DNA of 64,000 nucleotides from assembly GCA_009602735.1 (NCBI GenBank), contig WELA01000598.1:113321-177320 (forward strand), read 5' to 3'. Under the pieces are notes generated by a model that was not told where the DNA came from, did not search any database, and saw nothing but the letters and a program-made list of their open reading frames with translations. Made by a program: the position numbers and the translations under genes. Positions 1 through 64,000 of this stretch are shown one piece after another (within the stretch, counting starts at the first letter, position 1; the number at the start of each line of letters is the position of its first letter). This DNA is from Mesotaenium endlicherianum (taxonomy: Eukaryota).

Positions 1-206
1 CCACCACTCAATTTGGCCCTTTTCAATCAGAAGATCACTAGGTGCTTAGATTCCTCCCATACCAAGATGACACGTTTGTTCCGATGGAGGCCCTTAATTG
101 GACCAATGTTGTGACAGTAAGACGGAAGCCATTAGTAGCTATTCTGGTGCCTTGTGTGGATTCACTTCATGGCAGTAAATTCCAGCTTTCACATTGCTGT
201 TCACTG

Positions 207-233
207 CACCCTGAGAATGGGCAAGGGGCGAAA
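207..233 (+). repeat. left terminal inverted repeat of the CMC element
   Basis: caccctgagaatgggcaaggggcgaaa, preceded by TG. Confidence 0.92.
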
Positions 234-1005
234 CTCAAAATAGGGGTTCGTTTTTGGCAAGGGCTGGCGCGATTTTAACCAATTTGGAGGCTGGAAATGA
301 ATAACCACATGTCTTGCATCCCGCTGGAAAATAAGCCCAAGTTAGAACGGCTTGTTTTTCCATTGATCCTTAGGATTGTTTTCCTGCCCACTTAGTGACG
401 TTTGTGTACCCCTGTTGTTGGTTGTTAATTCCACCCTCAATCCTGGAATACAATACACCCCGTCTTCTCACTGTACACTTTTTCTTCTTAATTATGCACA
501 TTCTGTACACCAAAATAGTGGAGTTATTTCCTGCCTCTTGGGATGTGCGTTATTATTCTCCTCCAAGGTGTGCACTATCCTTCTCCTTTTTGACACATTT
601 CCCTTTGAAATTGTGGGAGGAATTTTTCTTCAAATGCTTACCATCAATTTAAGCCTCCAACACTCTCCAAATGCCAGTAACAAACTGCATAATTAATGTT
701 CAATGCGATTCATATTCACACAATAAAAAGTAATGTACATTTCCATTGTATCCACAACTCTACAACTACTACTCAACTACTGGTTACACTTCATTTCGAG
801 GATTGCTCTTACCAATAAAGCCAACAGGCTACCTACTTCAACTAAAAGGCAGCACACATGCCGAGGTGTCTAGATGTGGGACATAGGCCAGCGCTGTCAG
901 ACAAATATCACGCCACAACCTAGTCAAGGTGTCCTCTTACCTCACATCATGCATTCTAGAACTACAAGGCACATGACCCCTGACCACAAGCACCCAGAGG
1001 AACTA

Positions 1006-2692
1006 CTATCTCTTAGTCACTTCTTCTGTTGCTTCTGTACTGGAAGTGAGGGCGAGGCCCTTCCCAACGATGCTGAGAAACTTCCTCTGCTTCCTCGACC
1101 CCCCCTCAGCACTTTTCCCTTGCCTGCACACAACCATTTCATTATCAATGCTGCGCACTTGCACTGTGGTGGTATTCAACGTCACCACATACTGCCCTTC
1201 ATGTGCACGGCAAAGAAACTCATTATTACGATTCTGATGCAGTGGGTGTTACAGGTGTTTTTGGGTGAGTGCGTGCATGTGTCTGTATGCGATGCATAAC
1301 GGAGTATGTTTCGAAGCAACATTGTCATACATACACCCCCCACTCCGCCCACCATTAACCAGCAGCAAAGCAACAAAAGCATTCTGACCGGTGTGTGACA
1401 TGACGCCCAAGCCCTGCTGTGTATGCACATGCACGACGGCTTTCACATGCACCTTTAAGTTCACAATAAAGCAACTATGACAACGCAAAATCTCGAGGGT
1501 AAACACGTGCATTAAATAATAACCTGAACAGCTTGCACATACCTCTATTCATGGAGTACTTTGGAGACATTGGCTCATCATCTTTGTCGTCAGATCCAGA
1601 TGAAGCTCCCTTGTTGCTCTCTTCTGATGGCGCGGACTCACTACTTGAGTCGTTCTTCTTGTCATCGTTCTCGACAGGCGTGTGCTCTGCCGCTGCCACG
1701 TTGACTTTCTGCAACCTCAACCGTTTCCCAAGCCAAGTTAGAACTAATCTGCTTGCATTAGTCCCATTCAAGCAACACGTGCTACATATACTTTCTACCT
1801 TGCAACTTCCTCGCACCTACACTTGCAATGTGAGTCACTTAATTGCGCCTTTCATCCACATGACACTGTGTATTACAATGAACATATATGGCATATAGGC
1901 AATACTTCCACGCAGGTCTGCTCGTGCATGACTTATCTGAGCTTCACCAGGTACTTATGGCACACCATCACTTCATGCATGCACACGAACTCTTCTAAGC
2001 ACAACTGACCTTCTTCTTGCACTTCTCTAGCAGATAGAGCTTCACGCTCTCGTGGAAAGCTGTATGCTCAGGCTTGTAGTCTGCCACGTTGGGCCACCCT
2101 GCTTGCCACGGGTTGTGCTTCTTGAGCAGTGATTCCACAATCCACTCTGCAGACTGATATGTGAGGACACCGGCGGCCTCGTCTTCCCACTCCATCAACC
2201 CCTTTGCCAGCCCCCGCAACATGTGCTTGCTGAGCAGGCGAGTCATTTCTGACCTCAAATTCTTCCACTTCTTGTTCAGTCGCTGCAGCCACACACCCAC
2301 CATTGAACAGTATTAGGAAGCATGTTCTACCAGCCACTCATTGCAAGCAGATTAACTACAAACTCGTGAACAGTATAGGTGCACTGCAGTTGCTCTATCT
2401 ATCCGCATTACAATGTGCATTCGGATGTCCTTACCTTCAATAAATCAGCCAGAAGTGTCTTTCCAGGAGCGTAGAATGTTTTGTTGCGCCTGATGTAGAC
2501 CACCATGTTACTCGCCTTCGCTGTGGGCTTTGTGTAACCTCTGAGCACTTTCTCTGTTATAGGGTCCTGAAGGCGAAGCAGGACCTTGAGAACCATTTCT
2601 ACCTGCTTCATTGCTTGCACCTCATCTGTCATTAACCAAAAAGTGAGGTTGAACTTACGCAACGCGTTCCACACCTCCTTCACGGCTTTAAC
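1006..2692 (-). CDS. spliced accessory gene of unknown function inside the CMC element (first and last exons uncertain)
   Basis: Three phase-compatible GT-AG exons: 2692-2435 (VKAVKEVWNALRKF...LADLLK), 2282-2010 (RLNKKWKNLRSEM...LEKCKK) and 1708-1543 (acidic/Ser-rich). A probable last exon lies near 1191-1006, but its phase is unresolved. The KKWKNLR motif is reminiscent of a Myb/SANT-like helix (inference). Confidence 0.6.
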
Positions 2693-3590
2693 CTGCAACA
2701 TATCCTCAACATATCACTCCTCTCACAATTAAGTCATACATACCCCATGGGTACGTGTCACATTCACTTATGCATTCACCTAGTGCAGCAGAGAACACGC
2801 AGACAGCTGCAATACCCACACAGTTCAATAATCAGCATGTTATTTCTGCCTCATGTACTTTCTTTCATCGCCAACACAGTAGGCCATCTGCAGCAGACCC
2901 CATAACGAGCTGATATAGACACAGAGTATCCCCATTCAACACCTGCTAATATGCAGCATGCAGCTGCAGATTGCAGAATGAATCTTGTACTGCACTGCAC
3001 AGTTGTATATATACTGAAAAGTACTTTCACAGTTGAGCTTATTGCAATTACAGCTGATACGGCGAATGCAGAGACGCCATGGCTACAATTATTCTCACTA
3101 GCTACTAGCTGTTTGCTGTTTGATTCCTCAGAGAGATGCATATGAGAGCAGCCATATACGGCGTGAAGCTAAAGCTACTGCCCAATAGATCTCGTCCCTT
3201 TCAATGATCTAGCTCTGCTCACCTACTTTGGTCCATTATAATTCGTCGCACCTCGTAAATTCGACAACACACACGTGGTCGTTTTTTATACCGACGATGT
3301 AAGTTGTACTTCCATCTTGGATACTAACACGTACTCTTTTAATAGGCTTTCATTGCGGGTGAGGTAGGTAGACACATTTTCATCCACCTAAACTCGTCGA
3401 CTTACTGCACCACACAAATCCGCGACTTAGGTGAATATGCCAGGTACACTTCCAAACTCAATTTAGGTCTCCATTGGGTCCCCGAGGACTCTCCTGCTTC
3501 ATGCTCACTAGTTAAGTATATTCTTTCAACACACCTCTCTCAGAATCATATGTCGCGTTTGTATTTGTAGGCACGTCATAGGTAAACACA

Positions 3591-6588
3591 ATGTCCTCCT
3601 CTAGACTTGACAAGGTTTTGGAGGACTCCAAACGAGTATTTTTGCAACTCACTGTCCTACAAAATGAAGAACAGTCTCTACTAGGGCCGAAAAATGAAGC
3701 TTCTGCCAATGCTGTGCAAAAAATGCAAATGCAGCTCGACAAGGTTAGCTTGGAGAAGTCTTTCCTGCAAGAACAAATAGCAACATTAGAGGGTATAATT
3801 GCAGCACGTTGCAAGCACGACAGTAAGTACTGTGAAGAGAAACGACAAGAGTGGGTTAAGAAAAACCTTGCCCTGAAGGTGGAGAGGAACTCACTCGCCG
3901 AAAGAATGGCGCTCTTTAAGGCGCATAGAAGCCATATTGATTGCAATCAAACTTATTTCAACTGGCAAAATGTAGTTCCCAGGGAACTCACACATCAATT
4001 GCTATTGGAGGATTCACAAGGTGTTGAAGACAGGGAGAAGACAGCTGTGCTTCATTTGAGCTCCCCGAGCTGTCGGATCCAAGAACCACAACCACAGGCA
4101 CCAGAGGCAGGCATTCAAGACGCAATACACGTTGTCAAGCGCGCCCCCTCATCTCTCAATGTAAGCTGCTATACTCGCGTGTCATTGTATTACACCTTCT
4201 GCAGCCCCCCTTATCGTTAAGTGCATGTATGTTTCAGGAACCCCTCTTTGTTCTACAAGTTCCTTCTCCTACACACTACTTTTGAATTCATGACATATAC
4301 TATAGGAAGTATACATGCGGGGCCCCTTCTCCTCAATTGTGGGTGGTCCTGGATGATCCAATCCCGCCTACATATACTCTTTAAGCAATCTCCCTCTTCA
4401 TTTTCGCTTCCCCTAGCTGTCACCAACTGTGAGGTTAAATGGGGTCTATTTTTTGTCTCTTACCCTTTGCCTGCATCATGCTTGTGCATTGCCCTCACCT
4501 TCACCCCCCCCTTTTGCGTGTATTACTCACTCAGCCCCCAATCCGGCCCCTTATTCTTGCCTGTATCTGATGTTCTGCCTTTCTTTTTCGATTACTATCC
4601 ACTCACAGTACGCTCTCACCTGTGTGTGTCTCACTCTTTATGTCATGCTCCTTTGTCTAATTCTATTTACTATGCCCTTTGCCCTCGAGCCTGCGCTTTC
4701 TCTCATTGTCCTTCCTTTGCCATGCATATGTGCACCTCTGGCCTTACATTAGTGCCCACCCTCGCCTTCATCACCACTCACTGTGCCTTTCTTCCCTTCC
4801 ATTGCCCTTGCAAGTGCTTTATCTTGCCAGCTGTTTTCTTCTGTGCCTCTCCTGCTACTCTATCCGCTCATCCGCTCTTTTGGCTATATCGGATTACTTA
4901 GATGTTGTCATGATGCATTATGTATCCTAGCTGTGTCTGTGCCAGAACCCTTATTCCCCAATTTAGGCATACATATTCTCTTGCCTTTCTTTGTGCTGGT
5001 TTCCCCCTCTCCCTTCCTGTCCTCTCTTTTGCCTTGGCCCTCTACCTCTTTCCTGCATTTGGTGCTGTAGCTATCGATTATGCTTAGTGCTTGTTTGTTG
5101 CTCAATGTGAACTTGAGCTATATGTCACCCGACTTGCGGGACTTCCTCGACATACTCCTCTCTTGAATTGGTTTCTGACAGAGAGAGCTGGCGAGGGGAG
5201 CGTCCCCGGGGGACGATGAGGGGCCAACGAAACCCATTCGTCTCTTTCCTTATCAAGGCTCTCTCGTTGTACTTGTATGCACTTCCATGTGCCAGGAAGG
5301 GATACTCACTGCTGATGAGGTTCGTTTAACTTACCATCCTTTCATAGGATCCTTTTTTTGCACACCTTGTGTTAAAACTCTATCATGCATTTTTTTGTGG
5401 TTCAATTTGTGACATTCTTTCTCTGTTTTTCCAGCAGCAGGTAGCTCTTGTAAGGGAAAAAGGTGTTTCTGAAGACCCGCATGCTATCCGGGTTGATAAT
5501 TCAAGGGGCTCAACTGTTGGCTATGTGCCTCAAGAAGTGAGCAAGCATCTCTCCCCGCTCATTGACACCCCAGGTTGGGTAAGGATGTTCGGTACTGTTG
5601 CGAGATGGAGAGAAGGAGCACCTCAGGTACCATGGCCTTATGTTTTACTCTCCAGCCATGTCTCCCATGAATAGCATCTGCTTGCCGCATGCCATGGAAT
5701 GATTGCATGGTTGTCACTGTTTGAAATGCAATGATTGGGCGTGTGTTGGGCAGAGGGGTGGAGAGGGCGGGGCAACATACCTTGGGTCATAACCTACCTA
5801 TGTGCCTCATGCACTACCTGTTCCTTCTATGCATGCTAATGCAGGTCCCCTATTCTTGCATGGTTTGTTTTTGTGCATGTATGTGCTGTGCTGCAGCTTC
5901 GTTGCATATTCAACCTATACTTTTCCAGGCAATATGAATCATACATCAAAGGCAAACTTAAGCAAGGAAGTCTGGTCATGATTCATGTTGAGAGATTGAA
6001 GAACACGTCGGTCGAGGACGCCTACATGAGTGGTGTTTCGGAACCTTACAATGTGACATGCTCCCTTCAACAGCCACAGACACCACTTCCACAAGTGAAA
6101 CAAGCTGTTGACCGCGCTAAAAAGGTATGCATTATTGATTTATCAGATTGATTTACATGCTCTTTAGTTAGTTTATTTGCCACTAGCATCAGCTACTATG
6201 TTCATTAAGAATTACTGGTTGCCTACATGCATGCTCTGGAGTTGAGAGGGGCTCATTTTAGTTCTTGACTATGCGGCAGAATGTGTTTTTCACATGCTTT
6301 TCCTTTTTGTAATTACAATATATGACACTGCTCCTGACATATGCAGATTTCTTGCACACATGCTTGCAGAGGACGCACGGCGAAGATGCTCTTAGCAATG
6401 CCGGGCAAGAGGACTGCCCTCACCCGAGTGCAATGCCTTCTTGGGGACTTGACCAATTGGGACAAGGTAGGGGCAATGTCTTACGTCCGCTCAACTCAAA
6501 TGACGGTACTTCAGGCATATTAGAGCAGCCTGATGACAACAATGCTCTAGGCCGAAAGTTCTCGTGGAAGAGAATGTGTCAACATTAG
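3591..6588 (+). CDS. coiled-coil + HIRAN-domain protein (~448 aa) encoded inside the CMC element
   Basis: join(3591-4160,5182-5319,5435-5626,5897-6124,6370-6588). All introns are GT-AG and phase 0, giving an open frame. Exon 1 is heptad-like and rich in L/Q/E/K. Exons 2-4 give 'GILTADE-QQVALVREKGVSEDPHAIRVDNSRGSTVGYVPQEVSKHLSPLID', which matches the HIRAN pattern L-x-RE-x-x-N-x-x-D-x-x-AI-x-V...VGY[IV]P...LS-x-L-x-D of HLTF/Rad5. Confidence 0.8.
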
Positions 6589-7074
6589 GACATAGGTAGA
6601 CAAGTAACAGTGCTTAACATTTTTTAAAAGAAATCGTTTTATGATATTTTGTTCCACTTCAAAAATGGCATGTGTTCAAATTCAACAATGAAGAAGAATT
6701 GCCTCAAGAATATATGAAGAAGGAAATATTGGTGCCTTATCGGGTCATCTGTGACTGCATTTGATGCACCGTGGAGTGCCTAATACGATAACATGTTCAT
6801 AGTACACCTTGTGCCACAAGTAAACTACCCCAGCATTTAATATCCGTATGGAAAGTACACCTAGTCTACAAAGGTTTTGACAATCAAAACCCACACGACA
6901 TAATATGCAAAGAGAACCAACTTGTGTCTAATTTCTCTGGTAGTCGGAATTGTCACTTGAACTCGACACTTGCAGTCCAGCTGCCAGCCCAAGCATCCAA
7001 GAAAGATAAAGTTTTTTACAGCGATGACAGGGAGAGGGGAAGAGGGATAAAACAGATTGAGCGAGGAATTCACA

Positions 7075-7079
7075 TATAC

Positions 7080-7110
<31 letters not shown>

Positions 7111-7111
7111 C

Positions 7112-7183
<72 letters not shown>

Positions 7184-7617
7184 NNNNNNNNNNNNNNNNN
7201 NNNNNNNNNNNNNNNNNNNNNNNNNNNNNNNNNNNNNNNNNNNNNNNNNNNNNNNNNNNNNNNNNNNNNNNNNNNNNNNNNNNNNNNNNNNNNNNNNNNN
7301 NNNNNNNNNNNNNNNNNNNNNNNNNNNNNNNNNNNNNNNNNNNNNNNNNNNNNNNNNNNNNNNNNNNNNNNNNNNNNNNNNNNNNNNNNNNNNNNNNNNN
7401 NNNNNNNNNNNNNNNNNNNNNNNNNNNNNNNNNNNNNNNNNNNNNNNNNNNNNNNNNNNNNNNNNNNNNNNNNNNNNNNNNNNNNNNNNNNNNNNNNNNN
7501 NNNNNNNNNNNNNNNNNNNNNNNNNNNNNNNNNNNNNNNNNNNNNNNNNNNNNNNNNNNNNNNNNNNNNNNNNNNNNNNNNNNNNNNNNNNNNNNNNNNN
7601 NNNNNNNNNNNNNNNNN

Positions 7618-7658
<41 letters not shown>
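7075..7658. repeat. (TA)n and (GA)n microsatellites flanking an assembly gap (N 7184-7617)
   Basis: TA run about 7075-7113; GA runs 7114-7183 and 7618-7658. Confidence 0.97.
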
Positions 7659-7665
<7 letters not shown>

Positions 7666-9543
7666 AGAGAGGGAGAGGGAGAGACATTTAGAGAGAGAGA
7701 GAGGAGAGAGGACGGGAATTGGGGCAGAGACGTACCGGTGCAGGAGGGTGCTGACGAGAGTTGCCCCCTTCAATAGGTATTTCCGCATAGCCAATCTCAG
7801 CGCAGAGGCCCGTCTGCCCCCCTTCCTCCAGCCGACATCCTGCATCACCATGTGAACAAAAGAGGGAGAGCAACAAAATACAAGGAGAGAGAGAGATCGA
7901 TAGTGAGCAAGAGAGATCAAAATAGTGAACAAATACAACAAGAAAGTGAGAGAGAGAGATAGAGAGGGTGTGTTAGTGATACACAGCGCGCTGACCAAAT
8001 ACGCCCACACCCCCTAGATATCACAGCTGCCGTCCGTCACTCACAAGGCGCACGCAACATTTGTGCATATCCTGTGACCACGAGCGCCTCGCTCGCGCGC
8101 GCTTTCACACTCGCTGCAGGCTCCGGGGGTCTAGGGTTTGGAGTCAGGGTTTTTGGGTCTGGGGCAGGGGTTTGGGGTGGGATTGAACTCAATATAGGTT
8201 CCTATTCTTGGCCTCTCTCGTTTCCTCATCCTTCAGTCCGCCGGCCACACCTAGTCGGCGGATAGGGAGGCAGAGGCGGAGGAGGAGGAGAGAGCCGACG
8301 TCGAGGGTTCAAAAATCTTGAACGAGGATTACAGCACCATGCAGAAGGCCATGGGCAACAACGGTGCGCCGCATTAAACCCAAAAATCCCCCAAACTCTA
8401 ATAAACAGCTCAAATCTTGATTAACTTCAAAGTTAAAAATACCATACACCCTAATCCGGAGCCAAGAGGCCAAACTCAAGCCCCATCTTGAGCGTAAAAA
8501 CCCTAATCTTGAAACTAGCACTCTGGCCCCTGGCCCTCATTTTTGGTCAGGTTCAGGCGGGAGCTCCAGACGTCGCCAAACTTGAAAAGGAAGAGAAAAG
8601 CAAAACACATATAAGAAAACAAACAAACAGACAAAGAAAAGTAAAGATTCCCAGCCGTCTCCTGGCTCTGGCTCCAGATTTGAGCGGCCGAGTGGACAAC
8701 GGGGATTCGGCAGTATTAAGAAAGCACGACAAGTGCCAAAGCACCAAGCAATGTGAACGGTCACATGCAGGCGGGTCCTTGTGGCCCTAGGCCCCCACGT
8801 CTAAACCCTAGGCCCTGGGGCTGGCCCCTAGGCCCCGGTCAGAGCCTTTGTGACCTGATCCCCCCTTCCCCCCTTCAAACTCTCCTCTTCCCCCTGGCGT
8901 GCCCCCCTTTTTCACTTCCCCTCCCTTAACTTGAAGAGAATTTAGGACTTTGGGTTTATATTTCTTATCCCCTCTCCCTCCCCAGGCGGGCCCTCTCCTC
9001 AACATCCCGGCCTCTTTCCCTCACCCAAGAAGAGCTACACACTAAACCTAGTCCTAACCCTAAGCCCCAGTTCCTCAAACCCTGTCCTGAAACCTCTGGC
9101 AGCAGACTCTGCGAACGAACGCTCTTCAGGGGGTATGTGCATCTATCTGTACGCACGGCCCTAAACCCTAAACCCAAAAGCTTCTCCCAAAGGATGCTTC
9201 GGGACCATCCACAGAACTACCAAGTGGGAGAAAGCAAAAACTTAATCGATCCACGGATGCGCTGTCAGCTCCTCCCCCCCCCCNTCTACATAAGGTTTGG
9301 GTTGAAGGCTTGGGTGAACACTCTAGAAAGAGCGCATCCTCTGCCATATCCCCCCCCCACGCTGAGTGCCTCCTCCCTCCCACTCGGGAAGCGCCCGGTC
9401 CGAGGGCAGAGGGCAGCTTGGAGCGACGGGGATGTAGAGCCGGCCAGCCGATTGTTGCGCGGCTGCTGACACCTGTCGCCGTGCACCGCACTGACTAAGT
9501 GCTCGCTTGCGTGTCTGCATGAGAAAGGGGGGGGGGGGGGGGG

Positions 9544-10498
9544 NNNNNNNNNNNNNNNNNNNNNNNNNNNNNNNNNNNNNNNNNNNNNNNNNNNNNNNNN
9601 NNNNNNNNNNNNNNNNNNNNNNNNNNNNNNNNNNNNNNNNNNNNNNNNNNNNNNNNNNNNNNNNNNNNNNNNNNNNNNNNNNNNNNNNNNNNNNNNNNNN
9701 NNNNNNNNNNNNNNNNNNNNNNNNNNNNNNNNNNNNNNNNNNNNNNNNNNNNNNNNNNNNNNNNNNNNNNNNNNNNNNNNNNNNNNNNNNNNNNNNNNNN
9801 NNNNNNNNNNNNNNNNNNNNNNNNNNNNNNNNNNNNNNNNNNNNNNNNNNNNNNNNNNNNNNNNNNNNNNNNNNNNNNNNNNNNNNNNNNNNNNNNNNNN
9901 NNNNNNNNNNNNNNNNNNNNNNNNNNNNNNNNNNNNNNNNNNNNNNNNNNNNNNNNNNNNNNNNNNNNNNNNNNNNNNNNNNNNNNNNNNNNNNNNNNNN
10001 NNNNNNNNNNNNNNNNNNNNNNNNNNNNNNNNNNNNNNNNNNNNNNNNNNNNNNNNNNNNNNNNNNNNNNNNNNNNNNNNNNNNNNNNNNNNNNNNNNNN
10101 NNNNNNNNNNNNNNNNNNNNNNNNNNNNNNNNNNNNNNNNNNNNNNNNNNNNNNNNNNNNNNNNNNNNNNNNNNNNNNNNNNNNNNNNNNNNNNNNNNNN
10201 NNNNNNNNNNNNNNNNNNNNNNNNNNNNNNNNNNNNNNNNNNNNNNNNNNNNNNNNNNNNNNNNNNNNNNNNNNNNNNNNNNNNNNNNNNNNNNNNNNNN
10301 NNNNNNNNNNNNNNNNNNNNNNNNNNNNNNNNNNNNNNNNNNNNNNNNNNNNNNNNNNNNNNNNNNNNNNNNNNNNNNNNNNNNNNNNNNNNNNNNNNNN
10401 NNNNNNNNNNNNNNNNNNNNNNNNNNNNNNNNNNNNNNNNNNNNNNNNNNNNNNNNNNNNNNNNNNNNNNNNNNNNNNNNNNNNNNNNNNNNNNNNNN
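9544..10498. other. assembly gap flanked by poly-G
   Basis: 955 N with G runs on both sides. Confidence 0.99.
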
Positions 10499-10589
10499 GG
10501 GGGGGAGGGGGGAGTGCAACGGTTGTGTATAGATGCGAAGCGGACATTGGCATAGTCGGGCTTTGTCCGACGTCGTGAGGGCATAAAGT

Positions 10590-12510
10590 GTGTGAACAAA
10601 AGAGGGAGAGCAACAAAGACAAGGAGAGAGAGAGATGGTGAGCGAGAGAGGGCAAAATAGTGAACAAATACAGCCAAAAAGAGGGAGAGAGAGAGAGAGA
10701 GGGTGTGTAGGAGTAGGGAAAGGCAAGCACTCAGTGGGCATACCTGCACACATAAGTTTCACGCCAGCTGCCCCCTCACGGACAGGCTCAGCTGAGATAA
10801 CCATATGCCACCCTCCCTCCAGCCGACATCCTGCATCACCGTATGGACAAGAGAGAGAGCAAATGAGAAACAAAGAGAGAGAGAACGTGAGCAGAAAGGG
10901 AGTGAAGAAAGGAAGAGAAGAACAGAAAGCTAACGAGAGCGAGCAAGAGAGAGAGAAGGATGAGAGAGAGAGGGGAATAGGGGCACGAGACGGGCGAGCA
11001 GACAGGAGGCATACCGGTGTAGGGAGGTGTTGACGCCAGCTGCCCCCTTCATATGGCCAATCTCAGTGCAGAGAAGCAACTGCCCCCCTTCCTCCAGCCG
11101 ACATTCTACATCACCACATTGACAAGAGAGATAGGGAGAGAGAGAAAGTTAGCAAGAGAGGGCCGTCGAGGGAGCAAAGTAGCAAAAAAGCGAGCTTGAG
11201 AGGGAGAGGGGGAGGGTGAGAGAGAGAGAGAGAGAGGAGAATATGGATGGGGACAGGCAAGCACTCAGGGGTCATACCAGCACAGATAGGTGTTCACGCC
11301 AGCTGCACCCTTCAAAATCTTTTTGCGCATGGACAACCTCAGCAAAGAGAACCATCTGCCACCCTCCCACCGGCAACATCCTGCATCACCTAATGGGAAA
11401 AAGAGAGAGCAAGCAGGATAGTAGGAGAGGAAGAAAGTGATCGAGAGTGGGAGAGCAAAAGAGACCTAAACAGAGCAAGCGGGAGTAAGAGAGACACCCA
11501 AAGAGTGAGGGAGGGTTTATAGGGGCAGGGACGGGCACGAAATGTGGAGACACACCAGTGCAGGGAGGGGTTGACACCAGATGACCCCTCTGCGAGCTTT
11601 TCGCGCATGAACAGGCTTAGTGCAGAGATGCATCTGCCACACTCCCTCCAGCCAACAGCGCGCTTCTCTTTATGGACAGAGGTGAGGTGGCGAGAAAGAT
11701 AAGAAGAGAGAGAAAAAGTGGACAGTGGGAGAGAAAAGGAGCTAGCAGAGAGAGCGAGCGAGAGTGACAGACAGGAAGACAAAGAGAGGGAAATAGGGGC
11801 AGTGATGGGAGAGCAGTCATGAGACACACCGTTGCAAGGAGGTGTTGACGCCAGCTGCCCCCTTTGATAGGCTTTTTCGCATGACCAGTCTTTGCTCAGA
11901 GAACCATCTCCCCCCCTTCCTCTAACCGACATCCTGCGTCAACTTATGGACAAAAGAGAGAGCAAGAGAGATTGGAAGAGAGAAAGAGAGAGAGACAGTG
12001 AGCAAATGGGGGCAGAAGAGGGAGCAAAGTAGCAAACAAGCGAGGGAGAGAGGAGAGAGGGAAAGAGAGTGAGGGGAAAAGGGGTGGGGACAGGGAAGCA
12101 CTCAGGAGGCATACCGGCGCAGATAGGTGTTCACGCCACCTCCACCCTTCAAATGCTTTTTGCGCATGGACAAGCTCAGGAAAGATAATCACCTGCCACC
12201 CTAACTCCACCCAAATTCGTGCGTCACCTTATGGAGTATAAGCAAGGTGGATAGTAAGAGAGAGAAAGTGAACGAGAATGGAAGAGCAAAACAGAGTGCA
12301 AAACAGAGCGAGCAAGAGTAAGAGAGACACCCAAAGAGTGAAAGAGGGTAATTGGGGAAGGGACAGGCAAAAGCCGAGGAGACACACCAGTGCAAGGAGG
12401 TGCTGACACCAGCTGGCCCCTCTGCGAGCTTATTGCACATGGATAGGCTCAATGAAGAGAACCATCTGCCACCCTCCCTCCAGCGGACATACCCCATCAC
12501 CATATGCCTA
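10590..12510. repeat. degenerate tandem array of ~275-280-bp units (about 7 copies, plus a further copy at ~7620-7980)
   Basis: The core 'catctgccaccctccctccagccgacatcctgcatcacc' recurs near 7812, 10802, 11078, 11352, 11631, 11905, 12191 and 12462, separated by GA-rich spacers. Confidence 0.88.
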
Positions 12511-12802
12511 CAAGAGAATATGTGCTTAATTTTGCATGATTGCATAGTTGAAAACAGAGGACCACATGGCACCCATAGACCAGAAAGCGCTCCAGAAAAA
12601 GTGGTGCAAAACAGGAGGACATGAAAGGCGGGGAGGGCTACAGGTTGAGTGGGGGTAGGATGTAGAATACATACCTGCCTTAGGACGCGGATAGTTGAAG
12701 CTTGAGGCATCACAAAGAGGTTACACATAACAAGGCCTTTTAAGGCCCCACTATGTCCAGCATGCTGAGATCTCTAACGCAGTCACGTCTAGGTGCACCT
12801 GG

Positions 12803-15800
12803 CTAAAAGTGGTTCAGCAGGAAGTGGTCATTTGTGTCCTCTTCATGAGTATGTTCTAGTTCCCCCTCTTTCAGACATTCACCCTCCTGGCAGTGGCTGT
12901 TATCTACACGGGTTTTGTGCTTGCACATCCTATGCACCCCGCACAATAGTGAGTCCCGCTCCCACTCTGTGTAAAGGTCTCTCCTGTTAAGCTTAGATCT
13001 ATCCAATACGTAAATAGGAATGGGATTCTCCCTCCAACAGTAGTGCTCCACCTGAATTGTGGAGATAACAACACTCATGGGTACAATTACCTCAGGACCG
13101 CCATAGCTTAAGACAGGATGGAGCGTGTCAGGGTCAAACTTTGGGATGTTCCTCCTCCCAATCACTCGCTTGAATGATCTCACCTTCGCCCACACATATG
13201 TAGACCCACTAGTGAGCTCGTGAGCAAACAACCCTGTGAGTGTGCCTATCCATACATCACCACCCTGCCGTGCCGTACCAATACCATGTAGACTACAGGC
13301 TACAGAAACATGGTCTCCAACCTTGAATGAACCATGCACATCTCCCTTCTGAGCTTGAGTGCACTCAAACGCCCAAGGGCGAACTCTATCCAATGGAAGC
13401 TTCATCCAAGGGCCCCTTGATGCAAAGAAGATGGTATTGTACAAGGTGTGTAAGGACTCCTTAGTCACTCCAAGATCATTCAAAGGTTTCCTACTCGCCA
13501 ACTTCTTGCTGCCTGTCCACCTGGTAATAAGAAAGAAACAATGACAAGTCACGGGTCAGTATACAGGGTGCAGAACCACGCTGCAGGCACCACCCACTTA
13601 CTCCAACTCTTTGCAAACACAAAGAAATAGCAAGAAATGAACAGTGGTACTGTGTATCATCCAAAATGAATGACAATTATAATGAGCAAGGTTGCTAATG
13701 CACAGTACTTATGTGTATACGCAATAGTACAGCAAATGCAGAAGAGCATAGCACCTGGAAACTTAAGACAGCATGCAGCTAACAATGATATTGATAACAA
13801 GCACCCAGAAGTATAATGTACACGAAGTATACTTCCTTGCTATGGCGCCGTAGGCCGTCTGATTCAACCTGTCCAGCTTGCACTGGTACAGCTCCTTCAC
13901 TTGTCCCTCGTCCTTAACCACCCACACAGTGGGTTCCAGGGGGGCTCCCTCAACAGCTGCCACCTTCTTCATGGTTTCACATCTTCTCACCATATCTACT
14001 AAGTCATCATCCATGCCTAACGCTCTTGTGAGCGCATAATCTGTCCCAGTCAGTATGTCTATCACGTTTGCTCTACCCACAGATTTCCTCAACAACCAAG
14101 GAGTAACAGGTTTGCAGTGCTTATTATTAAGCGATTGCATGTCTTCCTTCACATATTTATGCCGCCCCTCAAACTCTTGTGTCCACAGATGCTTCAAAGG
14201 ACCAAATATCCGCATGAAATATCCCAAATGCAGCAGAGCATGCAAGTTGTGGTTAGCAGCATATAGTTTCCCCAATCTACGCACTAGTGCATCGGGCTCT
14301 GGGGGCCAAGCTTGTACGAAGGACCGATGAAACTCAACAGCTAGCCGTTCTACCTCTTGTATATCATGCTCACTGGTATTAGATGCGAGTACTAATAAGA
14401 CTATCTGATTAAGCAAAGTCCATAGTTGCAGTGCTTCAGCCCTATCTGTGAAGGCCTGCGTATCATACCTGTAGTTGACCCTCTGGTGCCCAACTCTCAT
14501 CGATGGATCACACCATGGGCGTAACAAAAGAGGCATCACGGAGAGGAGACTAAGGAACATCATCCCCGGGTAGTTGGCATAATGAGTCATGGGGTCCTTA
14601 AGTTTATCTCTACCAGCTGGAACGTTCATGTTCACAGCAGCAATATTAAAAGCTTCTACCTCGTGGGGGTTCCAGCTGCACTTTTCAAACGTGTAGTGAC
14701 ATAGCTTCTTAATGAGGCCTAAGCATATAAGGTGAAATACATTAGGACCCATTTGTAGAAACCTATCAAAGTCTGGGAGAGCTTCAAGCGGGTTGGGTAT
14801 GCCATTGTGACCTTTTCCCTCCCAACCAGCCGCTAACGCTTCCCTGTCCTTGTCAATCAGCCCCTCTACTGCCCTATTAAAAGCTCTGGCACGCTCCTCG
14901 GTCCTCATCTCCCACCCTTGTGGTAACTCTGGTACAAGCAAGCCCTGCCTTCTAATATAGCAGCAAGGACAAGGGTAATTACTGTTGAGTCCTGTCAAAT
15001 GCAGACTCTTCATTCGCTGTGGTGAGTCCTGACTAAATGAAGGCTTCACCCTCACCAAACACTCTCCCTTCAAAGGAGCGAAATACATGTAAACTCCTCT
15101 GTGTAGACTTTCCAGATCACCTACAACTATATGCTGCATAACTTCATCTGATATGGCTTCATCATCTCCAAAGCCTATGACGCGTATGGTCTTTGTGTCA
15201 CGTATGACATCACTATGAAGGTTCTGTATGCGATAGTAATATCCACAAACACTCTTCCTTTTCCTTCTGTACACTCCAAAGTCATCTGCAAAGATACTAA
15301 TAGCCAAGTTTACTACAGGAAGGTTTCGAGGATTTTGGCCTTCCAGGACTTCCTCACGTGGAGCATCAAAGGCCCCAGCAGACAGACTGACAGGTAGTTG
15401 GAGTCCACTCTGTAGCTCCTAACTGCACCAGAACGTAAGAACCCCTTCAACGTTATACCCCTTGTCTAGGTGCGGACGTCTAGCTATTTTGTCAGTCACG
15501 ACATTGCAGACACCAATAACACAGCCTACGGCAACATCCCTGCACTCCTAAGTGAGGATGAGCTCACCATGATGTCTCTGGCCTTGAGCAGCTTTTGGGT
15601 ATTGCATTATTTGCACCTGAAGGTAAGGGTCGGGCATCTTTCCACGGCTGTCTGACCACAGGATGCCTCGCAAAATAGCAACCTCCTTTGTAACACCCAT
15701 GCCTGCGCAATGACGGTGAACAAAGAGGGGGCCGCAAGATGTGCAAAAACAAGTAAATAAGAGAGTGAGAAAGTGTTGGCAGGGAGGAAAAGAAAGAGCT

Positions 15801-17461
15801 AAAGGGGGCTGGAGAAAGTGCAGTGGCTAGAGCCCAAAACAAAAGTGCTAAGAAATGAGAAATCATGTAAAAGACAGGCAAAACAACACACGCAGATGTG
15901 AATATGGCAAATGCAGCAGGGAGAAGAGCATGGGCGCATAAATAGACCAACACATTACAGTAGGAGAAAGCAAACAAAAGGGGCGGAAGGAGACAAGGAA
16001 GGAAGAAGCATAGTAACAATCTTAAAAACGAGTGCATGCGACACAACAAAAAGGAAAAAATAATAGCAGGCGGATTGAAAAACGTAACAGGCGACATATG
16101 CCAAAAAAAGAGTTGGCCAACAGAGGAACAGGTACAAGTAGGCAGAGCCGACACAAGACAGATTGGAGAACCAACAAGGAGCATGAGAGAACGCTTTGAA
16201 GGAGGGAAAAAAAAAGGATCAAAGACATAAGACGTGAGGTGGCAGGGATTGATGAGGAGGAGCTCACCAGCAAGAAAAAGGAAGTCCCCCAGCTTAACAG
16301 AGATGCTCTCTCCATTCACCATTATGACACAGTTGTAGTCCATAAAGAAGGGGTCTTGGGTGACAAACCGAGAATTGTATATCCCAGTCACTTTGCCCCC
16401 TACTTTGAGCTCTGCCTTCCAGTGCAAGTCCATGCAAAATGTTTCATTTTGCAGATTCACCTGTAAGCTATGTGGAATACTCCGAGCAAATAATTGAGCC
16501 TTACTCGCCGGGAGGTTTGTTGTTGTGACACCTAAGAGTTGTATGACACTCCGTAACTTTGTGTGAACATCAGGATGACAATTTTTCCGGTGTTCATAGT
16601 CATACAAGCCACTATGAAATTTGATATTATGCCTAAACCACTTAGAGGTCTTGGTCCCATTGCCATGTAGCTCCTCTAAGGCATACTCACACAAGGTGGT
16701 AAGGTTCCCAAACATTCCAAACGAAGTGGAATCAGCACATAGGAGAAAAGACTTAATCTCTTTTGATGTCCACTGCTTTACAGAAGGTGCATGATCCCCA
16801 TCAAACCCATTACCTTCAACTCCATGACCCGCACTATTAGGCACACCCTGTGCATTGAGTGCCAGTGCCGCATCTGTACCACGTACTCCAACCACTTCTA
16901 CAATAAGAGGTTGTGAAAGAATTTGTCTCTCGTCCGTGTGCTCCTCACTGGCAACTACAACAGTTGCAGGTAATCGTGGGCTACCTGCAGGTGTCTGCGT
17001 GGGAGGAGATACATGATCCATGTCGTCACCCAAATCATCGCCTACATCAAACAGTTTGAAAAGTCAGAGATGAGTACATTTGCTGGTGAGTACCCCATGT
17101 TTTGTATTGACAGTTTAGCTATCAATCGCAACTCTCGGCATTCAATCACCTTGTAGCATGTTTTGTGACCACTTCATGGGCACAATGGAGTGCATGCAAT
17201 TAGATACGGGGCCTGTAAGGAACTCAGAGGTGGCAATACAGTACCTGCAGTGGGATCATCGAAGTCCATTGCCTGACGTACACGGTCACGGCCTGTTACC
17301 TCTCCTTCTTGCAGGGCCGTTGTCGTCCGCAACAGACTCTCATTTTGTGGTGAAGTAAAAGAGGGCCTTGCCCACACAGGTTTGCACTGATGCCTGTACA
17401 GAGTTCTGTGTACATACATATTTTCACAGTGAACACACTTAAACCTCTGAGGAGGAACCAT
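12803..17461 (-). pseudogene. CMC/EnSpm-type DDE transposase (~1192 codons, 4 exons) with two in-frame TAG stops
   Basis: join(17461-17245,17041-16268,15702-13833,13520-12803) is phase-consistent (3579 nt). Motifs: IFADDF (D), QDSPQ (D), CPCC, FHLICLG, NLHALLH and QEFEGRH (E), i.e. the CMC signature C(2)C / H / H(3-4)H. There is an N-terminal CxxC-x10-H-x-C finger. In-frame TAGs lie at 15548-15550 and 15419-15421. Confidence 0.85.
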
Positions 17462-18060
17462 TGTTTAGAATAATATAAATCATGGGTACGAATGAATAGG
17501 TACAGATATAGCTACTTCTATTATTAACGCATGATTTATAGAGCGAAGCACTAATGAACGCCTCAGTAATATGGTTCTAGGTAGGTTTGAGACGCCACTA
17601 GAATGTAGTATTGTTTCACCCGGGTTAATTGTGAAGGACGTTTAATTTGAAGGCAGGGGCAATTTGTGCTTTGTGCTTTCGATCATGTAGAGCTATATGT
17701 GCACTTGAAGAAGCCCTACGGTAATAGGTGGTACACAACTACCTGATAATTGCGTGGACCTAAGTAAGATCCACACGACGATGCGCTAGCGGTCCTGCGA
17801 ATGACCTGCGACGTCATTTTGGCAGTCGTAGGGCATACTCAAGATACTCGCAGCCCATTTGGTTCAATAAAAGGGCGTGGAGGCTGAATTTCCTTCCTTC
17901 GAGGTGGAGGGCAAAGTAACTGCCCGGTTTCGGCGCTAAGGTGGGCATATTCTCACGGTTGGGTTAGAAGTAGTGGGATTTTCGGCGGTCTGCTTGACCG
18001 AAATGTGTCATTTTGCCCGGCACGACCTTTCGAGAGCTGGGAATTACGCGCGCTGACCAA

Positions 18061-18087
18061 TTTTGCCCCTTGCCCATTCTCAGGGTG
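18061..18087 (-). repeat. right terminal inverted repeat of the CMC element
   Basis: ttttgccccttgcccattctcagggtg, followed by TG. Confidence 0.92.
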
Positions 18088-19789
18088 TGGAGCGTCGACA
18101 ATCCGGTGCATATATGTCAGGAAGCTTCTCGATCGTCATGCATTTGCAGTAAGATTGATCGATGTGTCATCGATTGAGCCGAATAATTTTTCGAAGGGTC
18201 AAACGCTTCGATCGGCAGGTGTGGTTGGGAGCAGCTTGGAAGTTTGGCGCAGAGCGAGGTAAGACATGTCATAGTAACAGTACAAGCGGAGCTCAATCCT
18301 TGATGCCCAAGGCAGACTTCGCGATGTGAGTTTAGCGCTTTTAGACCGCTAGGCTCCCAGTACCGTTGAAGTTATGCTTAAATTAGCGAGAACCGGCAAC
18401 TTCATCGCGACAGCTAGACGGTTGAACTATGATTTGAGCGTGAAGACTTTGACAAATTTTGCAACATTAAAATCGCCAAGGTATTTTCAAATTCATTCCA
18501 ATCATTTATCGCGAACATTCGGAAATATAAAGTTGGTCCAAGGGATGGAATTATAATCAGATGGAATGATGTGAAGTTTCGGCCTCTGTCGGTTGGGGTC
18601 GATCCGGGCTTATCTCTTTGTTCACATGGTAAAATATGGAGTTGACAGTACATCTGGTCTACAGCTTTGTCAGCCTTTGCATATGTTAGGCCTTGATTGA
18701 TAGCAGGCACACTGAGCATGCAAGGACTTGTGTCTTGTGTATATACAAGATTTGAGACCATTTTGGGGAATTGGAAGGAAACGACTTCTTTCAAAATTGT
18801 ATTCTTAGTGCATCATAGGTGTCGCCAGCCCCTTTTTACATGCCATCTATGGACCTAGAAGAAGAACTGTGGTGATCATTGGAGTAATGGGCAGTTGTGA
18901 GGGAGCGATAGCTACAGCTAGGGAAAAAACAAGGAAGAAAGATGGACCTGAACGAGTCTCCTCCTCTATAGCTGATATTGTCCCACCACCTGCCCCTGCT
19001 CCTTTCTCCCCTTCAGCTTTTGCCCTTGCCCCTTTGCCCTCCCCCCTCCTTCTGTCACCCTCTCCTCAGTTCCCTCCGCCTCGACCCATCTCCTTACTTC
19101 CAAAAGTGAAAAGCAGACTTGTGTTTAGAGTTCTCATGACAATTTCTACTGCACGTGCAAACTGCAGACTACAGATGCTGCCACGTACTTCCGGTAGAGC
19201 AAACAAAAGTCAATGGATGTCCTTGGGAGCATCATCTGAGGCTGTCAGCGCCCCCCCCTTGAGAATGTGCAGGCTATCCCCACGCCAAAGCGTCCTCAAT
19301 CCTGGTCTACAAACCCCTCTTCAGGACCATTTTGCCATACATATAGCCTTTTGTTCACGTACTTCATACAGTTCTTTGTCGCTTCACAGACACATGTGCT
19401 ATCACTTAGAGGAACTTTTCAACATTGCCTGTAGGGAATCAGTGCATCCCTAGGGTTTTACCATGTGACCCCTCATTGTCGGATTCTTGCGTATTGCAGA
19501 TGTATGTGAAAGCGAGGAAGGAAAGCACTTGTGGAGCTCTGTGGGGGGGTTCTTCCTTGATATTGGATGCACGTGTCAGTCAGCCATCGGTCCTCATGGG
19601 AGAACAGCACAGCAGTCTTAGCAGTGGAGTTCTCGCTCCTCCTCCAAGACACCTGGTACTGCTATTTTCCTCACTGGCAATCGCGTGTGAGCCTCACTTG
19701 CAGCAGCGGAGGGACTTTGCATTTTGAATACTCGATACCGGATTCATTTTCTTGACACTTGAAATGCTTGTGTGACATGCTGTTCTACT

Positions 19790-21722
19790 GAGAATTGACG
19801 ACGTGAAAGGGTGCTGGTGGGGGGCTTTTGACGCGGTTGGGTGCAGGCGGGGAGGGAAAACCCTCGGGGAAGGGGTGTGTGAGGGCCAGAAGGTCAGCTC
19901 CTGCTAGGGCCCAGCATCACGAGCAGTAGTAGGATGCGCGCTCCTCTTCTCTTTTGTCGCTGGGAGGTGAGTAGCTTCCGCAACCGTCCCAAATCCACAC
20001 AGAGTCCTGCCCTAGACCCCAACTCGGAACTTACAGTGGCGCCTGCTTGGGGGCGCGTCCCTCCCCAGGTGAAGGGGGCTTTCCTGGTTGGCATCGGGTT
20101 CGGCGCTTTTCTTTGCAAGGCACTTCACAGTCTGTCGGGGGGTCTTTGTAACACCTCCACCTCTTCCCCCTCTTAACTGCAAGGGGACGGCGTGGTGCCA
20201 GCTGGCAGCACCTGAGACGTCGCCCGGGGATTTGGCCCACCCTCACCACGAGGGCCCCGGTGGGGGCCTTAGAGGAGCACTGCGAGCGTGACTTATGACG
20301 GCTTTGGTGCTCTCAGGGCGAAATGAGGAGCAGGGGGGAGAATGTATGGGTGCGGGTGTGCGTGCTCGTCTACGAGCACCTGCAGATGGATCTGCGCTTC
20401 TACAGGCAGGTGTGAAGGGATGGGGGTTGGCGTTCCAACTTCCAGCTGCAGCTGGAGATAGGCTCTCAAGGGCAAGCTGCTCTGCTGTGGGGGGACGACA
20501 GCTCACAAGCCTTGTGCGCCGGGACAACGGGCGATGGTGCTGACATAGGGTGGAGGGGAAGCACCTGCAAGGTTCCTCTTTGTTATGAATGGTGGCTGTC
20601 TTTGAGTACGCCGATGATGCTGCGTGGGTCGGGCAACGGGTGAGACAGCTTCTCCCTCGACGTGCACGCTTGGGTGTTGCCTTTTCGCAGTTGGTGCAGT
20701 AGTCTGTAGATGGACCCAAGGGGGAAGAGCTTCCACGCAGGGAGTGCGATCGCGGGGCCACATCAAGTCCTAAACCGTGACCCCGCCTGCTGGTCCTGGT
20801 GTGCTGGCACCTGCCTTGCGCGTCCCCCTGCCACCCACTCACTCGGTCATCTCGGGTGCACAGCTGGTCCGGCATTTCCCACCGTGCTGCGCTTTGCGCG
20901 CAACCTGACATCACGTGCGGTCGCATGCTCACTCGTGCTCATTGAGACACAAGCATTAGGCAGAGGTGGTGTGAACAGGGCCCTGGCTTGCTTGCCATTG
21001 CCCTGGCTGGTGGGGTTGCCAGATGCACATGATCAATTCCCCCCCGCCCCTCCTCTGCGCTACCTCTCCAGTCCCTCCCTTTGATAAATCATGTCTGCCC
21101 TCTCCATATTTTTGCCTTTGTCCTACATGCTCTGGAGTCTGCTACCATGTGAGTATTGAGTGCCTTCATGTGAAAGGATACCGCCTTGTCTTTTATCCTT
21201 GGGGGAATGCTGCTGGCTAATGAATAAGTTCCCATTTTGCAGCAGTGCCAGGTGTCGGGCAGAAGCCCGACTTTCATCTCCATGTGCTCCAGGCCCCCCG
21301 TTGACCAGCCCGTTCTGTACGCTTCTGCGCCTGCGAGGAACCAACACGATGCTTTCTGTTCGTGCTGCTTTCCCCCTCACACACACCTGCCCCCTCTATT
21401 TCCCAACTTCCTCAGCACTCTCATTGCCGCTGTGGTGGTGCCAGCTGGCGGTCACGTGCAGCTGACGAGAGCATGGTGGTTCCGTCCATGTTGCCATTGC
21501 CGCGTCACGCCCACCTGCAGATGGCGACAGCTGCTGTCCTGATGACAGAGTGTGGGGGCAAAGCACAGTGTGAGCAATGATTGGCTCAACGTCCAGACAC
21601 CTGGCGCCGCTGTGAGCTGGATCTCTGCTAGCTGTGGGAAATGGGGAAATGCTCTTGACACCTGTCACCACGGAAGGCCTCGTCCACAGCCACAAGGCGC
21701 TCGCGTGTGCTTGCGTTGGTGT
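19790..21722 (+). repeat. ~1.9-kb degenerate segment, inverted copy of 43020-44790, with receptor-like-kinase-like fragments
   Basis: Long collinear similarity, e.g. 'ctcaacgtccagacacctggcgccgctgt' at ~21586 vs the reverse complement at ~43120-43150. Broken-frame fragments read CVLVYEHL and DVARG(L)AHL. Confidence 0.75.
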
Positions 21723-23621
21723 CTTTTTGTCTTCATTACAAAGTTTGATTGGCTCATTTTTGCTCTGACTAATTTGGCCAGCGCTACTGCTGCTGCTATG
21801 CTATTCTGTGCCGCTGTGCACTCTGGTCTATATGCTCGTGTGCTTCATGTGGGGCTGCGGGGTTGCGTGAAACCATGGATGTGAGGAGGGGCAGTCTGTC
21901 GAAGCTCGTCCTCCGTCACTGCTCTCTTGTAGACTGCGGCTTTCTCTCAGCAGCAGGCGCCACAGAAGATGAGGATGTGAGTTGTTTCTCTCCACTCTTC
22001 CTGTGACCTCTTGCCCCCTTACCCCCATATCCCCTCTACCCATAACCCAGAAAATGTATTTGGCAGCTTTTCAGCCCTAGTTTGCCCTAGGACCTAGGTT
22101 ACTGGATCTCTTGCACATCATTGCCTGAGTCAGCCCACAAGCTCACTTTTTCTCCAATGTTGCATCCTCCTCCTCCTCCTCCTCGCCCACTTCCTCCTCT
22201 TTTACTTCTGCTTCGTCCTGTTTTTCCTCCTCTTTTCGTTTCCCTGCTCTCCGCATTTCAACTTGATGTTTTACTCCACCGTTCAGCCTACGCCTCCTCC
22301 TCCACCACCCCCTCCTTCTGGGGCCAGCCCGTCCCTCAATGAGCATGCTTTTGTTTGTTGCTCCCTCAGCAAACTGCATGTGGATGGATGATGAATCACA
22401 GAAGTAGCCTGTGCTTGCAGGTCGGGTGTGCGTGCGCGAGTCGGCGGCTCCCTCCTACTCCTTCTCCTTCTCTAGGCCCTGGCCCTGCTTGCCTGCATCT
22501 GCGGCTCCCGCCTTGCCTTGCCTTCTTCCAGCCACACACTCGGTCAACATTGAGGCCGCTGACATGGCACATTCTGGAGTGTTTGCCATCTCACCCCTCC
22601 CTGAAGTCGCACGCGTGGAAGATAATACGTTATGTCTTCTACTTCTATTGCTCTGTTGGGTCTTTTGTGCTCGCTGCTGCTTGATCAATGGATGCACTCT
22701 TTTCTTGCAGTTGGGCCAGCTGGCACACCCAATCGGAGCTCAAAACTCCATGGAGTCTGCTGCTCCAGGTACAAAATTCTGTCTGGAAACCCAAAACCTG
22801 TAGACTTAACTTTACAGAGATGTTTGCCTTAATCGGTTCTCTGCTGATCACCCTGGGTCCGAACGAGACGCGTTCAGCACCCGCAGGTCCTTAACAGACA
22901 CCCTTGTTCTCTGCAGTGGTGCGATGGTGCCAGCTGGCAGGCTCGCGGATGACCTCATTGTGCCTAGTTTATGGGCGCGTGACGACCTGTGTTGTGTGAT
23001 GACGTATACACACACACGCATGCACATCTTTCTCTTTCTGGGCCTATCAATTCTTTTCTCCCTTCCACACACACGGTGGGTCAAATGCGCCCAATGGCCA
23101 GAGACGTTGCCACGTGGCACCCTCCTTTATAACCCCTACTGAGTTCCATGTCTTCAAATTTGGGTCTGCATGCAGTCCTTGGGGCGCACCCTCGGGTATC
23201 GACTCTGTTTGCATCGCGCAGAGGAGCGAGCGAGAGGGCTCTGAAAAACCCTGTCCCCTTGTGTGACGGCTTCCGTCATTGGATGTCCACCTACCTGCCC
23301 CCCCCTCTCCCCTTGTGGCCTCTCTGCCTGCTATGGTCTTCGCACACGTCTGCGGTTCCTTGCTTTCATGCAGGGTTACGCCGTTCGCTTGTTCGCTTAG
23401 TTCGCCAAGTGCGCAAGTTCGCTTAGTACGGTGTTCAAGAAAAGGCTTAGTTCGCCTAGTGCGCCAAGTCACGACGGCGTCGACGTCATGTAGCTCCGAC
23501 GTCGACGTCCCATGTCAGTGGCACATGTAAAAGTACTACGTCGTGTTTGACGGTTTTTCCCGTTGAGAATGGTTAGGTTTTTTTTTCAATACGCTATCGG
23601 AAGTCTTCGTTGCCCGCTGTG

Positions 23622-23793
23622 CAGCGACGAGTCTCGAAAAAAAGATTTTATTCATGACATTCACTCCGGACGTAAGCGGATGGGAGTGAACTTTTGCCAC
23701 TGGTTCCAGCGGCGAGTCTCGAAAAAGAGATTTTATTCATGACATTCACTCCGGACGCAAGCGGATGGGTGTGAACTTTCGCCACTGGTTCCA
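23622..23793. repeat. two-copy ~85-bp tandem duplication in the hAT subterminal region
   Basis: 'cagcg(a/g)cgagtctcgaaaaa..gattttattcatgacattcactccggacg..agcggatggg..gtgaacttt..gccactggttccag' occurs twice. Confidence 0.9.
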
Positions 23794-24617
23794 GGGGGTG
23801 TTGACATACCAAAGTGCCACACAGAATTCTACGGCTCATTGTCTTTGATTTAACGAAATTAGCAAAGCTGCGGCACATAGTAATTTTGTTTGACAAAAAC
23901 TGCTGCTGTTGTCTGACGAGATTGGGCGCCAATGATGCAAGAAGACGGGCTTGAACCCCCGCCTCCGGCTGCGGGTAGCGCAGCGTTACCAAAGGGCCAT
24001 AAAGTACTCCACATCAATAAGGCGGTTCAATNCATAAGGCGGTTCAATGTCTTAGATTCTTTTAAAAAGACTTGGAAGGAAAAATGGGAGGGGAAATTGG
24101 GGGGGCCGCTTAGCAGCACCTTTTTTGTTACTTTTTAACGACTTGATTAATTCAGACATAAGATGTAAGAGTACCTCTTCATCACATCTGAGACTAAACA
24201 GGTTTAGTAAAGCTTATCAAATCACTGACACTCGTAATCAACAAACACATAAGAATTAAGTACTTATTTATTGCCTCTTTATGTGAAAATAGGCAATTTA
24301 TACTTAGCGAAAAAAAGTGTAAGAAAACACTGGGAGGGCTGCTTAGCAGAGCCTGTTTTTAGTACTTCTTTATATAATTAATTACTTCATACAGAAGGCT
24401 TAGGAGGATAAATTCTTCTTCATCGAGTATAATAAGCTTCAATAAACAAGTGTGAAAAAGATTAAGCTTCTTAACAAGCCTGTATAAGAAGTAGAAAGTA
24501 CTTATAAATGCGACATTTAAGAGTGAGCAAAGGCTCAGTAAGAAAAAGTGAGTTTGACAACAATCCTAAGTACAAGCTAAGTCTAAGTACAAGCTACCTG
24601 ACAAACAATTCCACTAT

Positions 24618-26984
24618 CTAGTAACCAATCGCTCTTGGTCTTCTTCTTCCTGAAGTTGCACCACTAGGTCGCTCCTCCAGCTCTTCTTCCTCTACCTCCT
24701 CTTCCTCTACCTCCATCTCCCCTTCCTCACTCAACGAGGCATGCATGGCAAGATTGAGACCCTCCTCTTCAGGTGTCTCCAAGAACTCCGCTTCTTCAAC
24801 CCATGGAGTTGCGCCGACACTTGGTCCAAGGAATTCCAAACTCTTCTCCTGAAGTCTCAACATAGAATGCACGTACACTAACTTTTTTGCTCTAGTAGGG
24901 AGCAGCCTATTGCGAAGTGGACTATGAACAAACCCGTACTCAGACCAATTTCTCTCACATGCTGCTGCTGAACCAGGTTGCGACAATATTCTCATAGCAA
25001 GAAGCTGAAGATTAGGACAATGACTTCCGTATGTTTCCCACCACACGTGAGCAGGCATCATGGTCTTATTAGCCTTGCAAACGTCATCGCCAAAAATGTC
25101 ACCACTCTGCCGGTAGAGCGCCAACTCTCGATCCACCAACGCTCGGTCAGCCACACCTCCTCCGACAAGGGTATTCCGCACGTCGGACCAATCAGTAAGT
25201 AGACACTTCTCAACTGCCCAAGACTCATGGTCTTGGAACTCGGGGTCGAGATAGTATCCTGTAGCCACACGAAGTCAATAAGCAAACTCAGTGTATGATC
25301 GACTACACAATGTACTTTTCACAAAAAGAGAGCAATAACAATAACAAGCAAAATAACAATGACCAGCACACAATAACAAGCATGCAAAAGAACAGCAGCC
25401 GCCGAGCAAGAAAGGTGAGCAACAACAAAAGAGACTTTTACCCGCAGAATGTAAGGGGCTGTGAAGCTGCTCCCAGCGAGCCTTCACGTCCTTCTTAACT
25501 TGGGTTCTTTGTGTTGGTTTGAGTCCTTCAACCTCATGCATATGAATTTTGATGGCGCTCATACGAGCCCAGATCTTCCCAAGAGAAGGTTGTGGAGAGT
25601 CAACTAGTCGAAGAAGAACTACGATGGGCTCACACACGGCTACCCATACCTTCACTCGCGCCCAAAGTTCATCGTCACGAACTAGGTCTCTAATCTTCGT
25701 AGCCTCACCTACACAACCATTCTTTGCCGCCCACTCAAGCCACCTACTGTCAGTCACCATAGCTTGTAAGGTATCTCTCACAACGATGAGTCTTTGCAAG
25801 CAAAGAAAGTTACTAGCAAACCTCGTAGGTCCTGGCTTCAACAACTCTAGTTTATTTTTTAGCCTTGCCCCATGCTCACGGTAAAGAGCGTGAGGTATGT
25901 GGTGGTTTGCAACAAACTGGACCAAGTGCTTGAAGCTATCGATTATGCCCTCTAGCTCTTTTATCTTTCCTAGGTCTTTTAACAGCAGGTCCAAAATGTG
26001 AGCAGCACAAGGGGTCCAATATATGTGCGGGTGCTTCTCGCGAACCATATTACAGCCAGCTACAATGTTAGCTGCAGAGTCTGTGCAAAGCTGTACAACA
26101 TGGTCGGCGCCTATCTTCTCTACGGTCGCAAGCAGGTGGTTACCAATGTAGTCACCCGTTTTCCTTTCACCCTCAGTGTTGATAGCATCCATGAACATCT
26201 CAGTGCCACCCACAACCATAAGCACATTAAGAAGAGGATGCCCGCATGGATCAGTCCACCCATCTGCTACAATGCTACATCCTGTCATTGGTAGTCCCTT
26301 CTTCTGTTTCTTCTCCCAAGCTTCTATCTTCAACACCTCTCTGTCTAGTAGGGTACTTCCGAGCGGCTTATCCTTCATCGGGATATACACTACACCTGTT
26401 TCCTGGGTGTATTTACTGACTGCAACCAACATCTCTCTAAAGAACTCGCTGCGAGCAACATTAAATGACGAACCGGTACCATAGAAGAAGCGAGCGACAA
26501 TCTCATGGACAGCATCAGCATTCATGTTTTGAAACATGTCACTTATAGAGGTCTGCCCAGTCTCCCTGCCTAAAGAGGGGGAGCCACTAGCACAAGAACC
26601 CCATTCAAACACGCGCTTTCGTGCAGCTTGCATGGCATTCTTACTACGTCGCTTTCCCAAGACACCACTAGACGAACCATTAAAACGAGGAATCATGACA
26701 TCTAGAACCTCATCAGGAACCTCCTCACACTGACTAACATCCTTAAGTCCTCCCGTGAGATGGCCACGACTGGTAACCCCAGCAACAAACTCGTTGAAGC
26801 AATAGTTGCACTTGACCTTCGGATGTGAATTCTTTGTCTTGGCTTCCGCAACAATGGATACATGGGCCCACTCTGGACCAGATCTTGCAGCAACTGCTCT
26901 AGGGGGCAAACGAGCGCTTAAAGCTCCAGTAGCCCCTCTCATTCTAGCAAGCGTTGCTCCACACGAAGTGAATGGTTGGGACAT
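24618..26984 (-). CDS. hAT transposase (BED zinc finger, DUF659-type catalytic region, C-terminal dimerization domain), ~727 aa
   Basis: join(26984-25442,25258-24618). The 183-bp GT-AG intron restores LHSAG|YYLDPEF. Motifs: W..KVKCNYC, SIVADGW, QLCTDSAAN, WTPCAAHILDLLLKD, TRFASNF, WWETYG..PNLQ..AMRILSQ..SAAACERNWS..HSPLRNRL. No stops. Confidence 0.93.
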
Positions 26985-27039
26985 GATGCGCGTGAAACCT
27001 GCAATAACGAAGGGAATAAATAAAGCAGTAAGAAAATAG

Positions 27040-30030
27040 GCTCAGTAAAGAGAGCAACAACAAGGCAGTAGTGAAGGCAACAATATAGGAGCAGCAGCAA
27101 GGGCAAGCACAGAGAGAGCGACAATAGGACAGCAAGAGAGGCAAGCATAGGAGGAGCAGCAGCAGAGCAAGCAAAAAAACCAGCAACACAGGGGCAGTGC
27201 CGCAGCAGCCAACCCGCCCCGGGCATGCAAAAACACATCGACACGGGGGTTGGCAGCTGCAGCACTGCAGCTAGCCAGCCAGCACCGGGAAAGCAACAAA
27301 ACAGGAATACGAGGGGTGCAGCAAACAAAAAGCAAGACGGGGGCGGGCAGCTGCAGCACAGCAGCAACCAGCCAGCTCATCTCGGGCAAGCAAAACACAA
27401 CACGGGGAAAGTCAGCTGCGGCACTGCAGCGGCCAGTCCGCCCCCGGCAAGCAGAAACACAATAGGAGCTGCAGCACTGCAGCAAGCCAGCCAGCCCCGA
27501 GCAAGCAAACAAACAGGGACACGGGGGCGGCTAGCTGCACCACTGCAGCAAGCACCCCGCCCCGACTGAAGCACAAACGCAACAAAACGGGGGCAGCCAG
27601 CTGCAGCACTGCAACAGCCAGCCCGCCCAAATAATACAACAACAGTAAAATTGCAAACAGCCAGCCAAGCAGCTGGAAAACTGCTGCAGCCAGCCGGCCA
27701 CGAGGAAAGAGCAAGCAAGGGGCGGCTGCAGCACAGCAGCAGCCAGAAAGCCCCAAACAAAATGCAAGCAAGGGGCGGCTGCAGTTCAGGCAAACAAACT
27801 TGACCAGACCGTCCCAACTAAAGAAATAAAGAAACAAGCAAGGGGTGGGCGGCTGCAGGACTGCAGCAGCTAGCCCGCCCTGAGCAAGCAAACAAAAAGC
27901 AACACGAGAGTGGGCAGCTGCAGCACTGCAGCAAGCTAGCTAGCCTAGAGCAAGCAAGAAAAGAGGGACATAGGGGTGGGCAGCTGCGACAGCTGCAGCA
28001 CTACAGCAGCCAGTCCGCCCCGAGCAAGCAAAAAATCAGGGACCCGGGGGCGGGAGGCTGAAGCACTGCAGCAACCAGCCCGCCCCGGGCAAGCAAGAAC
28101 CCAACATGGGGACGGCCGGCTGCAGCACAGGAGCAGCCAGCCCGCCCCGAGCAAGCAAACAAAAAGCGACACAGGGGTCGGCAGCTGCACCACTGTAGCA
28201 AGCCAACCAGCCCCAAGCAAGCAAAAAAAGAGGGACACGGGGGCGGCCAGCTGCAGCACTGCAGCAGCCAGCCCGCCCCGGGCAAGCAGAAACACAACAC
28301 GGGGGCGGCCGGCTGCAGCACAGCAGCAGCAAGCCCGCCCCAAGCAAGCAAACTAAAAGCAGCCAGACAAACTTGACCAGCACGCCTCGACTAAAGAAAC
28401 AAAGAAACAAGCAAGGGGCGGGCGGCTGCAGGGCTGCAGCAGCCAGCCCGCCCCGAGCAGGCAAGAAAAGAGGGACACAGGGGTGGGCAGCTGCAGCACT
28501 GTAGCAAGCCAGCCAGTCCCGAGTAAGCAAAAAGAGAGGGACACGGGGGCGGCCAGCTGCAGCACTGCAGCAGCCAGCCCGCCCCGAGCAAGCAGAAACA
28601 CAACACGGGGGCGGCCAGCTGCAGCACAGCAGCAGCCAGCCCGCCACGAGCAAGCAAACAAACACGGACACGGGGGCGGCCAGCTACAGCACTGCAGCAA
28701 GCCAGCTAGCCTCAGAAAGCAAAAAACCAAGGACACGGGGGCGGGCAGCTGGAGCACTGCAGCAAGCAGCCCACCCCGATTAAAGCACAAACGCAACAAA
28801 ACAGGGGCGGCCAGCTGCAGTACTGCAGCAGCCAACTCGCCCGACTAGTACAGCAACAAAAAAAACTGCAAACAGCCAACTGGGCACCTGCAGAACTGCA
28901 GCAGCCAGCCACTCCGGCACCGAGGAAAGAGAAAGCAAGGGGCGGCTGCAGCACAACAGCAGCCAGACCGCCCCTACAAAATGCAAGCAAGGGGCGGCTG
29001 CAGTTCAGCCGCTCAAACTTGACCAGCCCGGCCGCGACTGAGGAAACAAAGAAACAAGCAAGGGGCGGGCGGCTGCAGCACTGCAGCGGCCAGCTCGCCC
29101 CAACCAAAGCAAGCAAGGGGTGACGGCTGCAGCACTGCAGCAACCAGACCGCCTCGACATAACCAATAGAAGAGGGAAAGGGAGGGAAGGGCACCTGATG
29201 CGCTAGCCCCGACGGTTGCTCGTTGATAGGCGCAGGGGATGCAGACTATGTCAGGGCGAGCTCCTGCAGCACTGCAACAATCGAACAACAAAGACCAAAG
29301 CAAGAAAGGGGCTGATGCAGTTCAGCCAGCCAACTTTGGCCAAAACAAGCAAGGAGCGAGCGGCTGCAGCACTGCAGCAGCCAGCCCGACCCGACTAAAA
29401 CAAACATACAGCAACAAGGGGCGGGCAGCTGCGGCACTGCAGCAGACAACCCGCCCCGAACAAAGAAACAAATAAAAAAGCAAGGGGCAGGCAGTTGCCG
29501 CACCGCAGCAGCCAGCCCGCCCCGGGGCAAGCAATAAAAAACTAGGACAGGGTCGGGTAGCTGCAGCACTGCAACAGCCAGCCCGCCCCGAGTAGAGCAA
29601 GCACCAAAAGTGCAACACGGGGGCGGGCAAACAAACAGAAAACAAACAAACGGAACAAAGCAAACAAAAGAACAAACAAATAGCAAACAAGCAGAAAGTA
29701 AGGGGCCACTGCAGCACACAGCAGCCAAGCCGTCCCGGGCAAGCAGAAACACAACACGGGGGCCGCCAGCTGCAGCACTGCAGCAAGCCAGCCAGCCCCG
29801 AGCAAGCAGACAAATAGGGACACAGGGGCGGCCCGCTGCAACACTGCAGCAGCTAGCCCGCCCCGGGCAATCAGAAACACAACACGGGGGCGGCCAACTG
29901 CAGCACAACAGGATCTAGCCCGCCCCGGGCAAGCAAAAACACAACACGGGGGCGGCCAGCTGCAGCACTGCAGCAAGCCAGCGAGCCCCAAGCAAGCAAA
30001 CAAACAGGGACACTGAGGCACCAGGCACAC
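27040..30030. repeat. ~3-kb array of ~60-70-bp imperfect palindromic units inside the hAT element
   Basis: Consensus acacgggggcggccagctgcagcactgcagcagccagcccgccccgagcaagca. Inner stem GCTGCA/TGCAGC, outer stem GGGGCGG/CCGCCCC, A-rich linkers, dozens of copies. Confidence 0.93.
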
Positions 30031-31739
30031 TTGCTACAAAAGTACCTCTGGAGCTACTGATGCCTGGAAGAAGAGCTTCTGATGCATGAAAGATGAAGGT
30101 GAAGGCGAAGTGAATGAAGAGCGCAACATGAGAGACAAACACATAAGTGGGATTAGCACATGCTTTTTTAGTATCCAAACACTCAAAAAAAGGAAGAACA
30201 GCAGTAGTTAATATACAACAGGCAGGACATAGAAGTAGTAGAGAACCTACACGATTAGCTAAGAGGAAAGATAGAGGGGGTGGAAAGCAAATTCACCTGA
30301 AATTTACAGGCCAAGGACAATGTGTCAAACTGGCCGCCTTCTTGTGTCAACCTTCCTGAAGAGATAGAGAACAACAAAGAGAACGGCAAGTAAGCACAAT
30401 GTAAGCGCAGATGTCAACTCTGAGACCAAGATCGAATATGAGAACATAGACACATGCATAAGCAAGCACCACATAGTTCCGGATTTGAAAGATTCAGCAA
30501 AAATAGCAAAGTACAGAGCAAAGTGCGAGCAAGGTGCAGACGTCAATGAAATATGAGACGAACTTACAATGATAGAAGATGTGCGGAATGGACCTCGAAG
30601 CACTACAGGGGTCTTAAGTATGTTGCAGGTTTTGCCTCAGAGGGGTCCTAAGTGTGCCCTGAGCAGCTATGTATGAGCAGCTATGTAGGCAGATGAATGT
30701 GCAACGAAATGCTGCGATATACTCGCGGATCCCAAAACATTCGTCTCAAAGTTTCGTCAAAGTTTTGTGATCTTTCGGGCTCCCGCCGCTCTTTCAAAAA
30801 CCTTGTGTTAGTGTACTTTCGTTTTCAATTGCGTCGATTGACGCTTCAATCAAATTCACAAGTTAAACGAATTGTGTGAAGCCTGACGTGCACGCGTCGA
30901 GTCGTTCCTGGGCGGCCGGCACGAGTGAAGAAAATTTAGTTCGCTTAGTTCGTGCGAACAACTCAGTTCGCTTAATTAAGCGTACGAAGGTCGGCCAGTT
31001 CGGCGAACGGCGTAACCCTGCTTTCATGCGCAGACTGTTGAAGGCAGGCAGAGAGAGCTGTGCTCACAGCGCCCTTCAAGTTCAATCCTACTGTGCATCT
31101 CTCTCGGTTGCGGGCTCGTGTGCATGCACACCTGCTTCATTGCTTCTATGCAAAGCAATCCGGTGGATATTGCCAACACACAGTGTAGCTGACGCCCCCA
31201 TTGAGTGCCCATCGGCTCACCTTTGGGAGATCAAAAGCCCTGACAATATCTCGCACCCGGTTTCTGTAACTCTTCATTTGGAGCCCATTTTGGAGTAGTT
31301 TTGAAGTTGTCTCATTCCAGAGTGGTCTTGCATGTTGCTGACTTCTTGAAGTGATGACGCTCGTTGGTTCTTCTAGCAGTGCCAGCAGGCACTTGTCTCG
31401 ATTAATGCTTTTGCCTGCTTGAGGATAGAGAAGCCCTTCAGGTCCCAGGAGTCTCATTTCTGATTAGAACCTCATGGGTTTGTCTAGTACTGTCCCAAGT
31501 CCTCCCTCTCCTCTTCCACACCTGCCCACCTTGGGGCTCGCTGTTTGTGTAGTGGTGTCCTTAGCTGGCTGGCTCACGGCTGATTTTAATGAGCGGGGGG
31601 GATAGGCATGTGGCAAGTTGCATGGCTGATATCATGCATGCTGCTAGAGCGCACTCAAGAGCTTGTGAGCCGTGATTGCTCAGACCCTAAATCGCAGGGC
31701 CAGGTGTGACATCGAGGTCGCAAAGTGGGATTGCAGTCA

Positions 31740-32160
31740 CGTCGTGCCAGTGGCCACCATCTCAGAGTTCTCACAACAATTTGAGATTGCATGGCCCGGC
31801 GGACGTTTTCTGTGTAGATTCAGCAGGCATGGCCCTGTGCAAGCGGCTGTCAGTGCACGTCCTCTAGGCTCTTGCAGCAGGGCGTGTGTTGTCGTTGCGC
31901 AACGTGCACGTTTGCTGGACTTAGGTTTGGGGTCTGGAGGGCAGTGTCTTGGTGTCCAGGGTGTAGAGAACGCCTGGCTGAACGGGCTACGCAGATGGAT
32001 GGGGGTAACAGAAATCGCAACAAGAAGTCCTCAGACAGAAGCACTTTGATAACCTAGTACTCCTGTTGCCAGGTCTTTAACCCTAACCAAGAGGGAAAGC
32101 AGTTTCAGATGCACGTGCTCCGGGGGCTACAAGGATCTTTTTTAATCTATGCGTGTGGTG
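31740..32160 (+). pseudogene. possible highly degenerate receptor-like/Pelle kinase N-lobe remnant
   Basis: Ordered fragments across frames: ATISEFSQQFEI..GG..GPV (subdomain I-like), VVAQR (II-like), VTEIA (III-like), KHFDNLVLL (IV-like), LIYA (V-like). Confidence 0.3.
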
Positions 32161-33904
32161 TAGGAGTGTGCAAGTCAGCAGGTGCTGGGGCCCCAATCTA
32201 CCTACAAGAATTTGACATAAGTGGTCGTTTGGAGGCGGGCCGGTGCCTTGCTGATGGCATCCAGTGCGGAGCTGCTCCTGAGGAAATCCAGGCCTACTGC
32301 ATTGACTAACTATGTACACAAGCTCATGAAGATGTAAGAGTGCGTACGTTTTTATTGCATTACTGTCATTGTTGAGCACGTATTGGTCGCCATATTGATT
32401 TTATGTGACAAGCTCTAGCATGCCTGTTCTTTGTGTCTTAAGGAACAAGTTCTTTAAGGTCTTTCTAGGCCTTCTTGTTAAGCATCCCATGTATTCCTCG
32501 CTCCTGGTTGACCCTGGATTTAACGGAAATACATCATTAGTGGAAACATTAAAGTTTTTATACCATCAGTCACCAATAGTTTGATAAGAATCTCATGCTA
32601 CTCCTGTAGGCGCATATCTAGGTGTTGTTTTTGCCTCATGCTAATGACGGCTATAGTTCTCGACTAAGTGGCACATCAAGTTTGAATTATGGAGTGATGT
32701 CCAACATGATGAATGGATTTACAAGTACAATAGTGAATTTGTGAATATATGTATACATAAGCTTGAGGCTGGAAGTTGATCAAGCATAATACGCTGGTTG
32801 CTGAAACATGCTGAGAAGACAAGAAATAACAGGAGCTTGTACCACTTTGACTTGGGTGGACTAGCAGATGCAGACCTCATCAATTAGTTTTTTGAGGCCG
32901 TTACGTGAAACAATGACATTGTTCAACTCCCGCTGATAGGCGTCAGATATAGAAGTGAAAGCATCTACCTACCTTCATTAAGTGAATCATACGAGGATGT
33001 TGATAAACATAACTGAAATACACAAACAGAATAAGAGGAAACCAACCTGCGGTCAGGATGGACATAGCATTCCAAAACGATTCATATTATCCGCGATTCA
33101 GACATTCTTATATATGACAAGAAAGAGCTCAGCCTTACAGGCACAACTAGAAGCGTCACCACACTAGAAGAAAGTCTTGTAGTATGTACACAGCACCACC
33201 TCTCCAATTTTACACTTATCGCAAACAAAACAAATGCATTGGCAAGCTCTAGCTTATTCTGGCTTCTCTGGCACTTAGACTTCTACTGACTATGATACAC
33301 CTTGGTTTACAATTAAAGACCTAGAGATGGAGCTCCTTACCTGCTTCTGTCCACTTACATCAATATCACACGTGTGCAATCGGCAACTTAGCTATTGCAG
33401 CACTAAGGAAAATTAGAAGCTGACAGGCATGGGCTCAACCACACCCCATGGCGCCAGATTCTAGAATAACCACTGTCCCAACAGCTTGCATAGAAACAAA
33501 AGAGAGGAGGCCTTCTAATTAACAAGGTTGGGGCCACAAGGGCCAGGGGCACATAACCTTTAAACACAATGTGAGACAACTTGCAGCAGGTGAGGCTGGT
33601 CAAAATGACAAAGTGCTCTCATCCCAGCCACTCCCATCCAGAGCCTTTTGCCACACCCTAGCCACTTGCCTGAAAGGGCACTTGCCTGACTAGGCTGTGT
33701 ATCACCTTAACAGGAACCAAGAAAAGCACCCGATGATACACATTTGAGATTTTAGGCAGGGCCTTTCCATCTCGAACTTCACAATGCACAGTCCTTGCTA
33801 GCAGCTGTACTCATACCACAATTCACCCTTAAGACCTCCCTCCTCCACGTTCACCTCCCTGCACCCCTCCCCCTTCCGCGCCCCCTCCCCCTCCCCCTCT
33901 CCCN

Positions 33905-34034
33905 CGCAGAAGTACGCGCGCAGCACGCCCCGCATGGTGGCCGCCCTCGCCGCCCGCCTGGCCTCCCCCGAGTGGCTCCCGCTCGTGCGCGGCTGGGCGG
34001 CGTGCCCCGCCGACGCCGTCGCGTGCCCCGACGT
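33905..34034 (+). other. isolated coding exon of an S1/P1-family endonuclease (plant ENDO/BFN-like), cut by the single N at 33904
   Basis: GC3-rich frame KYARSTPRMVAALAARLASPEWLPLVRGWAACPADAVACPD, followed by donor GTAAGC. It resembles the 'MV.AL...W...V..W..C.....CPD' segment of plant S1/P1 nucleases. No other exons were recognised in the window. Confidence 0.62.
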
Positions 34035-35075
34035 GTAAGCATTGCCATCTCCTCTCGAAACCTCATCACATCCGCCCGTCACAGGCGTCACAGGTAACGC
34101 TTCTTCAAGCCCAGAACCTCAGTTCAGTTGTGATGCCGCTGCCATGCCCCCACATGCTAAGCGCTGCAACGCAACATCCCGTCCGTGCACTCGCAGCAGC
34201 CCCACCCCCACCAGTTGCACCCAACCCGGCGCACGCCCCAAGCCCCAATCCTTAAATCCGGCGCCGTTGCGTGCGCTCCTTGACGTGCAAAGCAGCAGTC
34301 TTGCCGTCTCCTTTGTTTCGTTCATCACACGGCCGCCGTCAGTCTCACCAAAGCCTTCGCACTCGGCCCTCTGCACCTGCCCTCTGCACCAGTCCACTGA
34401 CCAGTCCTCTGCACCAGGGCTCTGCACCAACCCCCTCCGCGCCAAGTGCAAAATCTGGCTTTTGACGCCGCCGTTGCGCGCCCCGTCGTGAGTCGAGCGC
34501 TCATGTTTGTTTGCGTTCGTTCACCCCAGCCGCTGCTGCTTCTTTGTTTCAACCAGGCCCCTAGCTCTGATCCTCAATTGCAGCTGTCAGTTGCGCGATC
34601 CTAGCTCTGTCTCCTCCAGTAGTCTGGAGCCTGCCAGCTGGCCCTCTTGCCACCTGGCCCTCCTCCTCTAGCCTCTGGCCTGATCCCAGGGGAGGTCTTC
34701 TCCCTTCTCTCCAAGATCGATCAGATCCAACGCGGGGCCCGCAACGATTGTGTGACTCACCGCAATTGCGACAGCCGTTGATCGTCCCTCTGGACTCCCA
34801 AACTGAAAGCCCCGAATCCGAATCCAAGACCCTTGGCGGCCCCCTCCCAGGGAGAGCGACAGACCGGGCTTTTCTGCTCATGTGTTTGCAAAAACAGCAG
34901 CTGCCGGTGGCTGCAAGGACCCTGTATCTCGGCAGCCCCGTCCAGAGCAGATAGGAGGCATCTCCGTAACGAAGCTTCTCCTCCTCTTCCTTCCCCTGCC
35001 TCCCCCTCTCCCTCTTCCTCCCCCTCCTCTATATATGGAGCCAATGTGGGAATGATGTGCTTGCCCCCCCTACAG

Positions 35076-37045
35076 TCACTCCGACCCCATGGAGAATCTC
35101 TTGAGCCAGTCCGTCACTGGCGCCACTTGGAACCTGGTGTCCTGGAACACCTGCCTGCCCATGTCGTGCGTAAGGCTTCGGCATCCCGACCTCACGTACT
35201 CTGCAAAACTCTTGATTGTGTACCATTGACCTCTTCTCGGCGTAGTATAGTCTGAGAACCTCTCAATTGAATAGAATTGTCCTTGACAGCGGCAATTAAG
35301 GGTGACAGCTGTTTCATGGCCGAGGCTGAAGAGACCGTTCACACAAAGAAGATGGCTGCATCCATCAAGCTCTAGCTCCCGCAGGCTTGGAAGATTGCGC
35401 ACGTCGCAGACATAGTCCAGTCTCCGGTACATTGGAAGCTCATGAATGCCTATTCTTAGATATGTGAGCCCCTCCAAAGAGGAAAGGACTGGCCAGGGCT
35501 GAGCGTCGTGAGACTTCAGGTTCAAAGAGAGCAGGCTGGGTGTGGCTGAGAGAAAATCTGGAGGAATTTGAGATGCTGACATCATTCGAGGAAGGCTGAG
35601 CTGGATATGAAGCACCTCCAGGCGGGGAAGAGTGCGCGGCAACTTTGGCAACCGGACGCCAAAAAATCTCAGATGTAATTCCTTCAGGGAGTGCAGCTCC
35701 GCTACAATGTTCAACTCATCTTCGCCAAAATCTGACTTTGAGAAGTATAGATCAAGAAGCTGCAAAGAGCTTACGGTCTCCAGAGAGTGGAGGAGGACCC
35801 ACCTGGAGGGGGAAATGCTGTCCTTAGTATAAGACATTGACAATGAGAAATGCTGCAACTTGCTCAGCCAGGGTGGCAACCTCAGCACCTTGAACTCGTC
35901 AGAGAGCGTCAGGTGGAATGTCTTTAGCCTGGGGAGCAGATGCCCCTGTTGCTCAAGTGTCCTACTGACTGGAACCAAGGAGCCCGCATGCTCGTGCGGG
36001 GAGTACATATCCTCATATCCAAGCGCCAGGTGTTCAAGATGGGGGAGGCTCCTGAAGTTCAAGGCCTCAAGAGAGGTGTGCAACTTCTCCCAGTCCCATG
36101 ACAATGACAAGAATAATCCCCCTTTGAAGAAGAGCTCCAGCGTCCGCAGACTGGTGGTCTTAGAGAGGACGTTAGGGATTTCCCCAAATATCTTATCCTC
36201 AATGACTACTAGTGTGAAGGAAGCCAAACGGGACATCGCCTCTTCCATGGCAAGCCTTCTCAGGAGCTCTGGAAGCCCACACACTCTTTGAGTGGGCCAG
36301 CCAAAGATTCTCACTTGCGTCATGTTCCGACATCTCCGCAAGGTGTTGAGGGCGGCGTCCACATTAACACGCCCTTTGAGGTGGTGGAAACTGTTGACTG
36401 ACCCCTCCAGTCAGATCTGTTGACCTTTAGCGTTGACCTCACACGTGTTGCTAGCACTTAGTCAAGCCTATGTGTCATTTTATACTTAGTTGACTTAGAC
36501 ATTTGTAGACCCAAGTCTATATGTCGGTGACTTAGCTATTTGTGTTCACACTTACTTAATAGCTGTTCACTTCTCGACACAGTCAACCTTTGACTCACAT
36601 AGTGACAGACTCTAGCACTGACTAGATCAATCTCATTCATTGAGAGAGTTGATCAACGACCTACAGCAAATGCTTCAGCACATTGACACAGCAAATAGCT
36701 TCACTATTTAACAGAGTTAGATAGAAAGCATGGTTATTCTTCAAAGCTGTAATAAAATTTACAGATCTTCAAAGTAAAAGAGTTCAATTCTCAAAGAGTC
36801 TTCCATTATAGACTCTAACTCACTTCAAAGATCCTCATGTAGAATTTATCTTTCTACTTAAACTTATTCTGCAAGCTTCTAGCTATGGCAGAGATTAGTC
36901 AACAGAAACAAGCGCACTGGTAGACGTCAAACATAAGCCGTCTCCACCTCTGACACACGTACCGCAGGCAGCCGTCATCATTGGCTGATGCCAAGCACAA
37001 TATGCGCACCAGAATGTCATCCGGAATGCCCAGTGTCCCATCCAT
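35076..37045 (-). pseudogene. F-box/LRR-like gene, paralog 1, interrupted by a solo LTR
   Basis: N-terminus MDGTLGIPDDILVRIL...YVCQRWRRL is an F-box-like motif. Removing 36392-36904 plus one TSD restores the frame QCACFHHLKGRVNVDAALNT into the 428-aa LRR-like ORF, which has LxxLxLx repeats. Confidence 0.88.
36392..36904. mobile_element. solo LTR of an LTR retrotransposon (513 bp)
   Basis: Termini TGTTGACT...AGTCAACA (TG...CA). 5-bp TSD GAAAC at 36387-36391 and 36905-36909. AT-rich and non-coding. Confidence 0.9.
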
Positions 37046-39618
37046 GGACTGGAAGAGGAGAGACAAGTGTATGCTGGTACAGTGCTGCTGCACGTTCCAA
37101 GGTTCAGACTTGGGATAAGTGAGGGCCTGTCACATGCACAACTGTAGCAGAGAACAAGGTGATTGGCTGCATACGTATAGATGATTTTGTATCAAAGCCT
37201 GTGACTAAAGCATCTTTTGAGCCGCGGTGTTCCTTCATTCCACCTCATGTTTATTGAAATCAAAGAGGAGACTTTTTCTGATTTTTTGACCAACACGCGC
37301 TTTGACTAGCTTACGCAGAAGCGGGATTGAAATATGCTTTCTCTATGCTGCCGGGGCATGATACACTTAGGAAGCTCTGCATATATAGCACCTTTTGTCC
37401 TGAGCAGAAATTATCTCCCATCCGGGCTGGATGTACCAAATAAAGACTCAACAGGCCACAACAAACTCAGTGCCTCTATATGTAAATACGGGTCAATTAT
37501 GGGGTTGAAGTAGATGAAAGGGGAGGGTGGCGTGTGCATATATGAGAAGTTTCATAGCATCATCAAATAGCCCACCTGTTTCCTTTAACGTGCGTGCACG
37601 TACGTGTAAGCATCTGAAACTTCTTATGCCCTTCAAAATTACAATAGTCATGAGCATGTAGGTCTATTTCATGCAGTATATTGACCAAAACTCACCGCAT
37701 CAATCAAGTCTTCCTCATGGACGTCGTGCAATCAAAGTGTCCCTATCATATGTGAGCGATAACTTTTGCAACCAAGTCAGGAATTCACAAGTATCTCTAA
37801 AAGTAGGCTAAATCTGGCCAATGCTCGATCACAACTTAATGACCCCTTGTCATGCAGTCACTCTCTCATGTACTCTTCAGTGATTTAAGAGCAGCTGCTA
37901 GGACCCAAGAGTCTTCTTTCTTTATAAGTGGCATCTGCTACGACCGCCTAGACCATGTCCTGCCAAGTGGACCAATACTTAATACTTTTCAAGTCCTCTT
38001 GAGTGATGTCCGTGGTCGATGCAGGCCATAAAAGGAGCAGGGAAGATGTAACAGCTCCAGAATGGGCACAATTATTTGTCCCTGCTTTGACATATGACAT
38101 CGACATCGGAAAGAAGACCAAGCCAATTAACGCTGGCCAAATTTGTGGCCTTCTGGCACTGGCATTTATTTTTTTGTTGACGTACGCACATCATTCTGTC
38201 AACGAGACACGTCATGCAATTAATGAGGGAATTAGGGAAATTGATCAGGGAAAATCTACAGTGAAGCTTTATTTACACTTCACAGAATTTCAAGAATCGA
38301 TTCACAATTGAACCTGAAGGGTGGCCATGCAGCTCTGACAATTAATGGAAGCAGCAATCAGTTCCTCAACTAGCCTCGACTATTAGCTAGCTGTAGTATC
38401 GCTTCACAAGTTCCTTCCGGAACGCAGCAAAGTGGCTACACACGGTTTCCCATAGTAGCCTCCAATGTAATTAAGCATGTTATACTTTAGTACCTGCAGT
38501 CTGAAGAGCTGGCGTCCTGAACTAGCTGGCGTCCTGAAGTAGCTTGACAGAGTGTTGTTTTGCTGGCAAGCTAGCTGCTCTCTGTGTATGCCGCGCACTG
38601 CAAGGTAATTAAGTTGCACACAATATGAACAATTTGACCAGTGGAACCTGATTGTCTCAAAAGCATACACTTCTCTGCAGAACATTGATAGCTAAAGTTT
38701 GGCGACTTTGTCAATAGTTTGATATCAAGTCATTCTAGCTCAATGACATTTGTAGTAAAGCACTTGATTTGCTGGAGAATGCACGCAAATAAGTGGATGC
38801 AATGATTCTGGCCCACATATTCACACTGTCCAGGCACTCGTGGCAAGAGTAGAGTGACTTTGTTTGCCGACATATTTTATTTACATGAATTCGTCTTTGA
38901 TAATATTGGTGATAAGTGCTTTTACTATATAGGAAGCTAGTCAGCTATACTACAAGTGTGATGTTTACTGTGATTGGGCAGGATTCTTGATCATGACATC
39001 TCGTTGCAAGATGAAAAGCAATAAGGGAGTGAATTGTCTCGTCCATGTCAATAGCTTGGAACAAGTCATTGGCTGCTCAACACCTGCAGGGCACTAGTTT
39101 GAGCTGCGCTAGATCAGCCTGGTACCCCTTTTTCTCCTTATTAATAGCTTCTTCATAAGTTTTTGTCGTCAAGGTCAAAACCACATCACTGGTTGAGAGT
39201 CCTGTTGGGGAGATTTATTTTTTGAAGGCATTGTCAGGTCCTGGTCACCAAGTTCCACCTCTAATTAAGACAGATGTTTGACTCAATTTCCATAATTATA
39301 TTGATTGACGGAACAGGTTACAAACAGAATTTCCAATTGTGTTTTGCATCATACTTGCAAGGCAATCAAGAAATGTTGATTTGAGGGCTCAGACACTTCT
39401 CTATCATGAAATTAACGAGCAGGTTTGGCTACTGATTTGATAAAACAAAGCAAATACACCCAGCAATTGAGTTTGATTGTTACACCCGCACGCAAGTGTC
39501 TTATAGCAACCATTTGCTTTTACTTTGTCATGCTCTTGGTGGGTGAACAGGCATTGTTTAATCTTCAGCAAGCAGAGAAAACTACCAGACAACTCATCCT
39601 AGTTTGTGTCGTACATAC

Positions 39619-40986
39619 ATGGATCCCACATTGAAGTTACCAGATAATATTCTGGTGCGCATCCTGCGCGGAGCATCATCAGCAAGAAGTGGTGATGTCC
39701 GATGCGTATGCCAAAGGTGGAGGCGGCTCATAGTTGGCACTTACAAGCGTGCATATCTAGTAGGCGTGACGGGGGGTGCGGAGGCCACCTTCAACACCCT
39801 TCAGGCATGCCAAAAGGTGACCCATGTTAGCGTCACAACTTACTTTGGACTTTCAAAAGTCAGGGAGTTGTGTGGGCTTCTGAGAAGGCTTGCTACGGAG
39901 GAAAAGTTGCCTCATCTGACTTCCTTCTATTTAGAGGTCGATGGAAAGGACATGTTTGACCAGCTCCCTTACTTCTTATTCAAGAGGTCCAGCCTTCAGG
40001 CGCTAGAGCTTTCCTTCTCCTGCAAGGGAAGCGATTTCAAGAACTGGAGGGCATTGCACTCTTATCTGGAGGGTCTGGACTTTGGATACCTCCATAACTT
40101 GCAGCATTTGACGCTTGACTACGAGTGGATAAGAATGGCCTTCCCCAGCACCTGCTACGTCCCCGTAAGCAGGGCACTTGCCAATCATGAGCGGCTTCCA
40201 AAACTTGAGACTATTCATCTGCGACTCCCTGACTTCTTCCAGGTGCAGAAGCTGCCTCCGTGGCTGGGTGAGCTGCAGGCCTTCTCCAGTTTAAAGACGC
40301 AGGCTCGTGATAGCCTCGGCTCAAGTTTTCAGCTTATTTTCTCTTTGGCAGCCATGAGCTGCCTACAGAAGCTTGAGATTACCATCCGGAACGGTTGCTT
40401 TGAGGAGGAACTCTCTGGCTTAAACCAGCTGGCCCCGTTGGCAAAGATGCACTCGCTGAAGGAGTTGATCCTGCACTTCTACCATGTTCCTGTGCCGGAG
40501 TGTGCACTTACCTTTTTCCGATTGGAAAAGCTTGACCTCAAAGTATCTGCTATTTTTCCCGGGTTTTAGATGCCTAGGCGTTTCTTCTCATGCATGCCCA
40601 CTCTGCGCTCCTTGGAGCTCAAGGCTGCAGACTCACTGCCCTGGCCTGTGCTTGCCCCGCTCAAGCAGCTCACGTATCTGAAAATAGCACCGGAGCGGGA
40701 TCCAGAAGCTCATAGCAAGTCTTTCTGCGACATGGGTGACCTGCCGGCTCTGCGGCATCTGGAAATCCGTGGATGCCAGGTGCTGCAAAGAGTTGATGGC
40801 CTGTTCAATCTGGCCAGTGCAACAGCTGTCACCCTTCATTGCCGCTGCCGGGACAGGCCTTACGACATCAGGGTTTACGCAGAGTACGTGAAGGTGGCAT
40901 CAAATGTGAGGGCGGGATGCCGGAGCCTAAGGCGCGACTTGGCTAGGCTGCTCTTCCAGGACAGCAGGGCCAGGGCGCATCAGTGA
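39619..40986 (+). pseudogene. F-box/LRR-like gene, paralog 2, with a premature TAG
   Basis: MDPTLKLPDNILVRIL...VCQRWRRL. ORFs 39604-40569 and 40570-40986 are in the same frame. The TAG at 40567-40569 aligns with Q in paralog 1 (SASQIPPDF vs PGF*MPRRF). Confidence 0.85.
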
Positions 40987-43019
40987 CTGCAGTTTTGGGG
41001 AGGCGCCCTAGGAGCAGGGCGCAGGAGGCATTGGCTGCCAGCTTGGGGGAAAGGGGAGAGCAGTGGAGGGGGCAGGGGTGGTGCTCAATAGTGGACTTTT
41101 GTGATAGAACAGCAGGGTTGGTGAAGCTTGAGAGTAAGTTTCAGAGGCTTGTAGGCTCCGTTTGAGAGAGAGAATTGAGCTATCACTAGTTTAGGTTGTC
41201 AAGTATTGATGTCAAACGAGGCTGGACATTTCTGACGTGTTGTTGTGCGTAAGTGATTCAACGATAACTGGCTATGTATATGGATGGTGAGCAGATTACA
41301 CAAGATTTTTCTAGTGACTTATAAAGGGAAAGTGGAGGGGAGAAGGTGCAGTGATTAATGTGTGGAACAACATAGTGTAATCTGCCACTTGTGGCTCAAA
41401 GCCTGGTTGCTCATTATAATAAATAAGTGAAACATATTTGACAGACGTATGAATGGATCGTAGTGCTACTTGTTACTAGGCTGGTATGTGCATCTCGCCA
41501 TGCAAGCACATAAGTTCACACGTGTCTTTTTTTGCACTTCCATCAACAGTCTCCTTTAACCTCCTAAATCCTTGGATAGCATTAGGTCAACAGTACCAAG
41601 TGTGATAAGACACATATGTTGTGCATGCTTGTACAATGAGCGGTCAAGTTTTGAAAGATCTCAAATATTTTTGTATAGCTTCTTGAGCACGTAATATCGT
41701 AGTTTCTGCAGCTTTCTTTGTGGTTGGTTTCTGAATCTTGTATGACTTCACAAACGAAATTCTGGAATATCAATTCACTTTGGTGTTGGTCTTAAGCGGA
41801 GGAACAAAGCAAGGACCTGTTACAAATCCACGGTGTCTTTCTGATATCCTCGTAAAGTACTCAAAATATTACCAATCGAGGACAAGATATACCCCTCAAA
41901 AACTAGGAGCTTAAAATGGCCGAAAAATGATTTTTGCAGCTTCTCTTTAATGTGAATGTAGTAAATATCAGCGGTAGACAAATGCATTAGCCGTAGACAA
42001 ACGCAGGAGGACAGGAGCTACAGAAGGTGCTGGTGTGAAGGAAGCCCACTAGATTGCTTGCTGGCAAGGTGCAATAACTTTGAAAGAACTAAAAAGGACT
42101 CATGACCATTTCCGGTTGCAATGCTAGAATAACACGCAAAAGCTTGCAACGTTAAATAACTTCATACCCCTAGACTTCATACAATGAGCACAAAATGTAC
42201 AAGAACAGTAAATATAATACTTGAACAAAGCTTACATGCTATGTGTGCTGGGCTCACGCGTGACAACTATATGCATCAAAACCTGTAGAGACAGTCTCCC
42301 TTCACGACACATCTATGACTCCTACACCTTCCAGACTATCAATTATCAGTTTGGGACTCAAGTCCTCATGAACAGCACGGCGCTTGAAGACCACCTAGCC
42401 TAAAATTGGAAGAGGAAATTCTCAGCTGCAGCTTAGCTCAGGCCACAGTAGCTAAAATACTCCAATCAGGTTCTCGGGGAGGAGAGCGTGGCGTCTGCTG
42501 ACATGACGTGCAGATGCCTCCACACGCTTCATCGTCATCCACTATGTCCTTACATCACCCTAGAGCCCTTGTCACAGGCTGAGGACTCCTGCATGCTCTC
42601 TTAGAGTTTGGGACCTGTTGCACGCTCGCACCTCCTCTCACCACATGAAGCGGCCTTGTGCGGCTTCTCAGCCATCCATCCATCTAAGAGAGGAAGAGCT
42701 TAGGGGGAAAAACCCTAGGCCCTTGTTTTTTGACCCCGCAACCCTAGGCCCAAATTCGCGGCTTTGGGTTCTAGACTCTAGAGCACGAAGCCAGGGCCAG
42801 CTGGTGTGGATGCCACATGGCAGGCCTGAGCACACAAGCACGGCCGCGAGCACGATGGCCGGAAAGAGCAGCCTGGAGTGCCTACGCCTGCTGGCTCCTC
42901 CAGAGCGAGAACAAGTGCTGTGTCCTCCAAGAGCGTCGGACGATGGAATCACATGCACCCAAGCCTGGCGGGCACTCAGACGCACCTGGCCGCACGCGCA
43001 CCTACTATGCGGCAGCAAG

Positions 43020-44790
43020 CACCAGCGCTGAGCGCACGCGAGCACCTTGTAGCTGTGGACGAGGCCTCCCGTTGTGACAGGTGCCGCCAGCACAAGCACA
43101 ACTAGGAGGGGCCCAGCTTACAGCGGCGCCAGGTGTCTGGATGTTGAGCTAATGTGTGTGGCCTGCCAGCTGGCACCACCATGGGGAGTCGGAAAGTACG
43201 AGACTACGAGTGCCAAGAAAATAAGAGAGGGCAGGTGATTGTGAGGGAGAAAGCAGCAGGGGAGGACAGCATCGTGTTGACTCCTCGCAGGTGCAGAAGC
43301 GCACAAGGATGGGCTGGTCGAGGGGGGCCTGGAGCACATGCAGATGTAAGTAGGGCTTCTGCCCGCCACTGCTGCAAAAGAGGGAGCTCATTCACGACGC
43401 AGCAGCAACAGCGCGAGGAATACCGACAAGGCAGTATCCTTTCACATGATGGCACTCCAAACTTGATCAGTAGCAGAGCGTGTAGGATATAGCTTGAAGA
43501 ACAGAGAGGTCGACACATGACTTCTCAAAGGGAGGGCAAGGAGAGGGAGCGCAGAGGGGGGCTGGGGGAGTTTGAACATGTGCATCTGGCGACCCCACTG
43601 GCCAGGTCGATGGCAAGCAAGCCAGGGCCCTATTCACATTATGCCTGCCTAACGAACACGAATGAGCATGCACCTGCAGTGAGTGGCAGGGGGAGGCGCA
43701 AGGCAGTTGGCACCACGGCCAGAAAAACAGGTAAGGTTAGGGCTTAGACCCCAAGAGGCCCCGCATTTGCACGCCCTGCCCTGCCCTGCCCTGGTCCATC
43801 TATTGCGCCAACGAGGAAAATGGGCAACACCCAAGCGCGCACGTCCAGGGACAAGCTGACTCACTCGTTGCCCGAGAGGAGTGGACCAATTTCCCCGGAC
43901 ACCGTCATTCTCATACTCGACAACAACCACCATTCATGAAAAAGAGGATACTTGCAGGTGCTTCCCCACCACCCTATGTCAGCAACATCGCCCATTGTCA
44001 CAACGCCCAAGCCTTGTGAGCTGTTGCCCCCCCACAGCAGGGCAGCTCGCCCATGAAAGCCCATCTCCAACTGCGGCTGGAAGTTGGAACGCCAACCCCC
44101 ACTCCTTCACACGTGCCTGTAAGAGCAGATGCAGCAGTAGGTGCTCGCAGACAAGCACAAACGCCCCCACACATGCAAGCTCCCCCCCTGCTCCTCAGAT
44201 CACCAAAGCCGTCACCACTCACGCTCGCAGTGCTTCTCTAAGCTCCCCCTCAGGGCCCTCGTGGTAAGGGTGGGCCAAAACCCCAGGGCGACGTCTCAAG
44301 TGCTGCCAGCTAGCGCTTCGACGTCCCCTCGCAGGTAAGAGCGGAAACAGGTGGTGTTACAGACACCCCCCTACAAACAGTGAAATGCCTTGCAAAGAAA
44401 GCACCGGATCTGATGCTGACCAGCACTGAGAAAATTTTGGATGGGACAGCAGGATCGAGTGGGATGCAGGAGGCAGGGGGCCAGGGTCTAAGGGAGGCAA
44501 GCCCCCTGCACCTGGGGAGGGACGCGCCCCCAAGCAGGTGCCACTGTAAGTTCCAAGTCGGGGTTTAGGGCAGGACTCTGTGTGGGGGTTTGGGTCGGTT
44601 GCGCGGGCTCCTCACCTCCCAGCGATGAAAGTGAAGGGGAGCCCGCATCCTACTGCTGCTTGTGATGCAGGCAGCAGCTGACCCTCATGGCCCTCACACA
44701 CCCCTCCCTCAGGTCTCCCTTCCTGCCTGCACCCTTTCAACAGCGTCAAAAGTCCCCCACCAGAACCCTTTCAAGACGTTGATTTTCAAG
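43020..44790 (-). repeat. second, inverted copy of the degenerate kinase-like segment at 19790-21722
   Basis: Reverse-complement similarity over ~1.8 kb with many substitutions and indels. Confidence 0.75.
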
Positions 44791-46765
44791 AAAAAGAGAA
44801 GTCCACACTATTCCAAGTTCAAAGAAAACAAGGAGTGCGATATACATGTTGTGGGGTCTCAGTGTCATTATGTTGGTGGCTGGTAGAACGTGAGACAATA
44901 AGCAGTAGTATTATGAATGAAAGCTTCAGTTGATGATCAAAGAGGTCTTCAGTTCTTTTTGTTCAGGAGAAACTCAGTCGTGCATGCTTGTATCTGTGAC
45001 AACTCCTCTAAAGCATGCCTTCAGGCCTTAAGGAAAACAAATGGGAACAAATGGTATATAATTCTAGGATGCGACTTAGAGAATGTTCACAAAAGTCCAG
45101 TAGCCTGAAAAAGATATTTTGGTGACCAAATCTGACCATGCGTCTGACGGTCAGATTGCAATACAGATGGCTGGATCAACTTGGTACACCGACATTGTCA
45201 CAACCACTTGAAATGGACTAAATAGCCAACGATGAATGGGTTTGACAAAAAAAGACTGATCGGAGCAGGTCCAACAGTGTCAACATTCTTCCGATGCAGC
45301 TGGTTGTCCTACTGCTTGCGATCAGACGGTGCAATCTACCCGACATACCGCAGGACAAACAATTTCGCGAAAACGGAGACTCGAGGATCAAGCTAGCTTG
45401 CACTTCTGGGAGCAGCTGAAATCCGTCCTCTCTTTTCTTCTGTGCTTCTTTTATGCACTCTGTTATGCACGTAATTAGGTCGATTCACTCAGGATTAATC
45501 CCTCTCGAGCTCAATGAGAAGCTTGCTGGCAAGATTTGAACGACGCTGTCGTGGACTATAGATGCTGGAAATAAATGACTGTCAACGCAACGTCACGACA
45601 AACCACTGCATGTATCACTTGGCATGTGTCTGACTCCACAGAGGAAAATTTGATCAGCGTTTTTTTGGAAATACGAAGATTGAGGCGAGCCTATTTTCTT
45701 TGCTTAAAATAACGTTAGCAGCTATAGCTGTTTTTTCCAAGGCGTTGGCCCGAGATCTTGTTGTGACACGACCTTGTATTCCCAATAATAATTCTTTAAG
45801 TTCGGTTCTTGGTACGGTAAATGATTTGAGTAGATTTCCAAAAGCCTATTTCACCTTTCATGTGACCAGCCCAAATGAGCCCGAGAGGACTGCTGTATTT
45901 TGGGGTCGTCAAGCATGACTGCATGTATATTTCACTGACATAGATGTTCTATCATACAGTCTTGGCGTATGATGAGAACAATGTAACATTAAGCTGTATG
46001 AAGGCCAGAACTTCTGGTCAACTTTTCAGGACTGCTGTATCCCCCTTTGTTCGTGCATTCAATGGGTTGTGGTCTCTTTGCCATAAAAGGTGAGTCGCTT
46101 AATTTGAGATCTTATGTGAGAATATTGAGTTTTAGTTTATGTCCCCCCTGTAGAAACTACAGCCATTGAGAGAAAATATGCATGCTCACTTTGGGTGACC
46201 AACTTTGATTGTCAAGATTATCGGAATCACCAGTCAGTCCATTTCCAAATCCCACAATCTAGAAAACATGCTGCATATATTGTCAACATGGTCTTTGTGA
46301 AGCGCATAACGTTGCTACGTTATTAATCACTAGCATCTTGGACAGCATGACAATTTGTGCACAAAGAAGGACCTAAGTGGCAGTCTGGATTTGGTGAGCT
46401 TGCTGTGCAACAAATACTTGCACCAAATAATATATGAAGAGCATGTTCTTTTCCCTTTTGCTTTTAAGCAAAAGCTTTCCAATCAACCGTCCTCATGCTG
46501 TCAAATGTGCAAGGAGATCCAAGAAAGATACAAAGTGGATCTTGTGGATAATATTGGTCAAGAAAAAACTAGGAACGAGTGCTACGCAGGAAATCAAGAG
46601 GCTTAATGGATACACTCATCAACTAACTATAGTGACTATAGCACTCATGCTGCAACTATCCAACTAATTATTGACCATATATTGTTCTTGTTGTGACAGG
46701 CCCACCTTGAGTTATTGGTCTTAACGTTGAGCAGAATCTACTGGTGACTTGTGCCTCCATATTCA

Positions 46766-48274
46766 ATGGATAAGACCTTGGACATTCCAGATGACGTGCT
46801 GACACGTATCCTGCGCTTAGCGAGATCTCCCACGGGACAGTCTTTGGCTGATATTCTTTTTTTGTTATACAAAAGGGATGGGAGAAAGGATGCCTTGCCA
46901 GATGTGTGCCAACAGTGGAGGCGGCTCTTGCTGGAAAGCTACCAAAGCATATGTATCAATAACCTGATGCGGGGTATGAGGACCATGAATATGCTTGACA
47001 ACGTTGCTCCAAGTGTGGACGTGGACGCTGCCCTTAGCGTACTGCAGGCTTGTCGGAATGTGACACACGTGAGAGTTCCAAATCGCCAAGGAGTCACAAC
47101 ACCTAGGATGCGAGAACTCTTGAGGAGGCTTGCAGCAATGAAGAATCTGCCTAAATGGACTTCCTTTGACTTGGTGGTCACTTATAGAGACATCCTTGAG
47201 GAGCTTCCCTACTTTTTCTCGCACAGGACCACTCTTCGGGTGCTGGAGCTTTCCTTCTCTGGTGTGATCACATCCTTCGATAGCTGGGAGAGATTGCACG
47301 CATGCATGGAGGATCTGGATTTTGGGAGCCTCCTCAATCTTGAGCACTTGACGCTGGACTACGGAGGGCTGTATAACACAATGGGTAGCGTTGGCATCTT
47401 TGTGCAACCTAGCGCAGGTTCCTTTGTGCCCTTGAGCAGGACACTTGTCGCCCGTCAAGAACAGCAACAGGACCAGCCTTCTTGTGCGTTGAAGACGTTC
47501 CACCTTAAGCTGTCCAACGAGTTCCAAGCGCAGATACTGCCACCATGGTTGAAGGATTTGCAGCTGCAGAATTTCTCCTTGTCAATTGGAGATATGAAGA
47601 ACAATTTCCTTTTCCGCTCCCTGGCAGCCATGAGCACTCTGCAAATGCTCAATCTCAGCATCGAGACGTGGAATTTTAGCGTGGATGACTTCGCCTCTTT
47701 AGCGGATCTCTGCTCTCTGAGAGAGTTGCACCTTGATGTTCATAGCGACAGTGGGCCAATGCCAAAGCCAACGCGCATTTTCCGTCACCCGGAGAAGCTT
47801 GGCCTCAGGCTCTTTCTGCCGGCATCCATCCCACACTTGTTCTTCTCATTCACACCCGATTTGGTCTCTTTAGAAGTTCAGTGTCACGACATGCAGCTCT
47901 GGCCGTCCCTGGCCCCTCTGAAGCAGCTCACCTCACTGAGGATACAATCATTGGGTTCTGAAAGTAAGGAAGACCAGAAGTCAACCATATACTGCGACGC
48001 AGGTGACCTGCCAGCCCTGAAGCAGCTCGAGCTCAACGGGTGCAGATGGCTACATGGAGTTGCTGAATTGCTCAGTCTTGGCAATATTAGGGCTTTCACC
48101 CTACACTGCTTCTGCCAAGGTAGGTTCACCCCTGCTGTAATTAGGACACGCGAAGAATATGTGAGAGCGCAATGCCAAAATATGACACCGGACATGGCTA
48201 AGGGGGTGTTCCAGGATACCACTAGCCAGATTGCACCTGTGACAGACCATCTCAAGGGCATCAGCCTTGGGTGA
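46766..48274 (+). CDS. F-box/LRR-like protein, paralog 3 (502 aa, intact, intronless CDS)
   Basis: MDKTLDIPDDVLTRIL...VCQQWRRL followed by repeats such as LRVLELSF, LEHLTLDY, LRELHLDV and LKQLELNGC. Collinear with paralogs 1 and 2. Confidence 0.88.
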   Translation: MDKTLDIPDDVLTRILRLARSPTGQSLADILFLLYKRDGRKDALPDVCQQWRRLLLESYQSICINNLMRGMRTMNMLDNVAPSVDVDAALSVLQACRNVTHVRVPNRQGVTTPRMRELLRRLAAMKNLPKWTSFDLVVTYRDILEELPYFFSHRTTLRVLELSFSGVITSFDSWERLHACMEDLDFGSLLNLEHLTLDYGGLYNTMGSVGIFVQPSAGSFVPLSRTLVARQEQQQDQPSCALKTFHLKLSNEFQAQILPPWLKDLQLQNFSLSIGDMKNNFLFRSLAAMSTLQMLNLSIETWNFSVDDFASLADLCSLRELHLDVHSDSGPMPKPTRIFRHPEKLGLRLFLPASIPHLFFSFTPDLVSLEVQCHDMQLWPSLAPLKQLTSLRIQSLGSESKEDQKSTIYCDAGDLPALKQLELNGCRWLHGVAELLSLGNIRAFTLHCFCQGRFTPAVIRTREEYVRAQCQNMTPDMAKGVFQDTTSQIAPVTDHLKGISLG

Positions 48275-49484
48275 GGCGAGGCATAGTGGCTGCCAGCTGG
48301 CTGTGCACATTGATCGCTGGAGCATTGGCTCAGGCGGCTTGGCAAGGAGGGAAGAAGGCGGGTGTGGAGTAAGAGTTTGGAATCCTTTGGAACCACCAGG
48401 ACAGGCGGTTAAGCTGGAGGAGGAAAACACTAATTTGACACGTGTGCTAACACGTGTGCTATGTGAACAGTATGTTACTGCTCTCGTTATCCAGCTGCTT
48501 TATGTCATTCTCAGGCAAGAGGTAAGGCTTCTTGCACTGGCCTTTGGGAGGAAATTGTACATAACAGTAAAGCATATGGTGACATACGAGCAGCTCTGCC
48601 ACACCTTCAGGCTTGGGCACAGTCGGTTTATGCTCATCAGCTACAAGCATTTATGAGTCTCTGTTTGAGAAACTCAGAGTGCTTGTCTGCGAAGCTTCCA
48701 TCAAGAGTAAGGCTGAAATATTCCCATCAATCGAGAACCTGATTTGTATCGTTACTTTTTATGAGAGAACAGTTATGTGTGGTGCTCTAGAAAAAATGTG
48801 AAGCTAGTGGCGCTTGATTGCAAGTTTGTATTTGTATCTTATTGTAAGCATAAATATACAAGTGATTGCTTCTTCTTTTTATAAATACGTATATGGTCCA
48901 AAGTTGATGCAAAATTGTACATGGGCATTGATTGCTAAACAAATAATTTGTGGTTGTTTTGAAGGGGTTGATTTAAGAAAAAAGGAACAATCTGTGTGCC
49001 TTTCAAGATATAACTTGTGGCTTTTCAATCCGTGTCTTCACATCATCACTAATGTAGAACCAAATTGCAAGATCTGCACTAAAATATGTGTGTTGACCTG
49101 GGTTTGATAACAAACTGATAACGCGCATCTTCAAAGTTGCACATTATATGATCCAAATTATGTTTTCATGATTTCTTGACTTTGAGATGCAGCAGTTTCT
49201 GATTTTTTTATTCTCGTTTCTTCCACAACCCACCTTATTGTTTCTTTTGCTAGATTGATGTCAATGATGCACATCGTGATCACCAATATAGTTCAAAAAA
49301 AACACTACAAGACAACTAAGACAGAATCTCAACTTTTTCGTCAGCCAACACATCTACGTCCTTCTATTCATAAAATCAAGGTTCCCGGTCTATGCAACCG
49401 CAAGCCCGCCCAACAGCTGCTGCTTGCTGGCCCAGTGACTGAAGAGAGTGCCAGCTAGCGGGCCGGTGGGTGAAAACCCCTGCG

Positions 49485-51176
49485 TCAGCTGCTACCAGGC
49501 CACTGCAGGATGGATCCGAACAGGAAGTGCTGCATGATGGGGACCTTCCTGAGCACCTCGGCGCGATACATCTTGAGCATCCCGCTGTGCACCTTGCTCC
49601 AGCTCTGCACGCCGCTGATGTCGTTGATCATGGGGCTGTGCTCGGCCAGCGGGCCCTTCTTCACGCCCTTCACAAAGCGCACCGCCGCAAGATACAGGTA
49701 CTCCTTAGAGAACTCCTCCAGGATATCTGCGTTGTGTATCGACTTCGGCTTCAGGTACTTGTGCTCCGCGAGCTGCGCTGACCCAAAGATGAAGGGCAGG
49801 AACTGGTAGTCGTCAAGGCCCCACACGCCGTGCGAGCCCGCGGGCTCCAGCCAGTAGGTCGCCTGGAGCTTCCGCATGAGGTCCAGGTACTTGACAAAGA
49901 CACGCAGCACCGCGGCCTGGAAGTCGCGCGGGCCGAGGAGGCCCAGGCGCGCGAGGCACAGCAGCCAGGCCAGGAAGTTGGCCTCGTGGCCCGTGCCGTA
50001 GTCCAGCCGCGTCGCGTTCCCGAAGCTGTCGGCAAAGTACGGGAACAGCTCCACGGCCGCGGCCTCCAGGCCCGAGCCTGCTCCCGAGCCTGGGGCTCCA
50101 TCCGTGCCTGCTTCCAAGCCTGCGGCTCCCGCGCCTGCTCCTTCCAGACCTGCGGCTCCCGGGCGGGCCGCTTCCACGCCCGCTTCTCTTATTCCGGTAG
50201 TGGCTCCTGCGTCTGCTCCTACACCACCTGCGGCTCCTGCACCTGCTCCCAAAGCCTGGTCCGACGAGCCTCGCTGTGCTACGCCCGCTTCGACGCCGGA
50301 TTCCTCAGCCTTGTCCGGCAGGCCATCCTCTGTAACAACGCCTGGTGCTTCGCCGCCTGCAGCTGCGGCACCTGGACCCTCAGCCTTGCCTAGCAAGCCA
50401 CTCTCCGCTACCCCTGCTCCCACGCCGGCGCCCACGCTTGCCTCCACGCCAGCTCCCCTGGGCTCCTCCTCCTCCCCTGCCTCGTTCCCCCGCAGCAGCG
50501 CAGCCACCATGGCGGGGCCGCGCGCCTGCAGGCGGTCTTGCCACTCGCGGAACGCGGGGTTGCCGTACCGGACAGCTGTCGTCTTGGGGGGGATCTCGTC
50601 GACCCAGGCGCTGAGCTCGTCGAGCGCCGCGCAGATGGCGGCGAGGCGCGGCGCCACGTGGCAAGCGTCCGACACCCGGCGGCCGCGCGCGGCCTCGCTC
50701 AGCCGCACCACGAAGCCCAGGAGCATCTTGCCGGCGTCGGAGTCCAAGAATCGCTCCACGTCGCTCACAGTATGGATCCGCTTCTGCGGGACTCGAAATG
50801 CGAACGGGGGCTCAAGGAGGGGGATGTCGCACGCTTGCGGCAGGGGGGCAAACGCGCCGTGTGAGGGTGGGGCGGAGGCGGTGGGGCCAAATTGACCGGT
50901 GCTGTGCGCCTGCTGCGCCCAGGGGGCCATGCCCCCAGGAATGTCTGCATCTCGCCCTCCCCCCTGACCTAGGCTATAGCCGTACGCATAGTGGGGCCCC
51001 TCAGTTTCTGAGGGATAGCCGCGTCGGCTTGCAGGCTGCTGCTGCTGCTTCTGGTGCGCGCCTCTCGCGTCCTTCTCCTCTGCTGTTGGCATCTGCAAAC
51101 ATCCGCCAGCCCCAGCAAGGCAAGCTTGAGCGACTGGATCATTCAGCACCCACTCCTTCTCCCCTGAGGTTGGCAT
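49485..51176 (-). CDS. PTPA: serine/threonine-protein phosphatase 2A activator (phosphotyrosyl phosphatase activator)
   Basis: Motifs [68 protein letters not shown] and [20 protein letters not shown]. The exact start codon is uncertain (ATG at 51176 or ~51092). Confidence 0.97.
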
Positions 51177-54100
51177 CTGTCGAGGCACTGTCGTCTGTTG
51201 TACATACTGGTCACTCCAGAAGCCCCCCTGAGCTCCCCTGAATACGCCTCAACCTGGTCAGGATTGGGACACCTGTCGGCGTGGCACAGATACTGTTTTA
51301 AGGGGAAAATGAAGGGGGATTGGTGCATGAGAGATTTAGTGAAGCAGGCAAGGCGAGACGGGCGTTCTCAGATGACAGAAAGAGTTTGGGTTCGGGGAAC
51401 GCGGGAATGAGAACGGAGATAGGAGCCAAAGAGGAAAAGTCCTCACCTTGTGACCTTGCTCTCCTCCTCCTACTTTCAAATCTCTAGGCTAGCCTGCGGA
51501 TACGAGAAAGCACAAGAGAGCGCAGAGAGAGAAAAGACATGTTTGGTAAAGCATAAACATGTAACTGGACAGCAATGAAGGGCAAATTGGGGGGGGGGGA
51601 CTCCCGTCCCTGTTTGTGACCCGCTTGGCACAGGAAAGACTCTGCGCTCTGACTTCAAGAGCCTACATCTCAGAGATGTAGGTCACCAGGGATTGGGTTT
51701 ATGCAACAGGCTTCAGAGTTGAAGGTTAGGAGGTCCAGGCTTCAGAGCTCAAGTTGAGGAAGTTCAGGTCTCAGGTTTAAGTCTGGGGTTCAGGCAACAG
51801 GCTCCAGGGTTTAAGTCAGAGGATCGCAGGAAGGTCCGGGTGTCTATGGCTGCACGCGCTTCTACTGTCCCTTTCTTTCCTCAAACTAGAAATCTTTTAA
51901 CCGTTGTACCCCCTGCCTTCGAACCTTACACATGAATACCGTGGCTTTCACAGTTGACCTGATCGACGCTACTAACCAGGTCAACCTGACAGCCAGCTTT
52001 GCATCGACAGCCATGCAGGAGCTTCCATCCCTCACAAACATCCCCCACCCTCCTCTATTTATCGCCTCTCCTCCAAATTTCCCCCAGTAAGAGCAGCATG
52101 GAATGAAGCAGCATGGAGAGAGCAGCAGTCATGCCACAGGCATCCCGACTCACACTCACGGTGGCCAACCCGTCTTCCCCCGCCCCTCCCTCCCCAAATG
52201 CCCAGCCCAGCCCAGCCCACGCCATGCCAGGCATCGAGTAACAACTGCAAGGGTACGTGCAGAGTTCCTCCCGCTTTCCCTCTCTCTCTCTCTTCCAAGC
52301 AAGGGAGGCACGCGCACGCCAGCTAGCACCCTTAAGGTCTCCCACCTGGTAAAGTAAGCCTGCCTGCAAGAAACAGGATGCCTAGCTGATGGCCCCCAAC
52401 TCAACAAATTTGCCTCAGAGAAGCGCCACCATATCCCTCATACCTTGTATGTTGCCCCAACTGTGCACAGCTCACGAGGCCCTACGGTGCGAGAGGTCCT
52501 CAGTCGACTGAGGTTGTGTAATAGGCGGTACTTCACCCACAGACTTTCAAAAGACGCCAACCCCCCTTCTTTCCCTCTCCGGTCCACCCCCACCACCACC
52601 CAAGCCCAACCCACCCCACCCTGCCCCATCTAACCCGTCCCCCACGGTGACCTTGTAGTCAATACCAGTGATTTGGTGTCTACCGTCAGCTGGGGCAGCA
52701 GGTGCTTGATACTAGGCATTTGGCTCACACATTAAGCCTGGTAGGGTGCAGTATGTCTCAATCTCCCAAATAAAGTCCACGGAGACTGTCGGAGTGCAGC
52801 GATTCTTGGCCTCTCACATGCTATGGGCATGCTAATGACCAACAGCACCCAGTAGCAATAAGCATGTGCTCCAGCGGCAATCCAAAAGGAGGTGTCTGCC
52901 ACACAGTCTGGATACTACCCCAGAGTCCATAGCGCTGCTCCAAACTGGAAGAACAGCCCCGCTCCATCACATCTGAAGTTCTCACACAAGCCCTCCCCTC
53001 TTTGGACCACTCTTTCTGTAGAACCATATTACAACATTATGTGTTCAACTGAACTGGAAAGTGACAGCACTAGAACCATAGACAAGTTGCACCTCAAATC
53101 CCTCATGTGAAACTTCACTGGTATATGGACCATTGATTGCAACATTCACTCGAAACAACAGAACAAACCTAGCATTTAGGGATCAGAGCCAGAAATACCT
53201 GAAATGCAAAATTATTGTGTCAAGTATCCATCTCCTTTTCCTTCTTCAGGAACATACGCTATGACGTCTTCGTCCACAGATTTACTCCCTTAGAAATAGC
53301 TCACGATGCTGGCAGGCGCTCTGGCGTTTTGCCTCGAGGAGAAAAGCCCCAGATTGGACTAACCTACAGCGACATGTTATCATTGATCAAGTGCTACAGA
53401 CGACGTCGACACCTCTTCATAATTACTCCGTGTCAAAACAAGAGGAAGTAAATTAAAGTGCGGTTTGCTACTGAGACTCTAAGCTACGTAGTCCTGCGGC
53501 ACGACCGAATAGTAGCTCTTCTACACGTCCATGCAATTGAGCTGAAATGAGATGAGGAAACTGAGCAACTTTGGTCAACCTACGAACAAGAATGAAGTTC
53601 CACGCAAGCTACAACATCCTCAAAGACTTCCTCGCTTTCGTTATGTTATCGGACGAAGTGAACAGGAATCGCTAGTATGTAGGCAAGTTTAGAGGAATAT
53701 GACAGTTATTGCTGGGATAAAGGTGGAGTCTCCAGAATATGTGCAAGCTGTTGGACTATGACTTCAGACTGCGAAAGGTTAGATGCCATGAAGTTCGTGA
53801 GTAGGAGCTGTTACTTCGCATAGGAGGGTGCCAGGAAAAGGCGAACAACGTGCAAGTAGACTCACTTCTTTCAAGAAGGTAGCACGCTGATTGACGTCTC
53901 GTGGGTCGTTCACGTGACGTGTGGGTTTGAAGCCAAGCTTCTTCTCTTGCCTCCAGCTTCATATTCATCTGGCGTCTGTCTGTTGAGTAGTGAGAAAACC
54001 GGGAGTGTGATGGTTTTAATGAAACTGCAACAGAAGCCATGGATGCATTTTAAATGGTTTAAAGCTGAAGCAATATCACCAAGTGTATGCTTTGGGATAG

Positions 54101-55472
54101 TATTAATTGATTACCAGCCTCGAAGCTGCTTCCACATACAGTTACCAGCCTTACAACAAAATAGAGTATCTCGTGTTGTGTTTATGATGTTATTTTACAT
54201 AGGTACGGGCAACCTGCATTTGCAGGGGTACATGTCAGGAGTTTGTATCTCAGGATCTTAGCAGCTGGAAGTATGGAAGTATAAGCTGTCCTTTCATTCT
54301 GGTGTGTGATTGCTGCACATTTCTATCAGCTGCTCGTCCTCACACCTAGCACCAAGGACGAGATTAGCAATGTATAGAAGAAGTTCCTTCATTGGCTGTC
54401 AGAGGGGTGTTGTTCTGCCAGCTCATGAAATGGGAGGCCAACACGAGCTGCTGCATATATTTGTTTTCAGTAACATTGAGCACATCCTACTATGTTCATC
54501 ACTGAACCTTCCGTTGCCATGTCTGGGGGTTAGGCTGGAGAAGATAAATTCACCTTTGTGCTCTTCTTAAACCTTGTGCATATGCATATTGGAAGAAATA
54601 GATCTGTACTGCCTTGATTTTTCACCTTCAGTATCAATCAGCTTCAAACCCTTTCTTGCATCAGGAGCAGAGAGTGTGGAAGAAAGTACATGGCTATGGC
54701 TAAGACTGCCAGTATATCATCAGCTGAGGTGGTTATGGGGAGCAGCACCAGGCTTTAGTGAAAAGCTACAAAGTGAATTCCTTATTTCAAACCTATGCAA
54801 CTTGTGTTAGCGTTAGCAGGCTGGTTACAAGAGGACATAACTCAATCTTTACTGAAAGCATGGTTTGCAAGTAAGAGTAATGAGCTTCTTTGTGCGCAAG
54901 TCTGTGACATGCGTGTTACTAGCCAGGTGCTCTTTATGTGCCCATGGGTTCATGGGCAGACCATCAAGTGTTTGGCATAATCTTGTCGTTATATTGGCTA
55001 AGCTGCCTCACTTAGGAGCCTGCTCAACATTTTCTCAAAGCGCCCTGCATCACAATATGTCTGAGGTCCCGCATGATACGAGCTGCAAGTTGGTGGGTGG
55101 ATGGGGGGTGATATGGGTACTAACTGCCAGTTGCTGTCTGCTTCAGCAAATCCGCAGGGGGAGCTGGCATGATGCCCTTAAAGGGTAGGGAGGATCAATA
55201 GCTGCTTTGCTCTTGCGTCAGCAGCAGGTTTGATGGTCATAGTTGATACAAGTGGGTATTTTCTGTGTGTCTATGCACGTGTGAGCGGGTTATTTGATGT
55301 ATTGTTTTCTTGACATTTTGAGTCCCTGCTCCTTCTGTGTCCTGCGCAGGAAAACCCCCCCACCTCGAGCCAGCCAAGCATCGTCCGCAGCTGACTTCGC
55401 AAACTACTTGAGTTTACTGTGAAGCCAAGTCCCTACTGCAGGAGGAGGGCAGCAGCGCCATTGGAGTCAGCC

Positions 55473-56341
55473 ATGGCCGATCGCAGCAAGTCACGCTACT
55501 CCGCTCTGCCCCGAGAGGATGACCCCCAAAGTGAGGGCCGTGCTTCGAGTCAAAGCCAGGGCCCTGCTGTAGGAGGCAGAAGCGTGAGCCGCCGGATCGC
55601 TGCGCAAGGGCGGGCTGCCTTAAACCAGGCCACAGATCTGCGTTACAGCTACGAGCCAAAGGTTCAGATCCCCTGGAAGGCTATCTTGCTGGCACTGTTT
55701 CTGCTCTGCCTGGGAGTGCTGTTCCTAGTAGTCGCCTACCTGATGCTGACAGGGCACATGGGCGGCGACAGCTCACAGGGCTGGGGCTTCTTCACACTTG
55801 GATGCCTCATTTTTCTGCCAGGTAAGCCAAACTTGTGAGAACCCTTCTTGCTTACATTTCTGGATGGGTATGATGCATCTGTTGTGTTTACTTGATCAGT
55901 CAAATGACGGTACTGTGAATAAGTTGTGCTTTTGTGTCGAGAGGAGCATTGGGGTGCCCATGGATTTTATGTATGCCATTAGTGGGGGAAGCTTGGAGTT
56001 GCCACCACCGTGCACCCTACTTACTGGTCACATCACATCCATGAAGCTCTACATGTTCTCACAACGGGCATGTTACCAATATTCTAATTTTGGAGGCAGG
56101 TGCATCTAGATACCGTAGCAAAGAGTGAGGTGTGTCGTGCTATCATCAAGTTATGTGTGCCTGACCTACTCCATACTAGTTCCGTAATCACGGTATCTCT
56201 CACGGCATTGTAGGGCCTTGTTGTAATGAGATAAAAACTTGAAGTTGGTCGTTTTGTGCAGGATTCTACGAGACCAGGATCGCTTATTACTCGTGGAGGG
56301 GCATGATAGGTTATTCATACAACAACATCCCTCAATACTGA
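55473..56341 (+). CDS. TMEM230: transmembrane protein 230 family protein (2 TM helices)
   Basis: join(55473-55821,56262-56341): ...IPWKAILLALFLLCLG...GCLIFLPG|FYETRIAYYSWRGMIGYSYNNIPQY*, with a GT-AG intron. Confidence 0.93.
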
Positions 56342-57205
56342 TAGATATGTTAATACATAGATATATATACATTGGCTTGTAGACGTAGAAGCACAGGAGT
56401 CTCAGCATCTCTACGACTCCAGCTTTATTGGCATTAATGAGGTTTTGGCTGTGAACAGTCCAATTTGGCTTTTTACGGCATTGTTAAATGCATACATTTG
56501 ATACTCTGAATAATGCCCCTGCTATATATAGAAAGTTGCAAAAGCATGTACTAGACTAGGCTAAGAATGTCTTTTAGAGGTGCTGTCCCATTCATGAAAA
56601 TGAGATATGTATTGGCAGGCCAAGCTTAAAATATGCTGGCCAGCTAGCTTTGCTAAGTATAGCAACATGCACGTTCTCGCCGCCATTATGGTTTACATGT
56701 AGGATAAGAACGCAACTAGCTGGAGGTGCTTAACTTAGCCTGCCCAAGTTTTTTGGATCTAGTGCAGCGGCTTGCATGAAAGGAAGTAGCAGTGCTTGTA
56801 CTGGATGAACGTGCCACTAAGCAGACAACCGGTGAAGGACCTGGCGGAAATAGAATTCATGAATAATAACAAGAATAATTATTACCTGGTACAAGAAGGC
56901 CAGTGTGCGAATGCGCTGATGTTAGAAGTCCCATCACAGGGGGGGTCAATAGAAGTCCTAGTCATACTTGAGTGGTATTGTCCAGGTTAAGCATGGACTA
57001 GTGTACATTATGTGCTACAAAGCTTGGAAGTACCTGCTAGCTGTATATGAACAAAGAAGGGGCCAAGAACCTCAGTGAAATCTTACTGCTTCACAATGAA
57101 TAGCAGAGGAGGTATACCTTAACATTATACCTGACTATCTACTTTACATTGCCAAAGAGCTTTTTCTCCATGGCTTATTCAGAAAAATTGTCTTTGTTTC
57201 CCACA

Positions 57206-60200
57206 TCACTTCTCATAGAGTGCCATGGTGCCCCACGATGGCCCTACTCTCGTTTTTACCAGGAGCGGAACTGCCCATGGAAAAGCCACCCACAACAAGA
57301 GAGAAAGATGTGAGTTCCTCCAAGGATACGATCATTATTCAACCCAAAGATGCATGTGTACACACACTCGTGACCTGTTGTGGAAAATCATCTACTATAG
57401 TGTGCACTCACAACGACCCTGCAAGTCGTGCAACCTCCAGAGGTCAAGGAGAAGACGAGGAAAGAACCCAACTCAGAGTCCTGTACCAAGCTTGCCAGAA
57501 GGCGGGCGAGTTACACAAAGCACACCTGAGAGTGAAACGGCCCCTTCCATGCAGAGGCGGAGCAGGTCCACAGCTGTCTGCACGTGCTCCTCCTGCACTT
57601 CCACCACCAGCTCATCGTGCACCTGCCAGCACACCCACATATGTCATAAGCGGGGGACAAGATCATGAAGTGCTGCTGGAGCGACTGCTTCATTGACTAT
57701 GCTTCCTAAACTCCTTCCCGCCCTGACTTGGAGTCATATATGGTGCCTGCCTGGCTCTGGAGGTGGCCACAAAGACCACCAGGTGAGGCAAGCTTGTACC
57801 AAGCGGTAGGCAGTTGATAGTAAAACCTGTACGCCAGACAATGCCGCTTCAGAAGCTGCCGGCGGTCACACATTAGAAGCTGGGAGAGTTAGAGGGCATG
57901 CATGCGCAACACTGTTCTGAGGTAAGCTGATATCCACGATCTAAGAAAGCCAGTTACAAAGAGCACGTGCCGTTTTGGCGTGCAAGGCACCGCAAACTAA
58001 GGACTGCAAAGTACGCGTCGTGGAAACAGCCACAAGAGGACGGGACGTATGGGGTACCTGCAAGAGCAGATGGCAGCGCCCTCGGAGCATGCCCGCGAGC
58101 AGCTGCCACTTGGCAGCATCAGGCTCAGCCACAAGGCACGCGGCAGCTTCTCGCCCAGTGATGGCGCCATGAAAGCGGATCATGGCCATCTTTATCACAT
58201 CCGCTGCCGAGCCCTGTTTGGAACAAGTTAGACCACCCCACTACAGGCAAATCGTCAGTCATGACCTGTTTTCCTCATTCATAGCAAGACAGTCGCAATG
58301 TCTACCACTGCTTGCTGCAGGTACTACTTGAGCTTAATTTCCTTTCTGACTGCGTCTTAGACCATTTTGAAGAAAACAAAGCTCATCCTAGGTCACAGGA
58401 CAGCAAAAACTCTAAAAATTGCCTGTAACCCCCCTAGAACAGGAAAACTGTTTATTTAATTCTGTTCTTTTGGACACCAACCAAGCACGTTACCTGTATG
58501 GACCAGGAGAGTGTGCCCTGCTCGTGTGCTGTGTCTGGTGAGTGTGATGTGTGCACTGTAGGGGTAGAAGCCTGGCACAGAAGCATGATCAGCCCATCCA
58601 TGAGCGAGGGGAGCACATTAAACGAGTCTCCACATTAACAAGCCTGCCGTATGTGATGTCTTACTTTCATGTCTCATAGCATGGGTTGCAGCACTATTGG
58701 ACGCTTTTGGAGGCACTGGCATTTCTGAATACAGCAGGCTGGCGATACTCGCTGGACTGACCTGGCAGATGGAGTTGACAGCCTGGCGAGCAGCGCGGGC
58801 GTGGTCCTCTTTCTTGGCGTTGTTTATCTTCTCCAAGTAGCGCCGACGTCCGCCCAGCGTCTCTATGCACCTGCAGAAGAGCGACTCATCAATGGTGAGG
58901 GCCTTACAGACGTACACCATGTATTACGGTGTAAGATCCAATCAACTCCTCTTCTCAACACACGGTGCTGTACAGACAGCTTTTTTTCTTCACTCTCCTC
59001 CTTTCCCCTCCTCTTTTGCCCTCGCCACCTCAGGAAATGCAGAAAAAACAATCCAGAAAAGGACATATACAGACAGCATGTTGCAAGCACTACATGCGCG
59101 CACAAGCATAGTCAGAGTCATGGAAGGAAGGGCTACAGACGGGGCGCTTTGTCATCTCAATCACTTAACTATTGCACACATGCAGAAGCTTTTGGGACAG
59201 CTGTGCACCCTCTGTCCCTTGCAGCACCACACGAACAAGGGGCAAACCACAGAGCACCAACGAAAACTGAACATCCTAAGGCAACCACGCGGGCACACAC
59301 CCCGCCTTCCGGCACATGGCGACGGCTCCCGCGATCCACAAGGCGACGCCCGGGAACGTCTCCAGGAAGGTCCGCTTGTGCGCTGCCGCCTCGCCGGGTG
59401 TGCAGTGCAGCTTCTCGGCCAGGGCTTGCGCGCCCATGCCGTACAGGAGGCCGTACACCAGCTGCTTCACGCGGTCCCGCTCGCAGCCGCTCACGGAAGC
59501 CTCGCTCTTGCGCAGCCACCTGGCGGCGATCATGCGGAAGAGATCGCCCGAGACGGTGGAAAGGAGGCCCAGGAGCAACGGGTCGTGCGAGAAGTGCGCC
59601 AGCATGCGCGCCTCCACCTGCGAGTAGTCGGCGGCCACCAGCACCCACCCTGCCTGCTCGCACTCGCACGCAGCAGTAACACCACGACCGCACAGGCACG
59701 GAGAAACAGGCGCACAGGCACAGACGCCTTTGGCTTAGGCGGTGGCCCAGGCTTAATAAGCACAGGCCAGGCACAGGCAAGGGGCAGAGGCAGGGGGCAC
59801 AGGCTGACTCGGGGGCAAGAGCACCAGCAAGGGCATGGGGACTGGAACCGGGCACTGCAAGGGGACATGTCCAGTAGCAAAGGGAGGGTGCACGAAGAGT
59901 CTGGGGCTTGCTGAAATTGTGGAAGAAGAACAAGTCATACTGCCCAGAGGAATCGGCAGCGTTCAAACTAACTGCTCCTGAACGATGCTTCAGCTCTTAC
60001 ATCCACCACCAATAAAGTACATGCAGGACCGTGCATCAAGCCAGGCGTGCGTGCTGGTCTTAACGCAACAGCTGGCATATGGTGATGCCACGAGCATGTA
60101 CATACAAGGGGGGGAGCTGCAGGAGGGAGAAGAGGGGGTCACCTGCGACGGCACCAGGACCTCCCTCGCAGTCACCTCCACTTGCTGCGCTGCGGGAGGT

Positions 60201-63200
60201 GCTCCTCCTCTCTCCGTGGAGAGGCTGATGGGTTTCTCCATGCACTGCACGGCACACGAGCACACCATGTCCATGGAGCATGCACAGGCAGATTCAGTAA
60301 ACAGTAAGAAACTAAAAGGAGATCTGTACAAGAGATACCGCTGCTTCCGTGGCATGATAGACTAGGAGGAGTATGTTTCAATGAGAAGCACATTTGTAGC
60401 TCCCTAGGACACCTGGAGGCTGATGCCGATGTGAATCCCAAAGCCGGCAGGGTAAGCGGCAGAAGGGAGTCTTGCTAGGGTCTCAGGCTACTGGGGCCTG
60501 AAGCCACCTGTGTGGCATAGTCGTATGAAAACATATGTCACACAGAGCTGAAATAAACTTCTGCACTTCAGCTCTCAAGAAGGTGTTTAGGACTGTCCCC
60601 CGAGGAGAACAGCATGCCTGTCGTATAGGCAAGGGGTGTCAACAAAGAGGACGAAGCCAGCGCTATTGAAGCTCAAAGAGGACGTGAGCCTTCGAGCCTC
60701 CGACAAACAAATTCAACCTCTAACAACAATCTTCACACGCCAAAACAAAAACCTGTACCCTCCGTACCTGAAGATTGGGCTCTTCCATGGACAGCCTCCC
60801 TGTGGCCGTCGCAGTCTGCTGCCAGCACCCAAACACCACTGGCCTCACCGGAGAACCTGGCAGCGTGCCAGCTGGCAACACCATGGGACCCCCGGGGGAC
60901 TTGGCCTTGTTGACCAGAGGCTCCAGCGTGTGATGGAGGACCTTGGTGAGGCTGCGGTACTCGCGGATAACGTTGGCTATCGGGTGCACGTCCCTGCAGA
61001 GGTCACCGCAAAAAGCGCCCACGCAGACAAACACGGAGACAGAGGAGTGTGAGAGGAAGAGAGGGAGAGGAGGGGGGAAGGGAGGGGAGAGGGCAAAGCA
61101 CCCGCATACACAATCCAAAAGCAAAAGTCTGCCTGCTAGCCTCAGCAAGAACACGAAAAAAAACACTCCCTTACTGCAGGTGCATAGCGCCAGCAGGAAC
61201 GTGAGAGTACTCCTTCATCACATCAGTGCAAGTTCTTGTGACAGCAGAGCGTGTCAGCGCCAGGGACTGGAGAGGACGCAGGGAGAGCAGGTGCTTCGAG
61301 AAGGAGGGAGGGCTCTCACTTGAGGAACTCGAGGGCGGCCTTGTTGGTGCTGGGCTGGCCCTTGCCGCGCGGCTCCGCGCCCGGCCGCACGGGCAGCTTC
61401 AGGCGCACGTAGAGCACGTCCGCCACCTCGTGCTTGGAGGCAAGCGAGAACTCCGTGCCTGCCAGGCGATTGGCCGTCTCCTCCAGGGCCTGGATCTTCG
61501 TGTGGAGAATAGCGCGGAATCGCTTGAAGGCCTCCAGGTCCAGGCCTATGCCCCACAGCTCCATGGAGGCCAGCACCCTCACCTGCAGCATAACGCAGCA
61601 CTCATGAACGCACGCGCGCATGCATATGCGTCGATACGCTTTCCAGACACCAGGCATCGGCTGCCAGGTAAAAGCCAGATAGCACGAGCATGCGAGGCCA
61701 TGGCGGAGCTTGGCCGTGCGCGGGCCATGCAGAGGCTGAGATGCGCGACCTGGCATGCCCACGTGCTGCTTACGGTGCCAGGGTAGAAGAGTGCCACATG
61801 GCACGCACGTCGTCGTCCTGGTTGAGCTTAGAACATCAAAACTCTGCAAAATTTAGTCATTAGTATGTGCTTGACCACTACAATTGTTGTATTATTCCCG
61901 TCATCCTCTGCACGAGAGAGGGAGAGGAAGGGATGAAGGGTGGGTGGTGGTGGAGGAAGGGTGGGATGGAACCAGAAGAGACACACAGCAAGCTTCTTGG
62001 CTAGCGAAAAGACGAGACAAATGTCGCGCACTCACCAGGGGCATCTCCACTTGGGCCAGGGGCACCTCAAGGCTTTCGGGCGGGAGCATCTTCCAGAGGG
62101 TGGTGTGCAGCACCCGCACCAGCGCCGCCCTCCGGCAGCACCCGTTAGCGTCGCGCACGATAGACTTCCAGCGGCCCGCTCTGGTGGCGGCGGCCACCAC
62201 CTCGGGTGGGAGCTTCCTGGCGGCCACCTGCACCCCACTCACGCAGGCAAGCTCTTTTTCATGCGCTGCTCGGGCCGACCTCACGAGATCCAGCCTCTCA
62301 GGATTGAGGACAAGGACAGCCCGTGCAGTGCGTGGAAAGGGATGTGATTGGTAAGAGCCCATAGCGTACCGTCAAGCCACGCTTGCGAAGGATAGCAGAA
62401 AGCGAAGGTGAAATATTAGATTAAATGGGACACTGGCTACTTTCCTGTTGTGCGAAATTAAGTAGTAGCAGCAAGAAACTTACTCATTTTCAAATTGAGT
62501 CAAGTGCCACGGCCTGATCCTTACTTGCGGACACAAAAGGTTGTGCTTTGGGCCCGGACAAAGTTGCCACAAGGGTGGAGTAGAAGCTTGTCAACACGAG
62601 CATTTGGGGCAAGTACTATGGGGGTAAAGCTCGTCCAGAAGCCCGCATATTATAGCACTGCTTCTTCTGTGTCTTGTCTGAGCATAATCACAATGGCACA
62701 AATGTTTGTTCTTCTCCCTAAAACAGTTTTTTTGTTAAAAGGAAGAGACTGAAAGCACTCAACTACTATCAAAAGGGAGCAAGCAAGTACAGGTCAACCC
62801 CTCTTTAGGGAAGAAGCAGGTCAGAACGGCCCATTCTCCCCCTCCCAACCCCCCCCCCCCCTTCAAAAAGAAGGTGCCACAGCACAATAGTATAATGCCA
62901 CTATACTCGTACGTGAAGCGCAACGGGGGCAGTGCACACCTTCTCCAGAGGAATGCTGGGTAGGTTCTCCTCATCCGGGAACAGTATCCACACAACAACG
63001 CGCATGTCCACCAGAGGATCGGCGAGATCAACGGCGGCCAGCTCCACTAACTCCGTGACGGGTGCTGGTGCAGCTCCCGGCAGCCTTGGCACTTCGTTGC
63101 ATCGGTCGCGTCCCTGTTCCGCCTCTACTGCAGCCAGTGCTCCAACGCTGACACCTGGCCCTCCCACTGCATCAGCTTTCATACAATCAAATACCTCGTG

Positions 63201-64000
63201 GCCCGTGTCAGTTCCGCAGGGACCTTGCTTGCAGCCTATGCCAGCTGGCGTGGGGCCCGTGGCCAGAGGCATCGTCTGGCTTCTCCTGGCAGCCGGTCTG
63301 GAGAGAGCCTTCAACTGGCGCTTGACATCCCACCCCACCTTGACCGCGTAAGCCTTGCTCAGCACCGCCGCTATCCTGCCCCACCGGTCTGTGACATCCT
63401 GGAGAGCCCTCTCTCTATCGCCTTTGGCCCCACTCTCCCTGTCAACAGCTCCCCCCAGGTCGCTCCCGCCTCTGTGCTCCTGTTCAGCCTGCGCTTGCCC
63501 GCTGCTCACCCCCGCGCTCTGTCGTGCACCGCCATGCGCTTCAGCACTTTGTCGCTCGTTCTCTCTTCCCGGGGCTGCTTTCCCCCTGGAGGGCTTCGCA
63601 GCCTTTTGGACGACAGGCACGTAGAAGACAGGAGAGCTCCTCCAGCAGACCGCCACTCCCTCGACTTCCCACGGCCCCGGCGGGGCCTCCCCCAATTTCT
63701 CCGGTATCTGGTTGAGGTGGAGGTCGAAGCAGAACTCCTGCACCGAGTCCCAGCTCTTCAAGAACGCGTCGAATCCGCCCGGCATGGTATCCACGTGAAC
63801 AGGCCCGCTCTCCACGGGGGCTGTTGCTGCAGGCCTAGCTCTCTCTTCACGCACAGGGTGGACATGAGAGGTCATCGTTGCCCCGTCGAAGAGAGCACTA
63901 CCCCCAGGTCCTGCCAGATCAGCCTCCACAGAGGGAGCTCCAAGGGCAGTGCCAGCAGCGCCAGGCTTGCGGTGCTGCTCCGGCAGAGGAGGCAAGCCCC
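57206..64000 (-). CDS. POLQ: DNA polymerase theta / TEBICHI, C-terminal family-A polymerase region (5' part outside the window)
   Basis: Phase-consistent exons 64000-62940, 62227-62036, 61582-61320, 60993-60768, 60244-60143, 59653-59301, 58870-58762, 58213-58058, 57622-57526 and 57270-57206. Motifs: TATGRLSMEEPNLQ, AADYSQVEARMLAHFS, KQLVYGLLYGMG, RQAVNSICQGSAAD and LLQVHDELV, plus the TEBICHI-like GCCRRA and MELWGIG. Confidence 0.96.

Follow-up and report, generated by a model that had tools for sequence, protein, structure and literature searches.

The 17.9-kb stretch bounded by CACCC ends at positions 207 and 18087 is, with a probability of roughly 60%, a defective member of a family of DNA transposons present in several copies, with a transposase predicted to adopt the RAG1/Transib fold of the CMCT clade and with a HIRAN gene and a third gene that it likely brings along as helpers of its own. 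Positions refer to the window, the whole 64,000-nucleotide stretch of Mesotaenium endlicherianum DNA that was analysed. Its features, with the evidence for each in brackets, are as follows.

205..206, + strand: left target-site duplication (TSD), TG, 2 bp (sequence; same dinucleotide at 18088-18089)
207..18087: CACCC-ended element, ~17.9 kb (TG at both flanks)
207..233, + strand: left terminal inverted repeat (TIR), CACCC end (complementarity; contigs with other flanks)
1543..2692, - strand: gene 3, protein without recognised family (GT-AG model, depth)
3591..6124, + strand: HIRAN gene (PF08797 match, exon model, depth bins)
7074..7710: (AT)n and (AG)n microsatellites flanking N gap 1 (repeat search)
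7184..7617: N gap 1
7618..7973: outlying unit of the 277-bp array (blastn; 61-72% to other units)
7974..10590: 2.6-kb array interruption with AAACCCTA motifs, poly-G and N gap 2
9544..10498: N gap 2
10591..12517: degenerate, purine-rich tandem array, ~7 units of ~277 bp (blastn)
12803..17461, - strand: CMCT-type DDE transposase (exon model, alignment A1, predicted fold, depth)
18061..18087, - strand: right TIR (complementarity; flank-contig branch point)
18088..18089, + strand: right TSD, TG (sequence)

Termini and non-coding architecture

The original prediction placed perfect 23-bp TIRs 17.9 kb apart within TG flanks, enclosing a transposase, a HIRAN gene, a third spliced gene and a tandem array. 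The repeats are borne out, and all four components lie between them. The first 23 bases of the two TIRs are perfectly complementary (26/27 overall), with a chance expectation of ~3e-5 for such 23-mers in 64 kb. At up to 3 mismatches, a 16-base end motif has three matches in the window, namely the two ends and position 19255, the last with 3 mismatches and at chance level; none was seen between the TIRs. Three contigs in each of two DNA runs from the same sample carry different flanks up to exactly 207. On the right side a single-copy flank contig starts at 18058, from which, with 31-letter words, we infer a branch at 18087/18088. Since contigs of the same sample diverge into different flanks on the left and on the right, the termini are genuine transposon ends that have been used repeatedly. 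The flanking bases agree over 2 rather than 3 positions, and the TG/TG match comes from a single copy, with a 1-in-16 probability of arising by chance. A metagenome scan with the TIR returned 0 relatives. The CACTG at 202-206 was considered as a canonical CACTG end and rejected, since a CAGTG counterpart is missing on the right side and 207 is where the contigs branch.

The tandem array is real but old. Over 180 bases of each unit, likeness between units is 59-76%, compared with 47% in shuffles, and the ~277-bp periodicity was missed by Tandem Repeats Finder. The 2.6-kb interruption has no Pfam or Rfam match, and an Rfam search of positions 1-18400 returned nothing.

A divergent transposase of the CMCT clade

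The transposase is modelled in four exons (17461-17245, 17041-16268, 15702-13833 and 13520-12803) comprising 1192 codons. In alignment A1, residues D45, D131, C150, H229 and G234 are invariant in 19/19 rows, and both the C(2)C and H(3)H motifs are present (C150xxC153 and H393xxxH397). E417 pairs with a conserved E in most A1 rows extending that far and would be the catalytic E of the DDE triad. The structural model (pLDDT 71.7) matches RAG1 with a Foldseek E of 6.6e-6 (Z 14.8, rmsd 5.3 over 355 residues), BbRAGL with Z 14.2 and HzTransib with Z 9.6; its top structural matches are RAG1, BbRAGL, the P element and HzTransib. The predicted fold is RAG1/ProtoRAG/Transib-like. Folded alone, the last exon reaches a pLDDT of 31.

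Judged by its sequence, the transposase is deeply divergent. A search of 1.84 billion representatives gave 27 matches at E<=0.001, the best of them 21-37% identical and the nearest named one from the alga Mesostigma. No Pfam family matches at E<=0.1, including Transposase_21, DUF4218 and PF18759 (Plavaka); the nearest Atlas clusters are Transposase_21 (0.95), DUF4218 and Plavaka, a likeness at the feature level only. Searching the PDB with a sequence profile gave no significant match. Word-index homologue searches, which are weak tests, yielded nothing for a transposase exon among longer proteins and 1 match with alignment A1, while 50 pattern matches in a metagenome protein scan included 0 confirmed relatives. 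A phylogeny of the DDE domain had been proposed as a check, and the 20-row tree run here, which omits hits absent from A1 except P0027, places Mesostigma P0002 next to the query with support of 87/87. Because this support is below threshold, the branch is long and named reference families are not among the rows, the tree was not used for classification.

These data support a CMC/CMCT-type DDE transposon that is not a canonical plant CACTA element, because there is no Transposase_21 or DUF4218 match and no CACTA/G end. Comparisons with published elements follow the accessible portions of the papers cited. The CMCT clade comprises EnSpm/CACTA, Mirage, Chapaev, Transib, Plavaka and ESTA, as well as Lanisha (PMC12730594). 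The window element shares with it the DDE triad (the E as proposed above), the C(2)C and H(3)H motifs, the predicted RAG1/Transib-like fold and 5'-CA..TG-3' termini (CACCC...GGGTG); the TG/TG match of this one copy, if a true duplication, would fall within the clade's 2-5 bp TSD range. With no Pfam match and such distant relatives, the transposase is not assignable to a named lineage, and the accessible portion of PMC12730594 makes no mention of a HIRAN gene.

Individual features recur in several described elements. The animal CACTA-like ENS1_Cis and CMC-NA have CAC...GTG ends, as here, and a 2-bp TSD, the length of the TG/TG match (PMC6004678). SmTRC1 also has a TSD of that length, and like the window element it contains spliced genes and an interior with tandem repeats, but it spans ~4.7 kb and encodes a Transposase_21 domain (PMC1636069), whereas the window element is 17.9 kb long with three genes and no detected Transposase_21. 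Neurospora Sly1-1, an 11.5-kb CMC element in which a transposase is accompanied by a second, conserved gene whose function is unknown (PMC4592977), is by description also large and carries an extra gene; its two genes are divergently transcribed in the Chaetomium homologue, whereas the window element has three, with transposase and HIRAN gene convergent. Plavaka (A and B), with a 2-bp TSD reported for PlavakaA, would agree with the TG/TG match in length, but its ends are TGT...ACA or CATCA...TGATG rather than CACCC (PMC12730594). The Plavaka profile PF18759, which has no match in the window protein, matches 4 of 26 transposase relatives (2 pass the Pfam cut-off and 2 match weakly). ESTA has a TA-specific TSD in place of TG. 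Lanisha of the moss Ceratodon is, by description alone, another non-canonical EnSpm-like lineage in a plant genome (PMC8245031, bioRxiv 2020.07.03.163634). Plant CACTA/En-Spm elements, including a 16.5-kb CACTA-like element with satellite DNA, resemble the window element in large size, extra coding domains and captured satellite arrays (PMC8978399); the window element differs in lacking CACTA/CACTG ends, a 3-bp TSD, a Transposase_21/DUF4218 match and clear subterminal repeat arrays.

CAC ends, 2-bp duplications, second genes, a ~16-kb size and internal satellites are therefore all already published for the CMC/CMCT clade (PMC6004678, PMC1636069, PMC12730594, PMC4592977, PMC8978399), and "undescribed system" was too strong a term. 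Two things alone stand out against published CMC/CMCT elements, namely the HIRAN gene and a transposase that is deeply divergent. No description of a HIRAN domain in CMC-type transposons was found among the papers listed by searches of the transposon literature or in the supplement of PMC12730594 (0 matches). The proposal of a non-canonical, cargo-carrying CMC lineage holds for the CMC/CMCT type, the non-canonical character, the multiple copies and the extra genes, while its 2-bp TSD is seen in one copy.

Accessory genes and sister copies

The HIRAN gene is modelled with exons at 3591-4160 (weakly supported and near single-copy depth), 5182-5343, 5435-5626 and 5897-6124, and further 3' exons probably extend up to ~6600. 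The PF08797 profile matches with an E of 2.2e-11 (43.9 bits against a gathering cut-off of 24.7), and alignment of the HIRAN exon to the HLTF HIRAN domain gives an E of 0.1. No helicase or RING match lies beside the domain, which occupies a multi-exon gene of its own. A word-index search of the region, again a weak test, produced 11 candidates and no homologue. The HLTF loop NNPYD, which we take to be part of the DNA-binding pocket for 3'-OH ssDNA, aligns to GVSED in the broken copy, and where an HLTF lysine stands sister copies have arginine and the window copy glutamine. From its sequence, the HIRAN pocket of the broken copy looks degenerate. In HLTF, R71 is a HIRAN pocket residue according to the accessible part of PMC6753471. 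The transposase and the HIRAN gene are convergent.

Gene 3 is modelled with exons at 2692-2435, 2282-2010 and ~1708-1543, giving 232 open codons with no start or end found. A joint in 4 RNA reads from a sister copy uses the donor at 2010 with an acceptor at ~1692. Searches of Pfam, NCBIfam and the Atlas gave no match (Atlas scores <=0.77), and no homologue was found. A likeness to the C-terminal part of P0012 (Tilletia) was rejected, with a score of 41 against a shuffle mean of 38.

Read depth suggests that the transposase is present in ~9 copies and the other two genes in at least 3 to 4 each. At 80% likeness the transposase core lies at 6.6-9.4x single-copy depth and mostly-intron bins at 1.8-2.3x. 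At 85% likeness the exon bins of gene 3 and HIRAN lie at 2.6-4.4x and 2.2-4.5x, respectively, and the DNA between these exons at 1.1-1.6x. Depth counts each gene separately and so reflects repeatedness per gene rather than linkage of the three genes in sister copies. In all three genes exon depth exceeds non-coding depth; therefore, exons are better kept than non-coding DNA. Among the best-supported rows only (best 40 of 281 and best 40 of 838), 19/40 differences that separate the transposase from its sister copies are synonymous, where 28% would be expected (p 0.006), while gene 3 (6/14, p 0.15) and HIRAN (6/15, p 0.22) show no significant excess. Observed/expected CpG, a further sign of decay in this copy, is 0.41-0.58 across the three genes.

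The window copy itself is broken, a point that the original prediction overlooked. An autonomous element needs an intact transposase frame; here two in-frame stops interrupt it at codons 382 (15548-15550) and 425 (15419-15421). The HIRAN splice donor after 5343 reads AT in place of GT, whereas sister contigs have GT at 5344 (a loose end at 5343). At the first of these stops, sister contigs that make up 457 of 520 depth have a sense codon instead. In four raw RNA runs, all of them on other samples, 0, 4, 9 and 1 reads matched, each <95% alike. The broken copy could now be mobile only with proteins from sister copies.

Helpers, cargo or artefact

The HIRAN gene could instead ride along passively, as a piece of a host RAD5/HLTF-type gene that was taken up a single time and has since been copied with the family, playing no part in transposition; the element would otherwise be as described above. 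CACTA-like elements commonly capture genes, domains and satellites (accessible portion of PMC8978399), and such an origin fits both a DNA-binding loop that is not HLTF-like and the lack of a significant synonymous excess. It fits poorly with exons kept while introns diverge among sister copies and with a domain that has a multi-exon gene to itself, free of helicase or RING matches; the weak search also found no close host-type homologue. We consider capture unlikely, though the least improbable of the alternatives.

Other accounts concern how the parts came together. If the assembly were misjoined at the (AG)n or poly-G gap, the left and right halves would come from different members, TG/TG would match by chance and the length would be wrong, while the family layout may still hold. 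The setting allows for such an error, with simple repeats flanking both gaps, ~9 sister copies, the 1-in-16 chance of a 2-bp match and no contig spanning either mapped stretch (the left half and the right half, outside the gap region). The 277-bp array nevertheless lies on both sides of gap 2, the ends match 23/23 with matching flanks, both halves show a single-copy depth of ~56-70 and no internal end motif is seen, which makes a misjoin improbable. Less probable still is that gene 3, the HIRAN gene or both belong to a different mobile element nested in a simpler CMC transposon. A 2.6-kb insert does break up the array, but no second transposase was found in 234-12800, there are no convincing internal inverted repeats (of 128 pairs, the 25 longest include none that surrounds the HIRAN gene), and the left-half loose ends (12 of 93) are better read as exon borders or diverged copies than as the two ends of another element.

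For a transposon equipped with its own helpers, analogy with the clade suggests that the transposase would bind the 23-bp repeats, excise the element and insert it with a 2-base stagger, leaving the TG duplication. The HIRAN protein would putatively bind DNA 3' ends from excision or target capture, whether these lie at the ends of the transposon, at the broken donor site or at a stalled fork; gene 3 may act as a TnpA-like DNA-binding or regulatory factor. A bolder version, possible but doubtful, is that the element represents a deep CMCT lineage, so far unnamed, that uses a HIRAN protein binding DNA 3' ends as a dedicated transposition cofactor, and that unrelated cut-and-paste superfamilies recruited HIRAN helpers independently, for instance so that insertion is directed to stalled forks or repair of the excision site is controlled.

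The transposase adds sampling to the clade ancestral to RAG1. Were the HIRAN gene passive cargo, this would be just another large, decayed CMC element. Little is understood about the helper genes that eukaryotic DNA transposons carry, and HIRAN as a true helper would link cut-and-paste transposition to a domain of replication-fork repair (HLTF/Rad5).

Ends and copies of the element

The element at 207–18087 is a decayed member of a divergent family of the CMCT clade (EnSpm/CACTA, Mirage, Chapaev, Transib, Plavaka and ESTA, as well as Lanisha), and its HIRAN gene is likely borne by that family. We give a probability of about 0.6 to the whole reading, in which the HIRAN gene and gene 3 are both family-borne helpers. 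Modelled genes and neighbouring features are listed below.

Features of the element and of the surrounding window
17461–17245, 17041–16268, 15702–13833 and 13520–12803, minus strand: transposase exons with GT-AG borders
Within the element, minus strand: gene 3, three exons, 232 codons open in the model
23371–31020: hAT transposon (7.65 kb), perfect 8-bp target site duplication (TSD), 18–19-bp inverted repeats starting CAGGGTT, transposase on the minus strand with DUF659 and Dimer_Tnp_hAT domains, internal 62–66-bp array at ~27–30 kb
~19870–21710 and 43030–44710, opposite orientation: two diverged copies (~72–93%) of a 1.7-kb repeat
35079–36410 (minus) and 39562–40983 (plus): divergent pair of F-box/LRR-like paralogues
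49488–51248, minus strand: PTPA (PP2A activator) gene, one long GC-rich frame; its domain contains a low-complexity insertion

The perfect 23-bp terminal repeats of the original prediction were recovered at 207–229 and 18065–18087, starting CACCC, and the predicted TG lies beside both ends. Over their full length the inverted repeats match at 26 of 27 bases, and such 23-bp pairs are expected by chance in the window at ~3e-5. Other copies were sought in contigs assembled from public runs; the DNA runs X1, X2 and X3 derive from one sample, possibly the window's own source, and thus serve only for viewing further copies within the same genome and not as independent support. X1 and X3 each yielded three contigs whose match begins precisely at position 207 and whose flanks are different ones. 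On the right side, a single-copy flank contig starts at 18058, from which, with 31-letter words, we infer a branch at 18087/18088. The element ends are reused.

Summed contig depth provides a rough measure of copies, against a single-copy contig depth of ~56–70. At 80% likeness, the transposase core reaches 6.6–9.4 times the single-copy depth and its mostly intronic bins 1.8–2.3 times; at 85% likeness, gene 3 bins reach 2.6–4.4 times, HIRAN exon bins 2.2–4.5 times and the DNA separating them 1.1–1.6 times. Because the measure is rough and the two thresholds are unequal, we read these depths as repetition of all three genes, with exons better kept than introns, and not as exact copy numbers.

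Transposase and accessory genes

The transposase model comprises 1192 codons with two internal stops (codons 382 and 425), and searches of Pfam and NCBIfam gave it no match. Scanning all 1.84 billion representatives returned 27 matches at E ≤ 0.001 with 21–37% identity; five of ten looked-up matches carried organism names (Mesostigma viride, Mrakia, Biscogniauxia and two Tilletia species). Among 26 scanned relatives, the Plavaka profile matches four, two above the cut-off, and Transposase_21 matches two, both below it, while the nearest Atlas clusters are Transposase_21 (0.95; 175/256 features), DUF4218 and Plavaka. A 19-row alignment shows no variation at D45, D131, C150, H229 or G234, with C150xxC153, H393xxxH397 and E417 sitting at the places expected of CMCT motifs. 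An AlphaFold model built from 23 sequences (pLDDT 71.7) matched RAG1 (E 6.6e-6) and BbRAGL in Foldseek, and a wider structure search returned RAG1 (Z 14.8, rmsd 5.3, 355 residues), BbRAGL (14.2), P element transposase (11.2) and HzTransib (9.6) over a background of 7.3. Judged by its motifs and predicted fold, the transposase fits the CMCT clade as PMC12730594 defines it at the protein level. We assign it no lineage within the clade, since the tree contains no named references and its pairing of the transposase with the Mesostigma protein, along a long branch, reaches a support of just 87/87.

The HIRAN exon at 5435–5626 matches PF08797 (43.9 bits; cut-off 24.7) and aligns with the HIRAN domain of human HLTF at E 0.1. 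A four-exon model on the plus strand leaves 384 codons open; its first exon is weakly supported because it lies near single-copy depth, and the searches detected neither a helicase nor a RING portion. The HLTF loop NNPYD aligns to GVSED, so that of N91, Y93 and D94, the HLTF contacts to the DNA 3' end, the aspartate alone is kept. R71, another residue of the pocket, is described as important in PMC6753471. The codon at 5531–5533, aligned to an HLTF lysine, specifies arginine in sister copies and glutamine here. Of the HIRAN differences listed, 6 of 15 are synonymous (p 0.22). The HIRAN domain in the element is real and repeated; any function is putative.

For gene 3, one RNA run from another sample contains four reads at 90–95% likeness, two of which span a joint from donor 2010 to an acceptor at ~1692. 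This acceptor lies 16 bases from the modelled one and in a different frame, which renders the third exon provisional. Pfam, NCBIfam and Atlas yielded no family or homologue; an apparent resemblance to a protein from Tilletia was rejected after failing a shuffle test. By analogy with the CMCT clade, gene 3 may have a TnpA-like role.

Continuity and alternative readings

Two N gaps interrupt the element (7184–7617 and 9544–10498). The predicted tandem array is present as ~277-bp units at 10591–12517, with one further unit at ~7618–7973; units are 59–76% alike over the 180-base stretch compared (shuffles, 47%). The same array therefore flanks the second gap on both sides, and (AG)n lies on either side of the first. 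These observations favour continuity but do not prove it, because a simple repeat at which two sister copies had been joined would look no different. Under such a chimeric join, a reading we hold to be quite improbable, the TG flanks would match by chance, although the layout inferred for the family might nonetheless hold. That gene 3, the HIRAN gene or both belong to a nested element we consider very improbable. Separately, an insert at 7974–9543 breaks the array and holds four of the window's six AAACCCTA/TAGGGTTT motifs; it gave no Pfam or Rfam match, and a nested element and a promoter-like island are both candidates for its nature.

RAG/Transib-type enzymes bind the ends of their element, excise it and insert it with a stagger. 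Extrapolating from the clade, the transposase would do so here with a stagger of two bases. The HIRAN protein may engage 3' ends of DNA at excision, in repair or when a target is chosen. That HIRAN is a recurrently recruited transposition cofactor is a tentative and rather doubtful proposal, and that the gene is passive cargo is unlikely. Literature searches, which covered papers and one supplement, brought up none that puts HIRAN inside a CMC element.

Known systems offer several comparisons. The CMCT clade is defined by CA...TG ends and 2–5-bp TSDs (PMC12730594), and 2-bp TSDs are described for PlavakaA (PMC12730594), SmTRC1 (PMC1636069), and ENS1_Cis and CMC-NA, which end in CAC...GTG (PMC6004678). 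Sly1-1, a CMC element of 11.5 kb, has a second gene that is conserved (PMC4592977), and a 16.5-kb CACTA-like element of Chenopodium carries satellite DNA (PMC8978399). The naming of further divergent CMC lineages continues, with CNEST (PMC12810828) and Lanisha in moss (PMC8245031); Lanisha may bear on whether the lineage of this transposase already has a name.

Decay of this copy and selection on the family

The window's copy is broken. At the first transposase stop, a glutamine codon stands in sister contigs that account for 457 of 520 depth; the second stop is absent from the sister rows listed. Two sister contigs have GT as the HIRAN gene's donor following 5343, where this copy has AT. CpG stands at 0.41–0.58 of expectation in the three element genes versus 0.84 in the PTPA gene, a depletion consistent with decay under methylation.

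Among the best 40 of 838 rows, 19 of 40 transposase differences are synonymous versus 28% expected (p 0.006), and the family has therefore been under selection. One sister transposase contig family, covering window positions 13886–15700, reaches a depth of 262–275, ~4–5 times single copy, and thus comprises ~4–5 near-identical copies, suggesting that the group is young and perhaps still active.

What the first reader, a model, noticed from the sequence alone, without database searches (positions are those of the whole stretch)
3591..6588. Transposon-borne stand-alone HIRAN-domain gene, intact while the transposase is broken
Seen: five phase-0 exons give an open 448-aa frame of coiled coil + HIRAN + low-complexity tail, located between the TIRs. 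Known: HIRAN in HLTF/Rad5 binds free 3'-OH DNA ends at stalled replication forks and is normally fused to a SNF2 helicase/RING. Inference: the protein could bind transposon 3' ends, couple transposition to replication forks or steer repair of the excision gap. It may be a true element gene rather than a captured fragment, since no helicase remnants follow it.
Basis: partly seen in the sequence, partly recalled or inferred. Interest (0 to 1): 0.82.

Follow-up and report, generated by a model that had tools for sequence, protein, structure and literature searches.

The report
Algal transposon carrying HIRAN helper gene
A family of cut-and-paste jumping genes in a freshwater green alga carries its own spliced, conserved gene for a HIRAN domain, a module otherwise known from DNA-repair enzymes, which likely helps the element by gripping branched or single-stranded DNA; this particular copy is probably decaying in all three of its genes.

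Summary
The gene is real. It lies inside a 17.9-kb EnSpm/CACTA-type DNA transposon (27-nt inverted ends, 2-bp duplication) of a zygnematophyte alga, head-to-head with a second accessory gene. Exon 3 passes Pfam's HIRAN cut-off, no helicase or RING follows, and one contig from a public run of unrecorded kind shows the exon 3-4 splice exactly.

It is not a one-off capture. Diverged genomic copies match at exons and drop out inside intron 2; 24 of 38 listed variable sites are third codon positions (pN/pS about 0.27).

Two corrections. (1) 'Intact while the transposase is broken' is weak: two stops missing this gene is expected by chance (P about 0.6). Sister contigs also point to an intron-2 donor 24 nt further on that this copy lacks, so the 448-aa form omits HIRAN's first-loop motif. 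(2) The HLTF 3'-OH pocket is only partly kept, so end-specific binding is doubtful; Rad5-like binding of single-stranded or junction DNA is likelier.

No paper on HIRAN in transposons was found. This scan earlier noted HIRAN-like passengers in algal mariner/pogo elements on other DNA (unchecked). Verdict: new variant of a known kind; function untested.

The parts
205..206 (.). Left copy of the 2-bp target-site duplication (TG)
   Evidence: sequence; a 2-bp match has a 1 in 16 chance alone
207..233 (+). Left terminal inverted repeat, begins CACCC
   Evidence: 27 nt, 96%; shuffle control; three other contigs cover the left end region
1006..3141 (-). Second accessory gene (ORF2), modelled as 7 exons (3141-3061, 2942-2859, 2692-2435, 2282-2010, 1936-1839, 1748-1543, 1196-1006), about 396 codons, one possible TGA at 2867-2865; first two exons uncertain; no family assigned
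   Evidence: model; conserved blocks in other copies match exons; no clear Pfam, PDB or fold match
3142..3590 (.). About 450-bp head-to-head spacer between ORF2 and the HIRAN gene; probable shared promoter (inferred)
   Evidence: gene models
3591..4160 (+). HIRAN gene exon 1: start codon, predicted coiled coil (about aa 1-120), Pro/Gln-rich linker
   Evidence: one 226-nt contig of run X5 lies in it with 0 differences
5182..5319 (+).
   Evidence: summed depth of other copies up to 576 against 56 in intron 2
5320..5343 (+). Probable true 3' end of exon 2 in the family (8 codons carrying the Tyr-His pair that aligns with HLTF Y72/Y73); the donor that follows is AT in this copy and GTAAGT in two sister contigs
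   Evidence: loose ends; alignments
5435..5626 (+). HIRAN gene exon 3: HIRAN core
   Evidence: Pfam 44.3 bits; 20 synonymous and 16 non-synonymous rows of 36
5897..6124 (+). HIRAN gene exon 4: last HIRAN strand and helix, plus a further conserved stretch
   Evidence: junction 5626-5897 in run X6; hhalign; in-frame loose ends
6370..6588 (+). HIRAN gene exon 5: low-complexity tail with a basic patch, stop TAG
   Evidence: acceptor not tested by RNA
7618..12520 (+). Internal repeats: array of about 275-bp units at 10.6-12.5 kb, one more unit near 7.7-8.0 kb, with unrelated sequence and an assembly gap between
12803..17461 (-). EnSpm/CACTA-type DDE transposase, 4 exons (17461-17245, 17041-16268, 15702-13833, 13520-12803), 1,192 codons, N-terminal Cys/His motif, two premature TAG (15550-15548, 15421-15419)
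   Evidence: motifs; ESM Atlas nearest clusters Transposase_21 0.94 and Plavaka 0.92; no Pfam hit
18061..18087 (-). Right terminal inverted repeat
18088..18089 (.). Right copy of the target-site duplication (TG)

Best explanation
The HIRAN gene is a spliced, multi-copy accessory gene under purifying selection in an EnSpm/CACTA-type transposon family, and its protein likely acts as a non-catalytic helper that is predicted to oligomerise through its coiled coil and to grip single-stranded or junction DNA through a HIRAN barrel with a partly lost 3'-end pocket. Such a helper would hold the broken donor site or freshly replicated DNA during cut-and-paste and so would favour repair from the sister chromatid, which raises copy number. 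Shown: element anatomy, HIRAN match, copies, selection, one splice junction. Inferred: the family's longer exon 2, the splice lesion in this copy, DNA binding. Untested: any role in transposition. Odds: about 0.85 for 'selected family accessory gene'; about 0.35 for this particular job. This copy is probably a decaying member (two stops in the transposase, one possible stop in ORF2, one probable lost donor in the HIRAN gene) that still seems to be weakly transcribed.
For: Pfam HIRAN above cut-off. Profile alignment 99% over 89 columns, or 107 with the longer exon 2. In runs X1 and X3, 20 contigs each lay on 5200-5640, 14 of them under 99% alike; summed depth is 56-62 inside intron 2 (this copy alone) against up to 576 in exon 2 and 861 in exon 3. 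Of the 40 listed rows (10 not shown), 24 of 38 sites are third positions (binomial p 1.6e-4); exon 3 pN/pS 0.27, with 20 of 36 rows synonymous against 8 and 7 in the two wrong frames; no indel row. 7 of 8 exon loose ends of diverged copies read in frame without a stop. Same order in other copies: one contig links the left end to ORF2; joints of one depth (68.5) link ORF2 to HIRAN-gene exon 1; others link exons 2-3 and 3-4. Spliced contig with 0 differences in X6. Nearest HIRAN proteins are only 34-54% identical over 35-62 residues. Rad5 HIRAN keeps 2 of 10 HLTF contact residues yet binds ssDNA and overhangs (PMC7804152, passages). Accessory genes are known in related elements (bioRxiv 10.1101/2025.02.11.637652, passages).
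Against: Two assembly gaps lie inside the element. Summed contig depth is not a copy number (tool note), and X1-X4 may be the source sample. pN/pS is a crude per-row count on contigs selected for at least 80% identity. One loose end is offset by a base, a possible frameshift in one copy. The spliced contig is single, depth 2.7, from a run of unrecorded kind. For the donor: the upstream site matches 6 of 8 consensus letters and depth halves at 5320 (564 to 264), so some copies may end exon 2 there; the longer form also leaves a 5-7 residue gap in the alignment. The HIRAN region is not strongly basic, and nothing tests DNA binding.
Confidence: 0.55

Rival explanations
1. One reading: the protein is an HLTF-type clamp for free 3'-OH ends (transposon ends or the excision gap).
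For: D94 position kept in this copy and only a synonymous change listed there. The longer exon 2 supplies Tyr-His at the Y72/Y73 positions. Five contigs have Arg at the K113 position (the contact role of K113 is recalled). D94 reads the 3'-OH and Y72/Y93 pinch the bases in HLTF (PMC5773155, passages).
Against: N90, N91 and Y93 positions are Gly, Val and Glu here; the NN90,91AA double change was the one that fully impaired HLTF HIRAN (PMC4666394, section read). This loop varies among copies and D94 is Asn in the more diverged ones seen. The 448-aa form lacks the Y72 stretch altogether.
Confidence: 0.18
2. The HIRAN barrel works mainly as a protein-contact or decoy module, for example docking on PCNA or competing with host Rad5/HLTF, or partnering ORF2 to bind the element's own repeats against silencing.
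For: The fold core is conserved while the DNA pocket varies. Rad5 HIRAN also binds PCNA (PMC7804152, abstract and passages). Head-to-head pairing with ORF2 and an internal repeat array.
Against: A regular-expression scan found no PIP-box-like word in the 448-aa model (pattern recalled). No interaction data.
Confidence: 0.14
3. An old captured piece of a host RAD5B/HLTF, FAN1 or TDP1 gene, amplified passively, with no use to the element.
For: The helix after the last strand resembles eukaryotic HIRAN domains. The host's own HIRAN genes could not be compared directly, as no genome is held.
Against: Third-position excess and pN/pS 0.27 among copies; exon-confined conservation; no close protein among 1.84 billion representatives or in a collection that holds this alga's annotated proteins (one search is weak, 7 candidates).
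Confidence: 0.08
4. The left part (ORF2 and HIRAN gene) and the right part (transposase) belong to different elements or are wrongly scaffolded.
For: Two N gaps between them; no other contig seen spanning both.
Against: 26 of 27 match between the ends, matching TG flanks, the same repeat unit on both sides of the second gap. The left part is in any case tied to an end of this family in another contig.
Confidence: 0.05

Closest known systems
Giant Plavaka (EnSpm/CMC) transposons of red algae with accessory genes PAG1-3 (bioRxiv 10.1101/2025.02.11.637652; passages)
   Same: Large algal CMC-type element with a DDE transposase, several conserved accessory genes and internal tandem repeats.
   Different: The accessory genes there are an unknown protein, a methylase/SET protein and a ParB/2OG-oxygenase; 'HIRAN' has 0 occurrences in the main text (supplements not seen). 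Ends here begin CACCC.
TET/JBP-carrying EnSpm, ESTA and Plavaka elements of fungi; CMCT clade (PMC12730594; passages and section 3.1.6)
   Same: [quoted passage not shown]
   Different: The passenger there is an enzyme acting on methylcytosine; here it is a non-catalytic HIRAN protein plus an unknown helical protein.
HLTF / Rad5 HIRAN domain (PF08797; PDB 2mzn, 4xzf, 5bnh; PMC5773155, PMC4666394, PMC7804152)
   Same: Same domain: best PDB sequence matches are HLTF HIRAN (E 0.08-0.12 from the 64-aa exon); D94 position kept.
   Different: No SNF2 helicase or RING; N-terminal coiled coil instead; N90/N91/Y93 loop not kept, more like the pocket-poor Rad5 type.
Stand-alone bacterial and phage HIRAN proteins (mentioned in PMC4666394 and PMC3417536, passages)
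   Same: Helicase-free HIRAN associated with mobile DNA; several top hits are short or tandem HIRAN proteins.
   Different: Here a five-exon eukaryotic gene; no tblastn match in 50,697 phage records at E 0.01.
Maize En/Spm TnpA (recalled, no call)
   Same: Non-catalytic DNA-binding helper beside a CACTA transposase.
   Different: TnpA binds subterminal sequence motifs and shares a transcript with TnpD; this gene is on the opposite strand and has an unrelated domain.

Membership tests
CMCT clade (EnSpm/CACTA and relatives) | 5'-CA..TG-3' termini with inverted repeats | tested here: met
   CACCC..GGGTG, 27 nt; definition PMC12730594
CMCT clade (EnSpm/CACTA and relatives) | 2-5 bp target-site duplication | tested here: met
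   TG on both sides; one insertion only, 1 in 16 by chance
CMCT clade (EnSpm/CACTA and relatives) | [quoted passage not shown] | tested here: met
   candidate acidic motifs at model aa 468 and 555, CxxC 575, HxxxH 818, E motif 841; the choice of catalytic residues is by motif order; ESM Atlas
EnSpm proper versus Plavaka | Placement in a transposase tree or Pfam family | tested here: inconclusive
   no Pfam hit; Atlas scores 0.94 (Transposase_21) and 0.92 (Plavaka) are close; no homologues retrieved for a tree
Plavaka (fungal A and B lineages) | Termini TGT..ACA or CATCA..TGATG | tested here: not met
   ends are CACCC..GGGTG; definition PMC12730594
HIRAN domain (PF08797) | Profile score above curated cut-off | tested here: met
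   44.3 bits against 24.7
HIRAN domain (PF08797) | Complete six-stranded barrel | tested here: inconclusive
   hhalign covers 107 columns with the longer exon 2 and 89 with the shorter, low confidence at both ends; the spliced domain was not folded
HLTF-type 3'-end-binding HIRAN | Pocket of Y72, N90, N91, Y93, D94 | tested here: not met
   D94 kept; Y72 kept only in the longer exon 2; N90, N91, Y93 replaced
HLTF-type 3'-end-binding HIRAN | Preference for free 3'-OH ssDNA | not testable with these tools
   needs a binding assay
HLTF/Rad5 helicases | SNF2 ATPase and RING after HIRAN | tested here: not met
   tblastn of two HIRAN-SNF2 proteins against the window hits only the HIRAN exon below E 5; Pfam
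Transduplicated host fragment (Pack-CACTA type) | Near-identity to a host gene | tested here: inconclusive
   no close protein, but no genome is held
Transduplicated host fragment (Pack-CACTA type) | Neutral decay of the captured frame across copies | tested here: not met
   24 of 38 sites at third position; pN/pS 0.27

The most novel reading that the evidence does not exclude
Unrelated cut-and-paste transposons have repeatedly recruited HIRAN domains as their own DNA-end or fork handlers, so that the element, not only the host, decides how the excision gap is repaired; this EnSpm-type family would be the first CMC example.
Probability: 0.3. Interest if true: 0.8.

Novelty: new variant of a known kind. 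Interest (0 to 1): 0.56.

Why it matters
Cut-and-paste transposons gain copies only if transposition is tied to replication or to repair of the excision gap, and element-encoded factors for that step are little known (own knowledge). The accessory genes described for related elements in the papers read act mostly on DNA or chromatin marks. A selected, element-borne HIRAN protein is a concrete candidate for a repair- or fork-directed helper, testable with a binding assay and a transposition reporter. It also adds a natural pocket-altered HIRAN for structure-function comparison.

Tried and rejected
No own genome held, so no direct tblastn for copies or host HIRAN genes. Word-index protein searches: HIRAN exon, 7 candidates, none at E 0.001; transposase, none of 7,993. 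Related loci of the transposase: 0 confirmed of 50 stretches in metagenome contigs; 1 confirmed stretch but 0 loci returned in viral contigs. No phage match. No RNA holder listed. Raw RNA runs X7 and X10 (about 6% and 13% read, stretch 100-7060) and X13 (about 24%, stretch 5200-5640) laid 0 reads, with no control stretch, so this is no test. Single-sequence folds were poor: transposase pLDDT 32.7 (not searched); ORF2 exon pLDDT 58.7 with no Foldseek match at E 0.001 and best VIA Z 7.0 to unrelated helical bundles. A BEN-domain guess for ORF2, prompted by a scan note, found no support and is not excluded. 4 of the 20 hits (P0004, P0005, P0007, P0012) have no HIRAN by Pfam and were left out of alignments. 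An early reading that put the first-loop motif at the 'VCTSMC' stretch of exon 2 was dropped. A TAG-recoding genetic code was considered and not pursued: a neighbouring host gene matches mosses, ferns and Closterium under the standard code. No tree was built: too few and too short HIRAN sequences. Paper searches: 'HIRAN domain'+'transposase' 9 papers, none on a eukaryotic transposon by title or start of abstract, one opened; HIRAN+Repbase 0; HIRAN+mariner 1, irrelevant; HIRAN+CACTA 0; Mesotaenium+EnSpm 0; two searches were swamped by unrelated matches. Repbase and most subscription papers are not searched.

Full report
Setting. The window is eukaryotic. A host gene at 49.5-51.2 kb matches at 100% over 190 residues a protein labelled 'jgi/Mesen1', with mosses, ferns and Closterium at about 77-82%. 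Reading that label as the zygnematophyte alga Mesotaenium endlicherianum is from memory. No whole genome was held, so copies were studied through contigs of public runs.

The element. A 27-nt inverted pair at 207-233 and 18061-18087 (26 of 27 match) begins CACCC and is flanked by TG on both sides; 0 of 50 shuffles produced any 20-nt inverted match. On the minus strand a four-exon, 1,192-codon transposase carries an N-terminal Cys/His motif, acidic motifs, CxxC and HxxxH in the order that defines the CMCT clade (definition in PMC12730594, section read). The ESM Atlas places it next to Transposase_21 (0.94) and Plavaka (0.92) clusters; Pfam gives no hit. It has two in-frame TAG codons in exon 3. 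A second accessory gene, ORF2, lies head-to-head with the HIRAN gene; its model has seven exons and one possible TGA in an uncertain early exon, and no family could be assigned. Two assembly gaps lie inside the element; the matching ends and a 275-bp repeat unit on both sides of the second gap argue for one element but do not prove it.

The HIRAN gene: what holds. The five exons give 448 codons. Exon 3 scores 44.3 bits on Pfam HIRAN and its five best PDB matches are HLTF HIRAN. Two HIRAN-SNF2 proteins match nothing else in the window below E 5. One 253-nt contig of run X6 matches 5445-5626 with no difference and continues with 71 letters whose first 30 are window 5897-5926: the predicted exon 3-4 junction, not listed in the DNA runs laid with it. 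A 226-nt contig of X5 lies in exon 1 with no difference. Both runs are of unrecorded kind and the depths are 2.7 and 4.7, so this shows probable low-level transcription of this copy, no more. Three raw RNA runs laid nothing and lacked a control.

It is a family gene. In X1 and X3, 20 contigs each lie on 5200-5640, 14 of them under 99% alike. Summed depth is 56-62 in the middle of intron 2 (this copy only), up to 576 at the end of exon 2 and 861 in exon 3. The tool warns that this is no copy number; six distinct contigs carry one variant at 5500, so 'at least several, perhaps about ten' is fair. Of 40 listed variant rows (10 more not shown), 24 of 38 sites are third codon positions (p 1.6e-4); in exon 3, 20 of 36 rows are synonymous, against 8 and 7 in the wrong frames, giving a crude pN/pS of 0.27. 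One row read alone would be a stop, but the depths suggest it travels with its two neighbours as an Asn codon (inference). Seven of eight exon loose ends from more diverged copies read in frame without stops; one is offset by a base (these eight are the exon-located strings among the rows shown, and 62 and 11 further rows were hidden). Other contigs link the left end to ORF2, ORF2 to exon 1 (inferred from three joints of identical depth), exon 2 to 3 and exon 3 to 4. No contig of another copy was tested for a link to the transposase. The nearest HIRAN proteins among 1.84 billion representatives are 34-54% identical over 35-62 residues (16 of 20 hits have HIRAN) and are a mix of bacterial-like, tandem-HIRAN and HLTF-like proteins, so the donor is unresolved.

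What does not hold. First, the contrast. The gene is 1,347 of 6,117 modelled coding bases, so two or three random stops miss it with P 0.61 or 0.47. Second, 'intact'. Two contigs per run follow the window to 5343, in phase 0, and continue with GTAAGT; this copy has ATAGGA. The 24 nt before it encode a Tyr-His pair that aligns with the YY/YH/FH motif of other HIRANs and lengthens the profile match from 89 to 107 columns. A C precedes the site, so a CpG-to-CpA change would explain the loss (inference). I put about 75% on this copy having lost the family donor; it would then make the 448-aa form without that motif, skip exon 2, or stop at 266 aa. Against this: the upstream donor is a fair one (6 of 8), depth halves at 5320, and the longer form still has a short gap in the alignment.

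Mechanism. In HLTF, D94 reads the 3'-OH and Y72 and Y93 pinch the last bases (PMC5773155, passages), and the N90/N91 double change abolishes function (PMC4666394, section read). Mapping through, this protein keeps D94, keeps Y72 only in the longer exon, and has Gly, Val and Glu at 90, 91 and 93; this loop varies among copies, and the diverged copies seen have Asn at 94. The barrel core is what selection keeps. Yeast Rad5 HIRAN keeps only 2 of 10 contact residues and binds ssDNA and overhangs without 3'-OH preference, and also PCNA (PMC7804152, passages). The likeliest job is therefore a coiled-coil-linked, non-catalytic binder of single-stranded or junction DNA that helps the element at the excision gap or behind the fork (about 0.35), ahead of a strict 3'-end clamp and a protein-contact or decoy role. 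All of these are inference.

Comparison and novelty. Accessory genes in algal and fungal CMC elements are known: PAG1-3 in red algae (bioRxiv 10.1101/2025.02.11.637652, passages; supplements not seen) and TET/JBP in fungi (PMC12730594); Plavaka-like elements are reported in a zygnematophyte (PMC13519894, passages). The domain word HIRAN does not occur in the main text of the first two, and in the third the passages shown were the surname Hirano. Searches for HIRAN with transposase, Repbase, mariner and CACTA found no report, within a library that lacks Repbase and most subscription papers. HIRAN has been linked to phage replication modules (PMC3417536, passage). Earlier notes of this scan describe HIRAN-like passengers of mariner and pogo elements in other algae; I did not test them and do not count them as support.

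Verdict. New variant of a known kind, interest 0.56.

Noticed in passing
window 1006-3141 (-): Second accessory gene of the element, mostly helical, with an acidic Ser-rich stretch and a short beta-rich last exon; conserved exon blocks in other copies; no family found.
   Followed up: partly
window 7973-9543: Sequence that interrupts the 275-bp repeat array, with a few plant-telomere-like words near 9160; possibly a nested insertion.
   Followed up: no
window 24621-27041 (-): hAT transposase in two frames (DUF659 and hAT dimerisation domain), broken near 25275.
   Followed up: partly
window 35079-36410 (-), 39562-40566 (+), 46748-48271 (+): Three long-exon F-box/LRR-like reading frames, apparently paralogues (Pfam weak hits for one).
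   Followed up: partly
window 27165-30019: Long degenerate tandem repeat with strong A skew.
   Followed up: no
window 19789-21721 and 43020-44788: Two inverted, about 77-83% similar copies of another repeat.
   Followed up: no
window 49485-51248 (-): Single-frame PP2A activator (PTPA) gene with a long Gly/Ala-rich insertion; used to place the organism.
   Followed up: yes
window 61319-63998 (-): Part of a family A DNA polymerase gene, probably polymerase theta or nu.
   Followed up: partly
window 5471-5586, record 7: A sister subfamily about 82% alike has a contig depth four to five times that of this copy, suggesting several near-identical, younger insertions.
   Followed up: no
P0001 and P0006: Two helicase-free tandem-HIRAN proteins, each from a 9,664-nt contig (possibly the same one), rank among the best hits; their context was not available.
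   Followed up: no
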